64,000 bases of DNA from Candidatus Poribacteria bacterium (GCA_965200395.1 CBDAUH010000003.1:959097-1023096); one strand, 5' to 3'; positions 1 through 64,000 are shown, counted from the stretch's first letter. Notes: generated by a model not told the origin, from the letters alone. Numbers and translations: made by a program.

Positions 1-900
1 GGCTCGATTCTGCCCAATGTAGAGCGTTTTACCGATGGCTGCCCATGCTGTTCCATTAGATGTAAAGGCGATGCTGCCTGTTCTGATTCGATCGGTGGAT
101 TCCGTGAGGTGATCGTTGAGTTGGGTCCAAGTTTTCCCACCGTTTTCTGAACGACAGAGCCAAGCACCGCCGCCTCGCGGTCCGTTTTGAACTGCAGCGA
201 TCAGTAAGTCGGGTTCTGATGGATGTACTGCAATAGCGGTGCCGTAGCGAACTGGCAAGCCATCAAGATGGTTTACCCAAGAGTTCCCTCGATTTTTACT
301 GACATACACCCCGTTAGCAGTGTTTGCAAAAACATAATTATCGTCTGCGGAACATGTAGCCACTTGATGGACATCTTTATGGAGTTCAGGGGTGACAGGT
401 TCCCATGTAATTCCTTCATCTGCAGAACGCATGATACTTCCGACGTGGATGTCTGCGTAGCAGTAACCGTCTTGGGTTTTGGCAAAGGTTCGCACTGCGG
501 GTGGTCCTCCCCAGGGTGTGTACCAATCTTTTCGGCATTCTAATTCGTCGAACGAGATGACTCTTTCAGCGGGTCCTTCTTCTCCGACGAGACGATATAC
601 ATAAGCTCCTTCATCTGTTCCGATGAGTATTGTCAACGGATCTTCGCGAACAAGGAGTAACGAAGCGATTGGATCCTCTATATCTGTTGGAATTCGCCGC
701 TCCCTGTCTTCCGATAAAACCAGTAGGTTTCCATCTGACAGCGCAGCGATTGCAGCTTGACCATCTGATAGAGAAACCATTGCAGAATAAGGTCCTCTTC
801 TATCAAGGTCTTGATGGTCTGTGCCTTCAAAGACTTGTGTAAGTTCAGTGTTGCCATTATCTTCAACCCTATAGATAGCGTTGTATGTTGCAAAATACAT
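1..900 (-). CDS. BNR/Asp-box repeat beta-propeller protein (sialidase/glycosidase-like); C-terminus runs off the window
   Basis: Uninterrupted minus-strand frame from ATG at 900 (AGGAG 9 nt upstream) to base 1. It is missing from the ORF track because it has no stop in the window. My translation contains three S-x-D-x-G-x-T-W type Asp-boxes (SADEGITW, SKNRGNSW, SENGGKTW). The listed ORFs in 223..893 are alternative-frame or antisense to it. Confidence 0.6.
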   Translation of the reverse strand, partial: MYFATYNAIYRVEDNGNTELTQVFEGTDHQDLDRRGPYSAMVSLSDGQAAIAALSDGNLLVLSEDRERRIPTDIEDPIASLLLVREDPLTILIGTDEGAYVYRLVGEEGPAERVISFDELECRKDWYTPWGGPPAVRTFAKTQDGYCYADIHVGSIMRSADEGITWEPVTPELHKDVHQVATCSADDNYVFANTANGVYVSKNRGNSWVNHLDGLPVRYGTAIAVHPSEPDLLIAAVQNGPRGGGAWLCRSENGGKTWTQLNDHLTESTDRIRTGSIAFTSNGTAWAAIGKTLYIGQNRA

Positions 901-1014
901 TGAATCTTCTCCTAGTTTGTGTATCCATGAACGTAAACTAACAGTTTGCTCTATAAAAATTGTTTATACCGAACTCATGTTGGGATAATCAAACGTCTTG
1001 CACTAGAATCAATA

Positions 1015-2414
1015 CTATAGTTTGGACATTTTTAGAAATTTTTAGTGCGAAAAAACAGAAAAGCAGGTATCCTTTCATAAACAAATATATTTTTTGAAAG
1101 GAGAATAAAAAATGAACCTCCTTTTCTGCTTAGACGACATTCTATCAGATTTTCAGTATCTGTTCAACACACAAAACTATGCTCTTTTCCAAGCGTTTAT
1201 TTTCGGATTTATCGCAGATGGAAATAGTGGCACGCTAACGGAACTTTATCAATCAGGTTTTTCACAGACGCGATACTGGTCTTTTCCAAAGTTTCTATCG
1301 CGTGGTAAATGGGATGCGGATAAAGTCGCAGGACACCTGACAAAAAAGGTTCAGCAAGCATTTCCTAACTGGGTTTATGTGTATGATGAGACCAAAGCCA
1401 TAAAAACAGGTGAACGCCAGTGGGGGTTGCATTTTTTCCGCAACTTCAGTTATCAAAAGGGTCGCGTGAACCGATCCAAGTTCCATTATGGACACGAGTT
1501 TGGTGCCTTAGGTTTACTTTGCCAAACATCTACAGGTTGGCAGCTATTCCCCGTATGGGCGAGACTGATGGTGCCGCAGACGTGCCGTGATAAAAGCGAT
1601 GCGGTGTTGAAACGCATCTGTTCCCAGATCGCTCCGGGTCTTATTATTTTTGATCGTGGGTTCTCAAGGCGAAAAGTGTTTACGCTGGTTCAAAGTTATG
1701 GACATCATATCTTGTGTCGTGCGAAGTCTAATGCCGTCTTCTATCGTTTACCGGAACAGCCGAAACATCGCCAGCGTGGCCGTCCGCGAAAATATGGAGA
1801 CCGCTTGGATATTCGCAGGATGCGGTATACGCTTATGGATATAGAAGGCCAAAAGTATTCAATCGCCTCCAAAGTCGTGAGAACGAAGATGTGCGATGCT
1901 GATATTCGCCTCGTTGTTATCCGAAGTCGCCCGAAAACCTCGAAACCTTATCGGTATTTCTGTGTATGGACAACAGATTTGACGATTGGGATACCACAGA
2001 TCGCTATATATTATCGCAAGAGATGGCACATAGAGACGGCTTTTCGGGATGCGAAGCAACACTTCGGTTTTGATGACTATCGCCTGAAATCCCGCAAAAG
2101 CATCAATCGGTTTGTGCAATTGAGTTTCGTTGCAGCAAGTCTGACGAAGTTGCTATTCACCCCACGGGATGGGACGGCGGAGGAGATAAGTGCTCAGGTA
2201 GTTTGTGATCAGTTGGGCATCCATTGGTATCATCCGAAGCGTCTCACACAAGGGTTGCGTGTAGTTTATCTCCGCTGGCAGCTCTACAGAGCGGTATTTT
2301 CTGCGATTTACTCTGAAAAAACAAACTCACAGAAAATACACACCGATTTTCACAAAGAGACAGCATTGCCTGCGGACAACGCAGCCTGAATGTCCCAAAA
2401 TGTCCAAACTTTAG
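1015..2414 (+). mobile_element. IS4-family insertion sequence, copy A (about 1.4 kb)
   Basis: Terminal inverted repeats CTATAGTTTGGACATTTT (1015..1032) and AAAATGTCCAAACTTTAG (2397..2414, 1 mismatch) enclose the transposase. An exact 11-bp direct repeat TAGAATCAATA at 1004..1014 and 2415..2425 is the target-site duplication. Confidence 0.8.
1112..2389 (+). CDS. IS4-family DDE transposase
   Basis: 425-aa ORF with DDE-type motifs VYVYDET and IIFDRGF, plus the IS4 Y-(2)-R-(3)-E-(6)-K signature in YRKRWHIETAFRDAK. Clear paralogue of the ORF at 39397..40629. Confidence 0.9.
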   Translation: MNLLFCLDDILSDFQYLFNTQNYALFQAFIFGFIADGNSGTLTELYQSGFSQTRYWSFPKFLSRGKWDADKVAGHLTKKVQQAFPNWVYVYDETKAIKTGERQWGLHFFRNFSYQKGRVNRSKFHYGHEFGALGLLCQTSTGWQLFPVWARLMVPQTCRDKSDAVLKRICSQIAPGLIIFDRGFSRRKVFTLVQSYGHHILCRAKSNAVFYRLPEQPKHRQRGRPRKYGDRLDIRRMRYTLMDIEGQKYSIASKVVRTKMCDADIRLVVIRSRPKTSKPYRYFCVWTTDLTIGIPQIAIYYRKRWHIETAFRDAKQHFGFDDYRLKSRKSINRFVQLSFVAASLTKLLFTPRDGTAEEISAQVVCDQLGIHWYHPKRLTQGLRVVYLRWQLYRAVFSAIYSEKTNSQKIHTDFHKETALPADNAA

Positions 2415-2498
2415 TAGAATCAATAGCGGCCTGTAATCCTTTTGTAGCATCTTCTCACTGTTGATTGCTCCATTAAGTTCTATGTTTTGAGGACTGAG

Positions 2499-3782
2499 CT
2501 ACATTGCAAATGTCTTCTCATCATCAAGGTCCATCAGAGCAAACCAAGTGCTGATATCCGAATCTTCAGCGTCAAGTTTCCTGAGCATCTTTGCCATCAT
2601 CGCTTTATATCGCTCGTTTTCGGGCCCCATGTTAGTTATCTTTTCATTAAACGTTTCTACTTCGGAGTCACTTTTTGCATAGTTATTCTTCAACCATGAC
2701 TCAATCTCAGCGTCGGTAGTATATTCCTTCAGTGCTTCTGTAAATTCATCGGCAGGTACGCCGAGGAAACCGAGTGTCATCCTGTCCATTCCCGATTCTT
2801 CTGCATAAAAATACTCGCCTAATGTGTTGCCGTTAAATGCTCTGCCTTTGTCTATCAATCGTGCAAGGTGTACTATGCCGCACACATCTGTATTGTAAGG
2901 GCTACGTGGTGCGCGCCGATTGAGATCGACAATACCGAAGCTCAATTCATCATCCAAATCTTGAAGTGCAACCCATGTTGTAATGTCTGTGCGACTTGCA
3001 TCCACTTCCTGACGACGTGCTTCAAACCTTTCTTGTGTCGTTTCGTCCGGACCGCGATTGATCATAGCATGATTGTAAGTATCAATTTCCTGTTGTGATT
3101 TATTGCAGTTTTCCTGTACCCATTCACCGAGTTCGATATCGTTTGGGTTGTTAACTGCTGCCTCCTGAAAGTCATCTGCTGATACATCCAGGAACGCTAG
3201 GATACGGACATCTTGTCCAGAAATATCGCCATATTTATAGTCACCGATTTTTCCTGCGCGTTCGGCGCGGGCTTTATCTGCCATTCGAGCAACTCCGCAG
3301 ATACCAGCGATATCCCTTGCTCGTGCGCTGCGCGGTGGTCTTTCAGTGAGGTCGACTTGCCAGAAACAACCCCAATCATCGAGTTCGATGGACTGCAGCA
3401 CTGTCTTAATGTCAGTACGGTCAGGTGCATATTTAGCTAATCGTTCTTCTAAAAGTTGCTGGTGTTTCTTGTCTGTGGGCAGTCGTTCTAATTCTGATTG
3501 GTTAAATGCTTCGATTTCAGCTTCTGTCTTATTGCCTTGTTTCAGCATCCAAGTGCTAAGTGCTGTATCGTCGTATTCATCTGCTGCTTCTGCGAAATCG
3601 TCTGCGGAAATACCTAAAAATTCCAATATCCTGCGATCTAAACCTGAATGTTTTCCATATACAAAATCGCCGAGCGTCTCTTTGTTGTGGGCGCGTGCTT
3701 TGTCAGTCATACGTGCTGCACCTACAATACCTGCAATGCCTAAGTTGGTTGGACGGCGCGGTGGTTGTCGTGTTAAATCCAT
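2499..3782 (-). CDS. Protein made of three tandem DUF5069-like modules
   Basis: 427-aa ORF. A module of about 140 aa recurs three times: DL(T/N)-R-PPRSP ... GI.G.ARM.DK.RA ... G(D/E)(F/Y).YG..SG.D ... FLG(I/V).ADDF.EA. The DUF5069 assignment is from memory of that family, not from a search. Confidence 0.7.
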   Translation of the reverse strand: MDLTRQPPRRPTNLGIAGIVGAARMTDKARAHNKETLGDFVYGKHSGLDRRILEFLGISADDFAEAADEYDDTALSTWMLKQGNKTEAEIEAFNQSELERLPTDKKHQQLLEERLAKYAPDRTDIKTVLQSIELDDWGCFWQVDLTERPPRSARARDIAGICGVARMADKARAERAGKIGDYKYGDISGQDVRILAFLDVSADDFQEAAVNNPNDIELGEWVQENCNKSQQEIDTYNHAMINRGPDETTQERFEARRQEVDASRTDITTWVALQDLDDELSFGIVDLNRRAPRSPYNTDVCGIVHLARLIDKGRAFNGNTLGEYFYAEESGMDRMTLGFLGVPADEFTEALKEYTTDAEIESWLKNNYAKSDSEVETFNEKITNMGPENERYKAMMAKMLRKLDAEDSDISTWFALMDLDDEKTFAM

Positions 3783-3913
3783 AATTTGTTTCCTTTCAAT
3801 TTGAAAATGTGGTAATATATCTGCTAGAGTATTGTAGCATATTTTTTGAGCATGTCAATTGAAATCTGTCTGATACTTAATCTGAAATTGGAACAACAAA
3901 ACTCAATTAATCT

Positions 3914-5620
3914 ATGAAGAAGAACCTACCAATCCTCATAATCTCTGTACTTGGCGTAGTATTATCAATAATCCTGTGCGGCATCTGTCTCAAATTCACA
4001 TATTTTGAACCTGACACCGCTTCATATCTATTTCAGGCGAAGTTGTTTGCACAAGGCAAAATATCTGTACCGACACCTATCCGAACATCTGATGGAGCAC
4101 CGATTCAAGACCCGAATGGCAAACTGATGCCTGAATATGGGCTCTCTCCTTCACCACACATTAACATGCTAAATGGTAAATGGTATTCCAAATATCCATT
4201 TGGAAACGCGCTTATGCTAATGTTTGGTGTATTCTTCAATGTGCCATGGTTTATTCCTGCCCTTGCAACTGGCGGTGCGATATTTCTACTTTTTCTTTTA
4301 ATCAAAGACACTTATGGTAAACCTATTGCGCTTATAGCTGCGGTGATTGCGCTGATTTCTCCTGCAACAGCAGGTATGGGGTCGACATGGTTCAGTGAAC
4401 CGGTAAGTCGATTTTATCTCACGCTCTTTCTATTTACACTTGTCCGCATCCTTAATGGGCAACGACATGTAATCTATCCGCTTCTTTCTGGTATCGCTTT
4501 AGGGTATGCATTCAATACGCGTCCACTCTCTGCCATAGTTTTCGGTGTTGTTGGGGCAGGATTCGCATTATATCATCTCTATAAACCGGCAGTATTGGAC
4601 GAATCCATCGAAGGAATAGATGAACAGAACCAACCAAACACACCTACACAGAAACAGTTGATGACTCGGTTAGGGATTTTTTTAATACCCTTTGCGTTTA
4701 TGATCTTGGTATGTATGGCGTGGAATCATCATTTTACAGGAAACCCGTTTAAATTCACACATACAGCGGCGCAACCTTACGACAAAGTAGGTTTTGGCAA
4801 ACGCACTGAAGGTTACTATCCAGATATTGAACGGGCCTGGGAATTTAAACCGCAATGGGCAGTAAAAAGAACGTGGCAACACATTCTTCCGTGTATCAGT
4901 TTCAACGCACTTGGATGGGGTAACTATCGACCGAGACTTCTGGTAGAGCCAAAACCATCGCTAAAATTCTTCCTTGACTTTTTCCCGTTACTGATACCGT
5001 GGTTCCTTGCGCTTCTGCCCTTATTTCACCCATCACGTAACCGATATGATGTGCTATGTATTTCATTCATTGTAGGTAGTCTGTTGCTATATGCCTTCTT
5101 CTATTTCGAAGGGTCAACATGGGGTATCACCCCTGTAAATGCCCGCTATTATGCGGAAGCAATATTTCTCGGATTCATTCCATTAACAGCACGTGGTATG
5201 TATATCCTTTATCAAAGGTTCAAAAAACCGATATGGACAAACAAACTTGCTTATGCTGCAGGAATTTGTCTATTATTGCTTAGCGTGAATACTGTGTGGA
5301 GCTATGTGCGAATTGGAAAGGTGTACCAGAATTGGGGTTCTATTCCATTCTACCAGAAACTCCCGCGAAGAGCAGCGGAATTTGATATACACAACGCAGT
5401 CATATTTATAACTGGGACACGAGATGCACCGATAGGTGACTATCCATTTAAAAGTCTGAATGAAGCGAATATTGTCTACTATAAACTTGGACCAGCACCA
5501 CGTTGGGGATTGACATTTAGCGATTGGCAAAGTGTGTACAAGGAATACTTCAAGGGAAGAGATGCATATCTGTATGAAGTAGGAAAGAACAATATAAAGC
5601 CTTTGGTCCCTGATCCTTAG
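3914..5620 (+). CDS. Polytopic membrane protein, probably a GT-C fold glycosyltransferase (family 39/83, ArnT/PMT-like)
   Basis: 568-aa ORF with many hydrophobic helices and a soluble C-terminal domain. The overall architecture resembles ArnT/PMT-type enzymes. No diagnostic motif was verified. Confidence 0.5.
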   Translation: MKKNLPILIISVLGVVLSIILCGICLKFTYFEPDTASYLFQAKLFAQGKISVPTPIRTSDGAPIQDPNGKLMPEYGLSPSPHINMLNGKWYSKYPFGNALMLMFGVFFNVPWFIPALATGGAIFLLFLLIKDTYGKPIALIAAVIALISPATAGMGSTWFSEPVSRFYLTLFLFTLVRILNGQRHVIYPLLSGIALGYAFNTRPLSAIVFGVVGAGFALYHLYKPAVLDESIEGIDEQNQPNTPTQKQLMTRLGIFLIPFAFMILVCMAWNHHFTGNPFKFTHTAAQPYDKVGFGKRTEGYYPDIERAWEFKPQWAVKRTWQHILPCISFNALGWGNYRPRLLVEPKPSLKFFLDFFPLLIPWFLALLPLFHPSRNRYDVLCISFIVGSLLLYAFFYFEGSTWGITPVNARYYAEAIFLGFIPLTARGMYILYQRFKKPIWTNKLAYAAGICLLLLSVNTVWSYVRIGKVYQNWGSIPFYQKLPRRAAEFDIHNAVIFITGTRDAPIGDYPFKSLNEANIVYYKLGPAPRWGLTFSDWQSVYKEYFKGRDAYLYEVGKNNIKPLVPDP

Positions 5621-5661
5621 GCAAAGATTGTTGAAGAACAGAATTCCAATTCTCTTCTGAG

Positions 5662-6435
5662 TTATGACTGGATCATCTCTCTAAACTTTCGCGTAAAATC
5701 ACAACTCCGTTTAATGCTTGCAACATCTTCCATTTTATATTGAACGACAAGCGGTCCCGAGAAATTAATCTCCTTCAACCCCTTTGCAAAAGTCTCAAAA
5801 TCGAACACACCACCGCCTGGTTCGCCGCGATCACTACCAGATACATGCACATCGCCTAAGCACGTTTGCATTGCCAATGCTGCACGATGTGGATCTGCAC
5901 CGTCATTGAACAGATGGTATGTATCGCAGGTGAGATATACAGGCAATCCAGTATGAGTAATAAAAGTGACACCTTCGCGATAGTTATCAAGCGGGCATCC
6001 TTTTTCGAACTCAAGGGCGATCTTAATTTCATGCTCATTACAAGCAGGTACCATTTGAGTCAAGTTATCTGCAAGTGAATTCAACGAATCTTCTCGTGAA
6101 ACATTAGCAGATGGATTTACCCATACACCGATAAACTCGGCTTCAAATTGTTTTGCAACTTCAAGGACTATCTTAAAGTGCTGCAATGCTTCATCTTTTC
6201 GGGTAGGGGTTGTCAAAATATGATTTCCAAAACCGATTGTCGGTGCAACAAGGTTATGTTTTTCAGCGAGTTTCACTGCATCTTCTATTTCCGCTTTAGA
6301 CAGTTCACCGAGAAATGCTGAATTCACAGGTATGTTAATGCCTTCATAACCGGCATCGGAGACAAGATTGAAAATCTCCGCGCGCGTAAATCTCCCTAAT
6401 GTACCAGAATAAGGGTCGTAACAGACTGTCAACAT
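5662..6435 (-). CDS. Sugar phosphate isomerase/epimerase (xylose isomerase-like TIM barrel) family protein
   Basis: 257-aa ORF. The pattern GYEGINIP ... KIALEFE ... CDTYH ... GDVHVSG is typical of AP_endonuc_2/TIM-barrel proteins. Confidence 0.7.
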   Translation of the reverse strand: MLTVCYDPYSGTLGRFTRAEIFNLVSDAGYEGINIPVNSAFLGELSKAEIEDAVKLAEKHNLVAPTIGFGNHILTTPTRKDEALQHFKIVLEVAKQFEAEFIGVWVNPSANVSREDSLNSLADNLTQMVPACNEHEIKIALEFEKGCPLDNYREGVTFITHTGLPVYLTCDTYHLFNDGADPHRAALAMQTCLGDVHVSGSDRGEPGGGVFDFETFAKGLKEINFSGPLVVQYKMEDVASIKRSCDFTRKFREMIQS

Positions 6436-6476
6436 CGTTTTTCCTCTGTTCTATACATGTTCTATACAAATTTTTA

Positions 6477-7535
6477 TCAATAAACAACGCCTATTTCTTC
6501 ACGCCAAGCATCCAACACCTTCATATTTCCCAAGGTGTCATCCCAAGACATTGCAGGTGCTTGCCGATCAGAGATATGGTTTGCAACCGTATCTGCTTCG
6601 TAAGTAAAGAGGTCACGGTCTACCTCAACAGTTATCTCCGTTGTTTCTCTATTTTGATAAGAGTTTAACACAATTTCACTCGGTGGGAAGGTTGTATCTA
6701 GAGGCATTGCAGCTCTTGCGCCGCGGCAAGGTGAAGACGGTAGCCAAGGACTTGGGATCGTTATTATACCGCCAGAACCGTAGATAATGACTTTACTTCC
6801 GATGTTACATTCAACGGCACAAGTGATTTCAGCAATAATATCGTTTTCAAATTTCAGTGTTGCCGCTGCGATGTGATCTACACCGGTAGGTCCCACTTTC
6901 CCATGTGCCTTCACCGAAATTGGGTCTAAGAACAATTTACCTTCAGCTGCGCCGGCAACTTTTCGAGCTATTGAGGCAGTATAGCACCCGATATCAAGAA
7001 TGCCGCCACCGCCCATTTCACGATTGAAGAGACGACTCTCAGGATTGAAACCTGATTGAAAACCGAATGTCGATCGAATGAAACGTACTTCGCCGATAGC
7101 ATCGTCCTGAATTAACTCAACCATGCGTTGTATTTGTGGATGGCAACGATACATAAACGCTTCCATTAGAAACACATCATTTTTACGCGCTGCATCCACC
7201 ATTGTTGAAGCGGTAGCATGATCAATACTGATTGGCTTCTCAACTAGGATATGTTTTTTTGCTTCTGCTGCCTTTATTGCCCACTCTGCGTGGTATGGAT
7301 GAATAGTTGCAATATAAACTGCATCAATATCTTCATCAGCTAACAGTGCTTCGTAACTCCCGTAGCGACGGGGAATATCAAAAATATCTGCAAAACTTTC
7401 AGCGCGCGATTTAGTTCGGCTTGCGACAGCGAAGATCTGTCCTGAATCTGTGAATCGCATACCGTTACAAAAAACGCGTGCAATACCGCCAGGACCAATT
7501 ACGCCCCAATTTAACATCAATATTTTCTCCTTCAA
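6477..7535 (-). CDS. Gfo/Idh/MocA family NAD(P)-dependent oxidoreductase
   Basis: 352-aa ORF. N-terminal Rossmann motif WGVIGPGGIA and the family EKP motif (ILVEKPISID). Confidence 0.85.
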   Translation of the reverse strand: MKEKILMLNWGVIGPGGIARVFCNGMRFTDSGQIFAVASRTKSRAESFADIFDIPRRYGSYEALLADEDIDAVYIATIHPYHAEWAIKAAEAKKHILVEKPISIDHATASTMVDAARKNDVFLMEAFMYRCHPQIQRMVELIQDDAIGEVRFIRSTFGFQSGFNPESRLFNREMGGGGILDIGCYTASIARKVAGAAEGKLFLDPISVKAHGKVGPTGVDHIAAATLKFENDIIAEITCAVECNIGSKVIIYGSGGIITIPSPWLPSSPCRGARAAMPLDTTFPPSEIVLNSYQNRETTEITVEVDRDLFTYEADTVANHISDRQAPAMSWDDTLGNMKVLDAWREEIGVVY

Positions 7536-7742
7536 AAATTAAGTTTTCTTTATGCTCAATTTATCATAATCGCCCTTTTTTAGCAATAGATAACAATAAT
7601 AGTATTGAGACAATCAATTGTGGGTAGTGGCTACTTCTTGATAAAAGCCTTTCCTCTGTAAGAGCGATACTTGAATCGCGTTTTACCACTAAAACGATCA
7701 TAATATGACAATTTGATGACTCTGCAATCGATTCATAAAGGT

Positions 7743-7771
7743 TTGACTTTTATTTGAATATACATTATAAT
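7743..7771 (+). promoter_or_regulatory. Sigma-70-like promoter for the 7888..9597 gene string
   Basis: TTGACT (7743..7748), 17-nt spacer, TATAAT (7766..7771). Predicts a leader of about 110 nt before the ATG at 7888. Confidence 0.5.
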
Positions 7772-7887
7772 ACATTTCAACACCTACGAAATCAGGTAAG
7801 AGATAGTGTTATTATCTCCGCTGTTCTTATTCTGAATAACGATGTGTGATACTCAACGGTCGGATGCAACACATGTAAGGAGAAGAG

Positions 7888-8133
7888 ATGGCAACGATTG
7901 TTAAACACAATATAACAGGTAAAAATTACTGTTTGCTCGGTACAGGTTTCGGTGTGTTCCAATCCTCAAAACCGAATGCATTTTTTGGTAATCTAATGGC
8001 GGATGTGGATGAAGGTGAATATGCCATGGTCTGCGTTTGTGATAGTACTGGAGCAATTTATTGGATAGATGCAGGAAAGGTAACTGTAATAAGTGTTGAT
8101 GGACAAAATGTTGGAGAACTTCCACTTGCGTGA
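7888..8133 (+). CDS. Hypothetical small protein (81 aa)
   Basis: ORF preceded by a strong RBS (TAAGGAGAAGAG-ATG). No family recognised. Confidence 0.55.
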   Translation: MATIVKHNITGKNYCLLGTGFGVFQSSKPNAFFGNLMADVDEGEYAMVCVCDSTGAIYWIDAGKVTVISVDGQNVGELPLA

Positions 8134-8210
8134 TGGATTGCCAATTCTTGTTGCATAATAGCGGGCATATCTCCAAACACTCATATTCACGAAAGGAAAC
8201 TTTTCACCGT

Positions 8211-8789
8211 ATGGATTTACAACAGATTAACATTAAGGTTTTCGCTACCGAAGATAGCGAAATTAACTACACCAACTTTATCAAAGTTTTCAACCGCTGG
8301 ATGGAGGAAGCTGATTCCGATGATTATCTAAACTATGCGGATTATTCGCACGTTGATGCTGGGCCCGGTGTACTGTTGATTTTGAAGCAAGCCAACTATA
8401 GTATTGATAATGCGTATCATAAAGCAGGGCTGCTTTACAATAGAAAGCATGAAGTTGAGGGAGATAACGGCGATAAAATTCGTCAAGCACTCACTGAGAC
8501 ACTCTCTAAGTGTGAATTACTTGAAGCATCAGAAGAGTTGGAAAATGCTATCCATTTCAACGGTTCTGACATTCTATTTATGATAAATAATCGTAATATC
8601 GCTCCGAATACGGATGACACCGCGGAAGCGATTCAAGCTGATCTTGAACCTGTTCTTAAACAGATGTACGATGGTGATGATTTCACGATTGAACGTACTT
8701 CTGAAGATATACGTGAAAGGTTTGCAGTGCGTATCTCCGCCAATTCGTCCAAGCCGCTTTCTGAGCTTATCTCCAATCTTGGAGGATAA
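8211..8789 (+). CDS. Hypothetical 192-aa protein ending in Gly-Gly, coupled to the downstream E1-like gene
   Basis: In-frame ATG at 8211 with GAAAGGA 14 nt upstream; the track start at 8130 adds an implausible extension. The protein ends ...LISNLGG-stop. Its stop (8787..8789) is 1 nt before the ATG of the MoeB/ThiF gene, whose GGAGGA RBS lies inside this ORF. Confidence 0.6.
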   Translation: MDLQQINIKVFATEDSEINYTNFIKVFNRWMEEADSDDYLNYADYSHVDAGPGVLLILKQANYSIDNAYHKAGLLYNRKHEVEGDNGDKIRQALTETLSKCELLEASEELENAIHFNGSDILFMINNRNIAPNTDDTAEAIQADLEPVLKQMYDGDDFTIERTSEDIRERFAVRISANSSKPLSELISNLGG

Positions 8790-8790
8790 A

Positions 8791-9597
8791 ATGTATAACT
8801 TTAGCAAAGAACAGATTGAGCGGTATAGTCGGCATATTATTCTCAAAGAAGTCGGTGGGATGGGTCAGACAAAGTTGCTTGAGTCGAAAGTGCTTCTTAT
8901 TGGGGCGGGTGGACTCGGTTCACCTATTGCTGTCTACCTTGCAGCAGCGGGAGTCGGCACCCTTGGCATCATTGATGATGATGTTGTGGACCTCAGCAAT
9001 CTGCAACGTCAAATCCTACATGGTACCAGTGATATTGGTATACCCAAGACGAAATCCGCAGAAGCCACTATCACAGAGATGAACCCTGATGTCAAAGTCA
9101 TCCCTATTGATGAACGTATAAATTCTGAAAACGCTTTTCAGATATTGGAACAGTATGATTTAATCGTAGATGGTTGTGATAACTTTCCGACACGTTATCT
9201 CATCAACGATGCGTGTGTTATGCTTGGTAAACCGATTGTACACGGTAGCATTTTCCAGTTTGATGGTCAAGTAACAGTGCTATATCCTGGTAAGGGCCCG
9301 TGCTATCGATGTATCTTTCCAGAGCCACCCCCAGCAGGTATGGCACCGAGTTGCCAAGAAGCGGGTGTTTTCGGTGTCCTCCCGGGCATTATCGGCACAA
9401 TTCAGGCAGTTGAAGCAATAAAAATCCTATTAGACATAGGAGAATCCTTGATCGGTACCCTCCTAATTTTTGATGCCCTAACAATGAGTTTCAATCGAAT
9501 GAAGCTCCGCCAGGATGAGAACTGCCTGATGTGTGGAGAAAATCCAACTATTACGGAACTTATTGATTATGAAGAATTCTGTGAAGTGCGTTGGTAA
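8791..9597 (+). CDS. HesA/MoeB/ThiF family adenylyltransferase (E1-like)
   Basis: MYNFSKEQIERYSRHIILKEVG start, nucleotide-binding loop LLIGAGGLGSP, and the two Cys pairs CYRCIF and CLMCG. The track ORF start at 8614 is an upstream extension; the ATG at 8791 follows GGAGGA. Confidence 0.9.
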   Translation: MYNFSKEQIERYSRHIILKEVGGMGQTKLLESKVLLIGAGGLGSPIAVYLAAAGVGTLGIIDDDVVDLSNLQRQILHGTSDIGIPKTKSAEATITEMNPDVKVIPIDERINSENAFQILEQYDLIVDGCDNFPTRYLINDACVMLGKPIVHGSIFQFDGQVTVLYPGKGPCYRCIFPEPPPAGMAPSCQEAGVFGVLPGIIGTIQAVEAIKILLDIGESLIGTLLIFDALTMSFNRMKLRQDENCLMCGENPTITELIDYEEFCEVRW

Positions 9598-9684
9598 AAC
9601 CTATTCAAAATTTTCCAGAGTCAACAATTGGTAATATTTGATACTTTTTTCTAGATCTACAAAAAAATAACATGGAGGCAACAA

Positions 9685-9888
9685 ATGCAAATGGGATTGG
9701 GATTGGGATTAGCTTTTTCACTTTTTTCACTATTAGTCAGTATTTTCTTCGTAACCTTATTCATACTTGCGGTATTAGAACTGAAGGCTATTTCAAGATC
9801 GTTGTCCAATATTGAACAATTTCTTTACCAACAGGCTGATAGTAAAGATAGAGGCGAGTCCAGGGACATTAACTCTAAACTAACCTAA
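9685..9888 (+). CDS. Small predicted membrane protein (67 aa)
   Basis: GGAGG RBS 7 nt upstream. One long hydrophobic segment followed by a charged tail. Confidence 0.4.
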   Translation: MQMGLGLGLAFSLFSLLVSIFFVTLFILAVLELKAISRSLSNIEQFLYQQADSKDRGESRDINSKLT

Positions 9889-10018
9889 GTTACTGTCTAC
9901 TGATTCACACAACTTGCTACTAACTCTAAATATGATGACGTTTTTGCTGATCTTCATTCAGTTTGGGTGTCCATGGAACGCGAACTAACAGTTTGCTCTA
10001 CCAAAAATTGCACGGTGA

Positions 10019-10780
10019 TTATGCCAATACCTCTCGTCGACTTGGTGAATCAATAAACAACGAATCACCTCCATCAATCGTCAATTCCAATCCTGTAACC
10101 CATGCAGCTTCGTCTGAGCAAAGCCATAAGGCACTGTACGCCACATCAATCGGATTTCCGAGACGTTCTAACTGTGTTGTTACAGGGGCAATTTTTCCAT
10201 CTGGCAACGGATCCCATATTATCCCTGGACATAGTGCATGAACGCGAATATTCTTATCATACAATTCTTTTGCAAGGTTCTTTGCAGTTGCTACCATTCC
10301 TGCTTTTGCAGCGGCATAAGCAGCGTTGGCATCTTGGCGAACGCGTGCACCTGCTGAAATTGTAATAATACAACCACCACCCCGTTCTTCCAGTATCGGC
10401 ACGAGCTGACGCACAGGATTGAAAAGCGTTCGCAAATTGTTTTGCAACGCACCCTCCCAATACTCAGGATCCATAGCGGTAATATTGTGTTCGGTTGAGA
10501 AAAAACCGCCCGCTGCGTGAACAAAGCAGTCAACCCCGCCGTATTCTGAAACTACCGCATCAATTAGTGTATCTACTTGAGCGGCATCAGTTAAATCGGT
10601 CTGATGCATTATCACAGTACCGTTATTTGCTTGGATCCGTTGTGCTGTTTCTTTCATTTTTTCTGTTGTGCGTGCAGCGAGTGCAATCTTTGCACCTTCT
10701 TGTGCGAACAACAAGGCAGTTGCCCGGCTCATATTTGAACCTGCACCGCCGATCAATACAACTTTATCTTTCAATCGCAT
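10019..10780 (-). CDS. SDR family oxidoreductase
   Basis: 253 aa. Glycine-rich GGAGSNMSRA loop and catalytic YAAAK (YxxxK). Confidence 0.85.
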   Translation of the reverse strand: MRLKDKVVLIGGAGSNMSRATALLFAQEGAKIALAARTTEKMKETAQRIQANNGTVIMHQTDLTDAAQVDTLIDAVVSEYGGVDCFVHAAGGFFSTEHNITAMDPEYWEGALQNNLRTLFNPVRQLVPILEERGGGCIITISAGARVRQDANAAYAAAKAGMVATAKNLAKELYDKNIRVHALCPGIIWDPLPDGKIAPVTTQLERLGNPIDVAYSALWLCSDEAAWVTGLELTIDGGDSLFIDSPSRREVLA

Positions 10781-10988
10781 TTTATTTCCTTTATTGTCAT
10801 TACAATGTTTCTGGGGGTAATACTGATTGGTGAGTATGAAACATCAAGGTCATAGAAGGTTTTCGGTAAGTTTAACTTGTATATTTCAATCATAAGCATT
10901 CTGAAATTCCGGTACGTTTGCAAAGCGCGCCTACTAGTTGCGCGTAGGTCCTGATATATTCTAACATACTAAAAGAAAAAATAAAATA

Positions 10989-11837
10989 TTATTGAAGTCG
11001 ATCAAGTGCCTCTTGTGCATAGATGACTGAAGCTCGCTCATAACGTTCATTATCTTCATCGGCAGCGATCTCTTCAAATTTCGGGATAATGATGTGATCC
11101 AAAATGCCACCTAAATCGTCGCGATACCGCATGCCAATACGAGTCAAAGAGTCAAATACTCCTAAACGAATAAAAATCCATTTTTCCCCTCTCGTATCCT
11201 CACTTTCTAAATATGGTAAAATATACGGCACAGCAGGGGGACCGATCTTCACCAACGCATCGGTCATAACCCTACCGCTGATATATCCATCACACATGTT
11301 CGCTATTAAAACTTCTGCGGCGCGAGGATCGTTTTGCTTACAGAGTTCGTCAATCAGTTCTAAGACTAGATCTCCATGATTATGGTCTATTAACTCTGGC
11401 GGTGGCATGAGTTCTGCGATGAGCTCAGTTGCACGCGGTGAATGCACCCCACCCCATGCATACGGATTGTCTTTGATATACTCCAGTCGTTTGTATGCAG
11501 CTTTGACTGGATCCTCTTTAGGATCCACTTTTGGAAAATCAGGTTTGAGCACAGCTCCCTCTGGTGTGGTGTATTGTGCTTTCGGTTCGTCATGTATGGC
11601 GATGTGAGGCGTGCCATCTTCGTGAATATGAAAATCCGGATGGGATGTATCCAGTTCCCCTTCAACCACATCTCCTGGCGTTTTTTGCTGTTCTTGATGT
11701 TGTTCTAATGACTTATCCTCTTTGATGGCTTCTTTTTTAAGTTGCTCTATTTCCACATATTGCCGGTAGAACAAAGATCCTACGGCACCGATGATGAGAA
11801 TGAGAGATGCGATCCCCCAATACGTTTTTTTTGACAT
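10989..11837 (-). CDS. Membrane-anchored protein with a HEAT-like repeat C-terminal region
   Basis: 282 aa. N-terminal TM helix (WGIASLILIIGAVGSLF). The C-terminal IGPPAVPYILPYLESED pattern resembles HEAT/PBS-lyase repeats. Confidence 0.55.
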   Translation of the reverse strand: MSKKTYWGIASLILIIGAVGSLFYRQYVEIEQLKKEAIKEDKSLEQHQEQQKTPGDVVEGELDTSHPDFHIHEDGTPHIAIHDEPKAQYTTPEGAVLKPDFPKVDPKEDPVKAAYKRLEYIKDNPYAWGGVHSPRATELIAELMPPPELIDHNHGDLVLELIDELCKQNDPRAAEVLIANMCDGYISGRVMTDALVKIGPPAVPYILPYLESEDTRGEKWIFIRLGVFDSLTRIGMRYRDDLGGILDHIIIPKFEEIAADEDNERYERASVIYAQEALDRLQ

Positions 11838-12047
11838 GTCAGGTTCTCCTTACGATTTAAAATGTTATATCTATCATCTGATTTTATCCAATGGACAGGT
11901 TTATCTTGGATTTGGACATGTCTGTGTGTCCTTAGGAAAAGGTTTGAAATCAGGACATGCTGATGGGGTACAATCCCGAGCGAAAAATTCCATAGAGATG
12001 CTCCTTCGGTACGAGTAGTATACATTGAAATATTGTTCAATGCAACG

Positions 12048-12080
12048 ACAAAAACCCGCGACGCAGGACGGCGTGCGGGC
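12048..12080 (-). terminator. Intrinsic terminator-like hairpin on the minus strand with no upstream ORF
   Basis: Read on the minus strand: GCCCGCACGC-CGTCCT-GCGTCGCGGG followed by TTTTTGT. GC-rich stem of about 9 bp with one bulge, then a U-run. Confidence 0.4.
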
Positions 12081-12199
12081 ACACAAATATCATAGTATCT
12101 GTTTCCTGTGACAAAACCTTATAACCTAAATAAATTAACGAGTGTAGGCGGGGGACCTAAACAATCATCTAAGGACCTCTATGTACACCAAATTTCAAA

Positions 12200-12228
12200 T
12201 TGACAATTGGATTTGATTCTGCTATATT
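12200..12228 (+). promoter_or_regulatory. Sigma-70-like promoter for the 12275 gene
   Basis: TTGACA (12200..12205), 17-nt spacer, TATATT (12223..12228). Confidence 0.5.
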
Positions 12229-12274
12229 TAATGATACGCAATTTGTGAAATAAAGGAATTCTTCATCCAATCCA

Positions 12275-13273
12275 ATGCACATAAACAATGAACCTGAGTT
12301 AGTAGTCGGTTCTTTGGTTGCTGAGCCTGGTACTAAAGTAGAAGGGCATTTATCAGCAGGAACCATGCCAGATGGCACACCGATACAAATACCTATTGTT
12401 CTTATTAACGGAAATCATTCAGGAAAAACGTTATATCTTCAAGCGATAAGCGATGGAAACGAACTTAATGGTATCGGTGTTATCCACGAGGTCTTGAACC
12501 GTATCACACCAGAAAAGTTGAGCGGAAAACTGATTATCGTTCCGGTTGTCAATGTTCATGCATTCCACGCTAAACAGGCGTATAGTCCTGTGGACAATGT
12601 TAAAATGAATCGCTGTTTTCCTGGGCGGTCAGAAGGCACCTCAAGCCAACGTATTGCGCATCAGTTGTTTGAAAAGGCTATTCGAAACGTTGACTACTGC
12701 ATTGACCTGCATCAAGGCGGTGTTCAACCGATGATTGATGAGGTGCGTGTGCGAGTAGGTAAGAAGCACGTATGCCATAGTGCTTGTATGGAGTTAGCGA
12801 GTGTATTTGGGATAGGTTATATTTTGGATCAAAAGGGACCGAAAGGGCAGCTTGCACAAGCGGCCCCTGATATCGGAATACCTACCATTGATCCGGAGCT
12901 GGGTGGAGCTCATGGATGGGATGTTAACAGCATCAACAAAGGTGTTCGCGGTGTGTTAAACGTTCTTAAACACTACAAATTTATTGATGGGACACCAGAG
13001 GTGCCTGATAAACAGGTTGTCGTCGATAAGTTTATCACAATCCTCAGCAATAAAGGTGGATTTGTCTACTACAAAGCCAAATTGTATGATCAATTACAAG
13101 CACGACAAACGATAGCCGAAATTCGCGATGTGTTTGGAAATGTTATTGATGTTGTTCGGGCACCGGAGGCAGGTATTTTCTGGTCACACACGATATATCC
13201 GATGGTTGCAAGCGGTGGCATAATTGGGAAAATAGGAACACCTATCAGTTATCTCGAAAGGAAAAGTCGTTAA
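12275..13273 (+). CDS. Succinylglutamate desuccinylase/aspartoacylase (AstE/AspA, M14-like) family protein
   Basis: 332 aa. The family N-terminal motif is present as ISDGNELNG and the later metal-ligand motif as CIDLHQGG. Confidence 0.7.
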   Translation: MHINNEPELVVGSLVAEPGTKVEGHLSAGTMPDGTPIQIPIVLINGNHSGKTLYLQAISDGNELNGIGVIHEVLNRITPEKLSGKLIIVPVVNVHAFHAKQAYSPVDNVKMNRCFPGRSEGTSSQRIAHQLFEKAIRNVDYCIDLHQGGVQPMIDEVRVRVGKKHVCHSACMELASVFGIGYILDQKGPKGQLAQAAPDIGIPTIDPELGGAHGWDVNSINKGVRGVLNVLKHYKFIDGTPEVPDKQVVVDKFITILSNKGGFVYYKAKLYDQLQARQTIAEIRDVFGNVIDVVRAPEAGIFWSHTIYPMVASGGIIGKIGTPISYLERKSR

Positions 13274-13407
13274 TAGAATTGGTGTTATAATAATGTTTCT
13301 GCACAAGCTGGGAAGTTTATGGGACGAAATATCCTTCGTATCAAATATACTGAACTCACGTTATAATATACAGACCGAACCGAGTCATTTTGTATTTAGG
13401 AAACAGT

Positions 13408-14706
13408 ATGCATATAGAGAATCGAAAGAATTTTATTGAACAGATGGAATCCGACAGCGTTGCAATTTTTGCAAACGCACCTGCAGCAATGCGAAATCAC
13501 GACACAGAACATATTTATAATCCTGATCCGAATTTTTATTACCTTACAGGATTTGAAGAGCCGGAATCAATCTGTGTTATAGTTCCTGACCATAAAAAAC
13601 ATCAGTATATTCTTTTTGTTCTTCCTAAGGACGAGAAAGCAGAGATATGGGATGGTAAACGAGTTGGTGTGAAAGGGGCTTGTGAACACTACGGTGCAGA
13701 CAAGGCATTTTCTATAGATAAGTTCAACAAACATATCGGTAAATACTTAAAGAACGCAAAAACACTCTATTACACATTCGGTTCAAATGCTCATGTGGAT
13801 TCACAGATTCTGACTCATTTTAAAGCAGGAGTCAGATCACGCATACGCACAGGAAAAGGTATTCATACGCTTATTGACCCTAGTCCTATTCTTAGTGAAA
13901 TGCGACTTATCAAAAGCGACACTGAATTGGAGCGCATTAGGCAGGCATCAAATATCACTGTTGATGGACATATCGCAGCGATGCTGGCAGCCCGACCGGG
14001 AATGTTCGAATATGAACTGGAGGGAATTATAGATGCAACTTTCCGAAGTAGTGGTGCCAACGGTACAGCCTTTCCGACAATCGTTGCAAGTGGTGGAAAT
14101 GCGACCGTACTCCATTATAGGACAAACAACTGTGAAATTAAAGATAATACGCTTGTACTGATTGATGCGGGTGCAGAATACCAGCGTTATTGTGGGGATG
14201 TAACACGCACTTTTCCTGTCAACGGCACTTTTACCGAAGCACAAAGAGAAGTATATCAAATCGTACTGGATGCTCATTATGCAATTATTGACACAATTCG
14301 TCCGGGTGTATCTATAGATGAACCGCATCAAAAGTCTATAGAATTACTAACAGATGGGATGCTACGGCTTGGATTATTAAAAGGGAAGGCGGAGAAATTA
14401 ATCAAAAAAGAGGCATATAAGCAATTTTATATGTATCGTATTGGGCACATGCTCGGTTTAGATGTGCATGATGTTAATTGTGTGCGTGATGCAGAGGGGG
14501 AGTACAAAACCTTTGAACCCGGTATGGTAATTACGATTGAGCCTGGATTATACGTTGCGGAAGGCACAAAAAAAGTTCCACCTGAATATCTCGGTATCGG
14601 TATCCGCATTGAGGACGACATCCTTGTCACAGAAGATGGATATGAAGTGCTAACTGACGTTGTGCCAAAAGAGATTGATGCTATTGAAGAGCTTATGAAT
14701 CAGTAA
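13408..14706 (+). CDS. pepP: Xaa-Pro aminopeptidase (M24B)
   Basis: M24 signatures DAGAEY, GDVTRTF, IGHMLGLDVHD, IEPGLY and GIRIEDD. The ATG at 13408 is preferred over the TTG at 13390. Confidence 0.9.
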   Translation: MHIENRKNFIEQMESDSVAIFANAPAAMRNHDTEHIYNPDPNFYYLTGFEEPESICVIVPDHKKHQYILFVLPKDEKAEIWDGKRVGVKGACEHYGADKAFSIDKFNKHIGKYLKNAKTLYYTFGSNAHVDSQILTHFKAGVRSRIRTGKGIHTLIDPSPILSEMRLIKSDTELERIRQASNITVDGHIAAMLAARPGMFEYELEGIIDATFRSSGANGTAFPTIVASGGNATVLHYRTNNCEIKDNTLVLIDAGAEYQRYCGDVTRTFPVNGTFTEAQREVYQIVLDAHYAIIDTIRPGVSIDEPHQKSIELLTDGMLRLGLLKGKAEKLIKKEAYKQFYMYRIGHMLGLDVHDVNCVRDAEGEYKTFEPGMVITIEPGLYVAEGTKKVPPEYLGIGIRIEDDILVTEDGYEVLTDVVPKEIDAIEELMNQ

Positions 14707-14709
14707 GAC

Positions 14710-14730
14710 TCACATGTATGTAACATGTGA
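14710..14730 (+). terminator. Hairpin downstream of pepP (possible terminator)
   Basis: TCACATGT-ATGTA-ACATGTGA, a perfect 8-bp stem starting 4 nt after the stop. There is no strong T-run, so this is weak. Confidence 0.3.
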
Positions 14731-14834
14731 TTATAATCTAAGAAAATTAGAAAAACAAAATTTTTGAAAATAAATTGAAGAAAAATAGATACTGATACAA
14801 CAAATTATGTAACCTTTGCGCAAGGTGGACTTTT

Positions 14835-15392
14835 ATGATTCCAGATGATGTATATGTACATAAAACAGTAGAAGGCGATGTTGAGGCGTTCAACGAATTG
14901 GTTAATCGCCACCGTTCCAAAATATATGGGCTTGCATACCGAATGCTCGGAAATGCAGAAGATGCCGAGGACGCTACGCAAGAGACGTTCTTAGAGGCAT
15001 ATAAGTCTATCAAAACTTTTCGTTTTCAATCACAGTTCGGAACATGGTTATATCGGGTTGGTCTGAACACTTGCAATCAATATATTCGGAAAGCCAAGTC
15101 CCGCAACAGGATGATTGAGGCATATACCGAAGAATCGTCAGCACGCGGTTTGACTGTAGAACATAATGTTCCTGAAGGGAAGGCATTAAAGTCTGAACAA
15201 AGTCAAGTAGTTCAAGCTGCTATTGATCGTTTGCCCCCGAAGCAGCGAGAGGTGGTGACGCTGTTTTATATGCAGCATCTCAAATACAAAGAGATTGCTG
15301 AAATACTTGACTGTTCTCTTGGGACCGTTGCCTCCAGATTGAACAAGGCAACACAGAACCTTAAAGCAAAATTGGAGAAATACTATTATTGA
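14835..15392 (+). CDS. ECF-type RNA polymerase sigma-70 family factor
   Basis: 185 aa. Region 2 (DAEDATQETFLEAY) and region 4 HTH (YKEIAEILDCSLGTVASRL). Confidence 0.9.
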   Translation: MIPDDVYVHKTVEGDVEAFNELVNRHRSKIYGLAYRMLGNAEDAEDATQETFLEAYKSIKTFRFQSQFGTWLYRVGLNTCNQYIRKAKSRNRMIEAYTEESSARGLTVEHNVPEGKALKSEQSQVVQAAIDRLPPKQREVVTLFYMQHLKYKEIAEILDCSLGTVASRLNKATQNLKAKLEKYYY

Positions 15393-15448
15393 GTATTACG
15401 ATGACTGCATGAACAATCTCTTGAACTATGTGAATGAGGATTGTTAAA

Positions 15449-16132
15449 ATGAAATGTGAACAGGCTCGCGAACACTTAGTACTACACCGTCAAGATTCCG
15501 TGTTAACTGGAACGAAACGGCAAGAGTTTCTAAATCATCTACATGGATGTAAGAGCTGCCAAGTTGAATATGAAGGGTTATGGCATACTGCTGCGGTGTT
15601 AGGAAATCTTGAAGCACCAACACCTTCTCCTGAGTTACTTGGAAATATTCAGAACAAAATCAGGGAACTCTATAAGCAGAACCAGACTGCATTTTTTGCT
15701 AACCCGTTTTCGTGGCTTTTCGAAAAAATCAATTTAGATATTTCACCACGGATTGTCAATAGTGTTGCCCTGCTTTGCTATCTGGTTGCATCTGCTTTTT
15801 TAGTAAAGTTCGCTTTTTTCACGGATGCACCGAAGCAAAAACTCGGTTTGACTGCAATGGAAGCATCCCGTCGAGTAAAACCGGGGCAAACTTCACCATC
15901 ACAGTTAGGATCACTAAAATTTAACAGTGTCAAGGAGAAGCAAATGCTTTCTACTAATGTGATAGGAGAGGATACAATTGATCTTTCTCGTCCATTTGTA
16001 GACGTTAAATCAGAGGAAATGTGGCACACCGATACTAACAATCAGCATGCGGAGACTGTTGATGCACTCTATCCGAAGACTCTGAGCGATAAACTCACAC
16101 TTTTCTGGAGTGACATCAAAACAGACCTATAA
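15449..16132 (+). CDS. Anti-sigma factor (zf-HC2 type) with one TM segment
   Basis: Immediately downstream of the ECF sigma gene. H-x3-C-x2-C motif (HLHGCKSCQ) and a central hydrophobic helix. The ATG at 15449 has GAGG upstream; 15434 is an alternative start. Confidence 0.65.
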   Translation: MKCEQAREHLVLHRQDSVLTGTKRQEFLNHLHGCKSCQVEYEGLWHTAAVLGNLEAPTPSPELLGNIQNKIRELYKQNQTAFFANPFSWLFEKINLDISPRIVNSVALLCYLVASAFLVKFAFFTDAPKQKLGLTAMEASRRVKPGQTSPSQLGSLKFNSVKEKQMLSTNVIGEDTIDLSRPFVDVKSEEMWHTDTNNQHAETVDALYPKTLSDKLTLFWSDIKTDL

Positions 16133-16186
16133 GGAGACCTATATAACCTACAACCATATTTATATTACTATCAGTTCAGAAGTTAC

Positions 16187-16216
16187 GAGGCGCAACATCT
16201 TGTGCCTCTTTTTTTA
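16187..16216 (+). terminator. Rho-independent terminator after the sigma/anti-sigma pair
   Basis: GAGGC-(12 nt)-GCCTC followed by TTTTTTT (16209..16215). Confidence 0.65.
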
Positions 16217-16434
16217 TGTATATGAGCATCTCTAAAATAGGATTGACCCACCAACAATTTTACGATAAAATAGATACACAAATTTATAGGACAAAACGTT
16301 ATACCATTTCTGAAAATAACGGACACTTTAAGAAATAACAGGTTTGTAGTTGCGCGATTCATTGCGCTTCTTACATTTCAGTTCAAAGGGAAAAATCATT
16401 TATAGAATTGGTATGAGTTTATCGGACATGCAAA

Positions 16435-17502
16435 TTGACACTACCATTACTTGAAGTCTCAAATCTAAAAACAGTGTTTCCCACAGAGGGAGGACTTGTA
16501 AATGCTGTAAACGATGTCAGTTTTTCCATTGAACGTGGTAAAACTGTTGGCATTGTTGGGGAAAGCGGATGTGGGAAAAGTATTACCGGACTTTCCGTAC
16601 TCCAACTTGTGCCAAATCCAGGCAGGATTGAAGCAGGCGAGATACTGTTTTATCGAGATGAAGATGACGCACCGTTAAATATAGCACAGGTATCGCCGCG
16701 TAGCAAACTAATGCGTGAAATCAGAGGAAACGAAATCGCAATTATTTTTCAAGAACCGATGACTTCTCTCAATCCTGTCTTTACTGTAGGAGATCAAATT
16801 GCTGAAGCAATTGTCCTGCACCACGAACAAAAACCGGCATTACTGTCGCGTTTGGGTTTGCATACCAATCCAAGTTGGGCGAGACAACTTGCTATTGAAA
16901 TGCTCGAACGTGTGGGGATACCTGCTCCTGAACAACGAGTTGATGAATATCCGCACCAACTCTCTGGCGGGATGCGTCAACGGGTGATGATCGCAATGGC
17001 TCTCTGTTGTGCTCCTGCACTTCTCATAGCGGATGAACCTACCACAGCCCTTGATGTTACTATACAAGCACAAGTTCTTGCCCTCATGCAGGAGCTGCAA
17101 GCGGAAATTGGTATGGCTATTATGTTAATAACACATGACCTCGGCATTATTGCAGACGTGGCTGATGAGGTAGTTGTTATGTATGCAGGGCGTGTTGTTG
17201 AAAAAGGAACCGTTGATGAGATTTTCTATAATCCATTACACCCATATACACGCGGTTTACTCAACTCGATTCCAACGCTCAGTGGAACGCAGCAAAATAC
17301 TTTGCCTTCAATTCCAGGCACGGTACCGCATCCGTTGGCACTTCCTAACGGATGCTCATTTCAACCGAGATGTGTAGAAAGTGTACAAGAATGCGAACAA
17401 ATGCCCGAACTCAAGACTTATAGAGACCACAATAGAATGGGATCAGAAAACGGAAGACACGCCGTAAGATGTTGGCTTTGTGAGGAGAACTCCGATGTCT
17501 AA
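16435..17502 (+). CDS. ABC transporter ATP-binding protein, oligopeptide/dipeptide (OppD/DppD-like)
   Basis: Walker A GESGCGKS, signature LSGGMRQR, Walker [13 protein letters not shown], and the C-terminal Cys-containing oligopeptide-type extension. TTG start. Confidence 0.9.
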
Positions 17503-18493
17503 ACTGCTTGACGTAAAAAACCTAAGAAAATATTTTCCTATACGAAAGGGGATACTTCGCCGTACTATCGGACATGTCAAAGCAGTGGATGGAATCAGTT
17601 TCGACGTGCAACGCGGGGAAACTCTCGGACTAGTCGGAGAAAGCGGTTGCGGAAAAACGACTGCGAGCAGATGTCTACTCAGACTCATCACACCGACAGG
17701 TGGCAACTTTACTTTTGGTGACGAGCAGGTAGATTTAGCGAAATTGACTGCTAAAGAGATGCGTCCTTTTCGCAAACGTATACAAATGATTTTTCAAGAC
17801 CCGCATTCCTCTCTAAATCCTCGAATGACTGTAGCAAGTATCGTCGGTGAACCACTACGTGTTAACCGCGTAGTCAAAAAAGATAAACTGCAGGACAGAA
17901 TTGTTGAACTGTTAGAATCGGTTGGGTTAACATCACAAGATATGCGACGGTATCCACATGCATTCAGTGGTGGGCAACGTCAACGCATTGGGATTGCACG
18001 TGCTTTAGCCCTGCAACCGGAATTGATCGTTGCGGATGAACCGGTGTCCGCGCTTGATGTGTCGGTTCAAGCACAGATACTCAATCTGTTGGCAGAATTG
18101 CGTGAAAAGTTTCAACTCTCCTATGTCTTTATCGCACACGATCTTAGTGTCGTTAGACATATCAGTGACCGTGTGGCTGTGATGTATCTCGGAAAAATTG
18201 TGGAGATAAGCGATGTAGAGCAACTTTATCAATTTCCAAAGCACCCGTACACAGAAGTGTTGATATCTGCAGTACCGATACCGGATCCGAAGAAGCAACG
18301 TAAGCGCGAACTTATTCGTCTTGAGGGGGGCGTGCCAGATCCTTCTCAACCGCCTTCCGGCTGCCATTTTCATCCGAGGTGTAATTACGTCACGGATATA
18401 TGCAGAACGGAAGTACCGGAACTGCGGGAGATTGCCCCCGGTGTCAAAGTCGCCTGCCATTTAAGTGACACATTGGAATTGAATGGCGTATAG
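17495..18493 (+). CDS. ABC transporter ATP-binding protein, oligopeptide/dipeptide (OppF/DppF-like)
   Basis: Walker [10 protein letters not shown], signature FSGGQRQR, Walker [12 protein letters not shown]. The ATG at 17495 follows GAGGAGA and overlaps the end of the upstream gene. Confidence 0.9.
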
Positions 18494-18591
18494 TAATGCA
18501 AAAACAGCTAACCCTGGAACAGGAAGCAGCTTGAATATAGATGGAAAAACCGGAAGTTGATGAAACAGGGATGAATAAAGGAGTAAACCAC

Positions 18592-19419
18592 ATGTCAACA
18601 GACGTAGACCTCGGATTTTTTGCAACAGACATTTCATTAGAAAATAGTGCCGCAATCGTGACTGGGTCCAGTAGAGGAATCGGGCGTGCGATCGCTATTG
18701 AATTGGCACGGCAAGGTGCGGACGTACTCATCAATTATAATCAGAATCGAGATGCAGCTGAAGCGGTGAAACAAGCAGTAGAGTCATTCGGTAGAAAAGC
18801 AGTAATTATCCAGGCAGATATCAGTGAATTAGATGCACACCAAAGCATGCTTGAAGCTGCACACAATGCTTTCGGAAAAGTTAATATTCTTATAAACAAT
18901 GCGGGTATCACACGGATTGCTGATATTCTTGAGGAAACACCAGAACAATTTGATCTACTGCTGAATACGAACTTAAAGGCACCACATTTTCTTACACAAC
19001 GCGTTGCAAACTACATGGTTGACAATGAAATTCGTGGATGTATCATTTACACACTTTCTATCTCCGATACAATGGCATCCGACAACCGTACAGCATACTG
19101 TATTTCAAAGGCTGGATTAGAGATGAGCATGCGTGCTTACGCAGGTAGGTTAGCTATGCACGGCATTAAGGTGAATGGTATTGCTGCCGGTGTGATAGAT
19201 ACAGACCTATCCCGTGTCCGTATTCCGGATTATGAAGAGGCAGCTGATAAAGGATATATCTTTATGGTCCGTCCTGGTACGCCTGACGATGTAGCACATG
19301 CCACTCTTGCTGCGATGAAGTTATACGATACTGGGGTTGTTATCCCCGCTTCAGGTGGTGTGATGACGCCGTTACTCAATCTAAGATCCATGGCGGAATT
19401 AGAGATGAACAAATCCTAA
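18592..19419 (+). CDS. SDR family oxidoreductase
   Basis: TGSSRGIGRAIA cofactor loop, NNAG, and catalytic YCISK. The ATG at 18592 has AAGGAG 8 nt upstream; 18541 and 18571 are alternatives. Confidence 0.85.
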   Translation: MSTDVDLGFFATDISLENSAAIVTGSSRGIGRAIAIELARQGADVLINYNQNRDAAEAVKQAVESFGRKAVIIQADISELDAHQSMLEAAHNAFGKVNILINNAGITRIADILEETPEQFDLLLNTNLKAPHFLTQRVANYMVDNEIRGCIIYTLSISDTMASDNRTAYCISKAGLEMSMRAYAGRLAMHGIKVNGIAAGVIDTDLSRVRIPDYEEAADKGYIFMVRPGTPDDVAHATLAAMKLYDTGVVIPASGGVMTPLLNLRSMAELEMNKS

Positions 19420-20345
19420 GCAGCTTGCCAAATATCAATGCCGCGCAATATGGACTTCTTTATTTTACATACCATCGTATAGGCAGGATCAAACACGTTA
19501 CCTATGTCGTATTCAACGGTTTGTCCTAAAAGTATATGTGCAGCAGTCTTCCCCAAACCGAGCTCGTCCAACCACCGCAGGAGTTCTGTAGTAGCATGCT
19601 GTACTGCCTGATCTAATGGACGAGCATTACCTGCGGTAAGAATGTAGTCTTCATTTTCTGCACGAGGCCAATTTATGGATTTGCCTTTAATAATTTCGAC
19701 ACTGAACTGCACGTCAAAGGAGATTTCAATTCCAGTTCCAACAATTTCACCATCACCCTGTACTGCATGTCCATCTCCGAGATGAAAGAGCGCGCCGGGA
19801 ACAAAGACCGGTAGGTAAACAGTAACGCCTTCCTTAAAACCGCGGTAATCCATGTTCCCACCATGTGTAGAGGATGTAGCTGTGGAGATAGCTTGTCCGC
19901 GCGGCGGGGCAACTCCAAAACAACCTACCATCGGTTCAAGCGGTAAGGTAAGTTCACCCAATTGCGTCTCAGGTGTCATTAAGGTGGCAGTCCATGCGTC
20001 AACGTCAACGTGCCATTCTGCACGGTTGCTTTCCGGCATCTCTGATGCAACGTAGTACGGATCAAGCACGTTAGGAGCGACAACCGTAGCAGTTCTTCCT
20101 ATTTTCCGATTCGGAAGAAGCTTGTCAAAACGCACGACAAGTGTATCTCCTGGTTCTGCTGTTTTAATAAAAAACGGGCCTGTCTGTGGGTTGCCACCTG
20201 GTGTCACCTGTGTATCTGAAGCATCATAACCGGCATTATCCACGGTTGTTGTGACAACTGTATCACCACTATTGATATGGAGAACCGGTTCGTGAGCACC
20301 GATCGCTGTGTGGTAGACAGTTGGCGTAAAATGATGTATTGCCAT
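19416..20345 (-). CDS. Acetamidase/formamidase family protein
   Basis: 309 aa. GGNMDYRGFKEG ... HLGDGHAVQGDGEI is the FmdA/AmdA family core. Confidence 0.85.
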   Translation of the reverse strand: MAIHHFTPTVYHTAIGAHEPVLHINSGDTVVTTTVDNAGYDASDTQVTPGGNPQTGPFFIKTAEPGDTLVVRFDKLLPNRKIGRTATVVAPNVLDPYYVASEMPESNRAEWHVDVDAWTATLMTPETQLGELTLPLEPMVGCFGVAPPRGQAISTATSSTHGGNMDYRGFKEGVTVYLPVFVPGALFHLGDGHAVQGDGEIVGTGIEISFDVQFSVEIIKGKSINWPRAENEDYILTAGNARPLDQAVQHATTELLRWLDELGLGKTAAHILLGQTVEYDIGNVFDPAYTMVCKIKKSILRGIDIWQAA

Positions 20346-20555
20346 TTCTGTGGCGTTCCTCCTACTTTCAGCTAAGCTGCAATGTCAACAATATAACACG
20401 TATGAAAAACGTCGTCAAGAACTGAATAATGGAATACGAAGGTGATAAGAAGTGAGGTAAATGATCTCTGTGAAATTAGTAATACCGTTGCAATCTTCTG
20501 TAAAGTATGGTATTATTTTGAAACAAGATAAATTAGAAATGTGTAAGTGAAGTAG

Positions 20556-21254
20556 ATGCACAGACCTCGAACAGTTAATGGAATACTCAGGAAATTAGAA
20601 GGAAAGGCGGATACTAGCGAATATTTTTATCGTGGTGAACCTGAACATTATCAGGAAGAACCTTATTTTGGAATAGTCTCCTCAAACTTTTATCGTGAGC
20701 TTCTTAAAGACAATAGCTTTGATGTTAAAGCAGAACACTTTGATATAGAAGAACTCCAGACCGCAGTACTGGGTGTTTCTCAGCAATTTTCACGAAAGCC
20801 AGTAAGTGAACTTGAACAGCTTTCTGTAATTCAACACTATGGAGGCAAAACAAACCTCATAGATTTCACGAAAGATTATCTTATTGCGCTTTTCATTGCA
20901 TGTGATGGATCTCCTGATGAGGATGGTAGGATCATCTTGCAAGAAAAGAAACTGATGGAACCTTATATTGCAGAGTCTTATGAACCAATAAATCGTGTCA
21001 TTGCCCAAAAAAGTGTTTTCGTGCGGCACCCAGATGGTTATATTCAACCAAACGACGATGATATTATCAATATTCGGTCGGACCTCAAACAACCAATGCT
21101 AATGCATTTACGATACTCACACGATATTTCTGTTGAAACGATTTATAACGACATACACGGCTTTATAAAAGATCAAAGCAATCACATGCAATTCTACAAG
21201 ACGATTTATGAAGGTTTAGTCCAAAAACAGAAAGGAGATTCAGGAGATGGCTAA
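20556..21254 (+). CDS. FRG domain-containing protein
   Basis: 232 aa. N-terminal FYRGE motif and the downstream QHYGGKTNLIDFT ... ALFIA block characteristic of the FRG domain (recalled as PF08867). Confidence 0.75.
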   Translation: MHRPRTVNGILRKLEGKADTSEYFYRGEPEHYQEEPYFGIVSSNFYRELLKDNSFDVKAEHFDIEELQTAVLGVSQQFSRKPVSELEQLSVIQHYGGKTNLIDFTKDYLIALFIACDGSPDEDGRIILQEKKLMEPYIAESYEPINRVIAQKSVFVRHPDGYIQPNDDDIINIRSDLKQPMLMHLRYSHDISVETIYNDIHGFIKDQSNHMQFYKTIYEGLVQKQKGDSGDG

Positions 21255-22974
21255 CGAATCGAGGATGGCACATTATGAAGAAGCTGCCAAACATTTTACT
21301 GAAGCCATTCGTATGAGGCCCGGTTTTGCTATGTCCTATGTCTTTCGAGGCGAGGTCTACCACAAAATGGGTAAGTATGATCTTGCGATTGCTGACTTTA
21401 CTGATGCGATTTTCTGGACTCGGCAACCTGCAAGGGCATATTTTGGTCGTGGTATGGCACACGGTGCTGAAGGTGAAATTGACAAAGCAATTGAAGACTT
21501 CACGAAGGCGATTCGACACGAACCTGACTACGCAGAGGCATATTACCATCGTGGGAATGGTTATGCCATTAAAGGCGAGTTTGATTGTGCCATTGAAGAC
21601 TGTGACAAAGCGATACAACTTAATCCTGATCTTGCTGATGCCTATCTGGTTCGTGGTAATGCTTATAGCCGTAAAAGTGAATCTGATTTAGCCATTATGG
21701 ACTATAGTAAGGTTATTAGACTTAAGCCAGATTATGTTGAAGTTTACGTTCTTCGTGGTAATACTTATAATAGCAAAGGCGAATTTGACAAAGCTATTGC
21801 AGACTATACAAAAGCATTAGAACTAAACCCCAATTATGTTGAAGGTTATGTTATGCGCGGATACGTTTATGTTATTCGCGGACACGTTTACGGACGACAA
21901 CATGACTTTGACGCTCGACAACATGACTTTGAATCTGCTATTGCAGACTGTGAAAAAGTGATGCAACTTGTACCTAAAGCTGCTGCTCCCTATATTACTC
22001 GCGCAACTGTTTATAGTCTTATAGGTGATTTTGACGCTGCTATTGCAGACTGTGAAAACGCGATAGAACGTACTCCAAAAGCTGCCGATGCCTACCTAAT
22101 TCGTGGTATCGCTTATAGCAATAAAAACAAATTTGATTTAGCTGTCTCGGATTGTACAAAAGCGATAGAATTGCAACCCAATTACTTGGATGCATATTAT
22201 GAACGCGGCAACGTTTACAACAGTAAAGATGAACTCGACAAAGCAATCAGAGATTATACCAAAGTTATTGAACAAGCTCCGCAGCACATTGAGTGCTATT
22301 TCAACCGCGGTATCGCTTACCGTAAAAAACGTCAATTTGATAAAGCAATTGCAGATCATAGTATGGTTATCCGACTCCAACCAGAACATGTTTCAGCATA
22401 TATGAATCGTGGTTTCACTTCTGCTAGCAAAGGAGATTTTGATTATACTATTGCAGATTTTACGCGTGCAATACAACTCGATCCACTGTCTTATATATTA
22501 TATTATAATCGTGGGAAAGTATATGACAGCTTAAGCAACTTTGATATGTCTCTTGCCGATTATAACACAGCTATACAACTCAATCCTAGTTTTGCGATGA
22601 CATACTATGATCGTGCTAAAGTATGGTTGCACCACAAAAAGTGGGAAAATGCAAAATCTGACTTAACTGATGCAAGGAACAAGGGTATAGATATTGCTGC
22701 AGTTTTTAGTAACGAGTATATAGACATCGCTGACTTTGAGAAAAAAATAGAGGCAAAATTACCAGAAGATATTGCTGCGATGCTAAAGCAACAAGCAAAG
22801 CAAGGTCATATTCCACCTAAAGAAAAAGAGTTATTTGGATTACAAGGCAATAGGGAATCGGACTTTATTGACAACTTCACACCAAGGTTGCAACAAACAG
22901 GTCAAACTTCTATTCCAATTAATAAACATGATTCAGTCTCAAGTCAAACATCACTTAGCCTATTTGCAAATTAA
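21247..22974 (+). CDS. Tetratricopeptide (TPR) repeat protein, about 15 repeats, with a non-TPR tail of about 110 aa
   Basis: 575 aa with a 34-aa periodicity of A-I-x-D-(F/Y)-(T/S)-K-A-I-x-L-x-P-x-x-x-x-A-Y-x-x-R-G. Its start overlaps the FRG gene stop by 8 nt. Confidence 0.9.
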   Translation: MANESRMAHYEEAAKHFTEAIRMRPGFAMSYVFRGEVYHKMGKYDLAIADFTDAIFWTRQPARAYFGRGMAHGAEGEIDKAIEDFTKAIRHEPDYAEAYYHRGNGYAIKGEFDCAIEDCDKAIQLNPDLADAYLVRGNAYSRKSESDLAIMDYSKVIRLKPDYVEVYVLRGNTYNSKGEFDKAIADYTKALELNPNYVEGYVMRGYVYVIRGHVYGRQHDFDARQHDFESAIADCEKVMQLVPKAAAPYITRATVYSLIGDFDAAIADCENAIERTPKAADAYLIRGIAYSNKNKFDLAVSDCTKAIELQPNYLDAYYERGNVYNSKDELDKAIRDYTKVIEQAPQHIECYFNRGIAYRKKRQFDKAIADHSMVIRLQPEHVSAYMNRGFTSASKGDFDYTIADFTRAIQLDPLSYILYYNRGKVYDSLSNFDMSLADYNTAIQLNPSFAMTYYDRAKVWLHHKKWENAKSDLTDARNKGIDIAAVFSNEYIDIADFEKKIEAKLPEDIAAMLKQQAKQGHIPPKEKELFGLQGNRESDFIDNFTPRLQQTGQTSIPINKHDSVSSQTSLSLFAN

Positions 22975-23055
22975 TCAATGAATTTGATTGGGTAAGATAT
23001 AGTACCGTATTTTGCATAAGTACCGTATTTTGCATAACACCTAAAGTAGAACCCG

Positions 23056-24462
23056 ATGCCCGAAGACCAACCCTTAAACATTCTCCTTATTATGTCAGAC
23101 GAACATGCTCCGATGTTCAGTGGGCCTTATGGGCACCCTTTCGTTCAAACGCCGCACATGGACAGACTGGCAGAAGAGGGTGTTACTTTTACGAATGCCT
23201 ACTGTAATTCACCGCTCTGCATGCCATCACGGATGTCTTTTATGACAGGACGATATATCCATAATATTGGTGCATGGGATAACGCAGCACCGTTACGTCC
23301 CGATGCTGTTACTTGGGCACACTTGCTATGTGATGTAAGTTATGACGTTGTGCTTTCAGGAAAACAGCATTTCGGTGGCATGGATCAGTTGCACGGTTTC
23401 CGCGAGCAACTTGCACGCGACTTACACGCAGAAAGACAACACGGACTTACGGATTGGGAGAACGGTACACCACCTGCTGCACGCCCATGGCAAGGACTTG
23501 CACAAGCTCGTCCCGGAAGGACAGAAGAAATTGAAGTTGATGACCTTGCAGAAACGGAAGCGTTGAAATATCTCCGAAACCCAGCACGGAAGGAGCAACC
23601 GTGGGCACTTAACGTCTCTTTCATTGCACCTCATTTCCCGCTTGTTGTACCGCAAAGGTTTTGGGATCTCTACCCACTGGATAAGATTGACTTGCCAGAT
23701 ATACCGGCGGGACATCTTGAAAATCAGCATCCAGTTTATCAAAGAATGCGCAGCATGTTCGGTTGTGTTGACTTTCCTGAGGATTTAGTCCGCCGCGCAC
23801 GTGCAGGATATTATGGATTGATTACCTATCTCGATGAGAAGATCGGAAAGCTCCTACAAACGGTTGAGGAGACTGGACAGTTAGAGAATACCGTTATCAT
23901 TTATACCAGCGACCACGGTGAGATGAACGGTGAACATGGCATGTGGCGCAAATCAAATTTTTATGAGGCATCCGCTCGCGTTCCCTTACAGATTATGTTT
24001 CCAGATAAAATGTCCGCTGGTAAACGCGTTGCTGAAGTCGTTTCGCTTGTTGATCTGACAGCAACATTAGTTGACATTGCAGGTGGTCATTTCTTAAGTC
24101 AATTTGATGGTGATAGTTTGATACCGTTGATAGCAGGCAATGTGGACGATTGGAAAGATTTTGCATTCTCCGAATACCTCGCGCACGGTGTCCAACGCCC
24201 TATGGCAATGCTACGAAAGGGACAATACAAATACAACTATAGTCTCGGAGATCTGCCAGAACTTTATGACATCAACGAAGATCCGGGCGAATTTCACAAT
24301 CTCGCAAATGAACCGATGTATCAGGGAATTTGCAGTGAATTTGAAATGCAACTGTTAGCAGAATGGGATCCTGTTGAAATTGAGAAACAGGTGCGCGAAA
24401 GTCAGAAGGCTCGTATTCTTATTGATAAAGTCACTAGTGGACAGTGGAGAAAACCTGTTTAA
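23056..24462 (+). CDS. Sulfatase (formylglycine-dependent)
   Basis: 468 aa. Sulfatase signature CNSPLCMPSRMSFMTGR (C-x-P-x-R) and TSDHGE. Confidence 0.9.
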   Translation: MPEDQPLNILLIMSDEHAPMFSGPYGHPFVQTPHMDRLAEEGVTFTNAYCNSPLCMPSRMSFMTGRYIHNIGAWDNAAPLRPDAVTWAHLLCDVSYDVVLSGKQHFGGMDQLHGFREQLARDLHAERQHGLTDWENGTPPAARPWQGLAQARPGRTEEIEVDDLAETEALKYLRNPARKEQPWALNVSFIAPHFPLVVPQRFWDLYPLDKIDLPDIPAGHLENQHPVYQRMRSMFGCVDFPEDLVRRARAGYYGLITYLDEKIGKLLQTVEETGQLENTVIIYTSDHGEMNGEHGMWRKSNFYEASARVPLQIMFPDKMSAGKRVAEVVSLVDLTATLVDIAGGHFLSQFDGDSLIPLIAGNVDDWKDFAFSEYLAHGVQRPMAMLRKGQYKYNYSLGDLPELYDINEDPGEFHNLANEPMYQGICSEFEMQLLAEWDPVEIEKQVRESQKARILIDKVTSGQWRKPV

Positions 24463-24489
24463 GCGACCATATTGCTAAAGGAATTCTAT

Positions 24490-25908
24490 ATGCCGTTATC
24501 AGAAAAACATCCAAATCTTGTATATGTTTTTGCGGATCAACTTCGTTATCAAGCATGCGGCTATGCAGGAGAGACTCGTGTGCGCACCCCGAACATTGAT
24601 AAACTTGCTACAGAAGGTGTGAATTTCTGCAACGCGGTCTCTGGCAGCCCGATGTGTGCGCCTTATCGTGCATCACTTTTCACAGGTAAATATGCAAGTA
24701 GTACAGGTATGGTAATCAACGAACTCCGTATGAATCCGAACCATGACTGCTTCGGGCATGTTTTACATCGCAACGGATATCAGACAAGTTATATTGGGAA
24801 GTGGCATCTATGGGCAAATCAGTTAGGAAATCATCACGATCCTCAGAATTCGTATATTCCGCCAGGGCCGCATCGTCTCGGCTTTGATGGCGAATGGTCT
24901 GCATATAATTTTCATCACACCTATTTTGACACGTATTATCATAAAGACAGTCCGGAGAAGATTACGATTTCTGGCTATGAACCGGATGGACAAACAGATT
25001 TAGCGATTGAATATCTGCAACGCGCATCGACGGAGGACGATCCGTTTGCCCTTTTTCTATCAATCGGCACACCGCATGATCCGTGGACACGGAACAACGT
25101 TCCTACTGAATATTATGCGTTGTTTCAAGATGTTGACTTTCCGTTGCCGCCGAACTATAAAGAAGAAAACGATCCCTATAGTGATGCATGGGCGATGATG
25201 TCAGAACAGAATCGTGCTAAACTGCCTGAATGGATGCGCGTATATTTTGCGATGACGACGAACTTGGATTGGAATATCGGTAGATTGATGCGTGCCGTTG
25301 AAGAGCTTGGTTTGGGTGACAATACAATCTTTGTTTTCACCTCTGATCATGGTGAGATGTTTGGAGCACAAGGACGCAAGGCAAAGAATATCTTTTACGA
25401 AGAAGCGGTGCGTATCCCATTTCTTGTCCGATGGTTTAATCAAATTCCAAAAGGGCATGTCGCTGATACATGCTTGAATACACCTGATATTATGCCGACA
25501 CTCCTATCAATGATGAATTTGCCGATTCCTGAAGGTGTGGAAGGTTCAGATCTCAGCCTAGCAGCATTTGCCCAAACTTTTGATGAACCCGATGCTGCAT
25601 TGATGCAAGGAATGGGATGCACTGCAAAATGGGAAGATGGACATGAATGGCGAGCTCTCCGATCAAAACAGTATACCTATGCTGTTCATCGCCCGGATGG
25701 ATGCGAAAAACTATTTGATAATATAGCAGACCCGTACCAAACTGTTAATCTTGTTGATGAGCCTACATCACGGACAGTTCTCAGTGAATTCCGTGAGATG
25801 TTAAAGCAACGCATGGCTGCACTGAACGATACTTTTGAGGCTTGCACGTGGTATCGGGACAATTGGACAGAGGATAGGGTTATTCTCAGAACGGCTACGT
25901 TAGGGTAG
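24490..25908 (+). CDS. Sulfatase (formylglycine-dependent)
   Basis: GSPMCAPYRASLFTGK (C-x-P-x-R) and TSDHGEM. The ATG at 24490 follows AAGGAA; the TTG at 24472 is an alternative. Confidence 0.9.
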   Translation: MPLSEKHPNLVYVFADQLRYQACGYAGETRVRTPNIDKLATEGVNFCNAVSGSPMCAPYRASLFTGKYASSTGMVINELRMNPNHDCFGHVLHRNGYQTSYIGKWHLWANQLGNHHDPQNSYIPPGPHRLGFDGEWSAYNFHHTYFDTYYHKDSPEKITISGYEPDGQTDLAIEYLQRASTEDDPFALFLSIGTPHDPWTRNNVPTEYYALFQDVDFPLPPNYKEENDPYSDAWAMMSEQNRAKLPEWMRVYFAMTTNLDWNIGRLMRAVEELGLGDNTIFVFTSDHGEMFGAQGRKAKNIFYEEAVRIPFLVRWFNQIPKGHVADTCLNTPDIMPTLLSMMNLPIPEGVEGSDLSLAAFAQTFDEPDAALMQGMGCTAKWEDGHEWRALRSKQYTYAVHRPDGCEKLFDNIADPYQTVNLVDEPTSRTVLSEFREMLKQRMAALNDTFEACTWYRDNWTEDRVILRTATLG

Positions 25909-26002
25909 TTAGGGCTTTATTATCAGTGCTGTATTTCCAGCCTGGATAAGTTCTCTCCAAATTCTTAATACCAACGTGAATTCGGAATAAGACGTTTTTT
26001 TA

Positions 26003-26063
26003 ATGCACAACCTGGAAAGGTTATGCTACAAAGATGCACGCCCTGGAAAGGTTATGGGACAAA
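26003..26063 (+). repeat. Two copies of the hairpin-forming 30-mer dispersed repeat (REP-like)
   Basis: ATGCACAACCTGGAAAGGTTATGCTACAAAG then ATGCACGCCCTGGAAAGGTTATGGGACAAA, between convergent gene ends. Same family as the array at 42581..42910. Confidence 0.65.
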
Positions 26064-26078
26064 TAACCCGAACTCATG

Positions 26079-27044
26079 TTAATACCACATAGCTTTATCT
26101 ACTACATTTAGCAATGGTGTTCCCTCAGCAAAGCGGCGCGCGTTTTCTATGAACACTTCAAAATGACGTGACGAAATATTCTCTGCATCCTTGACCGCTA
26201 TATGCGGTGTTATCAACACATTTGGCATTCGCCACAACGGACTTTCGGCAGGTAACGGTTCCACTTCAAAAACATCTAGTCCACACCCCGCAATAGTACC
26301 TTGTTCAAGTGCATCTATCAGATCGGAAAGTATTGTTGTTTTACCGCGTCCGATGTTAATGAAATATGCTGACCTTTTCATCAGGGCAAAGCGATTTTTG
26401 TTCCACATCCCTTCAGTTTCTGGTGTATGAGGTGTAGTTACTATCACAAAGTCTGCAAGTGGAATAAGTGTGTCTAACTCCGCGGGTTCATGTTTTTCCA
26501 CAAACGGAACAGCATATTCCCATCTGGTATCAACACCGAGGACCTTCATGCCAAATTCTGTACAGAGGCGTGCGGTTTCATGTCCGATCCCACCTACACC
26601 GACAATCAGTGCTGTCGCTTCAGCAAGGTCAATATATCCGCTTTTACGCGCACTGTTGTTCCAAATATGTTTGCGTTGTGCGTCCATATAGTAGGGTAAT
26701 CCGCGGGCAAGTGCAAGCACAAACATCATGATATGTTGTGCGATGTGGTCATTGTAAATGCCACGCATGTTGCATACAACGACTGGATGCTCAACCAATT
26801 CGGGGTAATAGAAGCCAGGGGAGGGTCCAGCAGCAGGACTCTGTAACCATCGTAACTTTTTCGCTAAAGGTAGTTGTTTTGGTGACACCCACCCGTAAAC
26901 GGCATCTGTATCGGGTAGATGTGCGTTAACCTCTTCGTCTGTTTTCGGCAAGACGACGGTATATGCAGGCAGTTCGTCCTGAATATGTTTCGCCCATTTC
27001 TGTAATTCTGTATTTTGTGGTGGTGTCATTAACAGTTTTGGCAT
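26079..27044 (-). CDS. D-isomer-specific 2-hydroxyacid dehydrogenase family protein
   Basis: 321 aa. NAD loop VGVGGIGHE, then RGK..ILSDLIDAL, GLDVFEVEP and TPHIA. Confidence 0.85.
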   Translation of the reverse strand: MPKLLMTPPQNTELQKWAKHIQDELPAYTVVLPKTDEEVNAHLPDTDAVYGWVSPKQLPLAKKLRWLQSPAAGPSPGFYYPELVEHPVVVCNMRGIYNDHIAQHIMMFVLALARGLPYYMDAQRKHIWNNSARKSGYIDLAEATALIVGVGGIGHETARLCTEFGMKVLGVDTRWEYAVPFVEKHEPAELDTLIPLADFVIVTTPHTPETEGMWNKNRFALMKRSAYFINIGRGKTTILSDLIDALEQGTIAGCGLDVFEVEPLPAESPLWRMPNVLITPHIAVKDAENISSRHFEVFIENARRFAEGTPLLNVVDKAMWY

Positions 27045-27131
27045 GGGGTTTTCCTCTCATGGAATTGATCATCAAGTTATCTCTATCATATCACGACATT
27101 ACATGTAAATCAAGGTATGTGCAAAAACGTT

Positions 27132-28450
27132 TAGGGTTATTTAGTTTTATAGATATTCATTTTATCAAGTTAACTGTGAGTAAAGGTTTTGATGCATATT
27201 CCTTTATTTTATCAGCGATCCGTGTTATGCCTTGAAAACGGAATACGGATAATGCGGTATTTCGTAAAGCGGCCATGACTTGTGGAATAGCCCCGCATCT
27301 GACAGGTGATGCGTCCTCGCCGAGTAGCACATCGCGCATCCAATGCGACTTGTTCTCTATTGCCCAATGGCCTCTCCGTAAAGCAAGTAAGCGTTCTGCG
27401 GATGCCTCACTCGGTTTCAGGCTCGTAATCCCATAGGTAGTGCGGGTTGTCTCTTCTCCTGTCTTCATATTTTTGGAAGTATAGCAATATTGGATCACTT
27501 GTGCTACGCCCGGCCAATCCAGATATGCGTTGAGACTTGTGCTTGCCTTGATACATCGCGTCTCAAGTCTGCCATGCGACTTTTCAATCGTCTCATGCAT
27601 GTATATCGGTTTCCCTAAAGTAGGGTGTGTTGTGTCTTCAGAAACCGCGTCAGGCACGCCTTGAAAAAGTTTTTCAATCGCTTCTAACAGGTCCGGTTGA
27701 TTGCCTTTAACAGGCAGCATATAGTCGCCCCCGCTGTTTATGATTCCGTGGCAGAAAGAGCGTTGTGTCAAAAGGGCATCCGTTGTGATAACTTTGCCTG
27801 CTACATCAAACGCTTTGAGGATTTCCGTTGATACCGGTATTTCATTGGTTTTGTCGCTGACACCTCGCTGCGTGAGGGTGATCCCTAACTCATGAGAGAC
27901 GACGGAGAGTAAATGGCTGATCATCGCACCACTTTTTTTAGACGCACGCAGGGTTTTGCCATCTATAGCGACTGCGTCGGAACACCCCCGCAAATCAGGG
28001 CACTCTGCTAATGCGGCGTTTACCCATTTTGACAGGATGTTTTCTAATGCCTCAACGTCCAACTTTTTCAACAGATTATGGATAGTTGCGGCACAAGGCG
28101 TTTTGTGATGTGTGAACCCGAGTGCTTTTGTGAGTGCGGGCTGTGAGCGTGCCCAGGTAGCGATGGATGTATACCCTTTATGCCCGCACATCAATCCAAC
28201 GACTAAAAGTGCGAGGATTGCTTTCAAGGGGTGCCGTTTCCCTTTTTCCTTGCGTGGGTCTGTAAGTTCTGCTAACATATTGACTAAGTGGCAGGACTTT
28301 TTTCTTGTCATTCTTCACCTCAAAAGATCGTAAGTTTTTAAGGTGAAGTATAGCAGATATAGCGTGAAAAATCACGGTATATCTGCACATCCTAAAATAT
28401 TAACGATTGTGATAAAAAACAACTAAAATACATAAAACTAAATAACCCTA
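27132..28450 (-). mobile_element. ISAs1-family insertion sequence, copy 1 (1319 bp)
   Basis: Perfect 19-bp terminal inverted repeats TAGGGTTATTTAGTTTTAT (27132..27150) and ATAAAACTAAATAACCCTA (28432..28450). Its own 9-bp direct repeat AAAAACGTT lies at 27123..27131 and 28451..28459. Confidence 0.85.
27157..28311 (-). CDS. ISAs1 family transposase
   Basis: 384 aa. The N-terminal L.ELTDPR...GKRHPL..IL.L block and the C-terminal HWAIENKSHWMRDV..GED block are typical of ISAs1. It differs at only 4 residues from the copy at 36820..37974. Confidence 0.9.
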   Translation of the reverse strand: MTRKKSCHLVNMLAELTDPRKEKGKRHPLKAILALLVVGLMCGHKGYTSIATWARSQPALTKALGFTHHKTPCAATIHNLLKKLDVEALENILSKWVNAALAECPDLRGCSDAVAIDGKTLRASKKSGAMISHLLSVVSHELGITLTQRGVSDKTNEIPVSTEILKAFDVAGKVITTDALLTQRSFCHGIINSGGDYMLPVKGNQPDLLEAIEKLFQGVPDAVSEDTTHPTLGKPIYMHETIEKSHGRLETRCIKASTSLNAYLDWPGVAQVIQYCYTSKNMKTGEETTRTTYGITSLKPSEASAERLLALRRGHWAIENKSHWMRDVLLGEDASPVRCGAIPQVMAALRNTALSVFRFQGITRIADKIKEYASKPLLTVNLIK

Positions 28451-28528
28451 AAAAACGTTTGAATTTCCGTTGAATTTTGATATAATGTGGATAGAGAGGT
28501 AGTATTGATGTGTTGAGAGAACATACTT

Positions 28529-29905
28529 ATGGCTCCCCTGAAACTTGATTTTGACAAAGGCACTCTCATTCTACAAGACGTGCCAGATACACTTCAATTA
28601 CAGTTGCCAGACATGCTTTGGGATGAACGCACGTTGACTTTTCGCGCCCCTGCTTACCGTTATCGTCATATTATCTCACAGCTGCGTGCGCACGATGTTC
28701 CGTATACGGATTCTGCACGACAATTCACAGTTAAACACTTCACTAACCAAAGGCATGTATCACCGTATTCCTATCAGTCTGAAGCGGTTGATGCGTGGCA
28801 TGCGAACGGTAAACGGGGTGTTATCAGTCTACCGACAGGTGCAGGCAAAACTTTCATCGCCATTTTGCTGATTGCAGATACACAACGACCTACCCTTGTG
28901 CATGTTCCTACAATAGATTTGATGCATCAATGGTACGATGTGCTGAAGGAACATTTTGGAGAAGAAGTTGGACTGTATGGTGGCGGACAACACGAATTGC
29001 AAGATCTCACTGTCACAACCTATCAATCCGCTGTTATGCATGCACCTCGCTATGGGAATCGTTTCGGACTAGCTATTTATGATGAATGCCATCATCTACC
29101 GGGGGACCAATACCAATATGCAGCGATTAGTAGCATCGCCCCTTTTCGTTTAGGATTGACAGCTACCCCAGAACGTGTTGATGGTAAAGAGCGTAAGCTT
29201 TACGCGCTTGTCGGTGAATGTTGTTATGAAGCGCAAGTGCAAGAGCTTTCTGGGAAAACGCTCTCCGAATATCGCGTTGTCACGATTGCAGTAAGTATGC
29301 AAGACACGGAACGGATTGAGTATGAGGAAGCACGTCGCACCTATTTGGATTTTCTAAAAAAAGCGAAGATCAATATGGGAACATCTCGCGGCTGGCAAAC
29401 ATTTTTATGGAAATCTTCACAATCTGAAGAAGGACGCGCTGCCTTCAAAGCATATCTCACACAAAAGCAGCTGAGTTTCGCCTCTGCTGCAAAACAGGAA
29501 TGGGTATGGAAACTAATTCAGCGGCATCGTGGTGATAGGATTCTCATCTTTACGCAGGATAACGACACTGCATATCAGATTGGGACGCGTTTCTTTCTAC
29601 CTGTGCTGACGCATCAAACTAAACTGAAAGAGCGAAACGCATTTTTGAACGGATTTCGGGATGGCACTTTTTCTATTATGGTGACTTCAAAAGTGCTAAA
29701 CGAGGGTGTAGATGTGCCAGAGGCGAATGTTGCTATTATCGTATCGGGCAGTGGCAGTGTGCGAGAGCATGTGCAGCGATTGGGGCGTATTCTCCGCAAA
29801 CGTGAAGGCAAACAGGCGGTGCTTTACGAACTTATTTCTAAAAAGACTAGCGAACAGTTCGTTAACCAACGTAGAAGACAACACCATGCTTATCAGCGAA
29901 AATAA
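28529..29905 (+). CDS. XPB/ERCC3-like SF2 DNA helicase
   Basis: 458 aa. Walker A LPTGAGKT, Walker B DECHH, motif III LTATP, motif VI QRLGRILR. N-terminal domain of about 70 aa before the helicase core, as in XPB. Confidence 0.8.
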   Translation: MAPLKLDFDKGTLILQDVPDTLQLQLPDMLWDERTLTFRAPAYRYRHIISQLRAHDVPYTDSARQFTVKHFTNQRHVSPYSYQSEAVDAWHANGKRGVISLPTGAGKTFIAILLIADTQRPTLVHVPTIDLMHQWYDVLKEHFGEEVGLYGGGQHELQDLTVTTYQSAVMHAPRYGNRFGLAIYDECHHLPGDQYQYAAISSIAPFRLGLTATPERVDGKERKLYALVGECCYEAQVQELSGKTLSEYRVVTIAVSMQDTERIEYEEARRTYLDFLKKAKINMGTSRGWQTFLWKSSQSEEGRAAFKAYLTQKQLSFASAAKQEWVWKLIQRHRGDRILIFTQDNDTAYQIGTRFFLPVLTHQTKLKERNAFLNGFRDGTFSIMVTSKVLNEGVDVPEANVAIIVSGSGSVREHVQRLGRILRKREGKQAVLYELISKKTSEQFVNQRRRQHHAYQRK

Positions 29906-29987
29906 TAGATAGTGTGGGTTCGGTTTCTTGGCTTGTCAGAATCGCGGATTACGTGGATGAGATACTCTCTGGACAATTGAACTTGTT

Positions 29988-31241
29988 ATGCTTACGAAAG
30001 ATTTACTTCGATATAAAATCCGAGATGGGCAAATCTATCCTCAATTTGTGAAACCTACCGATAGTAAATTACTGTCAGTTTCCGATCAGTTGATTTCGAC
30101 TTTTGAAGCATCTACAAACATGCAACGCGCAACATTATTAGAGACCAGCAAGCATATTATTGATAGCACCCCGGGAACACTTGTTGTCAAACGGGGGCTT
30201 GAAAAACTTTTGTTAGATCGGACAGAATTTGATACTGCTCCGAACGAAGAACTAATTGGGTTTCGGCAAAGTCTTTTCACAGAGACGAGTCGCCTTCTTT
30301 CACAAGATCAGTTTACGGATTATGAGGATTATCATCAGAAAGTTCTGCAGGTTGCAGGGGAAGAATCGCAATCAGAGAAAGAAGCGTTAGGTGATAGACT
30401 GTATGCTGATCTACCGAGTTGCCAACTTGTGTTGTCATTTAAAACACTATCTGCAGAACACCTACTTCACAGATATAACAGTGCACAAGTGCAAGGATTA
30501 CTCCTCCATTGTAACTCTTTGACTTTAAATCTATCTGAGTCCATGACTGCCGAACTCCGTCAATTGTTCAAATATATGAGATTCAATCAACTCCTTTCTA
30601 CGATTTGTAAGGAAAAAATTGGAAACGATGATTGCTTCCAAATTACGGTAGATGGGCCGCTAAATTTGTTTTATAAAACGAAGCGGTACGGAATGAATTT
30701 AGCGAACTTCTTCGTCGCTGTATTACATCAACCGAAATGGGAACTCATGGCAGAGATTCAGTTTAGGCATAAAAAAAGTTCTCGACTATACTTAAATGAA
30801 TCGTGTGGCATCAAACCGATTTCACGGCAATTTCTCGCTTATATTCCTGGGGATATCCAACTTTTTCAAGAGATGCTCCGTAATAAAACTGGTGACTGGC
30901 AAATTCGTCCGGGAAGTCAGTTCCTTCCTTTACCAGGAAATTTCTACTGCTTTCCAGACTACCAACTCGTTCATACCAGTGGAATTGAAGTGTGGATAGA
31001 GTTATTTCATCCGTGGCATCAAGGGCATCTCCTTGCGCGGCTGAACACACTTGCAGAACAGACAGAAATACCGCTTATTCTTGGCGTATCAAAGGAATTA
31101 CAGAAACAGTCGATGATCGCAGAGGCAATGGAAACGTCCGAGCATTTCTCAAAGTTCGGTTTCACATTCCGCGATGTCCCGACAATGAATGCCGTGTTAC
31201 CTATTCTCAATTCTTTTACTGATGGTACTTACGTCTTGTAG
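29988..31241 (+). CDS. DUF790 family (Bax1-like nuclease) protein
   Basis: 417 aa directly downstream of the XPB-like helicase, which is the canonical XPB-Bax1 gene order. The N-terminal LLRYKIRDGQIYPQF start resembles DUF790 members. Assignment is by recollection, not by search. Confidence 0.65.
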   Translation: MLTKDLLRYKIRDGQIYPQFVKPTDSKLLSVSDQLISTFEASTNMQRATLLETSKHIIDSTPGTLVVKRGLEKLLLDRTEFDTAPNEELIGFRQSLFTETSRLLSQDQFTDYEDYHQKVLQVAGEESQSEKEALGDRLYADLPSCQLVLSFKTLSAEHLLHRYNSAQVQGLLLHCNSLTLNLSESMTAELRQLFKYMRFNQLLSTICKEKIGNDDCFQITVDGPLNLFYKTKRYGMNLANFFVAVLHQPKWELMAEIQFRHKKSSRLYLNESCGIKPISRQFLAYIPGDIQLFQEMLRNKTGDWQIRPGSQFLPLPGNFYCFPDYQLVHTSGIEVWIELFHPWHQGHLLARLNTLAEQTEIPLILGVSKELQKQSMIAEAMETSEHFSKFGFTFRDVPTMNAVLPILNSFTDGTYVL

Positions 31242-31607
31242 CGTAACCTTTCCATGTTGTGCAGCTTTATGTAGCATACCCTTTCATGAAGATTAACTTA
31301 TTCTTTGGGTAATTCTCGTTTTTTTGTCAGAATCGCGGATTTACGCTGATTACGCGGATTAGCGCGGATTGTCTTTGCTGTGCGTTTATCCATTTTTGTA
31401 GGGTTTACTCTTTGTTTGCATCTCACGGATGCACAAACTGTATGAAGATTAATAATTTAATTTGGTAATCTCTTGGAGATGCCGGTGTAGCTAGGAAATC
31501 ATACTCACAGGGCTTGGAGAGTATAGAATTACCCAAATATTTTCTTAAACTTCATTCATGTTGTGTCTTTGTAGCACATCCTTTCCAGGTTGTGCATCCT
31601 AAAAAAT
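31238..31607. repeat. Mosaic intergenic repeat region with three interleaved repeat families
   Basis: Reverse-orientation 30-mer hairpin repeats at 31238..31290, a degenerate one near 31395..31425, and 31578..31607. A CGCGGATT cluster with GTCAGAATCGCGGATT at 31326..31370. An ATGAAGATTAA..TTTGGGTAATTCT motif runs forward near 31283 and 31441 and inverted near 31520..31556. Confidence 0.65.
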
Positions 31608-31652
31608 GTCTTATTCTGAACTGACGTTAAAATAAAAAGATCTAGGATATCC

Positions 31653-31681
31653 TTGACATCTTCAGCAAGATATGTTATCAT
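31653..31681 (+). promoter_or_regulatory. Sigma-70-like promoter of the protease-TPR gene
   Basis: TTGACA (31653..31658), 17 nt, TATCAT (31676..31681). The same block is conserved upstream of the paralogue at 38005..38033. Confidence 0.55.
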
Positions 31682-31736
31682 TTTGCTAATAACATATTCA
31701 ACCTTCAGACAAGCTATACCAGCAAAGGAAAACAGT

Positions 31737-33419
31737 ATGAAACATAAAGATAAATTATTGTGGGTATTTTCCCAATGTGCGGTTGCTTTTTTTCTCTTTT
31801 GCACCATAAGCACAGCATCTGCCCAACAAACCCCTCTCCCCGCCGAAGCTATTGCAGAGAAAGCATTAGCAGCGACAGTATACCTGGAGATGCAGGATAA
31901 AAACGGAAAAACCCTCGGCATCGGCAGCGGATTCTTCGTGAAGTCCAATCTCATTGCTACGAACTACCACGTGATTGAAGGTGCAGCCAAAGGCACCGCA
32001 AAGTTAGTCGGTAAATATACCCAATACAATATTGAAGGCGTTACAGCAACTGACAAGATAAACGACCTTGCACTCCTAAAGGTAACCGCGTACGGCATCA
32101 AACCGCTTTCGCTTGGTGATAGCAATATTGTGCAAGTCGGTGAAACTGTTTATGTTGCGGGCAATCCGAAAGGGTTAGAGGGCACCTTCTCGGATGGCAT
32201 CATCAGTAGCCGTAGAGATAGATATACAAAGGAACGTTTGCAGATGACTGCGCCGATTTCTCCTGGGAGTAGTGGGGGTCCCGTGCTAAACCGTAAAGGT
32301 GAAGTGATTGGTGTGTCCTTTTCTTTCTATAGAGGCTTGGATGCGCAGAACCTCAACTTTGCCATCCCATCCAGATACCTTAAGAAGTTGCTGCAGCAAC
32401 CGGGGCTGTCAAAACCTTTATCCCAAGGACAACGTTCTATTTCTGCGGAGACCTACTTTCAGTGGGGGTATGCGAAGGGCGAGTTAGGGGATTATGCGGG
32501 TGCCATCACAGATTATACCAAGGCTATCCGCCTCAAACCCGATGCTGCCGAGGCATACTACAATCGAGGAAATGTGAAGGGTCATTTAGGACAATACAGT
32601 GCTGCGATTGCTGATTTTGACACCGCCATAAAACTAAAACCCAATACTGCCGAGGCATACTACAATCGGGGAGTTGTGAAGGGTCGTTTAGGACAATACG
32701 GTGCTGCGATTGCTGATTATGGCATCGCCATAAAACTAAAACCTGATGCTGCCAGTGCATACATCAATTGGGGAGCTGCGAAGAATAGCTTAGGACAACA
32801 CGCTGCTGCGATTGCTGATTTTGATACTGCCATAAGACTACAACCTAATGCTGCTGATGCATATCTCAATCGAGGAGCTGCGAAGGCTAACTTGGGACAA
32901 TACAGTGCTGCGGTTGCTGATTATGACATCGCCATAAAACTAAAACCCGATTATGCCAAAGCATACATCAATCGGGGAGCTGCGAAGAATAGCTTAGGAC
33001 AACACGCTGCTTCGATTGCTGATTTTGACACCGCCATAAAACTACAACCCAATGCTGCTGATGCATATCTCAATCGAGGAGTTGCAAAGGGCATCTTGGG
33101 CCAACATTTTGCTGCGATTGCTGATTTTGATACTGTCATAAGACTACAACCCAATGCTGCTGATGCATACATCAATCGGGGAGCTGCGAAGAATAGCTTA
33201 GGACAACACGCTGCTGCGATTGCTGATTTTGATACTGCCATAAGACTACAACCCAATGGTGCCGAGGCATACTACATTCGAGGAGTTACGAAGGCTCGTT
33301 TAGGTCGGACACTGGAAGCGCGGCAAGACCTCCGCACTGCACTGCGACTTGCAACACAAGCGGACGATGCAAAACTTAAAGCAAATATAGAGAAGGTACT
33401 ACGTATTCTTAATAAGTGA
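31737..33419 (+). CDS. Secreted trypsin-like (S1) serine protease fused to about 9 TPR repeats
   Basis: The ATG at 31737 (AAAGGAAAA upstream) gives a signal peptide MKHKDKLLWVFSQCAVAFFLFCTISTASA. Catalytic triad contexts NYHVIEG, NDLALLKV and GSSGGPV, followed by AIADFDTAI-(K/R)-LxPN-type TPRs. The track start at 31653 is the -35 box. Confidence 0.85.
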   Translation: MKHKDKLLWVFSQCAVAFFLFCTISTASAQQTPLPAEAIAEKALAATVYLEMQDKNGKTLGIGSGFFVKSNLIATNYHVIEGAAKGTAKLVGKYTQYNIEGVTATDKINDLALLKVTAYGIKPLSLGDSNIVQVGETVYVAGNPKGLEGTFSDGIISSRRDRYTKERLQMTAPISPGSSGGPVLNRKGEVIGVSFSFYRGLDAQNLNFAIPSRYLKKLLQQPGLSKPLSQGQRSISAETYFQWGYAKGELGDYAGAITDYTKAIRLKPDAAEAYYNRGNVKGHLGQYSAAIADFDTAIKLKPNTAEAYYNRGVVKGRLGQYGAAIADYGIAIKLKPDAASAYINWGAAKNSLGQHAAAIADFDTAIRLQPNAADAYLNRGAAKANLGQYSAAVADYDIAIKLKPDYAKAYINRGAAKNSLGQHAASIADFDTAIKLQPNAADAYLNRGVAKGILGQHFAAIADFDTVIRLQPNAADAYINRGAAKNSLGQHAAAIADFDTAIRLQPNGAEAYYIRGVTKARLGRTLEARQDLRTALRLATQADDAKLKANIEKVLRILNK

Positions 33420-33666
33420 GTAGGAACGGTTTAGAAGCACACCACAATTACTGAAGAAAACTGGAAGGTTTTACACAACTAATGATATGCCCCATCTCTT
33501 CTGATCAAGAACTCAATCCAGCAGTGGATTAATGTAAAACTCTCCGAGGGCACTGGGACTCCTTTTATTCACCATGAATCCACGCCGGAGTCCCTGCGAT
33601 TATTATCACGCCGCTCTTACTTCCACAGTGAGTCTGCTGAAATAAACAGAGAGTGCTTTATTGACC

Positions 33667-34812
33667 TCAATTTATTTTTAGAACCTTCCGAAACCCATCA
33701 GAACCATAATATTCACATGCAAAAATTTCAGGGTCTTTTGTTGGTAGAAGAACCCGCCCGCACTCCACCGCAATTGATACAGGGACCGCCGGTAAAATAA
33801 AGACTTTGCAACGGTGTCCATGCGCGGCTTGCACTCGATTGAGTAATTTCCGATACTCATAACTGAAATGTTCAAGTTGCTTCGGATTTCTTAAAAAAAG
33901 TGGTGAAGGATCCTTAATCGTTATTTCGTAAATACTAAAAGAATCGTCAATGAAATCAGCATATTTGTCCTTGTTGATTATATCGCTTAAAGCCAATACG
34001 ATTGCAACGTTTTCGCTGTCTTCTACAACCCGAATAGCGTTCACAATGTAGGCAGTGTGCGTCTCCCGTTCTTCCACCGGCCATGACCAGGTTTGGCTTG
34101 TATTCTTGATTTTTCTGTGGCTTTGGTATAGATCTGCTGGAATGGTATCCCTGATACATTTGCCCAAAAACATGAGCAGGGGCTGAGGCCCGATAGCAAA
34201 CACAGAGAAATGTTTGACTCCCTTGTGATCTATGCTGTCCTCAACACGAGTTTTGATTTTTCTCTCAATCCGTTTTGCAAAAGCCTCCCATTCTGATTCA
34301 GCCCCATGTCGGTCAAAATCCTGATCATCAATCTTAATCCCTTCATCAACGGGATATTTCGGGAACATTGCGTTGCGATACGCTTCAGGGTTAATTGGAG
34401 CCACCCGGTCTTTGATTTTCACCGTGAACAGCACAACCGTGGACTTATGGATATCCTCCGGATAGTTTGTTTGAATCTCTATCCGCTTTTCATGCTCCTG
34501 TTTCCACTGACGGAGCAGCTCTACGGAGTATCGATTCGGGTCGTCGTCAATCTCCTTATGACATCGTTGACATAAGAGCATGAGGTTATCATAGTCAATT
34601 CGCAAATCTGCAGATTCTTCACTCCCACGCGGTCCATCTTCACTAGACGCAATAATGTGTGCCACTTCTGCAAAATTGCCGTCGCTAAGCGTCAAATTAT
34701 TCCGCCAGACGGGCTGATTACATCCGCGAAATTCGCACCTGCCCGCTGCTCTAACCCATAATTTCAGGCGAGTATGCTGTGGTGTGGATTTTAATATTTT
34801 TTGAGTATTCAT
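33667..34812 (-). CDS. cap5: CBASS effector: HNH endonuclease fused to a SAVED sensor domain (Cap5-like)
   Basis: 381 aa. The N-terminal HNH has a zinc knuckle (CEFRGC ... AHII ... NLMLLCQRCHKEID). The C-terminal 250 aa or so match my recollection of SAVED. It lies 15 nt downstream of a CD-NTase gene. Confidence 0.8.
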   Translation of the reverse strand: MNTQKILKSTPQHTRLKLWVRAAGRCEFRGCNQPVWRNNLTLSDGNFAEVAHIIASSEDGPRGSEESADLRIDYDNLMLLCQRCHKEIDDDPNRYSVELLRQWKQEHEKRIEIQTNYPEDIHKSTVVLFTVKIKDRVAPINPEAYRNAMFPKYPVDEGIKIDDQDFDRHGAESEWEAFAKRIERKIKTRVEDSIDHKGVKHFSVFAIGPQPLLMFLGKCIRDTIPADLYQSHRKIKNTSQTWSWPVEERETHTAYIVNAIRVVEDSENVAIVLALSDIINKDKYADFIDDSFSIYEITIKDPSPLFLRNPKQLEHFSYEYRKLLNRVQAAHGHRCKVFILPAVPVSIAVECGRVLLPTKDPEIFACEYYGSDGFRKVLKIN

Positions 34813-34826
34813 AGGTTTAAAACCAA

Positions 34827-35804
34827 TTATGGAGTCGGAAAATCATCTCCGAAAACACCTTGTAAAAGTTGGCAAGATGTCAAAGTGTCAACCGTCAATT
34901 CTATCTGATCTAAAGTGTCTCTAAGGGTTTCGAGGCTGCTCTTAAAGTTTCCCATCTGCTTATCACTCATTTTTTCAAACAGGTCGTTGTAGGGTGGAAC
35001 AGGGAGGGTAACACTCATACACCTCGTCCACATGAACTGGTTTATAATTACCTGAGTCAAATTTTTGAGTGCTGTTAAATCGTCATAATAATATTGCCCA
35101 TCAGGAAGATTATAACGACTCTTTATCTGGAACCACTTCAGGGCACAAGCACTGATCGCGATTCCTGTTGGACGTTCGTTTCCATTTGCCAAGAAGTTTA
35201 CGTCTTTCCACCGCTTCAGAAACCGGATGACTCGTCTAAATTGATTTTGATCACCTTGATACTGAAATTTTTGCCGAAAGATTTCTAGCAGTCTTTTAGG
35301 CTTGGCGACATCCCAAATCCTATTTTCTGCTCCTGAGCCTGGAAAGCCTTTCGCTAAATAGGTTTGGTTGTCCCAATTAGAGGCACTTCCCGAATAGACC
35401 GCCAAGTCAACGTGATAGAGTACCTCACCTGCTCGATGGTACTGGACTCTCACGCAAGGGCGTTTGTATTCCACGGTTCTATTTCCAGTATTTAAGGCCT
35501 CATAAACCCATTCTTTGACTTTTACAGGGGAATAGTCATTTTTTGATAGATGAAATTCTAATCCCACATCAATATCATAATCTTCGCCGGGGAGGGGCTC
35601 AATACCTGTCCCTATCGCGTAACTCCCTTGATTAAAATGTTCAAATCTTGGGATTCGTACTCCATGCTCTTGTGCGTACCTCTGTAACCCTTGCCGTAAA
35701 TCACGTAAAAGCAAGTCTCGCTTGTCTCTCAAAACGCTATTGTCATCGTAACTTCTTCTGATCTTTTCGTCAAACTTATTGAAGTACGTCTGCACATTTG
35801 CCAT
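34827..35804 (-). CDS. CD-NTase (cGAS/DncV-like nucleotidyltransferase, SMODS)
   Basis: 325 aa. Pol-beta NTase signature QGSYAIGTG ... DYDIDVGL, with the third acidic residue in HVDLAVY. Clade not determinable by eye. Confidence 0.85.
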   Translation of the reverse strand: MANVQTYFNKFDEKIRRSYDDNSVLRDKRDLLLRDLRQGLQRYAQEHGVRIPRFEHFNQGSYAIGTGIEPLPGEDYDIDVGLEFHLSKNDYSPVKVKEWVYEALNTGNRTVEYKRPCVRVQYHRAGEVLYHVDLAVYSGSASNWDNQTYLAKGFPGSGAENRIWDVAKPKRLLEIFRQKFQYQGDQNQFRRVIRFLKRWKDVNFLANGNERPTGIAISACALKWFQIKSRYNLPDGQYYYDDLTALKNLTQVIINQFMWTRCMSVTLPVPPYNDLFEKMSDKQMGNFKSSLETLRDTLDQIELTVDTLTSCQLLQGVFGDDFPTP

Positions 35805-35823
35805 AGTTTTCCATATCCTCTGA

Positions 35824-36215
35824 TCATGGTTTGATAGCTTTTAAAACTTTATCCCAATGGTCGTAAGCCGCAACGTCTGCAGCGAGTACCGAGATCTGCT
35901 GCAGGGTCGGCTGCTTGTTTTTGTCGCCTGTGAGCCGCTGACACGACCACTCAGGCGCACTTCCATCCGTATTGAAAACGAGCGCGGTAATTGGGGGATA
36001 CTTTCTCTCCATTCTTCTTCTAGTCGTTCTATCTTGCTCACAATATGCGCCAATATCTTGATATAATAAGAGCCTGGTTTATCTCGACAGAGCACTTTTC
36101 TGATTTCTACAAAATCAGAATATCCTTGTGAAACGAGGTGAAGCATAACGACATAAGCGTGCATGGGCATATTAGATTTTGAACCAGGGGTTATAGATTC
36201 GGCTTGTGTTTTCAT
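35824..36215 (-). CDS. Unrecognised leader gene of the CBASS operon (about 130 aa if one frameshift is repaired)
   Basis: The track shows two overlapping minus ORFs (35841..36215 and 35824..36012). Adding one A to the AAA run at 36002..36004 (minus strand) joins them into MKTQAE...IERLEEEWRE-KYPPITALVFNTDGSAPEW...KAIKP. AAAGGAG RBS, and the stop lies 19 nt before the CD-NTase ATG. Confidence 0.5.
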
Positions 36216-36243
36216 AAAAGATACTCCTTTTCTACGGGGAAGA

Positions 36244-36272
36244 AACTGCCTCTATTATACAATCTTTGTGAA
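36244..36272 (-). promoter_or_regulatory. Consensus sigma-70 promoter of the CBASS operon
   Basis: On the minus strand: TTGACT (36272..36267), 17-nt spacer, TATAAT (36249..36244), about 30 nt before the ATG at 36215. Confidence 0.6.
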
Positions 36273-36454
36273 AAAAAGTCAAATTCGTGAAAAAAGCAGA
36301 TCTATTCAATTGTCGCGGTGTTCTTTAGAGGTGTGAATATAAATGAAGAATTCTATCCAGAGCCATTCAATTGTCGCGGACTTATCGTCCTCCGCAATGC
36401 TGACAAAGATAATCCGGGGAATGCCTAAATGACATTCATACCGTTGATTTGGCG

Positions 36455-36632
36455 AAAATCCGCGATTCTGACAAAAAATCCGCGTGATCCGCGCTTCAGA
36501 CAACCCGCAATCCGCGTTCATTCTAATCATAAGAAAAGCACCTTGAAGTAACGAACTCCTAATCCGCGTAAATCCGCGTAATCTGTGTAATCCGCGATTC
36601 AGACAAACAAAAATCCGTGTCCTCCGCGATTT
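36455..36632. repeat. Cluster of about 8 AATCCGCG (CGCGGATT) octamer units
   Basis: AATCCGCGATTCTGAC at 36457..36472 is the exact reverse complement of the 16-mer at 29935..29950 and 31326..31341. A second copy at 36589..36604 has 1 mismatch. 36552..36604 aligns with the reverse complement of 31326..31370. Confidence 0.65.
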
Positions 36633-36681
36633 GGTAAAATCGACTTTTGAATGCCTCCGTTGAAAACAAAAACACCCTTGA

Positions 36682-37999
36682 TAGGGTTATTTAGTTTTAT
36701 GTATTTTAGTTGTTTTTTATCACAATCGTTAATATTTGGAATGTGCAGATATACCGTGATTTTTCATGGTATATCTGCTATACTTCACCTTAAAAACTTA
36801 CGATCTTTTGAGGTGAAGAATGACAAGAAAAAAGTCCTGCCACTTAATGGATATGTTAGCAGAACTTACAGACCCACGCAAGGAAAAAGGGAAACGACAC
36901 CCGTTGAAAGCAATCCTCGCACTTTTAGTCGTTGGATTGATGTGCGGGCATAAAGGGTATACATCCATCGCTACCTGGGCACGCTCACAGCCCGCACTCA
37001 CAAAAGCACTCGGGTTCACACATCACAAAACGCCTTGTGCCGCAACTATCCATAATCTGTTGAAAAAGTTGGACGTTGAGGCATTAGAAAACATCCTGTC
37101 AAAATGGGTAAACGCCGCATTAGCAGAGTGCCCTGATTTGCGGGGGTGTTCCGACGCAGTCGCTATAGATGGCAAAACCCTGCGTGCGTCTAAAAAAAGT
37201 GGTGCGATGATCAGCCATTTACTCTCCGTCGTCTCTCATGAGTTAGGGATCACCCTCACGCAGCGAGGTGTCAGCGACAAAACCAATGAAATACCGGTAT
37301 CAACGGAAATCCTCAAAGCGTTTGATGTAGCAGGCAAAGTTATCACAACGGATGCCCTTTTGACACAACGCTCTTTCTGCCACGGAATCATAAACAGCGG
37401 GGGCGACTATATGCTGCCTGTTAAAGGCAATCAACCGGACCTGTTAGAAGCGATTGAAAAACTTTTTCAAGGCGTGCCTGACGCGGTTTCTGAAGACACA
37501 ACACACCCTACTTTAGGGAAACCGATATACATGCATGAGACGATTGAAAAGTCGCATGGCAGACTTGAGACACGGTGTATCAAGGCAAGCACAAGTCTGA
37601 ACGCATATCTGGACTGGCCGGGCATAGCACAAGTGATCCAATATCATTATACTTCCAAAAATATGAAGACAGGAGAAGAGACAACCCGCACTACCTATGG
37701 GATTACGAGCCTGAAACCGAGTGAGGCATCCGCAGAACGCTTACTTGCTTTACGGAGAGGCCATTGGGCAATAGAGAACAAGTCGCATTGGATGCGCGAT
37801 GTGCTACTCGGCGAGGACGCATCACCTGTCAGATGCGGGGCTATTCCACAAGTCATGGCCGCTTTACGAAATACCGCATTATCCGTATTCCGTTTTCAAG
37901 GCATAACACGGATCGCTGATAAAATAAAGGAATATGCATCAAAACCTTTACTCACAGTTAACTTGATAAAATGAATATCTATAAAACTAAATAACCCTA
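36682..37999 (+). mobile_element. ISAs1-family insertion sequence, copy 2 (inverted relative to copy 1)
   Basis: Same 19-bp terminal repeats at 36682..36700 and 37981..37999. Its own 9-bp direct repeat CACCCTTGA lies at 36673..36681 and 38000..38008. Confidence 0.85.
36820..37974 (+). CDS. ISAs1 family transposase
   Basis: 384 aa, with 4 substitutions relative to 27157..28311 (V10M, N11D, V-to-I and C-to-H near GVAQVIQYCY). Confidence 0.9.
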   Translation: MTRKKSCHLMDMLAELTDPRKEKGKRHPLKAILALLVVGLMCGHKGYTSIATWARSQPALTKALGFTHHKTPCAATIHNLLKKLDVEALENILSKWVNAALAECPDLRGCSDAVAIDGKTLRASKKSGAMISHLLSVVSHELGITLTQRGVSDKTNEIPVSTEILKAFDVAGKVITTDALLTQRSFCHGIINSGGDYMLPVKGNQPDLLEAIEKLFQGVPDAVSEDTTHPTLGKPIYMHETIEKSHGRLETRCIKASTSLNAYLDWPGIAQVIQYHYTSKNMKTGEETTRTTYGITSLKPSEASAERLLALRRGHWAIENKSHWMRDVLLGEDASPVRCGAIPQVMAALRNTALSVFRFQGITRIADKIKEYASKPLLTVNLIK

Positions 38000-38004
38000 C
38001 ACCC

Positions 38005-38033
38005 TTGACATCTTCAGCAAAATATGTTATCAT
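38005..38033 (+). promoter_or_regulatory. Promoter of the disrupted protease-TPR paralogue
   Basis: TTGACA (38005..38010), 17 nt, TATCAT (38028..38033). The ISAs1 target duplication overlaps the TTGA of the -35 box. Confidence 0.5.
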
Positions 38034-38077
38034 TTTGCCAATAATACATTCAATCTATACAGTAAAGGAAAAACATT

Positions 38078-39209
38078 ATGAAACATAGAGATAAATTATT
38101 GTCGGTGTTCTCCCAATGTGCAGTCGCTTTTCTTCTCTTTTGCACAATAAGCACAGTACCAGCACAAACCATTCTCCGTGCCGAAGATATTGCGGAAAAA
38201 GCATTAGCAGCAACAGTATACTTGGAGATGCAGGACAAAAACGGAAAAACCCTCGGCATCGGCAGTGGGTTCTTTGTGAAATCTAATCTCATCGCTACGA
38301 ACTACCATGTGATCGAAGGCGCAGCCAAAGGCACCGCAAAGCTAGTCGGTAAATATACGCAATATAACATTGAAGGCGTTACTGCGACTGACAAGGTAAA
38401 CGACCTTGCACTTCTAAAGGTAACTGCGTACGGTATCAAACCGCTTTCGCTGGGTGAAAGCGATACTGTGCGAATCGGTGAGACGGTCTATGTTGCAGGT
38501 AATCCGAAAGGGTTAGAAGGCACCTTTTCGGATGGTCTTATCAGTAACCGTCGGGATAGGTACACAAAAGAACGTTTGCAGATGACTGCGCCGATTTCTC
38601 CTGGAAGCAGCGGTGGTCCCGTGCTAAACCGTAAAGGTGAAGTGATTGGTGTGTCCTTTGCTGTCTATAAGGATTTGGATGCACAGAACCTTAACTTTGC
38701 TATTCCATCTAGATACCTCAAAAAGCTGCTGAAGCAATCGGGGCTGGCAAAACCTTTGTCACAAGGACAATCTTCTATCTCTGCGGAGACCTACTTCCTA
38801 TGGGGAAATGCAAAGTACAAGTCAGGCGATTATGCGGGTGCCATTGCAGACTATACCAAGGCTATCCAACTCGAACCCAATGTTATCTCAGTATACAACA
38901 ATCGGGGACTTGCGAAGGCTAGCTTGGAACAATACGCTGCTGCGATTGCCGATTTTGACATTGCTATCAGACTACAGCCTGATGATGCCAATGCATACAA
39001 CAATCGAGGAATTGCGAAGTATGAGCTGGGGCAACACTTTGCTGCGATTTCAGATTATGATATTGCCATAAGACTCAAACCCAACAATGCTAATATATAC
39101 CACAATCGGGGGCTTGCAAAAGATAGCTTAGGACAACACTTTGCTGCGATTGCCGATTATGATATCGTCATAAGACTACAACCCAATAATGCCGGAGCAT
39201 ACCGTATTA
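38078..39209 (+). pseudogene. Trypsin-like protease-TPR paralogue, 5' part, interrupted by an IS4-family element
   Basis: Very similar to 31737..33419 through the protease domain and the first TPRs. The frame leaves TPR sequence exactly at the IS end (...NNAGAYRI then IS-encoded TIVWTFLVLL). Confidence 0.8.
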
Positions 39210-40769
39210 CTATAGTTTGGACATTTTTGGTCTTGTTATAGATTATGAATAGTTGGCAGCATTTCCCCGTTAGCACTTCTGAACAGGTGTTAGAACCGCT
39301 GCTAACGCCCCTTTTCTGTCTAAATTCTGTTAGAAATCACTGTTTTTTAGTCATCATTTTTCCAATAATCGTGAAAATAGTTGCTGTTGAACTAGTTCAT
39401 GTAGTATCTTCGGGGATTTTTAGTTTTTTCTGTGCGTTTTTCCTCGGGTCGTAACCCGTATAAAAATAGTTTTGTTGTAAACATCGCTGCAAGTAAGCGG
39501 TCATCAAGCCGCGTGTGAGATGTTTCGGTTTATACCAGTGTATATTGAGCGTGGATAGCACGTCTTCTAAATCAAGAGAAACCTTGTCTGTGTCTGTGTC
39601 TGCGGGTGTCTTAGGCAATGGCGACGGACTGAAAGCGAGTTGTGTCAGCGTTGCTGCGGTGAAACTGAGTTGAGCGAACCGATCCAAACTTTTCCTGTCT
39701 CGGAGTTGATAGGTGTCAAATCCGAAGTTTTCTTTAGCGTCCCGAAAGGCAGTTTCAATCTGCCACCGGTTTCTATAGTGTCGGATAACTGTTTCTACGG
39801 GCAGTCGTAAATCTGAAGTAAATACACAAAAATACCGATAGGGTTTAGACTTTTTCAAGCGTTTGCGTATCACAACGATGCGGACATCTACAGGACACAT
39901 CTTTGTTCGCACGACTTTATCAGCGACAGAAAGTGTCTGATCCTCAACAACGATATCTGTATACTTCAGGTGTGGAATAGACACACGGCTACCATACCGA
40001 CGGGGTCTGCCTCTCTTGAGACGCTTAGGGCGTTTCGGTATATCAAAAAACGCTGCGTTTGACTTCGCACGACAAAGTAAATGATGTCCTTGTGAGAGTA
40101 TCTCCGTGAACACTTTGCGTCTATTGAAACCTCTATCAAAAATGATAAGACCCGGTGGCACAAGATTACATAAATGCTTCAGCACAGCGAGGCTATTCGC
40201 GTCCTCGCTTTTCGGTTCCATCATCCGTGTGGCTAATGGAAACAGGCGCGTGCCTTCGGGCGTTTCTGCCAGCCAGCCAATCGCACCGAACTTGTGTCCG
40301 TGATGAAACTTGGACTGGTTCTTGTTACGTGGCTGATACGCAGGGTTCCTGCGGAAATGCAAACCCGCTTGTTTTGAACCGCTACTTATGGCATGCGTCT
40401 CATCATAGACATAGACGCCCGTGGGGTAAGCGGATAGCACTTGATGGCTTAGCGTAGTGGCGACTTGATCCACACACCAGATGCCACGCGAGAGAAACTT
40501 TGGCAGAGACCAATACCGACCTGCTTGGGCTGTCGCAAGATAGATTTGTGTCATTGTGCCTCGGTAGGGCGTATTTATCAGACCTTTTACGAAAGTCTGA
40601 AAGTGGTGAAAGTTATTATACTTGAACAAAGGTCAAAAATCTGATAACATGTTGTCCAAGTAGGAAAGTGGGGTCATTTGAAATATCCTTTCAAATTTGT
40701 GTTTCCTAAAAGGATACCCGCTTTCCTGCTTTATGTCCATAAAAAAAACAAAAAATGTCCAAACTATAG
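39210..40769 (-). mobile_element. IS4-family insertion sequence, copy B (diverged relative of copy A)
   Basis: Ends CTATAGTTTGGACATTTTT (39210..) and AAAAATGTCCAAACTATAG (..40769). A 10-bp direct repeat TACCGTATTA lies at 39200..39209 and 40770..40779. Confidence 0.8.
39397..40677 (-). pseudogene. IS4-family transposase with an in-frame TGA at codon 15
   Basis: The frame from ATG at 40677 reads MTPLSYLDNMLSDF-TGA-PLFKYNNF..., aligning with copy A (MNLLFCLDDILSDFQYLF...). The TGA is at 40633..40635. The track ORF 39397..40629 (TTG start, 410 aa) is the remainder and keeps the DDE and YREK motifs. Confidence 0.65.
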
Positions 40770-40919
40770 TACCGTATTAGAGGAGTTGAGAAAGCTCTTT
40801 TAGGTCGAAGGTTGGAAGCGAGGCAAGACCTCCGCACTGCACTGCGGCTTGCAACACAAGCAGGCGATGTGAGTCTTAAAGCGCATATAGAGGAGGGGCT
40901 GCGTATTCTTGATGAGTGA
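40770..40919 (+). pseudogene. Protease-TPR paralogue, 3' fragment
   Basis: In frame from the duplicated TACCGTATTA: YRIRGVEKALLGRRLEARQDLRTALRLATQAGDVSLKAHIEEGLRILDE-stop. This matches the C-terminus of 31737..33419. Removing the IS and one duplication copy restores a 423-aa ORF. Confidence 0.75.
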
Positions 40920-40949
40920 GTAGGAACGGTTTAGGAACACGTCACAATT

Positions 40950-42401
40950 GTAGGACAGACGCAAGTTTGGGTGTTTCTGTTTAGGATTACCCCCCTTTAT
41001 CCCGCACTTACCCCCATTTTTTTTTGAATGCGTGTGTAGTTGTGTTCATAGGTCTCCAATGTTGTCATGTCAGTTCTTCTGCGGTGAGAAAGTTTATATC
41101 TCTCAAACAAGTCCTCTCGGTGAACAAGAGCAACGCCTCCTGCGTCCACACCTCGCGGATCATACGGTTGATGACACTGATCACGGAGTAAACTTTCCGC
41201 GTAGGGTGTAAAGTTTTTGCCCATCTGTCCGCAGCTTTTTCATAACACAGGAACGCCAAACCATAAGCCACGACTGCCAACAAAAACAGAACTTCCATCC
41301 GGGGCTGTTCGTTCTTTCTCAAAACGAGTGCTTTGAAACCGAAGTTCGTTTTCAAGTCTCTGAACCCGTGTTCAATCTGTGTCCGCCGCTTGTAGCAAGT
41401 TCGCAGGGGGTTCCCCTGAAGCCGATTGGAGATAAGATATAACGGGTCTTTCTTGGTGTGCTGTCCCCCAACATAGAGTGCCACAGGCACCTGCTCCGTG
41501 TAGTGATAAAGCACTTGTGGGTAAAAACCATTTGCCACTTCTTCAAGGCACTGCTTGTTGCCTGCTATACGCACACCAACATTGCGTGGCACACGCATCA
41601 AGTAGCAGATGCCTTGCCCCTCAAAAAACTTGAGGATCGCTCTCGCTCGGGCGAACCCTCTGTCAAAAACCAACACAGGCTCCCGACTATCCCCTAACAC
41701 TTTAACAACGCGACTATGGACATCACAACAGAACTGCTGAACTAAATCGTTATGTCCTTGATAGGTGCCATCTTTGAGCATCTCATTTTTATACAGAACC
41801 CAATAGAGCGGGATCGCACGATTGCGAAACGGAAGGGCTGCAACAATCGCCTTCCATCCGCCCGGTAAATCTGTCTCGTCTATCAGCACAAGCAGATGCT
41901 GCATCCCCACAGAACGACACACACTGACAACTATATGTGACAACCAAGCACCCTTCACCGCTGCAACCGGAAAATAGGTGTCAATAAACCGCAACACACG
42001 CTTTTGCTTAGACTTGTCGTGTTTCACACGGATAGGTAGATGTGAGGCAATCGATTGAATACGAAAACTTGGGGCTACACACACAGCCTGTAGCATCAAA
42101 TAAAAGTTGCGGAGCGTCGGTTTTTTGATACAAATCCCGTTGAAAACTTTACGAAAACCTGTTATAATCTTTCTGGGATGTACCCAGCTAAGGGTATATT
42201 TCATAAGAATACCTCCCTGCCGGTTTTTCACCGACATTGGTTTATATGGAGGTATTCTACCATAACCCATCAGACTTTCCAACTTATTTCTATACACACA
42301 CACGCCTACACATACCGCATACAAAAATGGGGGTAAGTGAGCCCGCAAGCGGGGGGAATGAGAGAGTGGTACCCGCAGGCGGAGGGAATACGTAAGTCCT
42401 G
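40950..42401 (-). mobile_element. Third IS (IS4-like, different lineage); boundaries approximate
   Basis: The sequences flanking it (...CACAATT and AATTACTGAAGGAAACTG...) are contiguous in the paralogous 3' region after 33419. There are imperfect subterminal inverted repeats around ACTTACCCCCATTTTT (about 41005 and 42335) and similar ends (T/C)AGGAC. A possible 4-bp AATT duplication is present. Confidence 0.55.
41065..42204 (-). CDS. IS4-like DDE transposase
   Basis: The ATG at 42204 follows GGGAGG; the track start at 42498 adds 98 low-complexity residues. Motifs LIDETD and VFDRGF, and Y-(2)-R-(3)-E-(6)-K in YKRRTQIEHGFRDLK. Confidence 0.85.
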   Translation of the reverse strand: MKYTLSWVHPRKIITGFRKVFNGICIKKPTLRNFYLMLQAVCVAPSFRIQSIASHLPIRVKHDKSKQKRVLRFIDTYFPVAAVKGAWLSHIVVSVCRSVGMQHLLVLIDETDLPGGWKAIVAALPFRNRAIPLYWVLYKNEMLKDGTYQGHNDLVQQFCCDVHSRVVKVLGDSREPVLVFDRGFARARAILKFFEGQGICYLMRVPRNVGVRIAGNKQCLEEVANGFYPQVLYHYTEQVPVALYVGGQHTKKDPLYLISNRLQGNPLRTCYKRRTQIEHGFRDLKTNFGFKALVLRKNEQPRMEVLFLLAVVAYGLAFLCYEKAADRWAKTLHPTRKVYSVISVINRMIREVWTQEALLLFTERTCLRDINFLTAEELT

Positions 42402-42580
42402 AATTACTGAAGGAAACTGAACAATTTGGGCGTACACAACAATTGATAGAAAATTCAGTTGCAAAGCGGTCCGAGGTGTAGTCGTCAGGAAGTTTCAAAC
42501 CACGGATATTTCTTCAGTAGATTCAAAAGTTTAGATATTTTAGGATTTATGTTGTTTTGCTTCAGTGTGCGTGGGTGAAG

Positions 42581-42910
42581 ATGCGCAACCTGGAAAGGTT
42601 ATGCTACAAAGATGCGCAACCTGGAAAGGTTATGCTACAAAGATGCACAACCTGGAAAGGTTATGCTACATAGGCGAACTGCACAACCTGGAAGGGTTAT
42701 GCTACACAGTGCGGGCGAACATGCGCAACCTGGAAAGGTTATGCTACATAGTGTGCGGACCAACATGCACAACCTGGAAAGGTTATGCTACAAAGATGCA
42801 CAGCTTGGAAAGGTTATGCTACATAGTGTGCGTGGTGAATATGCACAACTTGGACATGTTATGCTACATAGTGGGACGAACTACACAATCCTGGACAGGT
42901 TGTGGGACAT
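42581..42910 (+). repeat. Tandem array of nine copies of the 30-bp hairpin repeat
   Basis: Unit ATGC(R)CAACCTGGAAAGGTTATGCTACA(W)A, with 1 to 15 nt between units. The last two units are degenerate. Each unit can fold as GCA.AACCT-GGAA-AGGTT.TGC. Confidence 0.85.
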
Positions 42911-42950
42911 TATGTGGCAACTTAGGTTATGTTAATCAATGGAGGTAATT

Positions 42951-43598
42951 ATGTCAAAAATTCTTGTGCTATCTGGTGAAAACCATAAATTCAATGCAAG
43001 TGCAAGTGTTATACACGGTTTTCTTGATGAGGATGCAGAAATTTCAGCAACGTTAACGGACGATAAGGATATTTTGGCATCCAAGGAGTTAAATAACTAC
43101 GATGCATGTGTCTTTGGCACTGGCTTCACTCGGTCAGAACGTCAAGCGGATGGTACATCCACACGTGTTCCGGATTTGACTCCTGGACAAGAAGATGGTC
43201 TGTTTCAGTTTGTTGAGGGTGGTAAAGGATTGGTTGGTATTCACGGTACTGCTTGGTGGATTGGTGGGCGTGCAGTTGATCTCATCGGTGGACATTCGAA
43301 CTGGCATCCACCAGGTTCTACATTCACTGTGCATATTGAGGACACAGAACACCCGACAACTCAAGGTGTTTCCGATTTCGATGTTGAAGATGAAATTTAC
43401 ATCTCAGCACACGATCCACACATTCATGTGTTAGCTTCCGCGGAGTGGTTCGGTAAAGCACACCCGATGGCATGGGTAAAGACCTATCGTTCGGGTAAAG
43501 TCTTTTATACAACTTTGGGGCACGGTCCCGGAACTTTTGAGCGGTTGGGTATGCAGAAATTTCTTACGCAAGCGGTGAGATGGGCAGCGACATCCTAA
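42951..43598 (+). CDS. ThuA domain-containing protein
   Basis: The ATG at 42951 follows GGAGG. The pattern VGIHG ... HP ... FYTTLGH is typical of ThuA-like class I glutamine-amidotransferase-fold proteins. Confidence 0.7.
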   Translation: MSKILVLSGENHKFNASASVIHGFLDEDAEISATLTDDKDILASKELNNYDACVFGTGFTRSERQADGTSTRVPDLTPGQEDGLFQFVEGGKGLVGIHGTAWWIGGRAVDLIGGHSNWHPPGSTFTVHIEDTEHPTTQGVSDFDVEDEIYISAHDPHIHVLASAEWFGKAHPMAWVKTYRSGKVFYTTLGHGPGTFERLGMQKFLTQAVRWAATS

Positions 43599-43607
43599 AC
43601 CAGAACG

Positions 43608-44696
43608 ATGCACACCCTAAAGATCGAATCCGTAGAAACAGAAATTATTCCCGTTAACCATCGTGGCAATTGGGTATTCGTTGAACTTCAAGCGGAAGAT
43701 GGCACGATTGGCATTGGTGAAGCATCCCATGGTAGAGATGATGAGAAGGTTAGACATCTAATCCAATCTCTTGCACCTGCGCTGATGGGATGGAATGTGT
43801 TTGAGCTTGAATCGTTTCGTCGTCGGTTCTTTCGTGATAGCGAAGGACATGCTTATCATACTGCAATTAGTGGGATTGAGCATGCAATGTGGGATTTGGC
43901 GGGTAAGGCTTTAGATGTTCCGATCTATCAACTTTTAGGTGGCAAGTGCAGAAATAGTATTAGACTATATGCAAATATAAACCGTGCGACGATAGATCGC
44001 AGTCCACAAGGTTTTGCAAAGAGTGCTGAGCAGGCAGTTGCAGAAGGATTTACAGCGATCAAGTGCGCGCCTTTTGATGGGGTATCGGTTTCGGATATTT
44101 CGAAGGGAACAATTATGTCGGCGATTCATCAAGGGGTCGATAGGATCCGGGCTATCCGCGCAACCATCGGATCGGAAGTTGATCTATTAGTAGATTGCCA
44201 CAGTCGATTTAATCCTGGCCTTATCATACAAACTGTGAAGGCATTAGATGATCTCAATCTATTTTGGATTGAAGATCCTGTACCGTTAGATGACCTTGAT
44301 GCGGTTGCACATGTCAGCATGTCAACTTCTATGCCGATTGCAACAGGAGAACGTCTCCGCTCACTGAATGACTTTGACAGACTGATAAGACACGGACGCG
44401 TTGATTACATCTTACCGGATGTAAAACATGTCGGTGGTTTGTTAGGATTGAAGAAGATTGCAACGTTGGCAGAGACAACGAATGTCAAGGTCACACCTCA
44501 CAATCCCAGTGGTCCTGTTGCAACAGCTGCAAGTGTGCAATGCATGGCAAGCGTACCGAACTTTGGTATCCTTGAATATGCTTGGGGTGAGGTGGATTGG
44601 CGGAGTACACTTGTTGATCCACCTGAACAAATAAAAGACGGTTTTATTGAACTTTCTACGCGGTCTGGATTAGGTATATCGCTCAAATCGCTTTAA
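43608..44696 (+). CDS. Enolase-superfamily enzyme (mandelate racemase/muconate lactonizing, sugar-acid dehydratase-like)
   Basis: 362 aa. LLVDCH, FWIEDP, IATGER and DYILPDVKHVGG metal-ligand and barrel motifs. Confidence 0.85.
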   Translation: MHTLKIESVETEIIPVNHRGNWVFVELQAEDGTIGIGEASHGRDDEKVRHLIQSLAPALMGWNVFELESFRRRFFRDSEGHAYHTAISGIEHAMWDLAGKALDVPIYQLLGGKCRNSIRLYANINRATIDRSPQGFAKSAEQAVAEGFTAIKCAPFDGVSVSDISKGTIMSAIHQGVDRIRAIRATIGSEVDLLVDCHSRFNPGLIIQTVKALDDLNLFWIEDPVPLDDLDAVAHVSMSTSMPIATGERLRSLNDFDRLIRHGRVDYILPDVKHVGGLLGLKKIATLAETTNVKVTPHNPSGPVATAASVQCMASVPNFGILEYAWGEVDWRSTLVDPPEQIKDGFIELSTRSGLGISLKSL

Positions 44697-44721
44697 ACAG
44701 AACATTTTAGGGGATAATGTT

Positions 44722-45468
44722 ATGAAACATCTAATACTACTCAATTTATTTCTAATCGTATTTTTATTGGGTTGCCTTGGAGGTCAACAGACTGCAATAC
44801 AACCTGTGGAGACAGAAACATCCTCAACTGAGGGAGAATCTCCGAATGCACTTGCGGTTCTGGAACTTTCAACACCAAAAACGGACTATTCAGCACAAGA
44901 CACAATCCCGATTGAACTTCACATTCGAAATGGCAAGTTTGATCTGCTTGTACCGATTTCCAGTGTTGCTATGCAACGTGCTTTTAGGCAACTAACTGTT
45001 ACGGATAGCAACGGTGTGGTAGTCAAGAGCAAAAAGATGGTTCCGCTTGGAAACACGCTCAAAACACTTTATAAGGATGGAAAATCTATCAGATGTGTTC
45101 AGGGTTTTGATATGAAAGCAGGCACAACACAGAAAGCTTCCTTGGATAATCTGCTTGAATATTATAAGCTTGCACCCGGTAGTTACACAGTCGCAGTAAC
45201 ACTTGAATTAGAGGTATACGATGAATTCATGCAGGATCAGCATCCGCAAATTATAGAATTGGAACGCGAGATATATGGTATTCAGAATAGTCCTAATCCG
45301 CAGTTTACACCGGAGGTAAAAAAAGAGGCGATTGGTTACAAACAAGACCAAATTAAATTGATCCAGGAAAAGTATAAAGATGAATTGCTGAACATATATC
45401 TTCCATTAAAGTCGCGCCGAGGGAAAGCTTTACTTGAATCTAACACCATTGCTATTACCATAGAATAG
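44722..45468 (+). CDS. Putative lipoprotein, function unknown
   Basis: 248 aa. Signal peptide with lipobox LLGC. Confidence 0.5.
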   Translation: MKHLILLNLFLIVFLLGCLGGQQTAIQPVETETSSTEGESPNALAVLELSTPKTDYSAQDTIPIELHIRNGKFDLLVPISSVAMQRAFRQLTVTDSNGVVVKSKKMVPLGNTLKTLYKDGKSIRCVQGFDMKAGTTQKASLDNLLEYYKLAPGSYTVAVTLELEVYDEFMQDQHPQIIELEREIYGIQNSPNPQFTPEVKKEAIGYKQDQIKLIQEKYKDELLNIYLPLKSRRGKALLESNTIAITIE

Positions 45469-45476
45469 AGGGTATC

Positions 45477-46175
45477 ATGAAAACATTAATAGTTCTCAGC
45501 ACACTGCTTCTCTTTTTCTGTAGTTGTATTAGTCAAACAACCCGGAACATGCAAAGTTATGAGAGGGCTTCTAGCATACAAAAAGATCGTGAAGATTTGC
45601 TTGAATCTTACGGAGAAATACGACGTGATCAAGACAAACAGACGCATGAATATGCGGTCCGAGATCAGTTGATTGGTAAATGGCAGCTTGTGAGTCTCAC
45701 GTTTGAAGAGGGGGATATACCGCAGCCGACGTTGGCTATCAAGGTGTCACTTGCTGCGACTGCTCGTCAGAATCTGAGCCTTGAATTTTTCAATGAATAT
45801 GCCCGTTACGGTTTTCGCGGGAATAGTTTTCGCGGGAATAGGAATAGTTTTCGCGGGAATAGTAGAGGCATACAAGTAGGCGGAGATTATGATATTGAAA
45901 GCCTGCTCTATGTAGAGACACTTTATCCTGTTATAACCTTTTCTCGGCGTCAAGGGGAACCAATTGAACGTTTTTTGTTCGGTGAAGCAGCCCAACGTGA
46001 GGAGAACGATACGCCTTTTTCACGGGCGTTAATCCCTGGTATCAATGTCTCGTTTTCCAAAGACGACGTTGGTGATGAGTTGTTGCATTTGAAGCGTTCC
46101 GGTAGAATGGAACTGACCCCGGATGGTTGGGGTAAGACAGGACAAATTCATTGTATTTTTCGAAAAATCGAATAG
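45477..46175 (+). CDS. Putative secreted protein or lipoprotein, function unknown
   Basis: 232 aa. Hydrophobic N-terminus ending FFCSC. Internal FRGNS repeat encoded by a 15-bp tandem repeat (45811..45861). Confidence 0.5.
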   Translation: MKTLIVLSTLLLFFCSCISQTTRNMQSYERASSIQKDREDLLESYGEIRRDQDKQTHEYAVRDQLIGKWQLVSLTFEEGDIPQPTLAIKVSLAATARQNLSLEFFNEYARYGFRGNSFRGNRNSFRGNSRGIQVGGDYDIESLLYVETLYPVITFSRRQGEPIERFLFGEAAQREENDTPFSRALIPGINVSFSKDDVGDELLHLKRSGRMELTPDGWGKTGQIHCIFRKIE

Positions 46176-46225
46176 AATCAATTGTATGCATTATCATAGT
46201 ATTCAGTAAATAAAAGGTATATCTG

Positions 46226-47775
46226 ATGAAAACGAGTATATGTATTTTTCTTATCTTTACACTATTTTTGGTTTCAATATTGTGTCTGTCGCCATGCGTT
46301 GCACAAGAGTATATTAACGGCCCGTGGCTTTGGATAATAGCACCTACCGAACCGGGACAGGGAGGAGCGATTTCCACTGATATAGATTCACTTGCAGTTG
46401 TCAGTGGGGGCGACGTTACGGAAATAGATGTTGCTACCAAGGGTGCAAAGGGGGGAGACTTTATTGGAGATTACGCGTGGACACTCAGTGAACTTCGCTT
46501 TAAGAACATTGAAAACACCTATAATTTTACCGGTGAAATTGATAATCTCACGGATCTTTTCCAGAAATTGAGATGGGTAGATGGTGAAGTGCTCGATCAT
46601 TCCGCTTACGGTTTGATTACACTTGAATCCGAGCTTGCTCAGAATGGGGTGACAATGAGTGTTGGCAGTGATGACTCTGTAAAAGTATGGCTCAACGGTG
46701 GGGTAGTCCATAAAAATGCAGTTGACCGAGGTTCAGGAGGTTACCAAGATACGTTTCAAGTTGATCTGAAACAGGGAGATAACTTGTTGATGGTGAAGGT
46801 AAGTCAAGCTTGGGGAAATTGGAGTATGTTTATCGGTGTGGATGCCGATGTAAGAGCAGTCTATAGAGCACCGTTGTCGGAATTGGAAAAAGTCACACTG
46901 TTGCTTGATTGGCTTCCCAACGTAGATCATGCTCCGCTTTATGTTGCACAAGAAAATAAGCTATTTGCTAAACATGGTTTATCGGTTGATTTGCGTTGGG
47001 GTGGTGACCCGGATGCACCGTTGAAGCTTGTGGCTGCTGGTAAAGTACCATTCGCTGTAAGTTATCAACAGCGTGTTACGATTGCACGTGCAAGTAAAGA
47101 AGAATTACCTATAAAATCAATTGGATTGCTCGTAGAACATCCACTTAATACGATTACATTTCTGAAGAAGTCGGGAATAAGAACGCCTGCAGATTTTAAA
47201 GGAAAAACTATTGGATATACGGTAGCTCCCTTGGATGTACTTCTGTTTAATGCGATCGCTGCGAATGCCGGTTTAGCCGAGGATGACTATAAATTAATCA
47301 ACATAGGTACGAATGTTATAGCCCCGCTTCTGGGGGTCAGATTGACGCAGTTATCGGACCTTTTCGAAACTACGAAGTCAATCTTTTGAAACTTAAGGGG
47401 GCAGAAGCGGATTTTTTTGCACTTGAGAAACATGGTATACCCGACTATTATGAGTTAGTCATAATCACTAATGACAAATATTTAGAAAAAGATACGAAAA
47501 CTGCAAAGAACCTGATGATGGCGATTCAGGAAGCTATTCAATTCACTAAAAAGAATCCTGACGTAGCATTGAAACTCTTTTTTCAGGCAAATCCTGATGC
47601 GGAGAAAGAATTAGAACAACTTGCTTTTCGGGATACTGTGGATCTATTTGCATCAACACAAGTTCAATCTAAAGAAAAATGGGAAGCTTTTGTGAAGTTT
47701 GCCCTTGAAAAAAATTTAATCTCAAAACCTGTCAAAGTGGATGATCTATTTGTAAACTTATTAGGGGAAAACTAA
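46226..47775 (+). pseudogene. Secreted fusion: unknown beta-rich N-domain + NMT1/THI5-like ABC substrate-binding domain; one apparent frameshift
   Basis: Track ORFs 46226..47389 and 47386..47775 join if the G5 run at 47332..47336 is read as G6: ...NVIAPLLGGQIDAVIGPFRNYEVNLLKLKGAEADFF.... LDWLPNVDHAPLYVA is the NMT1/ThiY-type motif. Confidence 0.7.
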
Positions 47776-48554
47776 ATCTTAGTATTGGGATGCCAGAGAT
47801 ATTCTTCAGTAACACCTAATTCCTCCAAAATTGGTGTAAGCAGTGATAGTTCTTCCAACTGTTTTATATTGTGTGCGTCACTTCCGATAAGCAGTTTCAC
47901 ATCTCGTTCCAAACATAGCTGATAGAATTCTACAAGATGTGTTTGATTATAACGGACCATTTTCGGACTGATTTCTATTCCCAGCCCACGTTGAGATACA
48001 AGGTCAAGTTGATAGATTAACCGCTTTTGCTCAACATTTCGCATCATTTCCTGACCAAATGCTGCAGTTTCCTCCTTTGAAAATTGGAAGACATCCGGTG
48101 AGAGCAGAAATGGGTGGACGATTGCATCGGTTATGGGGCATGCAACCGCTGCTTCGAACATATAGATTTCGTGAAATGCTACTCGGCGCGGGTCTCGGAA
48201 GCTTCTCGGTCGTGCTACACCGCGCAGGTGATAATGATTTGGAGCCATCAAGACATAATCGAAATATGAAGCCAAACGAATATTTATTGAGGTGGACTGA
48301 TATTCCAACATCTGTGACTCCACGCCGAAATGCACTTCAATTGAAGATTCTGTTTTCTTTATTGCCTGCTGTGCAGATTGAATCATCTTTATTTTTGATT
48401 GATAACTGTAATCGTGATCAGTTATTCCAATTGCCTTAAAACCGTGTTCCTGTTGAAGTTGGATAATTTTTTCTATACTGAACTCGTTGTCTGCGCATCC
48501 CGAAAGTTGGGTGTGGATATGGTAGTCACAACTAAGCATTTGGTACTCCTTCAA
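47772..48554 (-). CDS. PHP (polymerase/histidinol phosphatase) domain protein
   Basis: 260 aa. N-terminal CDYHIHT, GITDHD and later SDAH metal-binding motifs. Confidence 0.65.
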   Translation of the reverse strand: MKEYQMLSCDYHIHTQLSGCADNEFSIEKIIQLQQEHGFKAIGITDHDYSYQSKIKMIQSAQQAIKKTESSIEVHFGVESQMLEYQSTSINIRLASYFDYVLMAPNHYHLRGVARPRSFRDPRRVAFHEIYMFEAAVACPITDAIVHPFLLSPDVFQFSKEETAAFGQEMMRNVEQKRLIYQLDLVSQRGLGIEISPKMVRYNQTHLVEFYQLCLERDVKLLIGSDAHNIKQLEELSLLTPILEELGVTEEYLWHPNTKI

Positions 48555-48798
48555 ACTGTATCATTCCTAATAAGATTATTGCAAAATTTTGGACGTATTG
48601 CAACAAAAAATTGCATGAATGCATTGCTGTCAACAGAATTGTTTCAGTTTTAGGTTATCTCAACTTTTTCAGATAACGGAAACACGTGAGTTGTCAATTT
48701 TTTTATTGCACATATCAACAAATTTAGGATATACTTTATAGAAAAGCTGCGACATGACGTAAATCAATCTTAATGTGTAGAGATATAGGAAAATGTAG

Positions 48799-49209
48799 AT
48801 GCTGTTTAATTTCGCCAATGTTCTCATTTTTTTAGTTGTGGGTTGTTTATTTGTCATCCTGAATCTCACAGTTTCTCGTCTTCTACATACGAAGATATTT
48901 TCAGGTGAGAAATATATTCCCTATGAATGCGGGGAAGATCCGATTGGGGACACACGGATAAAGTTCAACACCCGTTTTTACGTCATTGCACTTATTTTCT
49001 TAATATTTGATGTTGAAGTGGTGTTTCTGCTGCCGTGGGCAGTTGTGTTTAGAGATATTGGTCTCCTGGCATTTTTGGAGATGCTTGTCTTTATTGCAAT
49101 TTTGTTAGTTGGCCTTGCTTATGTTTGGGCGAAAGGCGATCTTGAATGGATAAAATCTACGGAATTAGAGGTGCAATCTATACAGCGAGAGGAAAGTTAT
49201 GATACTTGA
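48799..49209 (+). CDS. nuoA: NADH-quinone oxidoreductase subunit A
   Basis: YECGEDP and [15 protein letters not shown] motifs. First gene of the nuo string. Confidence 0.9.
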
Positions 49210-49816
49210 TGAGAAATTAGACAAAAACGTAATTGTCACCTCAGTTGATGCTGTGGCGAACTGGGCGCGTTCTTCCGCGCTTTGGCCGATGACCTTTGGA
49301 CTTGCTTGCTGTGCCATAGAGTTTATGGCGACAGCCGCGTCTAACTATGACTTGGACAGGTTTGGAGCAGGCGTGCCACGCGCAACTCCTCGACAATCTG
49401 ACCTAATGGTAATTTCTGGTACTGTAACTCTTAAGATGGCAACACGGATTAAAAGGTTGTATGAACAGATGCCTGAACCGAAATATGTTATTTCTATGGG
49501 TAGCTGTGCTACGAGCGGCGGTCCATATTGGCAACACGGATACCACGTTCTTAAAGGTGTTGATCGGATCATCCCTGTTGATGTATATGTCCCCGGATGT
49601 CCGCCACGTCCCGAAGCACTCATTGAGGGTTTGCTAAAATTGCAAGAGAAAATCAAGACACAAACTGTAGCGAAACGCACCAATGCTCCATTCTTAAAGA
49701 GATTATTTACTAAAACAGAATGGTACGAAATTGAAAAAGCAGAAAAAGCTGACGGTGCGGATCCGGAAACAGAAACAACGACACCTGAAGAAGCAAACGT
49801 CGAAAAAACTGTTTAA
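49199..49816 (+). CDS. nuoB: NADH-quinone oxidoreductase subunit B
   Basis: [18 protein letters not shown] and [11 protein letters not shown] (N2 cluster ligands). Confidence 0.95.
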
Positions 49817-49849
49817 AAACCAGATTATCTCGTTTGGAGTAGATAGTAC

Positions 49850-50335
49850 GTGAATCCTGAAGAAATCTATAAAATCCTATCCGACAAGTTTGGTGAATCT
49901 ATCATCGGTTATGACGCGGAATTGGCAGGAGATCCGACTGTTCAGGTTGCACCTATAGCAATCGCGGATGTGTGTCAATATCTCGCTGAAACCGACTCGT
50001 TAGCATTTGATTCTTTAATGTGTCTCAGCGGTGTCGATCTCGGTGTTAAAGAGGAAGTACTCTCTGTTGTTTATCATCTTTACGCTATGCAACATCGTCA
50101 TAGTGTGGTTCTGAAAACATCAGTACCGAAAACTGATGCACATCTTCCTACCGTTTCACATATTTGGAAAACAGCGGATTGGCATGAACGTGAGACGTAT
50201 GACCTATACGGAATACGGTTTGAAGGACATACCGATCTGCGACGTATTTTACTGCCAGATGATTGGGAGGGATATCCACTTCGAAAAGATTACCAGGAAC
50301 CAGATTTCTATCGCGGCATGCGTGTATCTTATTAG
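49850..50335 (+). CDS. nuoC: NADH-quinone oxidoreductase subunit C
   Basis: WHERETYDLYGIRFEGH motif. GTG start. Confidence 0.9.
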   Translation: MNPEEIYKILSDKFGESIIGYDAELAGDPTVQVAPIAIADVCQYLAETDSLAFDSLMCLSGVDLGVKEEVLSVVYHLYAMQHRHSVVLKTSVPKTDAHLPTVSHIWKTADWHERETYDLYGIRFEGHTDLRRILLPDDWEGYPLRKDYQEPDFYRGMRVSY

Positions 50336-50391
50336 GCAGGACTTGAAATTAATATAAATTGTAGATAAAATCTAACCTGATAACCCACATT

Positions 50392-51597
50392 ATGGAAAGC
50401 ACACAACAGACAGAATCAAAAATCATAGAATTGAAACCGTTTACTGATGAAATGGTAGTAAATATGGGGCCTCAGCATCCTAGTACGCATGGGGTGTTAC
50501 GGTTGGAATTGAAGTTGGACGGTGAGATAGTCCGCGAAGCGATTCCGCATATTGGGTATCTACATCGTTGTTTTGAAAAACATTCCGAAAATCTCTCTTA
50601 CCAACAAATAATTCCATTCACGGATCGGATGGATTACGTTGCGGCGATGAATCAGAATTGGGGGTTTTGTCTTGCTGTGGAGAAGCTGCTTGCGGTAGAT
50701 GAAGCAAAGGGTTTTGAAGTGCCGGAACGCGCAGAATATCTACGCGTGTTAATCTGTGAATTAAATCGGCTAGCGAGTCATTTGCTTTCTTTTGGCACCT
50801 ACGGCATGGATATTGGGGCGTTCACACCTTTTCTATATGCTTTTCGCGATCGGGAACGTCTTCTCCTGCTTTTTGAGAAAGTCTGCGGTGCGCGGCTCAC
50901 CTATAACTATATTCGCATCGGTGGTGTGTCTGAAATCATTCCGCTGGAACCCGGTTCTATTGCAGAACAAGATTATTTAGATGAAATTGAAGCTTTTCTT
51001 GACTACTTTGAACCGAAGATAGATGAATATAATGACCTATTGACTTCAAACAGTATTTTCTCTGAACGGACGATGGGTGTTGCTGTGATGTCTGACGAGA
51101 TGGCTCTTAGTTACGGTGCTACCGGTCCCAACCTTCGTGGATCTGGAGTTGACTGGGATTTGCGAAGAGACGAACCGTATTCCATCTATGATCGATTTGA
51201 TTTTGATGTACCTGTGGCTAAGGACATTCCTGAGTTAGGGGCTGTTGTTGGGGACTGTTGGAGTCGTTACAAAGTGCGTATGGATGAAATGAAGGAATCT
51301 GTAAAAATAGTTCGACAGATTTTAGGGGAGGGACTCCCGGATGGGCCGGTCATGGCTGATTTAAAAGCTGTCCGTCCGCCGAAAGGTGAAATCTATTTTC
51401 GCAGTGAGGCACCACGCGGAGAGCTCGGTTTTTACATCGTTAGTGACGGCACCCCGAAGCCGGTACGTGTTAAAGGGCGTTCTCCATGCTTTAGTGCGTT
51501 AAGTGCACTTCAGGAACTAAGCCGTGGCTTGATGGTGGCAGATATTATTGCGATTATTGGAAGTATTGATATTGTCATGGGTGAAGTTGATCGATAG
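50392..51597 (+). CDS. nuoD: NADH-quinone oxidoreductase subunit D
   Basis: MGPQHPSTHGVLRL and HIGYLHR motifs. Confidence 0.95.
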   Translation: MESTQQTESKIIELKPFTDEMVVNMGPQHPSTHGVLRLELKLDGEIVREAIPHIGYLHRCFEKHSENLSYQQIIPFTDRMDYVAAMNQNWGFCLAVEKLLAVDEAKGFEVPERAEYLRVLICELNRLASHLLSFGTYGMDIGAFTPFLYAFRDRERLLLLFEKVCGARLTYNYIRIGGVSEIIPLEPGSIAEQDYLDEIEAFLDYFEPKIDEYNDLLTSNSIFSERTMGVAVMSDEMALSYGATGPNLRGSGVDWDLRRDEPYSIYDRFDFDVPVAKDIPELGAVVGDCWSRYKVRMDEMKESVKIVRQILGEGLPDGPVMADLKAVRPPKGEIYFRSEAPRGELGFYIVSDGTPKPVRVKGRSPCFSALSALQELSRGLMVADIIAIIGSIDIVMGEVDR

Positions 51598-51659
51598 AAT
51601 TAGCAGCAGCGGTATCCGCAATTATTGTACTCCTTGCATATTTCAAATGAGAAAATTAG

Positions 51660-52901
51660 ATGCCAGAAATATTATATGAGAGTTTCTTTCCAAAAATAAA
51701 CTTGCAAGAAAGTTCCAATTGGGCAAAAGATTTCTTCCAGGATGCTGTCTTGCCTCGCTTGCCGGAGGCGGTGGCGGGACATCTGCCTATGGAAGTAGGC
51801 ACGATTCTCGTAATGTTGGTGTGTGCGGGTATTTTTGTTGCTGTGGTTCCGTTGCTTCCATTGGTTTTAGTTTTAGCAGAACGAAAAGTCGCTGCACGAT
51901 TTCAAAATCGTACTGGTCCGATGCGCGTTGGCCCTTGGGGTACTCTGCAAACATTGGCAGATGGTATAAAGCTTATTTTTAAAGAGGATTATATCCCACC
52001 ACAAGGTGATAAAATCCTTTTCATGCTTGCTCCTTATGTGATATTTGCCTGTTCTTTCGCTGTTTTCGCTGCAATTCCGTTTGGACAGAGTATCTTAGTC
52101 AGCGACTTTAACATCGGTATCTTCTATATCATGGCGATCTCGTCAGTGATTGTGATGGGTGTAATTATGGCGGGTTGGTCTTCTAACAGTAAATGGTCAT
52201 TGTTAGGTTCGTTACGCTCTGCTGCTCAGATTGTTAGTTATGAAATACCTTTGGGACTATCCATCTTAACCGTTGTCATGCTCGTTGAAAGCTTAAGCAT
52301 GAGTCAGATTGTAGATAAGCAATCTGGTGGAATATTTACCTGGCTCATATTTCGGTCACCTTTTACTTTTATTGCATTCTTTATCTTTTTTATATCTGCT
52401 ATTGCTGAGGTCAACCGAACGCCATTTGATTTGCCCGAAGCAGAGTCTGAGATCGTTGCGGGGTTCCATACCGAATATAGTGGAATGCGTTTCGCGCTTT
52501 TCTTCATTGCAGAATATGCGAATATGTTTGCTGTGAGTGCAATTGCTGTAACGCTCTTCCTTGGTGGATGGGAAGGTGTCTTGCCAGGGTATGATTTCCT
52601 CGGTGGTTTCCCCGGTTTCGTTATCAAGACATTGGGGCTTGTATTTTTGATGATGTGGTTGAGATGGACATTACCACGTTTACGTGTTGATCAACTCATG
52701 AATCTGTGCTGGAAATACTTTATTCCGATTTCATTCTTTAATATATTTGGCACAGGAGTATGGGGGCTAATTTTTAAAACTGATGATGTGTGGAGTATTG
52801 GCATCAGTTGTGCGATTATCTATATTGGTCTTATCAGTGCATACACAGTCGCTGGAAGGAATCTTGCGCGAAAGCCTGAGCCGCAGGCAAGCCCAGTATA
52901 G
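51660..52901 (+). CDS. nuoH: NADH-quinone oxidoreductase subunit H
   Basis: ERKVAARFQNRTGP, EIVAGFHTEYSG and AEYANM motifs. Follows nuoD directly, with no nuoE/F/G between. Confidence 0.95.
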   Translation: MPEILYESFFPKINLQESSNWAKDFFQDAVLPRLPEAVAGHLPMEVGTILVMLVCAGIFVAVVPLLPLVLVLAERKVAARFQNRTGPMRVGPWGTLQTLADGIKLIFKEDYIPPQGDKILFMLAPYVIFACSFAVFAAIPFGQSILVSDFNIGIFYIMAISSVIVMGVIMAGWSSNSKWSLLGSLRSAAQIVSYEIPLGLSILTVVMLVESLSMSQIVDKQSGGIFTWLIFRSPFTFIAFFIFFISAIAEVNRTPFDLPEAESEIVAGFHTEYSGMRFALFFIAEYANMFAVSAIAVTLFLGGWEGVLPGYDFLGGFPGFVIKTLGLVFLMMWLRWTLPRLRVDQLMNLCWKYFIPISFFNIFGTGVWGLIFKTDDVWSIGISCAIIYIGLISAYTVAGRNLARKPEPQASPV

Positions 52902-52928
52902 ATAGAACAGTATTAAATAATTGTTTAT

Positions 52929-53486
52929 ATGTCTGTTGAACGGAGGTATATGATGACTACTAGTGCGGAAGTTTTGGGTAGTTTGAAACAGGAAAAAATC
53001 GTCCGTTTTGCTAAAAGATTGTCAACTGTTTTGCTTGTATCTGTAATTGTAGTCTTTGATGATTTCATCGTAGCAAACATTACCACTCGTTGGCACTACT
53101 CTCTTCTGGGAGTGGGTTTAGGTATATGTTTTGCATGTCTCGGTTTCTTAGTCTTGGCATTTGTCAAAAGACGTTGTGCAAAATGTGGCGAAAGAATTAT
53201 CCCTGATAGCATACGTGAAAAGGTTGTTTTAATAACAGGATTCTCGCTATTAACTTTCGGAGGATTAATAGTGATTCTGAACAATTCACTGGCTCTAGTC
53301 TTTAACGTTCACTGGCTACATACTTGGGGACTGATTTTAGGACAAAGTTTGGCGTGCATAGGAATTTGGTTAGGGGCATTGTTTAGTGATCGATTTGCAG
53401 GAGATCGGAATTTACGTAAAGCAGGTTTTTTTATGAGTAGTCTGCTACTTGTCTTTGTAATTTTGAAATTAGGTTTCGGGTCGTAG
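52929..53486 (+). CDS. Hypothetical polytopic membrane protein inserted between nuoH and nuoI
   Basis: 185-aa ORF on the same strand with about 4-5 hydrophobic helices and a CAKCGE motif. No family recognised. Confidence 0.5.
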   Translation: MSVERRYMMTTSAEVLGSLKQEKIVRFAKRLSTVLLVSVIVVFDDFIVANITTRWHYSLLGVGLGICFACLGFLVLAFVKRRCAKCGERIIPDSIREKVVLITGFSLLTFGGLIVILNNSLALVFNVHWLHTWGLILGQSLACIGIWLGALFSDRFAGDRNLRKAGFFMSSLLLVFVILKLGFGS

Positions 53487-53531
53487 CTTAGTTCTGTTTG
53501 CAATTCCAGCATTATCCAAGGAAGCATTTTT

Positions 53532-54251
53532 ATGGACAAATACATACGCAACATATACAAGGGTGTTTATACCGTTCTCGTTGGCATGCGGGTGACGATT
53601 CGGCAGTTCTTTGAACCGAATGTGACGCACCAATATCCTTATGAACACGATTTTGAAAAGAAACAGAATGTTCGGGAGATACCCAAAGGATATCGTGGGC
53701 AGCTCTATAATCGGATTGAGGATTGCATCGGATGCAAAAAGTGTGAAATGATCTGTCCTGTGGATTGTATTACGATTGAAGGCACGAAATTGCCCAAAGG
53801 CGAACAACTGTGGGATAGCATGAACGTCGTGCATCTCAAGGATGGACGTGAAATCATCGGTCTCATTGATGGTAGCGATAAGAAATTAAATCTTGATGAA
53901 CCAATTACGGTTACAAATATTACCTCTCGCCAAGGTCCACAGGAAGTCGTTGACCGTTTAGAAGAGTCGGGAGATGAGAACCGAACCCAAACAATTTCTG
54001 GAGAAGAAGTCTCTCGTGTTGTAACACGAAACCCTGTCGTTTTTTATCTTGACCAGTTTGATATTGATATGTCTCTATGCATGTATTGTGGACTTTGCAC
54101 AGAAGTTTGCCCGACTGAGTGCCTGACTATGAAGGATACGCTTGAGGGAATTGAGTATTCGAGTTTTGATCGCAACGACTTAATATTTGAATTTGATAAG
54201 CAAGAGATGTACGGCAAAGATGGCACCGAGGCAGTTGAAGCTGCTGATTAG
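53532..54251 (+). CDS. nuoI: NADH-quinone oxidoreductase subunit I, with a long insertion between its two ferredoxin motifs
   Basis: CIGCKKCEMICP and CMYCGLCTEVCP (2x[4Fe-4S]) are separated by about 103 residues. At 239 aa the protein is longer than usual. Confidence 0.9.
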   Translation: MDKYIRNIYKGVYTVLVGMRVTIRQFFEPNVTHQYPYEHDFEKKQNVREIPKGYRGQLYNRIEDCIGCKKCEMICPVDCITIEGTKLPKGEQLWDSMNVVHLKDGREIIGLIDGSDKKLNLDEPITVTNITSRQGPQEVVDRLEESGDENRTQTISGEEVSRVVTRNPVVFYLDQFDIDMSLCMYCGLCTEVCPTECLTMKDTLEGIEYSSFDRNDLIFEFDKQEMYGKDGTEAVEAAD

Positions 54252-54275
54252 ATATTGTGTAGGATAGTTATATAA

Positions 54276-54794
54276 ATGGAGTTTACACTTAAAACATTTA
54301 TTTTTTATGGTTTTGCCCTGCTAACAATAGGTTCAGCACTGGCGGTGGTAACCCTACGTAACATCGTTCACGCAGCGTTTGCACTGATGGTCACCCTGTT
54401 CGGGGTAGCAGGATTATATGTGTTTCTGCAGGCAGATTTCCTTGCAGCAACACAAGTAATTGTCTATGTCGGGGGTATTCTGGTGCTTATCCTCTTCGGT
54501 GTGATGATGACAAGTGGACGGTTGGATATGCGTATCCACATTGAACGTGGTCAACTGCTTTTAGGTGCTGGGATTTCAATTGCTCTGCTAATGCTGCTCT
54601 TGACAGTCATCGCGAATATGCCGGTTTGGAAAAATCTGACCGACGATGGAATACCACTTGATCCGACCACTGAACAAATTGGTACAATGATTTTAAAAGA
54701 GAAGTTTCTGCTGCCGTTTGAGGTAGTCTCTGTACTGTTGTTAGTTGCATTAATCGGTGCTGCCCTTATTTCTCGCAAGGAGGTACGGGATTAG
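54276..54794 (+). CDS. nuoJ: NADH-quinone oxidoreductase subunit J
   Basis: 172-aa membrane protein in the conserved position. VIVYVGGILVLILF-type motif. Confidence 0.85.
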   Translation: MEFTLKTFIFYGFALLTIGSALAVVTLRNIVHAAFALMVTLFGVAGLYVFLQADFLAATQVIVYVGGILVLILFGVMMTSGRLDMRIHIERGQLLLGAGISIALLMLLLTVIANMPVWKNLTDDGIPLDPTTEQIGTMILKEKFLLPFEVVSVLLLVALIGAALISRKEVRD

Positions 54795-54817
54795 TCCATT
54801 CTGGTTATTAGAAAAAA

Positions 54818-55150
54818 ATGAGTCTACAACACTATTTGGTAATCAGTTCAATTCTATTCACACTTGGTATTTTCGCAGTACTAACACGGAAGAACGCTAT
54901 TAGCATTCTGATGGGTATTGAACTAATTCTTAACTCTTGTAATCTAAATTTCGTAGCGTTTTCCCGGTTTGCCAAACCATCTGAAAATGTAGCTGGTGCC
55001 AGTCACTATCTCCTTGATGGTCAGATAATCGCAATTTTTGGTATTGTGCTTGCTGCTGCAGAAGCTGCTGTTTTTCTTGCAATTATTCTTGCAATCTACC
55101 GTGAATTCGGTAGCATACGTCCAGATGAAGTGGATACCTTGAAAGGTTAA
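54818..55150 (+). CDS. nuoK: NADH-quinone oxidoreductase subunit K
   Basis: GIELILNSCNLNFVAFS motif, 110 aa. Confidence 0.9.
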   Translation: MSLQHYLVISSILFTLGIFAVLTRKNAISILMGIELILNSCNLNFVAFSRFAKPSENVAGASHYLLDGQIIAIFGIVLAAAEAAVFLAIILAIYREFGSIRPDEVDTLKG

Positions 55151-55165
55151 AAGAAAAGTTATAGT

Positions 55166-57388
55166 ATGGTTGTCCCATTAATAAGTATTATCTTACTTGC
55201 TCCGCTTGCTGCCTTCGCAATTTTTTCATTATTTGGTTTAGCAAAACGGAGTTTCCCGCGACAAGATATTTTGTCAACCGCTGCGATGCTCATTGCACTC
55301 GGTTGTTCTCTACTTCTCATACGGGAAGTGGTTTCAGAGCCTAAACCCATTGCTGTAGAGTGGCTTTCACTCGGTACCGTTACCTTGTCTATGGGCTTCT
55401 ACCTTGACAGCGTCACGGTGATTATGTTAATCGTTGTCACGCTGGTGAGTAGTCTTGTTCACATTTTCTCTATGGGATACATGCATGGGGATCCGCGATA
55501 TCCACGGTTTTTTGCATTTCTATCGCTTTTCTCATTTTCCATGCTGTTTTTGGTGGTATCGGATAACCTACTCGGTATATACATCGGTTGGGAGCTTGTT
55601 GGACTTTGCTCCTATCTGCTTATCGGTTTCTGGTACGAAAAAGACTCCGCTGCGAATGCTTGTAAGAAGGCGTTCTTGACGACTCGCGTCGGTGATGTCG
55701 GTATGTTCATCGGCATGATGATGTTGTTTAAGCAATTCAACACGCTTTCACTTTACGGTGATGACGGTGATGGTGGCATCTTTACACGGATTGCTGACCC
55801 CACATACTTTACACCAGATACAATAGGAATTGTATGGCTTTCAGTTGCAGGAATTCTTATCTTCTGTGGTGCTGTGGGTAAATCTGCACAAGTACCGTTG
55901 CATACATGGTTACCTGATGCGATGGAAGGTCCCACGCCTGTCAGTGCGCTAATCCATGCTGCCACTATGGTTGCAGCAGGCGTATATCTCGTGGCTCGGA
56001 TGTTCCCGATTTTGACCCCGACTTCATCTCTAGTAATTGCTTATGTCGGGGGTATTACTGCACTCGTTGCTGCGACTATCGCTATTGTTCGGTTCGATAT
56101 TAAGAGAGTTTTGGCATACTCTACGATTAGTCAATTGGGATATATGATGTTGGCAATCGGTGCAGGCAGTTATGTTGCCGGACTTTTTCACCTGACAACG
56201 CATGCATTCTTCAAGGCACTGCTGTTCCTCGGTTCTGGCAGTGTTATCCACGCCTTCCACGCAATGCATGCACACCATGATAATGAACATGCAGAGAGTG
56301 GGGACCATGAACATGATAATCACAGTTTAGTGCATGAACACGGTTCAGAAATTCCACCTGACCAAGATATGCGGAACATGGGTGGACTCCGCCGTAAAAT
56401 GCCGTTGACTTTTATCACGATGCTCATTGCTACGTTGTCTATCTCAGGTGTGCCGTTTGTTTTTTCAGGCTTCTGGAGTAAAGATAAGATTTTAGCTGGT
56501 GTACTTGGGCACGCAATGGAAGGGAACTCAGTTCATTACTACATTCTATTCGGTATAGCACTAATTGCTGCGGGTATAACGGCGTTCTATATGTTTCGCT
56601 TGATATTTATGACCTTCTTCGGTGAACCGCGCAATCAAGAAATGCACGATATGGCACACGAATCTCCGTTAGTAATGACAGTGCCGCTGATCGTTTTGGC
56701 AATACTGAGCTTCCCTGTCGTAAATACGGTATTTAACAAAGACTATATTAAACCACCGCCGCAACCCTATCTTCATGCACCACAGCATGCTTACATTGCA
56801 CCTGATATCAAAACAGGAGATGAAAACTTTGGTCTCTCTCTCTTTGGCGTTTCCACCGCAGCGGCTGCAGAAGAAGATAGTGGACAAGACACTGCACCTG
56901 CCGATGATGCACATCATGTACATGAGCTTGCGCATAAGATTGCAATGGTGCTGTCTATCTGCGTAGCGGGTTTAGGCATATTGCTTTCTTGGTTGTTTTA
57001 CCATAGACGGACCTTTTCTGCAGATGCTGTCGCAACAACTTTTCGTCCTGCCTACAACCTATTCTGGAATAAGTACTACTTTGACGAATTCTACGACGGT
57101 GTGTTGGTTGCTCTAACAGTATGGAAATCACGGCTTTTTGCAAAGTTTGACCTTTCTATCATTGATGGTATCGTCAACGGTGTTGCTACAATAACACGGG
57201 TAATCTTTGCAGCATTTATTGGTTTTTTTGATAACCGTGTCATTGATGGTATTGTCAACCGTGTGGCAAAGGTAATATGGTCTGTCGGCGGCAGAATCCG
57301 TAGAATACAAACAGGAGCAATACAAACCTATCTCTTCGTTGTTCTTGGCGGGATAGTGTTGATAATATTGATTTTTAGACTATTATAA
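55166..57388 (+). CDS. nuoL: NADH-quinone oxidoreductase subunit L
   Basis: WELVGLCSYLLIGFW, AQVPLHTWLPDAMEGPTPVSALIHAATMV and the C-terminal lateral-helix region. 740 aa. Confidence 0.95.
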   Translation: MVVPLISIILLAPLAAFAIFSLFGLAKRSFPRQDILSTAAMLIALGCSLLLIREVVSEPKPIAVEWLSLGTVTLSMGFYLDSVTVIMLIVVTLVSSLVHIFSMGYMHGDPRYPRFFAFLSLFSFSMLFLVVSDNLLGIYIGWELVGLCSYLLIGFWYEKDSAANACKKAFLTTRVGDVGMFIGMMMLFKQFNTLSLYGDDGDGGIFTRIADPTYFTPDTIGIVWLSVAGILIFCGAVGKSAQVPLHTWLPDAMEGPTPVSALIHAATMVAAGVYLVARMFPILTPTSSLVIAYVGGITALVAATIAIVRFDIKRVLAYSTISQLGYMMLAIGAGSYVAGLFHLTTHAFFKALLFLGSGSVIHAFHAMHAHHDNEHAESGDHEHDNHSLVHEHGSEIPPDQDMRNMGGLRRKMPLTFITMLIATLSISGVPFVFSGFWSKDKILAGVLGHAMEGNSVHYYILFGIALIAAGITAFYMFRLIFMTFFGEPRNQEMHDMAHESPLVMTVPLIVLAILSFPVVNTVFNKDYIKPPPQPYLHAPQHAYIAPDIKTGDENFGLSLFGVSTAAAAEEDSGQDTAPADDAHHVHELAHKIAMVLSICVAGLGILLSWLFYHRRTFSADAVATTFRPAYNLFWNKYYFDEFYDGVLVALTVWKSRLFAKFDLSIIDGIVNGVATITRVIFAAFIGFFDNRVIDGIVNRVAKVIWSVGGRIRRIQTGAIQTYLFVVLGGIVLIILIFRLL

Positions 57389-57454
57389 GTGCATAAATCA
57401 AATAGAGAATTCAGATTGCCTATAAGGCAAATTCATTGAGGAAAGAAAACAAAA

Positions 57455-58975
57455 ATGTTATTGTCGCTAATGATTTTTGTCCCGTTGCTGGGGATGGTCG
57501 TTGTTTTACTTCTACCGCGGGAGTCGGAAGAATTAATTAAACGCGTTACGCTTGCTTTTACACTTGTTCCACTTGTACTTGCTATTATTGCTATTATATT
57601 ATTTGTATCTTATGACGGATCAACAGCTGGAACACTATATTTTGTCAACGTTCCTTGGATTGATGCATTTAATATCAATTATCATATCGGTATTGATGGT
57701 TTAAGTGTAACGCTACTTCTTCTCACCGCTCTTTTGGGACCAATCTGTGTGCTTGCCTCTTGGCGCAATATTGAAAAAGGTCTTAAGGCGTATATGGCAC
57801 TGTTCCTATTGCTTGAGACAGGCATGCTCGGATTTTTCGCTGCGTTAGACCTATTCCTGTTCTTTGTTTTCTTTGAATTGACACTGCTACCGATGTATTT
57901 TCTGATCGGTGTGTGGGGAGGACCACGACGAGAATATGCTGCGATTAAATTTTTCCTCTATACTTTATTCGGCAGTGTGCTAATGTTGGTTGCGATGATA
58001 GCGGTTTATCTCAATAGTGGGGTGCCAGGTGAACGAACATTTGATATTCCAACACTTATAACGTTGGCTCGCACATCAGGACATGCGCTTGCTGATTCGG
58101 GATTTCAGACGTGGGTTTTTCTCGGTTTCTTTATCGGTTTTGCTGTAAAAGTACCGATCTTTCCCTTCCACACATGGCTCCCCGATGCACATGTTGAAGC
58201 ACCTACTGCTATTAGTGTTATCCTTGCAGGTGTACTTTTAAAGATGGGTACCTACGGATTAGTGCGTGTAAATATGGCAATGTTCCCAGAGGGTCTGGCT
58301 GTGTTTACAGATGGCGTTGGTCTCTTAGGTAACAGTTTGGCATTACTCGGTTTCATTAACATTGTCTACGGGTCCTTCTGTGCATTAGCGCAAACCGATT
58401 TTAAGAAGTTAGTCGCATATTCCAGTATCGGGCACATGGGATTTGTTATTTTGGGGCTTGCTGCTGGGAATTCTGCTGGAATCAACGGTGCAATACTCCA
58501 GATGTTCAATCACGGTGTCATTAGTGCGATGCTATTCCTACTTGTCGGTGTTCTCTATGACCGTGCACATCATCGTGAAATAAACGGTTTTGGCGGTTTA
58601 GCAACCAAAATGCCGGTCTATACAGGTATCACGACAGTTGCGTTTATGGCATCCTTGGGATTGCCTGGTTTAAGTGGCTTTGTTGGTGAAGCATTATCAC
58701 TGCTTGGGGCATTTCAAGAATTTGAGCTATTGACAATCCTTTCTACAATAGGCATTGTTGTCGGTGCGGCATACTTCCTCTGGACACTCCAAAGGGTCTT
58801 CTTAGGGCAACTTAACCCCAAATACGAAGATCTGCCAGAGATCAACAAACGTGAAATCTTGACTTTGGTGCCACTCGGTATTCTCACCATTGTCCTTGGT
58901 ATCTGGCCCAACTTTGCACTTGATATGTTTAGCGAATATGTTAGCAATCTTGTGGATGTATTAAAGGCAATATAG
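57455..58975 (+). CDS. nuoM: NADH-quinone oxidoreductase subunit M
   Basis: FHTWLPDAHVEAPTAISVILAGVLLKMGTYG motif. Confidence 0.95.
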   Translation: MLLSLMIFVPLLGMVVVLLLPRESEELIKRVTLAFTLVPLVLAIIAIILFVSYDGSTAGTLYFVNVPWIDAFNINYHIGIDGLSVTLLLLTALLGPICVLASWRNIEKGLKAYMALFLLLETGMLGFFAALDLFLFFVFFELTLLPMYFLIGVWGGPRREYAAIKFFLYTLFGSVLMLVAMIAVYLNSGVPGERTFDIPTLITLARTSGHALADSGFQTWVFLGFFIGFAVKVPIFPFHTWLPDAHVEAPTAISVILAGVLLKMGTYGLVRVNMAMFPEGLAVFTDGVGLLGNSLALLGFINIVYGSFCALAQTDFKKLVAYSSIGHMGFVILGLAAGNSAGINGAILQMFNHGVISAMLFLLVGVLYDRAHHREINGFGGLATKMPVYTGITTVAFMASLGLPGLSGFVGEALSLLGAFQEFELLTILSTIGIVVGAAYFLWTLQRVFLGQLNPKYEDLPEINKREILTLVPLGILTIVLGIWPNFALDMFSEYVSNLVDVLKAI

Positions 58976-58984
58976 GAGAACGGT

Positions 58985-60460
58985 GTGGATCCTCTAAAAA
59001 ATATTGAAAGTCTCGCCTATTTCAGTCCGGAGATAATTCTTGTTGTGTTCGCTGCAGCAGTGATTATCCTTGATCTTCTCGTGAAAAATCGGGAAAGTGA
59101 AAAGGTTGCCTATCTCTCTCTTGTAGGACTGGGATGCTCCCTGGTAGCTATTCTTGTCACGAATTCGTTTGTTAGTAGTGAAAAACCGATAGATCTCTTT
59201 TTGGGGATGATTCGGCTTGATGGGTTCGCTGTATTTTTCAAAATTCTTCTGCTTCTTGCAACCGCCGCAACCATCCTTTTTTCACTCCGCTCGGAGGAAC
59301 TCGATGCAAGATTGAAAGGCGAATATTATGCCTTGTTGTTAGCTATTACTTTTGGTATGTTTCTGATGGCATCGTCAACAAACTTGTTGATGATATTCAT
59401 TTCGTTAGAAACGGTCAGTCTTACGTCCTATATTCTCGCTGGATTTTTGACACACAGTCCACGTTCAAGTGAAGCAGCGTTCAAGTATATTACCTATGGT
59501 GCAGTTGCATCCGGAACGATGCTATTTGGATTATCTCTGCTTTTTGGTATGGCGAGGACAGGTGACCTTGCTCAGATTAGTTCACAGATTGCTGCTGTGC
59601 TTAGTTCTGGTGATATATCTTCCCTCGGTGTATTAGTTGCGATAACCTTCGTCCTGGCAGGTATAGGCTATAAAATTGCATCTGTCCCGTTCCACATGTG
59701 GTCTCCAGATGTCTACGAAGGTGCACCGATTCCGATAACAGCGTTCCTATCTGTTGCTTCGAAAGCCGCTGGGTTCGCGTTATTCCTAAGATTCTTCCAC
59801 ACGGGGTTCGGCACTTCTGAAATCATACAGTCAATTGACTGGGGTTTGTTATTAGCAATTGTTTCAGCACTCACGATGACTGTAGGAAACCTCGCTGCTC
59901 TACCTCAAAGGAACGTCAAACGTTTATTGGCATATTCGAGCATTGCACACGGGGGTTATCTGTTGATGGGTGCTGTCCTGTTGACACCTGAAGGACTTTA
60001 TGCTATTCTCTTCTATCTCATCGTCTATCTATTCATGAACTTAGGTGCTTTCTATGTTGTTATTCTAATAGCAAATGAAGCAGGCAGTGAAATGATAGAT
60101 GGCTACCGAGGGCTTGCTACCCGTGCTCCGTTAGTTGCTGGCGCAATGGCAGTTTTCCTTTTTTCACTGACTGGGATTCCGCCGTTAGCAGGTTTCTTTG
60201 GAAAATGGGTGCTGTTTTACGCGGTCATAGGCGAAGGATTGTATTGGTTAGCGTTTATCGGACTGCTAAACAGCGTTGTTTCCCTCTATTATTATGCTCG
60301 TATTGTAAAGGCGATGTATTTTGAAACTGCCGAAGATCCAAATAGTCTCTCCTTTTCTAATGGCACTTTTGCCCTATTAAGTGTCTTTGCTGTTCCCACA
60401 ATTTTCATCGGACTTTTGAATATATTCTATACCTTCTCAGATAAAATCACGCTTCAGTAG
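58985..60460 (+). CDS. nuoN: NADH-quinone oxidoreductase subunit N
   Basis: FHMWSPDVYEGAPIPITAFLS motif. GTG start after GGAGAA. Confidence 0.95.
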   Translation: MDPLKNIESLAYFSPEIILVVFAAAVIILDLLVKNRESEKVAYLSLVGLGCSLVAILVTNSFVSSEKPIDLFLGMIRLDGFAVFFKILLLLATAATILFSLRSEELDARLKGEYYALLLAITFGMFLMASSTNLLMIFISLETVSLTSYILAGFLTHSPRSSEAAFKYITYGAVASGTMLFGLSLLFGMARTGDLAQISSQIAAVLSSGDISSLGVLVAITFVLAGIGYKIASVPFHMWSPDVYEGAPIPITAFLSVASKAAGFALFLRFFHTGFGTSEIIQSIDWGLLLAIVSALTMTVGNLAALPQRNVKRLLAYSSIAHGGYLLMGAVLLTPEGLYAILFYLIVYLFMNLGAFYVVILIANEAGSEMIDGYRGLATRAPLVAGAMAVFLFSLTGIPPLAGFFGKWVLFYAVIGEGLYWLAFIGLLNSVVSLYYYARIVKAMYFETAEDPNSLSFSNGTFALLSVFAVPTIFIGLLNIFYTFSDKITLQ

Positions 60461-60477
60461 TAGATAATCGGAAAAGG

Positions 60478-60506
60478 TTGACAAGCGGTCTTTGCTGGGG
60501 TATACT
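60478..60506 (+). promoter_or_regulatory. Sigma-70-like promoter for tRNA-Gln
   Basis: TTGACA (60478..60483), 17 nt, TATACT (60501..60506), 15 nt before the tRNA 5' end. Confidence 0.55.
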
Positions 60507-60521
60507 TAACGTAGTAGTCAA

Positions 60522-60592
60522 TGCCCGGTCGTCTAATGGTAGGACGCATGGCTCTGGACCATGTAGTGAAGGTTCGAGTCCTTCCCGGGCAG
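60522..60592 (+). tRNA. tRNA-Gln (anticodon CTG)
   Basis: Hand-folded cloverleaf. Acceptor TGCCCGG/CCGGGCA (U1-A72 as in bacterial tRNA-Gln), D arm GTCT-AATGGTA-GGAC, anticodon arm CATGG-CT[CTG]GA-CCATG, T arm GAAGG-TTCGAGT-CCTTC. No encoded CCA. Confidence 0.85.
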
Positions 60593-60653
60593 TTGTTTTA
60601 TCGATCGACAAATGAGTTATTAGTACACGGCCCTATTGTAGAGAGGAGAAATA

Positions 60654-61087
60654 ATGGAACGGGTAGAGACTTCACCTGAAGATTATATTGCTAGCCAAGA
60701 CACAGAGACGCGCGCGGTTTTAAACGAACTTCACACGTTAATCAAGGCCGCCTTATCAGACAGTGATTGCTGTATGTGGGAAGGTGTATTCTGGGGTGGT
60801 AGCGAACAACGAATTATCGGTTACGGTAATTTTTTTATATTCGTTCTGATAAAAAGAAAGTTGAATGGTTTTTGGTGGGGTTGACTCGGCAGAAGAACTA
60901 CTTTAGTGTCTACATCAACGCCGTTGAAGGGAAACGCTATCTGGCAGAGATCTACAAAGACCTTCTCGGCAAAGTCAAAACGGGAAAAAGTTCTATCAGT
61001 TTTCGTAACTTGGGAGATGTTAATGTTGATGTGCTACGTGAAATGATTGAACATGCGGATAGATTGACTAACGAAAGCGACACATAG
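60654..61087 (+). pseudogene. DUF1801 (YdhG-like) domain protein with one apparent frameshift
   Basis: Track ORFs 60654..60884 and 60872..61087 join if the T7 run at 60830..60836 is read as T8: ...IIGYGNFFYIRSDKKKVEWFLVGLTRQKNYFSVYI.... Confidence 0.6.
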
Positions 61088-61131
61088 ACAACATCTACAA
61101 GGAATCTTGTCCGTTTCAATAACCCAATTAT

Positions 61132-61203
61132 GCCGCTATCGTCTAGGGGTTAGGACAGATGGTTCTCAGCCATCAAACCGGGGTTCGAATCCCCGTAGCG
61201 GTA
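61132..61203 (+). tRNA. tRNA-Glu (anticodon CTC)
   Basis: Hand-folded. Acceptor GCCGCTA/TAGCGGT (G1-U pair), D arm GTCT-AGGGGTTA-GGAC (Glu-like), anticodon arm GATGG-TT[CTC]AG-CCATC, T arm CGGGG-TTCGAAT-CCCCG. Confidence 0.8.
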
Positions 61204-61295
61204 TCTCTTCACTTGTATAGATGGGTTTGCTACCTGTCCATTGTCTTAACGCGTGAATCCTTCTTAATTATCACCCACAAAATGGAGATTGCCCC

Positions 61296-63362
61296 ATGCA
61301 TGATACCCCTAAACACACCAACCGTCTAATTCATGAAACAAGTCCATATTTACTCCAACATGCGCATAACCCCGTTGACTGGTTTCCGTGGGGTGAAGAG
61401 GCGTTGGAACTTTCAAAACGCGAACAGAAACCTATTTTACTGAGTATCGGATATTCTGCTTGCCACTGGTGCCACGTTATGGAGCGCGAGTCCTTTGAAA
61501 ATGAGGATATCGCTGCAATCATGAACGATCTGTTTGTCAACATCAAGGTGGACAGGGAGGAACGTCCCGATTTAGATGAGATTTATATGAATGCGGTCCA
61601 GGTTATGACTCGTCATGGTGGATGGCCTATGACTGTGTTTTTAACACCAGACTTGAAGCCGTTTTACGGTGGGACATATTATCCGCCTGAAGATAGGTAC
61701 GGTAGGCCCGGGTTTCCAAAAGTGATGCAAGCCGTAGCAGAAGCATATAATGAGAAAAACGCACAAGTATTGGAGCAAGCGGATCAAATCACTGCGCAGC
61801 TTAATCAGATAAGTAATCTTGTGGATTCTCATGAGCATGAACTCACTGAAGAACTTATGAATAAAGCCTTTCAGCACTACCGATCTCAATTCGATTCACA
61901 ATACGGTGGGTTTGGCAACGCCCCCAAATTTCCGCCTAGTATGGGTCTTCCCTTTCTCCTCCGTTACTGGCATCACAGTGGTAACGAATACGCATTAGAG
62001 ATGGTTGAACTTACATTACAAAAGATGGCACGCGGTGGTCTGTATGACCAGCTCGGAGGTGGTTTTCACCGATATTCTACAGATGCCCGTTGGCTCGTGC
62101 CACATTTTGAAAAAATGCTATATGACAACGCACAACTTGTTGTCGCATATTTTGAAGCATACCAAGCTACACAAAATACTTTCTATCTTGATATTGCTAC
62201 AGAGACGTTAGATTATGTGCTGCGTGAGATGTATGATACTGAAAATGGCGGTTTCTATTCTACACAAGATGCAGATAGTGAAGGCGTAGAAGGGAAATTC
62301 TTTGTCTGGGAACCTTCCGATGTAGAAGATATTATCGGTGAAGAGAACGCAGAGATTTTCTGTGAATATTATGACATCACACCGCACGGCAATTTTGAAG
62401 GGGAGAATATTCTACATGTGCAAACTCCATCGGATATTTTTGCCCGAAAAATCGGTATGGACATTGATGAGCTTGAAGTACTTCTGGCTGAAAGCAGAAA
62501 GAGACTATTTGATGAAAGAGAAAAACGTATTAAACCTGGATTAGACGACAAAATTCTGACTAGTTGGAACGGAATCATGATCCGCGGTATGGCGATGGCG
62601 TATCAGTTAACTGGGAAACCAGAGTACCTTACTGCATGCGAAAAATCCGCTGAGTTTGTTCTAACAACGCTGTCCCAAGATAATGGACTGCTTTTACGGA
62701 CTTATCGAGCGGGTAAAAGTCACCTCAACGCGTATCTTGAAGATTACTCGTACTTTATAGCAGGATTGATCACATTATACGAAGCGAGTTTTGAACCTAA
62801 ATGGTTGACTGAAGCAGAACGTCTTGCAAACAGTATGATTGACCAATTCGGAGATCCATCAAATGAGGGTTTTTTCTTCACAGGTAAAGCACACGAAACG
62901 CTCATCGTACAATCTAAATCCGCTTATGACGGTGCTACGCCGTCTGGCGCATCAATGGCAATCCACAGTCTTTTACGACTTGCTAAGCATTTGGACAAAC
63001 CTGAGTTTCATGACAAGGCGGTAGAGACATTGAAACTCTATTTTCATCAGATGGATGTAATGCCATCAGGTTCCGGGCAATTGCTGTGTGAGCTAGCGTT
63101 TTTATTGTCCACGCCGAAAGAGATCGCTATAATTGGTGAAAAAGAGGAAACCCAAACTAAAGCGATGTTGAATGCATTACACAACATGTATCTGCCTAAT
63201 AAAGTCATCGCATTGAGTGATTCAACAAATGGTGTTACCTTACCGCTCCTTGTAAATAGGTCGCAGATTAATAACATTGCAACTGCTTATGTGTGTGAAG
63301 ATTATGTCTGCAAAACACCGACAACTGATGTTGACGCATTTTTGCAGATGTTATCGGAATAA
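61296..63362 (+). CDS. Thioredoxin-domain protein of the DUF255/YyaL family (N-terminal Trx-like + (alpha/alpha)6 domain)
   Basis: [22 protein letters not shown] ... [13 protein letters not shown] is the hallmark N-terminus. 688 aa. Confidence 0.9.
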
Positions 63363-63442
63363 AAAGGGACTACGAATGTATAGATAAAAGGCAAACAATT
63401 TAAGAGATACATCTTATTCGTTATGATATAGGGAGGAAAAGA

Positions 63443-64000
63443 GTGAAGTATACTGCATATTTCCAAGTATTTCTCATACTATTAGTTAGTTTTCTAATCG
63501 CGTGCGGAGAGACTGAAGAACGAGAACCGATTGTACCAGTAGTGACATTGGAATTTGTGGGTTACACAGATGCTGACAACGCACAATTCTCAATAACTGT
63601 GAAACCGAATACTAAAGAGTTACCGATATTAGTTGTATTCACCTCGGAGGGAAAAGAACCTATTCATGTTTGGAATGTTCACAAAAGGGGGCCAATAACA
63701 CAGATGTTTACAGTGCACCTGGATACCTCAGTGTCTTGGGAAGCTTCTATTATCGCTTACACAGAAGAAATTACTAAGGAGTACCCTTTGGAAAATTCAG
63801 ATATCTCCGTAGATATTTTAAGCGAATATGTATTAGGTGATACTTCACGAATTACAACAACTCCGTTAGAAGTATTTGTTGAAAATGAAATTGTTGTTCC
63901 TGAAGGTATGGTGTTGATTCCAGAAGGTGAATTTCAAATGGGAAGCGATGATGCAGAAGCAGAAGATAATGAAAAACCGGTGCACACGGTCTACATAGAC
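63443..64000 (+). CDS. Lipoprotein with the start of a formylglycine-generating-enzyme (FGE/SUMF1-type) domain; 3' end off the window
   Basis: GTG at 63443 after GGGAGGAAAAGA. Lipobox LIAC. The last 35 residues (EGMVLIPEGEFQMGSDD...EKPVHTVYID) are the typical start of the FGE-sulfatase domain. Confidence 0.65.
   Translation, partial: MKYTAYFQVFLILLVSFLIACGETEEREPIVPVVTLEFVGYTDADNAQFSITVKPNTKELPILVVFTSEGKEPIHVWNVHKRGPITQMFTVHLDTSVSWEASIIAYTEEITKEYPLENSDISVDILSEYVLGDTSRITTTPLEVFVENEIVVPEGMVLIPEGEFQMGSDDAEAEDNEKPVHTVYID

Follow-up and report, generated by a model that had tools for sequence, protein, structure and literature searches.

Genes and features of the locus

The window, by which we mean the whole 64,000-nucleotide stretch of DNA that was analysed (Candidatus Poribacteria bacterium, GCA_965200395.1 CBDAUH010000003.1:959097-1023096; coordinates are counted from its first letter), carries on its minus strand a CBASS cyclase gene and an effector gene behind a small first gene, hereafter the leader. 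The features of the core and of its surroundings are as follows:

36682..38002, plus strand: IS copy with a transposase at 36820..37974 (DDE_Tnp_1 and DDE_Tnp_1_assoc), about 400 nt upstream of the promoter
36254..36282, minus strand: sigma70-like promoter (-35 TTGACT at 36282..36277, 17-nt spacer, -10 TATAAT at 36259..36254)
36224..36229, minus strand: ribosome-binding site AAGGAG, read from the sequence, 8 nt 5′ of the leader ATG at 36215
34827..35804, minus strand: CD-NTase (CBASS cyclase), 325 aa (PADLOC, Pfam and PDB matches)
33667..34812, minus strand: Cap5-type effector, 381 aa, HNH nuclease at the N-terminus and SAVED sensor at the C-terminus (PADLOC, Pfam, NCBIfam and PDB matches)
29988..31241, between the IS copies: DUF790/Bax1-like protein (Pfam)
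28529..29905, between the IS copies: XPB-like helicase (Pfam)
27129..28450, minus strand: second IS copy, inverted, closing off the 8.2-kb segment at its other end

A first-pass annotation of this DNA had proposed a compact, type I-like core of a CD-NTase and an HNH-SAVED effector without known accessory genes, and both assignments were borne out. The cyclase matched the PADLOC profile Cyclase PDLC00795 over its full length (residues 1-325; 5.6e-106) and Pfam DncV-like_NTFase (1.6e-14), and the catalytic signature is visible in its translation (GS in QGSY, DID in EDYDIDVG and the later D in HVDLAVY). Its best PDB matches were 8YSC/8YSD (2e-71), from a series (8YSC, 8YSD and 8YSN) titled “nucleotidyltransferase” only; no paper citing 8YSC, 8YSD or 8YSQ was found in the literature searched. 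Named solved relatives below 1e-3 were limited to BfCdnB (7LJO; 1.6e-15), an enzyme of clade B04 (PMC10442399), and cGAMP synthase (2e-5), and solved CdnG enzymes were absent among the PDB matches. At least 90 homologues of the cyclase shared ≥64% identity with it among the matches listed. The effector matched the PADLOC profiles Effector/Endonuclease (9.9e-117) and SAVED_HNH (8e-111), with SAVED in its C-terminal half (Pfam: 1e-36, residues 182-380; NCBIfam: 2.5e-31) and HNH in its N-terminal part (Pfam: 4.6e-5, residues 46-87), where the motifs AHII...NLMLLC...CHKEID hold the catalytic His/Asn/His. In the PDB it matched 8YSQ (4.5e-57) and Cap5 7RWK (5e-38).

Pfam searches of all flanking ORFs from 24472 to 42498 returned only IS transposases, XPB, DUF790, trypsin-TPR, dehydrogenase and sulfatase, with no Cap2/3 (type II), HORMA/TRIP13 (type III) or QueC/TGT/OGG (type IV) gene adjoining the pair, which is flanked by an IS and, in convergent orientation, by a trypsin-TPR gene. 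Since neither Cap2/3, HORMA/TRIP13 nor any other accessory adjoins them, the CD-NTase and Cap5 genes are, judged from their sequences, a type I CBASS. CdnG-Cap5 type I CBASS is known from Asticcacaulis and Vibrio cholerae (PMC12804361). As in those systems, the CD-NTase is followed by the HNH-SAVED gene in a two-gene arrangement that lacks Cap2/3 and HORMA/TRIP13. The Cap5 of the window also aligns over its whole length with Cap5 proteins of solved structure; such structures include 7RWK, 7RWM and 8FM1. Unlike those systems, however, the window has a cyclase that is not close to solved CdnG, its nearest named structure being the clade-B enzyme BfCdnB, and its CBASS genes appear to be transcribed behind an unrelated small gene.

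The promoter, described previously as perfect, is present but near-perfect, matching 11 of 12 consensus positions; it had the top score within 33300..36800, and over the whole window nine sites reached at least 11/12 (versus 2.3 in shuffles), most of them just 5′ of ORFs. Gaps given as 15-19 nt were 19 nt from the leader stop to the CD-NTase ATG, as stated, but 14 nt from the CD-NTase stop to the Cap5 ATG. These gaps, together with the absence of a better internal promoter, suggest that leader, CD-NTase and Cap5 are co-transcribed. The region upstream of the leader (36230..36400) contains two CGCGACAATTGAAT repeats. The description of an IS-bounded island also stood, beside a pair that is helicase/nuclease-like, as the two inverted copies of the 1322-nt IS are 98.6% identical and enclose the XPB-like helicase and the DUF790/Bax1-like gene.

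A one-base frameshift in the leader gene

The leader is made up of two ORFs that overlap and lie in different frames: 36215..35841, of 124 aa, and 36012..35824, of 62 aa. It divides as follows:

35994..36215, minus strand: leader N-terminal part, residues 1-74, frame A (100% identity in tblastn with the repaired protein)
35993..35997, minus strand: frameshift site, a C5 run (ATC CCC C^AA TTA) with one base fewer than in all homologues compared
35824..35992, minus strand: leader C-terminal part, frame B, residues 75-130 plus stop, fully conserved in its own frame

The frameshift site was compared codon by codon with nine homologous loci, in which the protein reads W-G-E-S-I-P-P-I-T-A-L-V-F (codons ATA CCG CCA ATA ACC); none of the nine has a C-run in its place, the codons there being CCG CCA, CCA CCA and similar. 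Frame A stays open as far as the stop at 35841 and so encodes 124 aa, the final 50 of them read in the wrong frame. Since those 50 residues are without any match, whereas frame B agrees with all homologues, the 124-aa ORF was rejected as the true leader product. When the missing base is put back, the leader becomes a 130-aa protein that is 65-80% identical to about 70 homologues, with dN/dS of 0.08-0.13 against them; these values, the homologues themselves and the AF2 models given below point to a real gene family that selection maintains. The single ORF of about 130 aa annotated earlier therefore does not exist as such, that length being reached only by reading across the frameshift, and automated annotation will get this leader wrong, calling a 124-aa protein whose C-terminus is nonsense. 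Elsewhere in the window, an FRG/TPR split lies at 21218..21277.

Extent, sequence and predicted fold of the leader family

The leader belongs to a family (“domain X”) for which 72 homologues and about 170 clusters in all were recovered. The repaired leader is 47-80% identical to 26 homologues over its full length and fits the Poribacteria proteins of the family (115-134 aa; conserved W69, I73-P74, V80, Y118 and W121), while P74, Y118 and W121 are invariant across the whole family. Only three loci were found in 185,579 species-representative genomes, all of them Candidatus Poribacteria, and only 84 representatives (E ≤ 1e-3) among 1.84 billion proteins; close relatives are essentially confined to Candidatus Poribacteria. 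A scan of a metagenome contig collection yielded one more locus only, a duplicate of the HNH_2 context described below.

Neither of the two ORFs nor the repaired protein had a match in Pfam, NCBIfam, PADLOC or PHROGs, and the leader matched no profile of the known CBASS accessories and regulators (Cap2, Cap3, Cap6-8, CapW, CapH/CapP), in agreement with the earlier view that it is not a known accessory. A broader domain X profile had no credible match in these four collections either. Against PDB sequences, the leader and the broader profile gave only isolated weak matches to unrelated proteins, none of them credible. A match of domain X to NSE2 (E = 0.0045) spans a helical stretch and was judged spurious.

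AF2 models of domain X (pLDDT 87.5 and 90.9) predict a confident, compact helical domain without conserved catalytic-type polar residues. Foldseek searches with two models against the PDB and against BFVD returned nothing at E ≤ 1e-3, the viral matches being uncharacterised (E ≥ 0.06). The only recurring structural neighbours were of the MGMT/ATL winged helix (PF01035; 1SFE, 2KIF, 1MGT): the top three PDB matches were all MGMT/Ada/ATL both times, at levels that are not significant (E = 2.9-5.3, TM 0.32-0.39), and PF01035 was also matched below threshold (E = 0.16) by one distant family member. Similar to that of MGMT/ATL is the succession of helix, short strand, helix, long helix, “IP-x-I-x-x-L-V” strand and hairpin (compare “IPCHRVV”). 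Unlike MGMT/ATL, domain X is without the catalytic PCHR cysteine (the motif is PWHR in ATL), the motif position reading IPPIT with no Cys, His or Arg, and it has three extra C-terminal helices. We regard this weak likeness as a lead and not as evidence of membership.

As a small gene 5′ of defence operons of several systems, the leader family recalls the regulators CapW/BrxR (WYL-wHTH) and CapH-CapP, which are usually divergently transcribed. Unlike these, the leader is co-oriented with the genes that follow and has no WYL, XRE-HTH or metallopeptidase domain (Pfam, NCBIfam, PADLOC). The family is moreover acidic (median pI 5.3), which is unusual for a DNA-binding repressor, and domain X is also fused to nucleases, again atypical for repressors. 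The regions 5′ of leader homologues showed neither a conserved operator-like motif nor a conserved promoter (no common k-mer of ≥9 nt), and DNA similarity among leader loci is limited to the CDS, homology to the window spanning 36231..35828 only.

Neighbours and fusions of domain X

Contexts of domain X were inspected at 11 of about 170 clusters, this window included, and no CBASS or CD-NTase gene stood beside the leader homologue in any of the 10 other distinct contexts. Neighbours there included FRG/FRG-TPR proteins matching PADLOC PDC-S15; a ThsB-like TIR with an 8xMP membrane protein, where X is fused to DUF4268/PDC-S11; an EEP nuclease and an HNH_2 protein in further contexts; a Type ISP R-M enzyme with an AAA_15/21 ATPase; and an island of SLOG-HNH, PRTase and GmrSD. 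A distant member lies near NTase-HEPN, methyltransferase and AAA_15 genes. Distant members also occur as fusions (X-FRG-TPR, EVE-X-nuclease-like, X-PD-(D/E)xK-like, nuclease-like-X, X-HNH and X-Hypoth_Ymh), and FRG-TPR is found both fused to X (P0248) and as a neighbouring gene (L006 and L001). That the fused C-terminal domain is PD-(D/E)xK-like we infer from a D...EVK motif that does not vary and from weak matches to YraN and Tox-REase-9, the only signs found. The X-HNH, X-PD-(D/E)xK-like and EVE-X-nuclease-like architectures resemble the reader domains of modification-dependent, type IV-like restriction enzymes (EVE, SRA or wH fused to HNH or PD-(D/E)xK). In contrast to such readers, Poribacteria-type members stand alone.

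Several further observations concern the settings of the family. Some leader homologues are located on contigs that are circular and plasmid-like and also carry ParA and RHH genes, and related small tyrosine recombinases (68-88% identical to one another) recur zero to three genes downstream of leader homologues. The upstream partners of leader homologues vary as much as the downstream ones. One distant member sits beside a DUF645 gene, and its surroundings resemble a Vibrio cholerae integron cassette.

Is the leader paired with CBASS elsewhere?

Comparison by blastn delimited the part of the locus that is common to related CBASS loci:

33669..35826, minus strand: two-gene CBASS cassette (RBS, CD-NTase, Cap5) common to leaderless loci

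In the CD-NTase loci closest to that of the window (four fetched, three distinct contexts; 71-79% protein identity), no leader homologue was found by tblastn at E ≤ 10. Two of them (L015/L016; 79%) have their CBASS behind RmuC and small ORFs, a third (L017; 77%) has it behind an SNF2-NOV_C helicase, and in the fourth (L014; 71%) a patatin gene accompanies tandem CD-NTases. At the nucleotide level, L017 was 77.5% identical to the window over 35826..33669 and L015/L016 were 79.4% identical over 35804..33676, with unrelated flanks, so that cassette homology starts at or just after the leader stop codon. The match lists of the leader and of the best 120 CD-NTases had a longest contig in common only twice (390,900 and 170,088 nt), and on both contigs the two genes are >5 kb apart.

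Because the closest CBASS loci are leaderless and homology ends at the leader stop codon, the leader appears to be a separate module juxtaposed to CBASS in this window. The first-pass annotation, in which an extra CBASS gene leads the operon, is thus only partly supported. Its leader is frameshifted here, absent from the closest CBASS loci and outside the cassette homology, and synteny with CBASS in related genomes, without which its claim was to fail, was seen in none of the 10 other leader contexts. On these comparisons, the leader would be a defence-island module of its own and not a CBASS-specific accessory.

Proposed explanation and alternatives

In CBASS, phage infection activates a CD-NTase, whose cyclic oligonucleotide product in turn switches on an effector. 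We think it probable that the window holds a self-contained two-gene type I CBASS, and that the leader is an independently shuffled defence module, no dedicated CBASS subunit, which is frameshifted in this copy. Going by family membership, the CD-NTase would be activated on phage infection to make a cyclic oligonucleotide, which is probably a dinucleotide and would be bound by the SAVED domain of Cap5; the HNH domain would then degrade DNA indiscriminately, and the infected cell would die before phage release. The cassette at 33669..35826, which appears leaderless in many Poribacteria-type genomes, would here have come to lie directly against a small gene's stop codon; this gene would belong to a different module, whose strong sigma70-like promoter and RBS would now head a three-cistron transcript. 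With its one-base deletion, the leader copy would yield no more than a 124-aa product whose C-terminal half is scrambled, and the intact cyclase and effector would probably be expressed from the leader promoter without any contribution of the leader. Elsewhere, domain X is placed directly 5′ of, or fused to, many different defence effectors, and most likely it is a non-enzymatic binding module (sensor, adaptor or regulator), possibly for nucleic acid, that is combined with variable effectors; its tie to defence genes could also arise simply because it resides in defence islands or on mobile elements.

It is unlikely, though deserving of consideration, that the leader is a genuine new CBASS accessory, either a CD-NTase-activating sensor or an operon regulator, and the frameshift a homopolymer sequencing or assembly error. 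The frameshift could be such an error, and the leader would then be intact and could well act on the CBASS genes. One strong promoter and short gaps give the look of a tight operon, and the post-shift frame is perfectly conserved, without stops and with dN/dS of about 0.1, as expected from a sequencing error. Time and again domain X is encoded 5′ of defence effectors, and sometimes it is fused to them, so that a scheme of “sensor plus variable effector” could extend to CBASS; what triggers type I CD-NTases is, to our knowledge, an open question in the field. Against this, the closest CBASS loci do without the leader, cassette homology stops at its stop codon, X is paired with a CD-NTase only in this window among the contexts examined, and the two contigs common to both match lists keep the genes far apart.

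We find it rather improbable that the leader is functionally unlinked to any neighbour, an autonomous small gene that Poribacteria plasmids or mobile elements carry for, say, maintenance, anti-defence or addiction, and that it comes to be near defence genes only through the gathering of both in the same islands. The plasmid-like circular contigs with ParA and RHH, the related tyrosine recombinases downstream, upstream partners as variable as the downstream ones, the acidic proteins and the apparent Vibrio cholerae integron-cassette context of a distant member would all suit such a gene. Fusions to HNH, PD-(D/E)xK-like, EVE, FRG-TPR and DUF4268 argue instead for a role inside defence proteins, and the occurrence of FRG-TPR both fused to X and adjoining it is a classic Rosetta-stone signal of functional linkage.

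A bolder proposal, which we likewise hold to be doubtful, is that domain X is a previously undescribed, non-enzymatic immunity sensor or adaptor, possibly an ATL-like reader of nucleic acid, that plugs into many effectors including, in this window, a type I CBASS. The effectors listed for such a role are FRG-TPR, ThsB-TIR with 8xMP, AAA_15 ATPases, EEP, and HNH or PD-(D/E)xK nucleases.

A programmed or phase-variable frameshift, with slippage within the C-run turning the leader and through it CBASS on and off, was rejected as very improbable: the shift does sit in a homopolymer C5, and two other family members (P0069 and P0071) also look frameshifted in roughly that region, but their shifts are at other positions, the C-run is peculiar to this copy among the loci compared, C5/C6 is short for such switching, and neither an X XXY YYZ slippery heptamer nor an Rfam frameshift element was found.

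Implications for Poribacteria defence islands

Under the preferred reading, that of a self-contained CBASS next to an independently shuffled module, the CBASS of this window is routine, one more CD-NTase-Cap5 pair in a sponge-symbiont lineage where the cassette is common. The main use of the analysis is then negative, in that the “extra first gene” does not belong in a catalogue of CBASS accessories. The locus also illustrates, in a concrete case, how whole cassettes are shuffled at gene boundaries within the defence islands of Poribacteria. As a small family with a confidently predicted fold that escapes profile searches, and one that precedes or is joined to at least eight kinds of defence effector, domain X itself is a candidate for a new defence-island module. 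If domain X were indeed a sensor or adaptor and the frameshift an assembly error, the locus would present a natural type I CD-NTase with a dedicated upstream sensor, and the sensor would bear on how type I CBASS is triggered.

Operon layout and CBASS core

Three coding regions, spaced 19 nt and 14 nt apart, lie downstream of a single promoter, and the last of them ends at 33667.

Features of the operon
36282..36254, minus strand: sigma70-like promoter (TTGACT, 17 nt, TATAAT), agreeing with the consensus at 11 of 12 positions and outscoring every other site in the region
Before the ATG at 36215, minus strand: ribosome-binding site AAGGAG of the leader, the small first gene (read from the sequence)
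34827..35804, minus strand: CD-NTase (PADLOC cyclase model end to end, 5.6e-106; Pfam DncV-like NTFase, 1.6e-14)
33667..34812, minus strand: HNH-SAVED effector (PADLOC endonuclease effector, 9.9e-117; Pfam SAVED, 1e-36, residues 182-380; Pfam HNH, 4.6e-5)

Promoter sites of 11/12 quality numbered 9 in the window versus 2.3 in shuffles. Most of them lie shortly before an ORF, which suggests that the consensus does carry meaning in this organism. The -35 box is directly preceded by two exact copies of CGCGACAATTGAAT (36304..36317 and 36365..36378, minus strand, 61 nt apart), each including the palindrome CAATTG; the sequence was absent upstream of leader homologues at other loci, and the pair could be a regulator binding site.

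The first-pass annotation had called the second gene a CD-NTase and the third an HNH-SAVED effector, and both calls were upheld by the profile matches, by GS, DxD and D motifs in the cyclase and by full-length alignment of the effector with solved Cap5 structures. It was also right that Cap2/Cap3 and HORMA/TRIP13 are missing: the core is flanked by an IS and by a trypsin-TPR gene in convergent orientation, and Cap2/3, HORMA/TRIP13 and type IV genes are all absent. Judged by its sequence, the locus belongs to the type I CBASS systems that pair a CD-NTase with Cap5. The nearest named solved relative of the cyclase was the clade-B enzyme BfCdnB (7LJO; PMC10442399, PMC12804361); its best match was the unnamed series 8YSC/8YSD, whose partner 8YSQ was the best match of the effector. 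Following the established biology of CD-NTase-Cap5 systems, infection would activate the cyclase, the cyclic nucleotide would then bind SAVED, and the HNH domain would degrade DNA, leading to abortive infection.

Gene neighborhoods of the leader and the CBASS cassette

A pattern scan for the leader over one genome per species (185,579 species) found the gene at just three loci, each in a Candidatus Poribacteria MAG, and a scan of JGI metagenomes added one more locus, a duplicate. Synteny was judged on 10 further distinct contexts of leader homologues.

Gene contexts of leader homologues
FRG-TPR (725 aa), leader, tyrosine recombinase, FRG
FRG-TPR, leader, three small ORFs (one HNH-like), recombinase
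Leader with N-terminal extension, FRG-TPR
Trypsin-like protein, leader, EEP nuclease
HNH_2, leader
DUF4268-fused leader, ThsB-like TIR, 8xMP membrane protein, recombinases (two loci)
Type ISP R-M enzyme, leader, AAA_15/21 ATPase
Island of SLOG, PRTase, SLOG-HNH and GmrSD; leader followed by an IS3 element
Distant member: methyltransferase and NTase-HEPN island, then a 1003-aa protein and an AAA_15 ATPase
Another distant member: Vibrio cholerae contig resembling an integron cassette, adjoining a DUF645 gene

On present evidence the proposal that the leader is an extra, CBASS-specific gene did not hold, since none of the 10 further contexts inspected contained a CD-NTase and the closest CBASS loci compared were leaderless. 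CD-NTase homologues at 64-81% identity were plentiful; the closest loci compared carried a CD-NTase with SAVED/Cap5 (L015/L016 and L017) or, at L014, a patatin gene beside tandem CD-NTases, the genes upstream of their CD-NTases were unrelated to the leader, and tblastn found no leader homologue in any of them. DNA homology between the window and L017 ran from 35826 to 33669, that is, from the leader stop codon to the end of Cap5, and homology to the leader loci was limited to 36231..35828; two independently conserved modules thus abut at a gene boundary.

At L014 (2702..5981) a 71%-identical CD-NTase homologue is accompanied by another CD-NTase of 386 aa, in tandem, and by a patatin phospholipase, while Cap5 is missing; this cyclase lineage has thus been joined to another effector. 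Short tyrosine recombinases (248-265 aa, mutually 68-88% identical) occur zero to three genes downstream of leader homologues (L001, 6448..7245; L007, 7542..8321 and 8786..9475; L011, 7378..8124), often on circular, plasmid-like contigs with ParA and RHH genes. Their recurrence suggests a recombinase-driven cassette system in Poribacteria; the window has no recombinase of this type.

A frameshift in the leader

In the window the leader is split between two ORFs in different frames.

Leader ORFs
36215..35841, minus strand: 124-aa ORF
36012..35824, minus strand: 62-aa ORF

With the halves joined as a query, 72 proteins were recovered, most of 115-134 aa and colinear with both halves, and alignment with these homologues placed the break between W-x-E-S-I-P and P-I-T-A-L-V-F. 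Nine homologous loci read ATA CCG CCA ATA ACC or synonymous variants where the window reads ATC CCC C-AA TTA CC, with one base missing in the C-run at 35997..35993. This run is not common to the homologues, and the shift is therefore no conserved recoding site. The leader frame contains no stop codons past the shift, and dN/dS of the repaired leader against homologues was 0.08-0.13; the lesion would accordingly be either very recent or an assembly error. The leader gene of about 130 aa in the first-pass annotation is therefore correct in length once repaired (130 aa), but its frame is broken here. Under the main rival explanation the frameshift is an artefact and the leader's protein family, domain X, truly works with this CBASS; an assembly error and the open frame beyond it would fit this, the cyclase-free contexts and leaderless cassettes speak against it, and we consider it unlikely.

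Two leader homologues (P0069 and P0071) also appear frameshifted mid-gene, at positions other than that in the window; errors in long-read assembly or repeated decay of the gene would account for this. Elsewhere in the window, an FRG-domain ORF (20556..21254, plus strand; PADLOC PDC-S15, 9e-15) and a TPR ORF (21247..22974, plus strand) share 8 nt in different frames; in relatives such as L001 (725 aa), L006, L015 and P0248 the two form a single FRG-TPR protein, and the split may be natural or may mark a second frameshift or a pseudogene in a candidate defence gene.

Domain X

Only 84 of 1.84 billion representative proteins matched at E<=1e-3 in an exhaustive profile search, and a profile search of a 5.8-billion-cluster set gave 167; no Pfam domain covered the homologous region in any match from either search. 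Distant members are stand-alone proteins of ~140 aa or fusions.

Fusions of domain X
X-FRG-TPR: P0248
EVE-X-nuclease-like: P0271
X with a domain bearing an invariant D...EVK motif: P0228, P0267, P0268, P0272
D...EVK nuclease-like domain preceding X: P0200
X-HNH: P0311
X-Hypoth_Ymh: P0322
DUF4268-X: P0193, P0194, L007, L008

FRG-TPR is both fused to X and its neighbor, and nothing hints more strongly that X is functionally linked to the genes around it. One subfamily (P0011, P0013 and ~25 other 230-aa proteins; for example, L006 6001..6693) has a conserved N-terminal extension of ~100 aa (MQPLG...TFVTLHEVSVEKK) without similarity to any known domain.

AlphaFold2 models of X were compact and confident (pLDDT 87.5 with close homologues, 90.9 with a broad alignment), mainly helical with two short strands. 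Foldseek found no significant match in the PDB; MGMT, Ada and ATL domains formed the nonsignificant top three in both runs (E 2.9-5.3, TM 0.32-0.39), and the MGMT DNA-binding Pfam model hit one distant member below threshold (E 0.16), a resemblance that we treat as a lead only. P74, Y118 and W121 are invariant across the family and the near-invariant residues are hydrophobic, a pattern more suggestive of a binding domain than of an enzyme. Family members are acidic (median pI 5.3) and no motif was common to the upstream regions of leader loci, weakening a simple autoregulating-repressor model.

Island setting

The operon lies inside an 8.2-kb segment, of the same GC content as the remaining window, between two inverted copies of a 1322-nt IS (98.6% identical, one indel, 19-nt terminal inverted repeats), each with an intact transposase gene (384 aa; DDE_Tnp_1 and DDE_Tnp_1_assoc domains). 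The two copies bracket what resembles a composite transposon. The source is probably Candidatus Poribacteria, as judged from where the leader family and the nearest named CD-NTase homologues occur. The segment also holds a trypsin-TPR gene, an XPB-like helicase and a DUF790/Bax1-like protein, in line with the IS-bounded island and helicase/nuclease pair described earlier.

Features of the island
27129..28450 and 36682..38002: IS copies
28529..31241, plus strand: XPB-like helicase (XPB_DRD, ResIII, ERCC3_RAD25_C), then DUF790 (Bax1-family) protein
39397..40629 and 41065..42498: further IS4-type transposases, to the right

The helicase core also matches PADLOC PbeA (3.5e-54); the DUF790 protein had no PADLOC match. 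Two paralogous secreted trypsin-like/TPR genes (31653..33419 and 38078..39241, plus strand) have 102-nt periodic TPR repeats, and each is preceded by a promoter of 11/12 consensus quality (31653 and 38005); the second copy is cut short and adjoins an IS. At locus L013 a leader homologue likewise has a trypsin-like gene before it. A 23-31-nt repeat, ATGCACAACCTGGAAAGGTTATGCTACAAAG, occurs in 11 copies versus none expected by chance (26008, 31237, 31570 and 42586..42868), concentrated along the outer boundaries of the IS-rich island and in the gaps between its genes, and looks like a genome-specific REP-like element. CGCGGATT likewise has 11 copies in the window versus 1.8 expected, with clusters after DUF790 (31334..31370) and in the stretch from the IS end to the CBASS promoter (36457..36596) that share the motif TTTTTGTCAGAATCGCGGATTT.

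Role of the leader

The best-supported reading is that the leader is a separate, promiscuous defence-island module, whose promoter would now drive the CBASS cassette and whose own product would be truncated here. More generally, gene order and fusions suggest that X may be a nonenzymatic sensor, adaptor or regulator of variable effectors. The CBASS at this locus adds another example of an already known CD-NTase-Cap5 system, and the leader family, as an uncharacterised defence-island domain, is of moderate interest in its own right.
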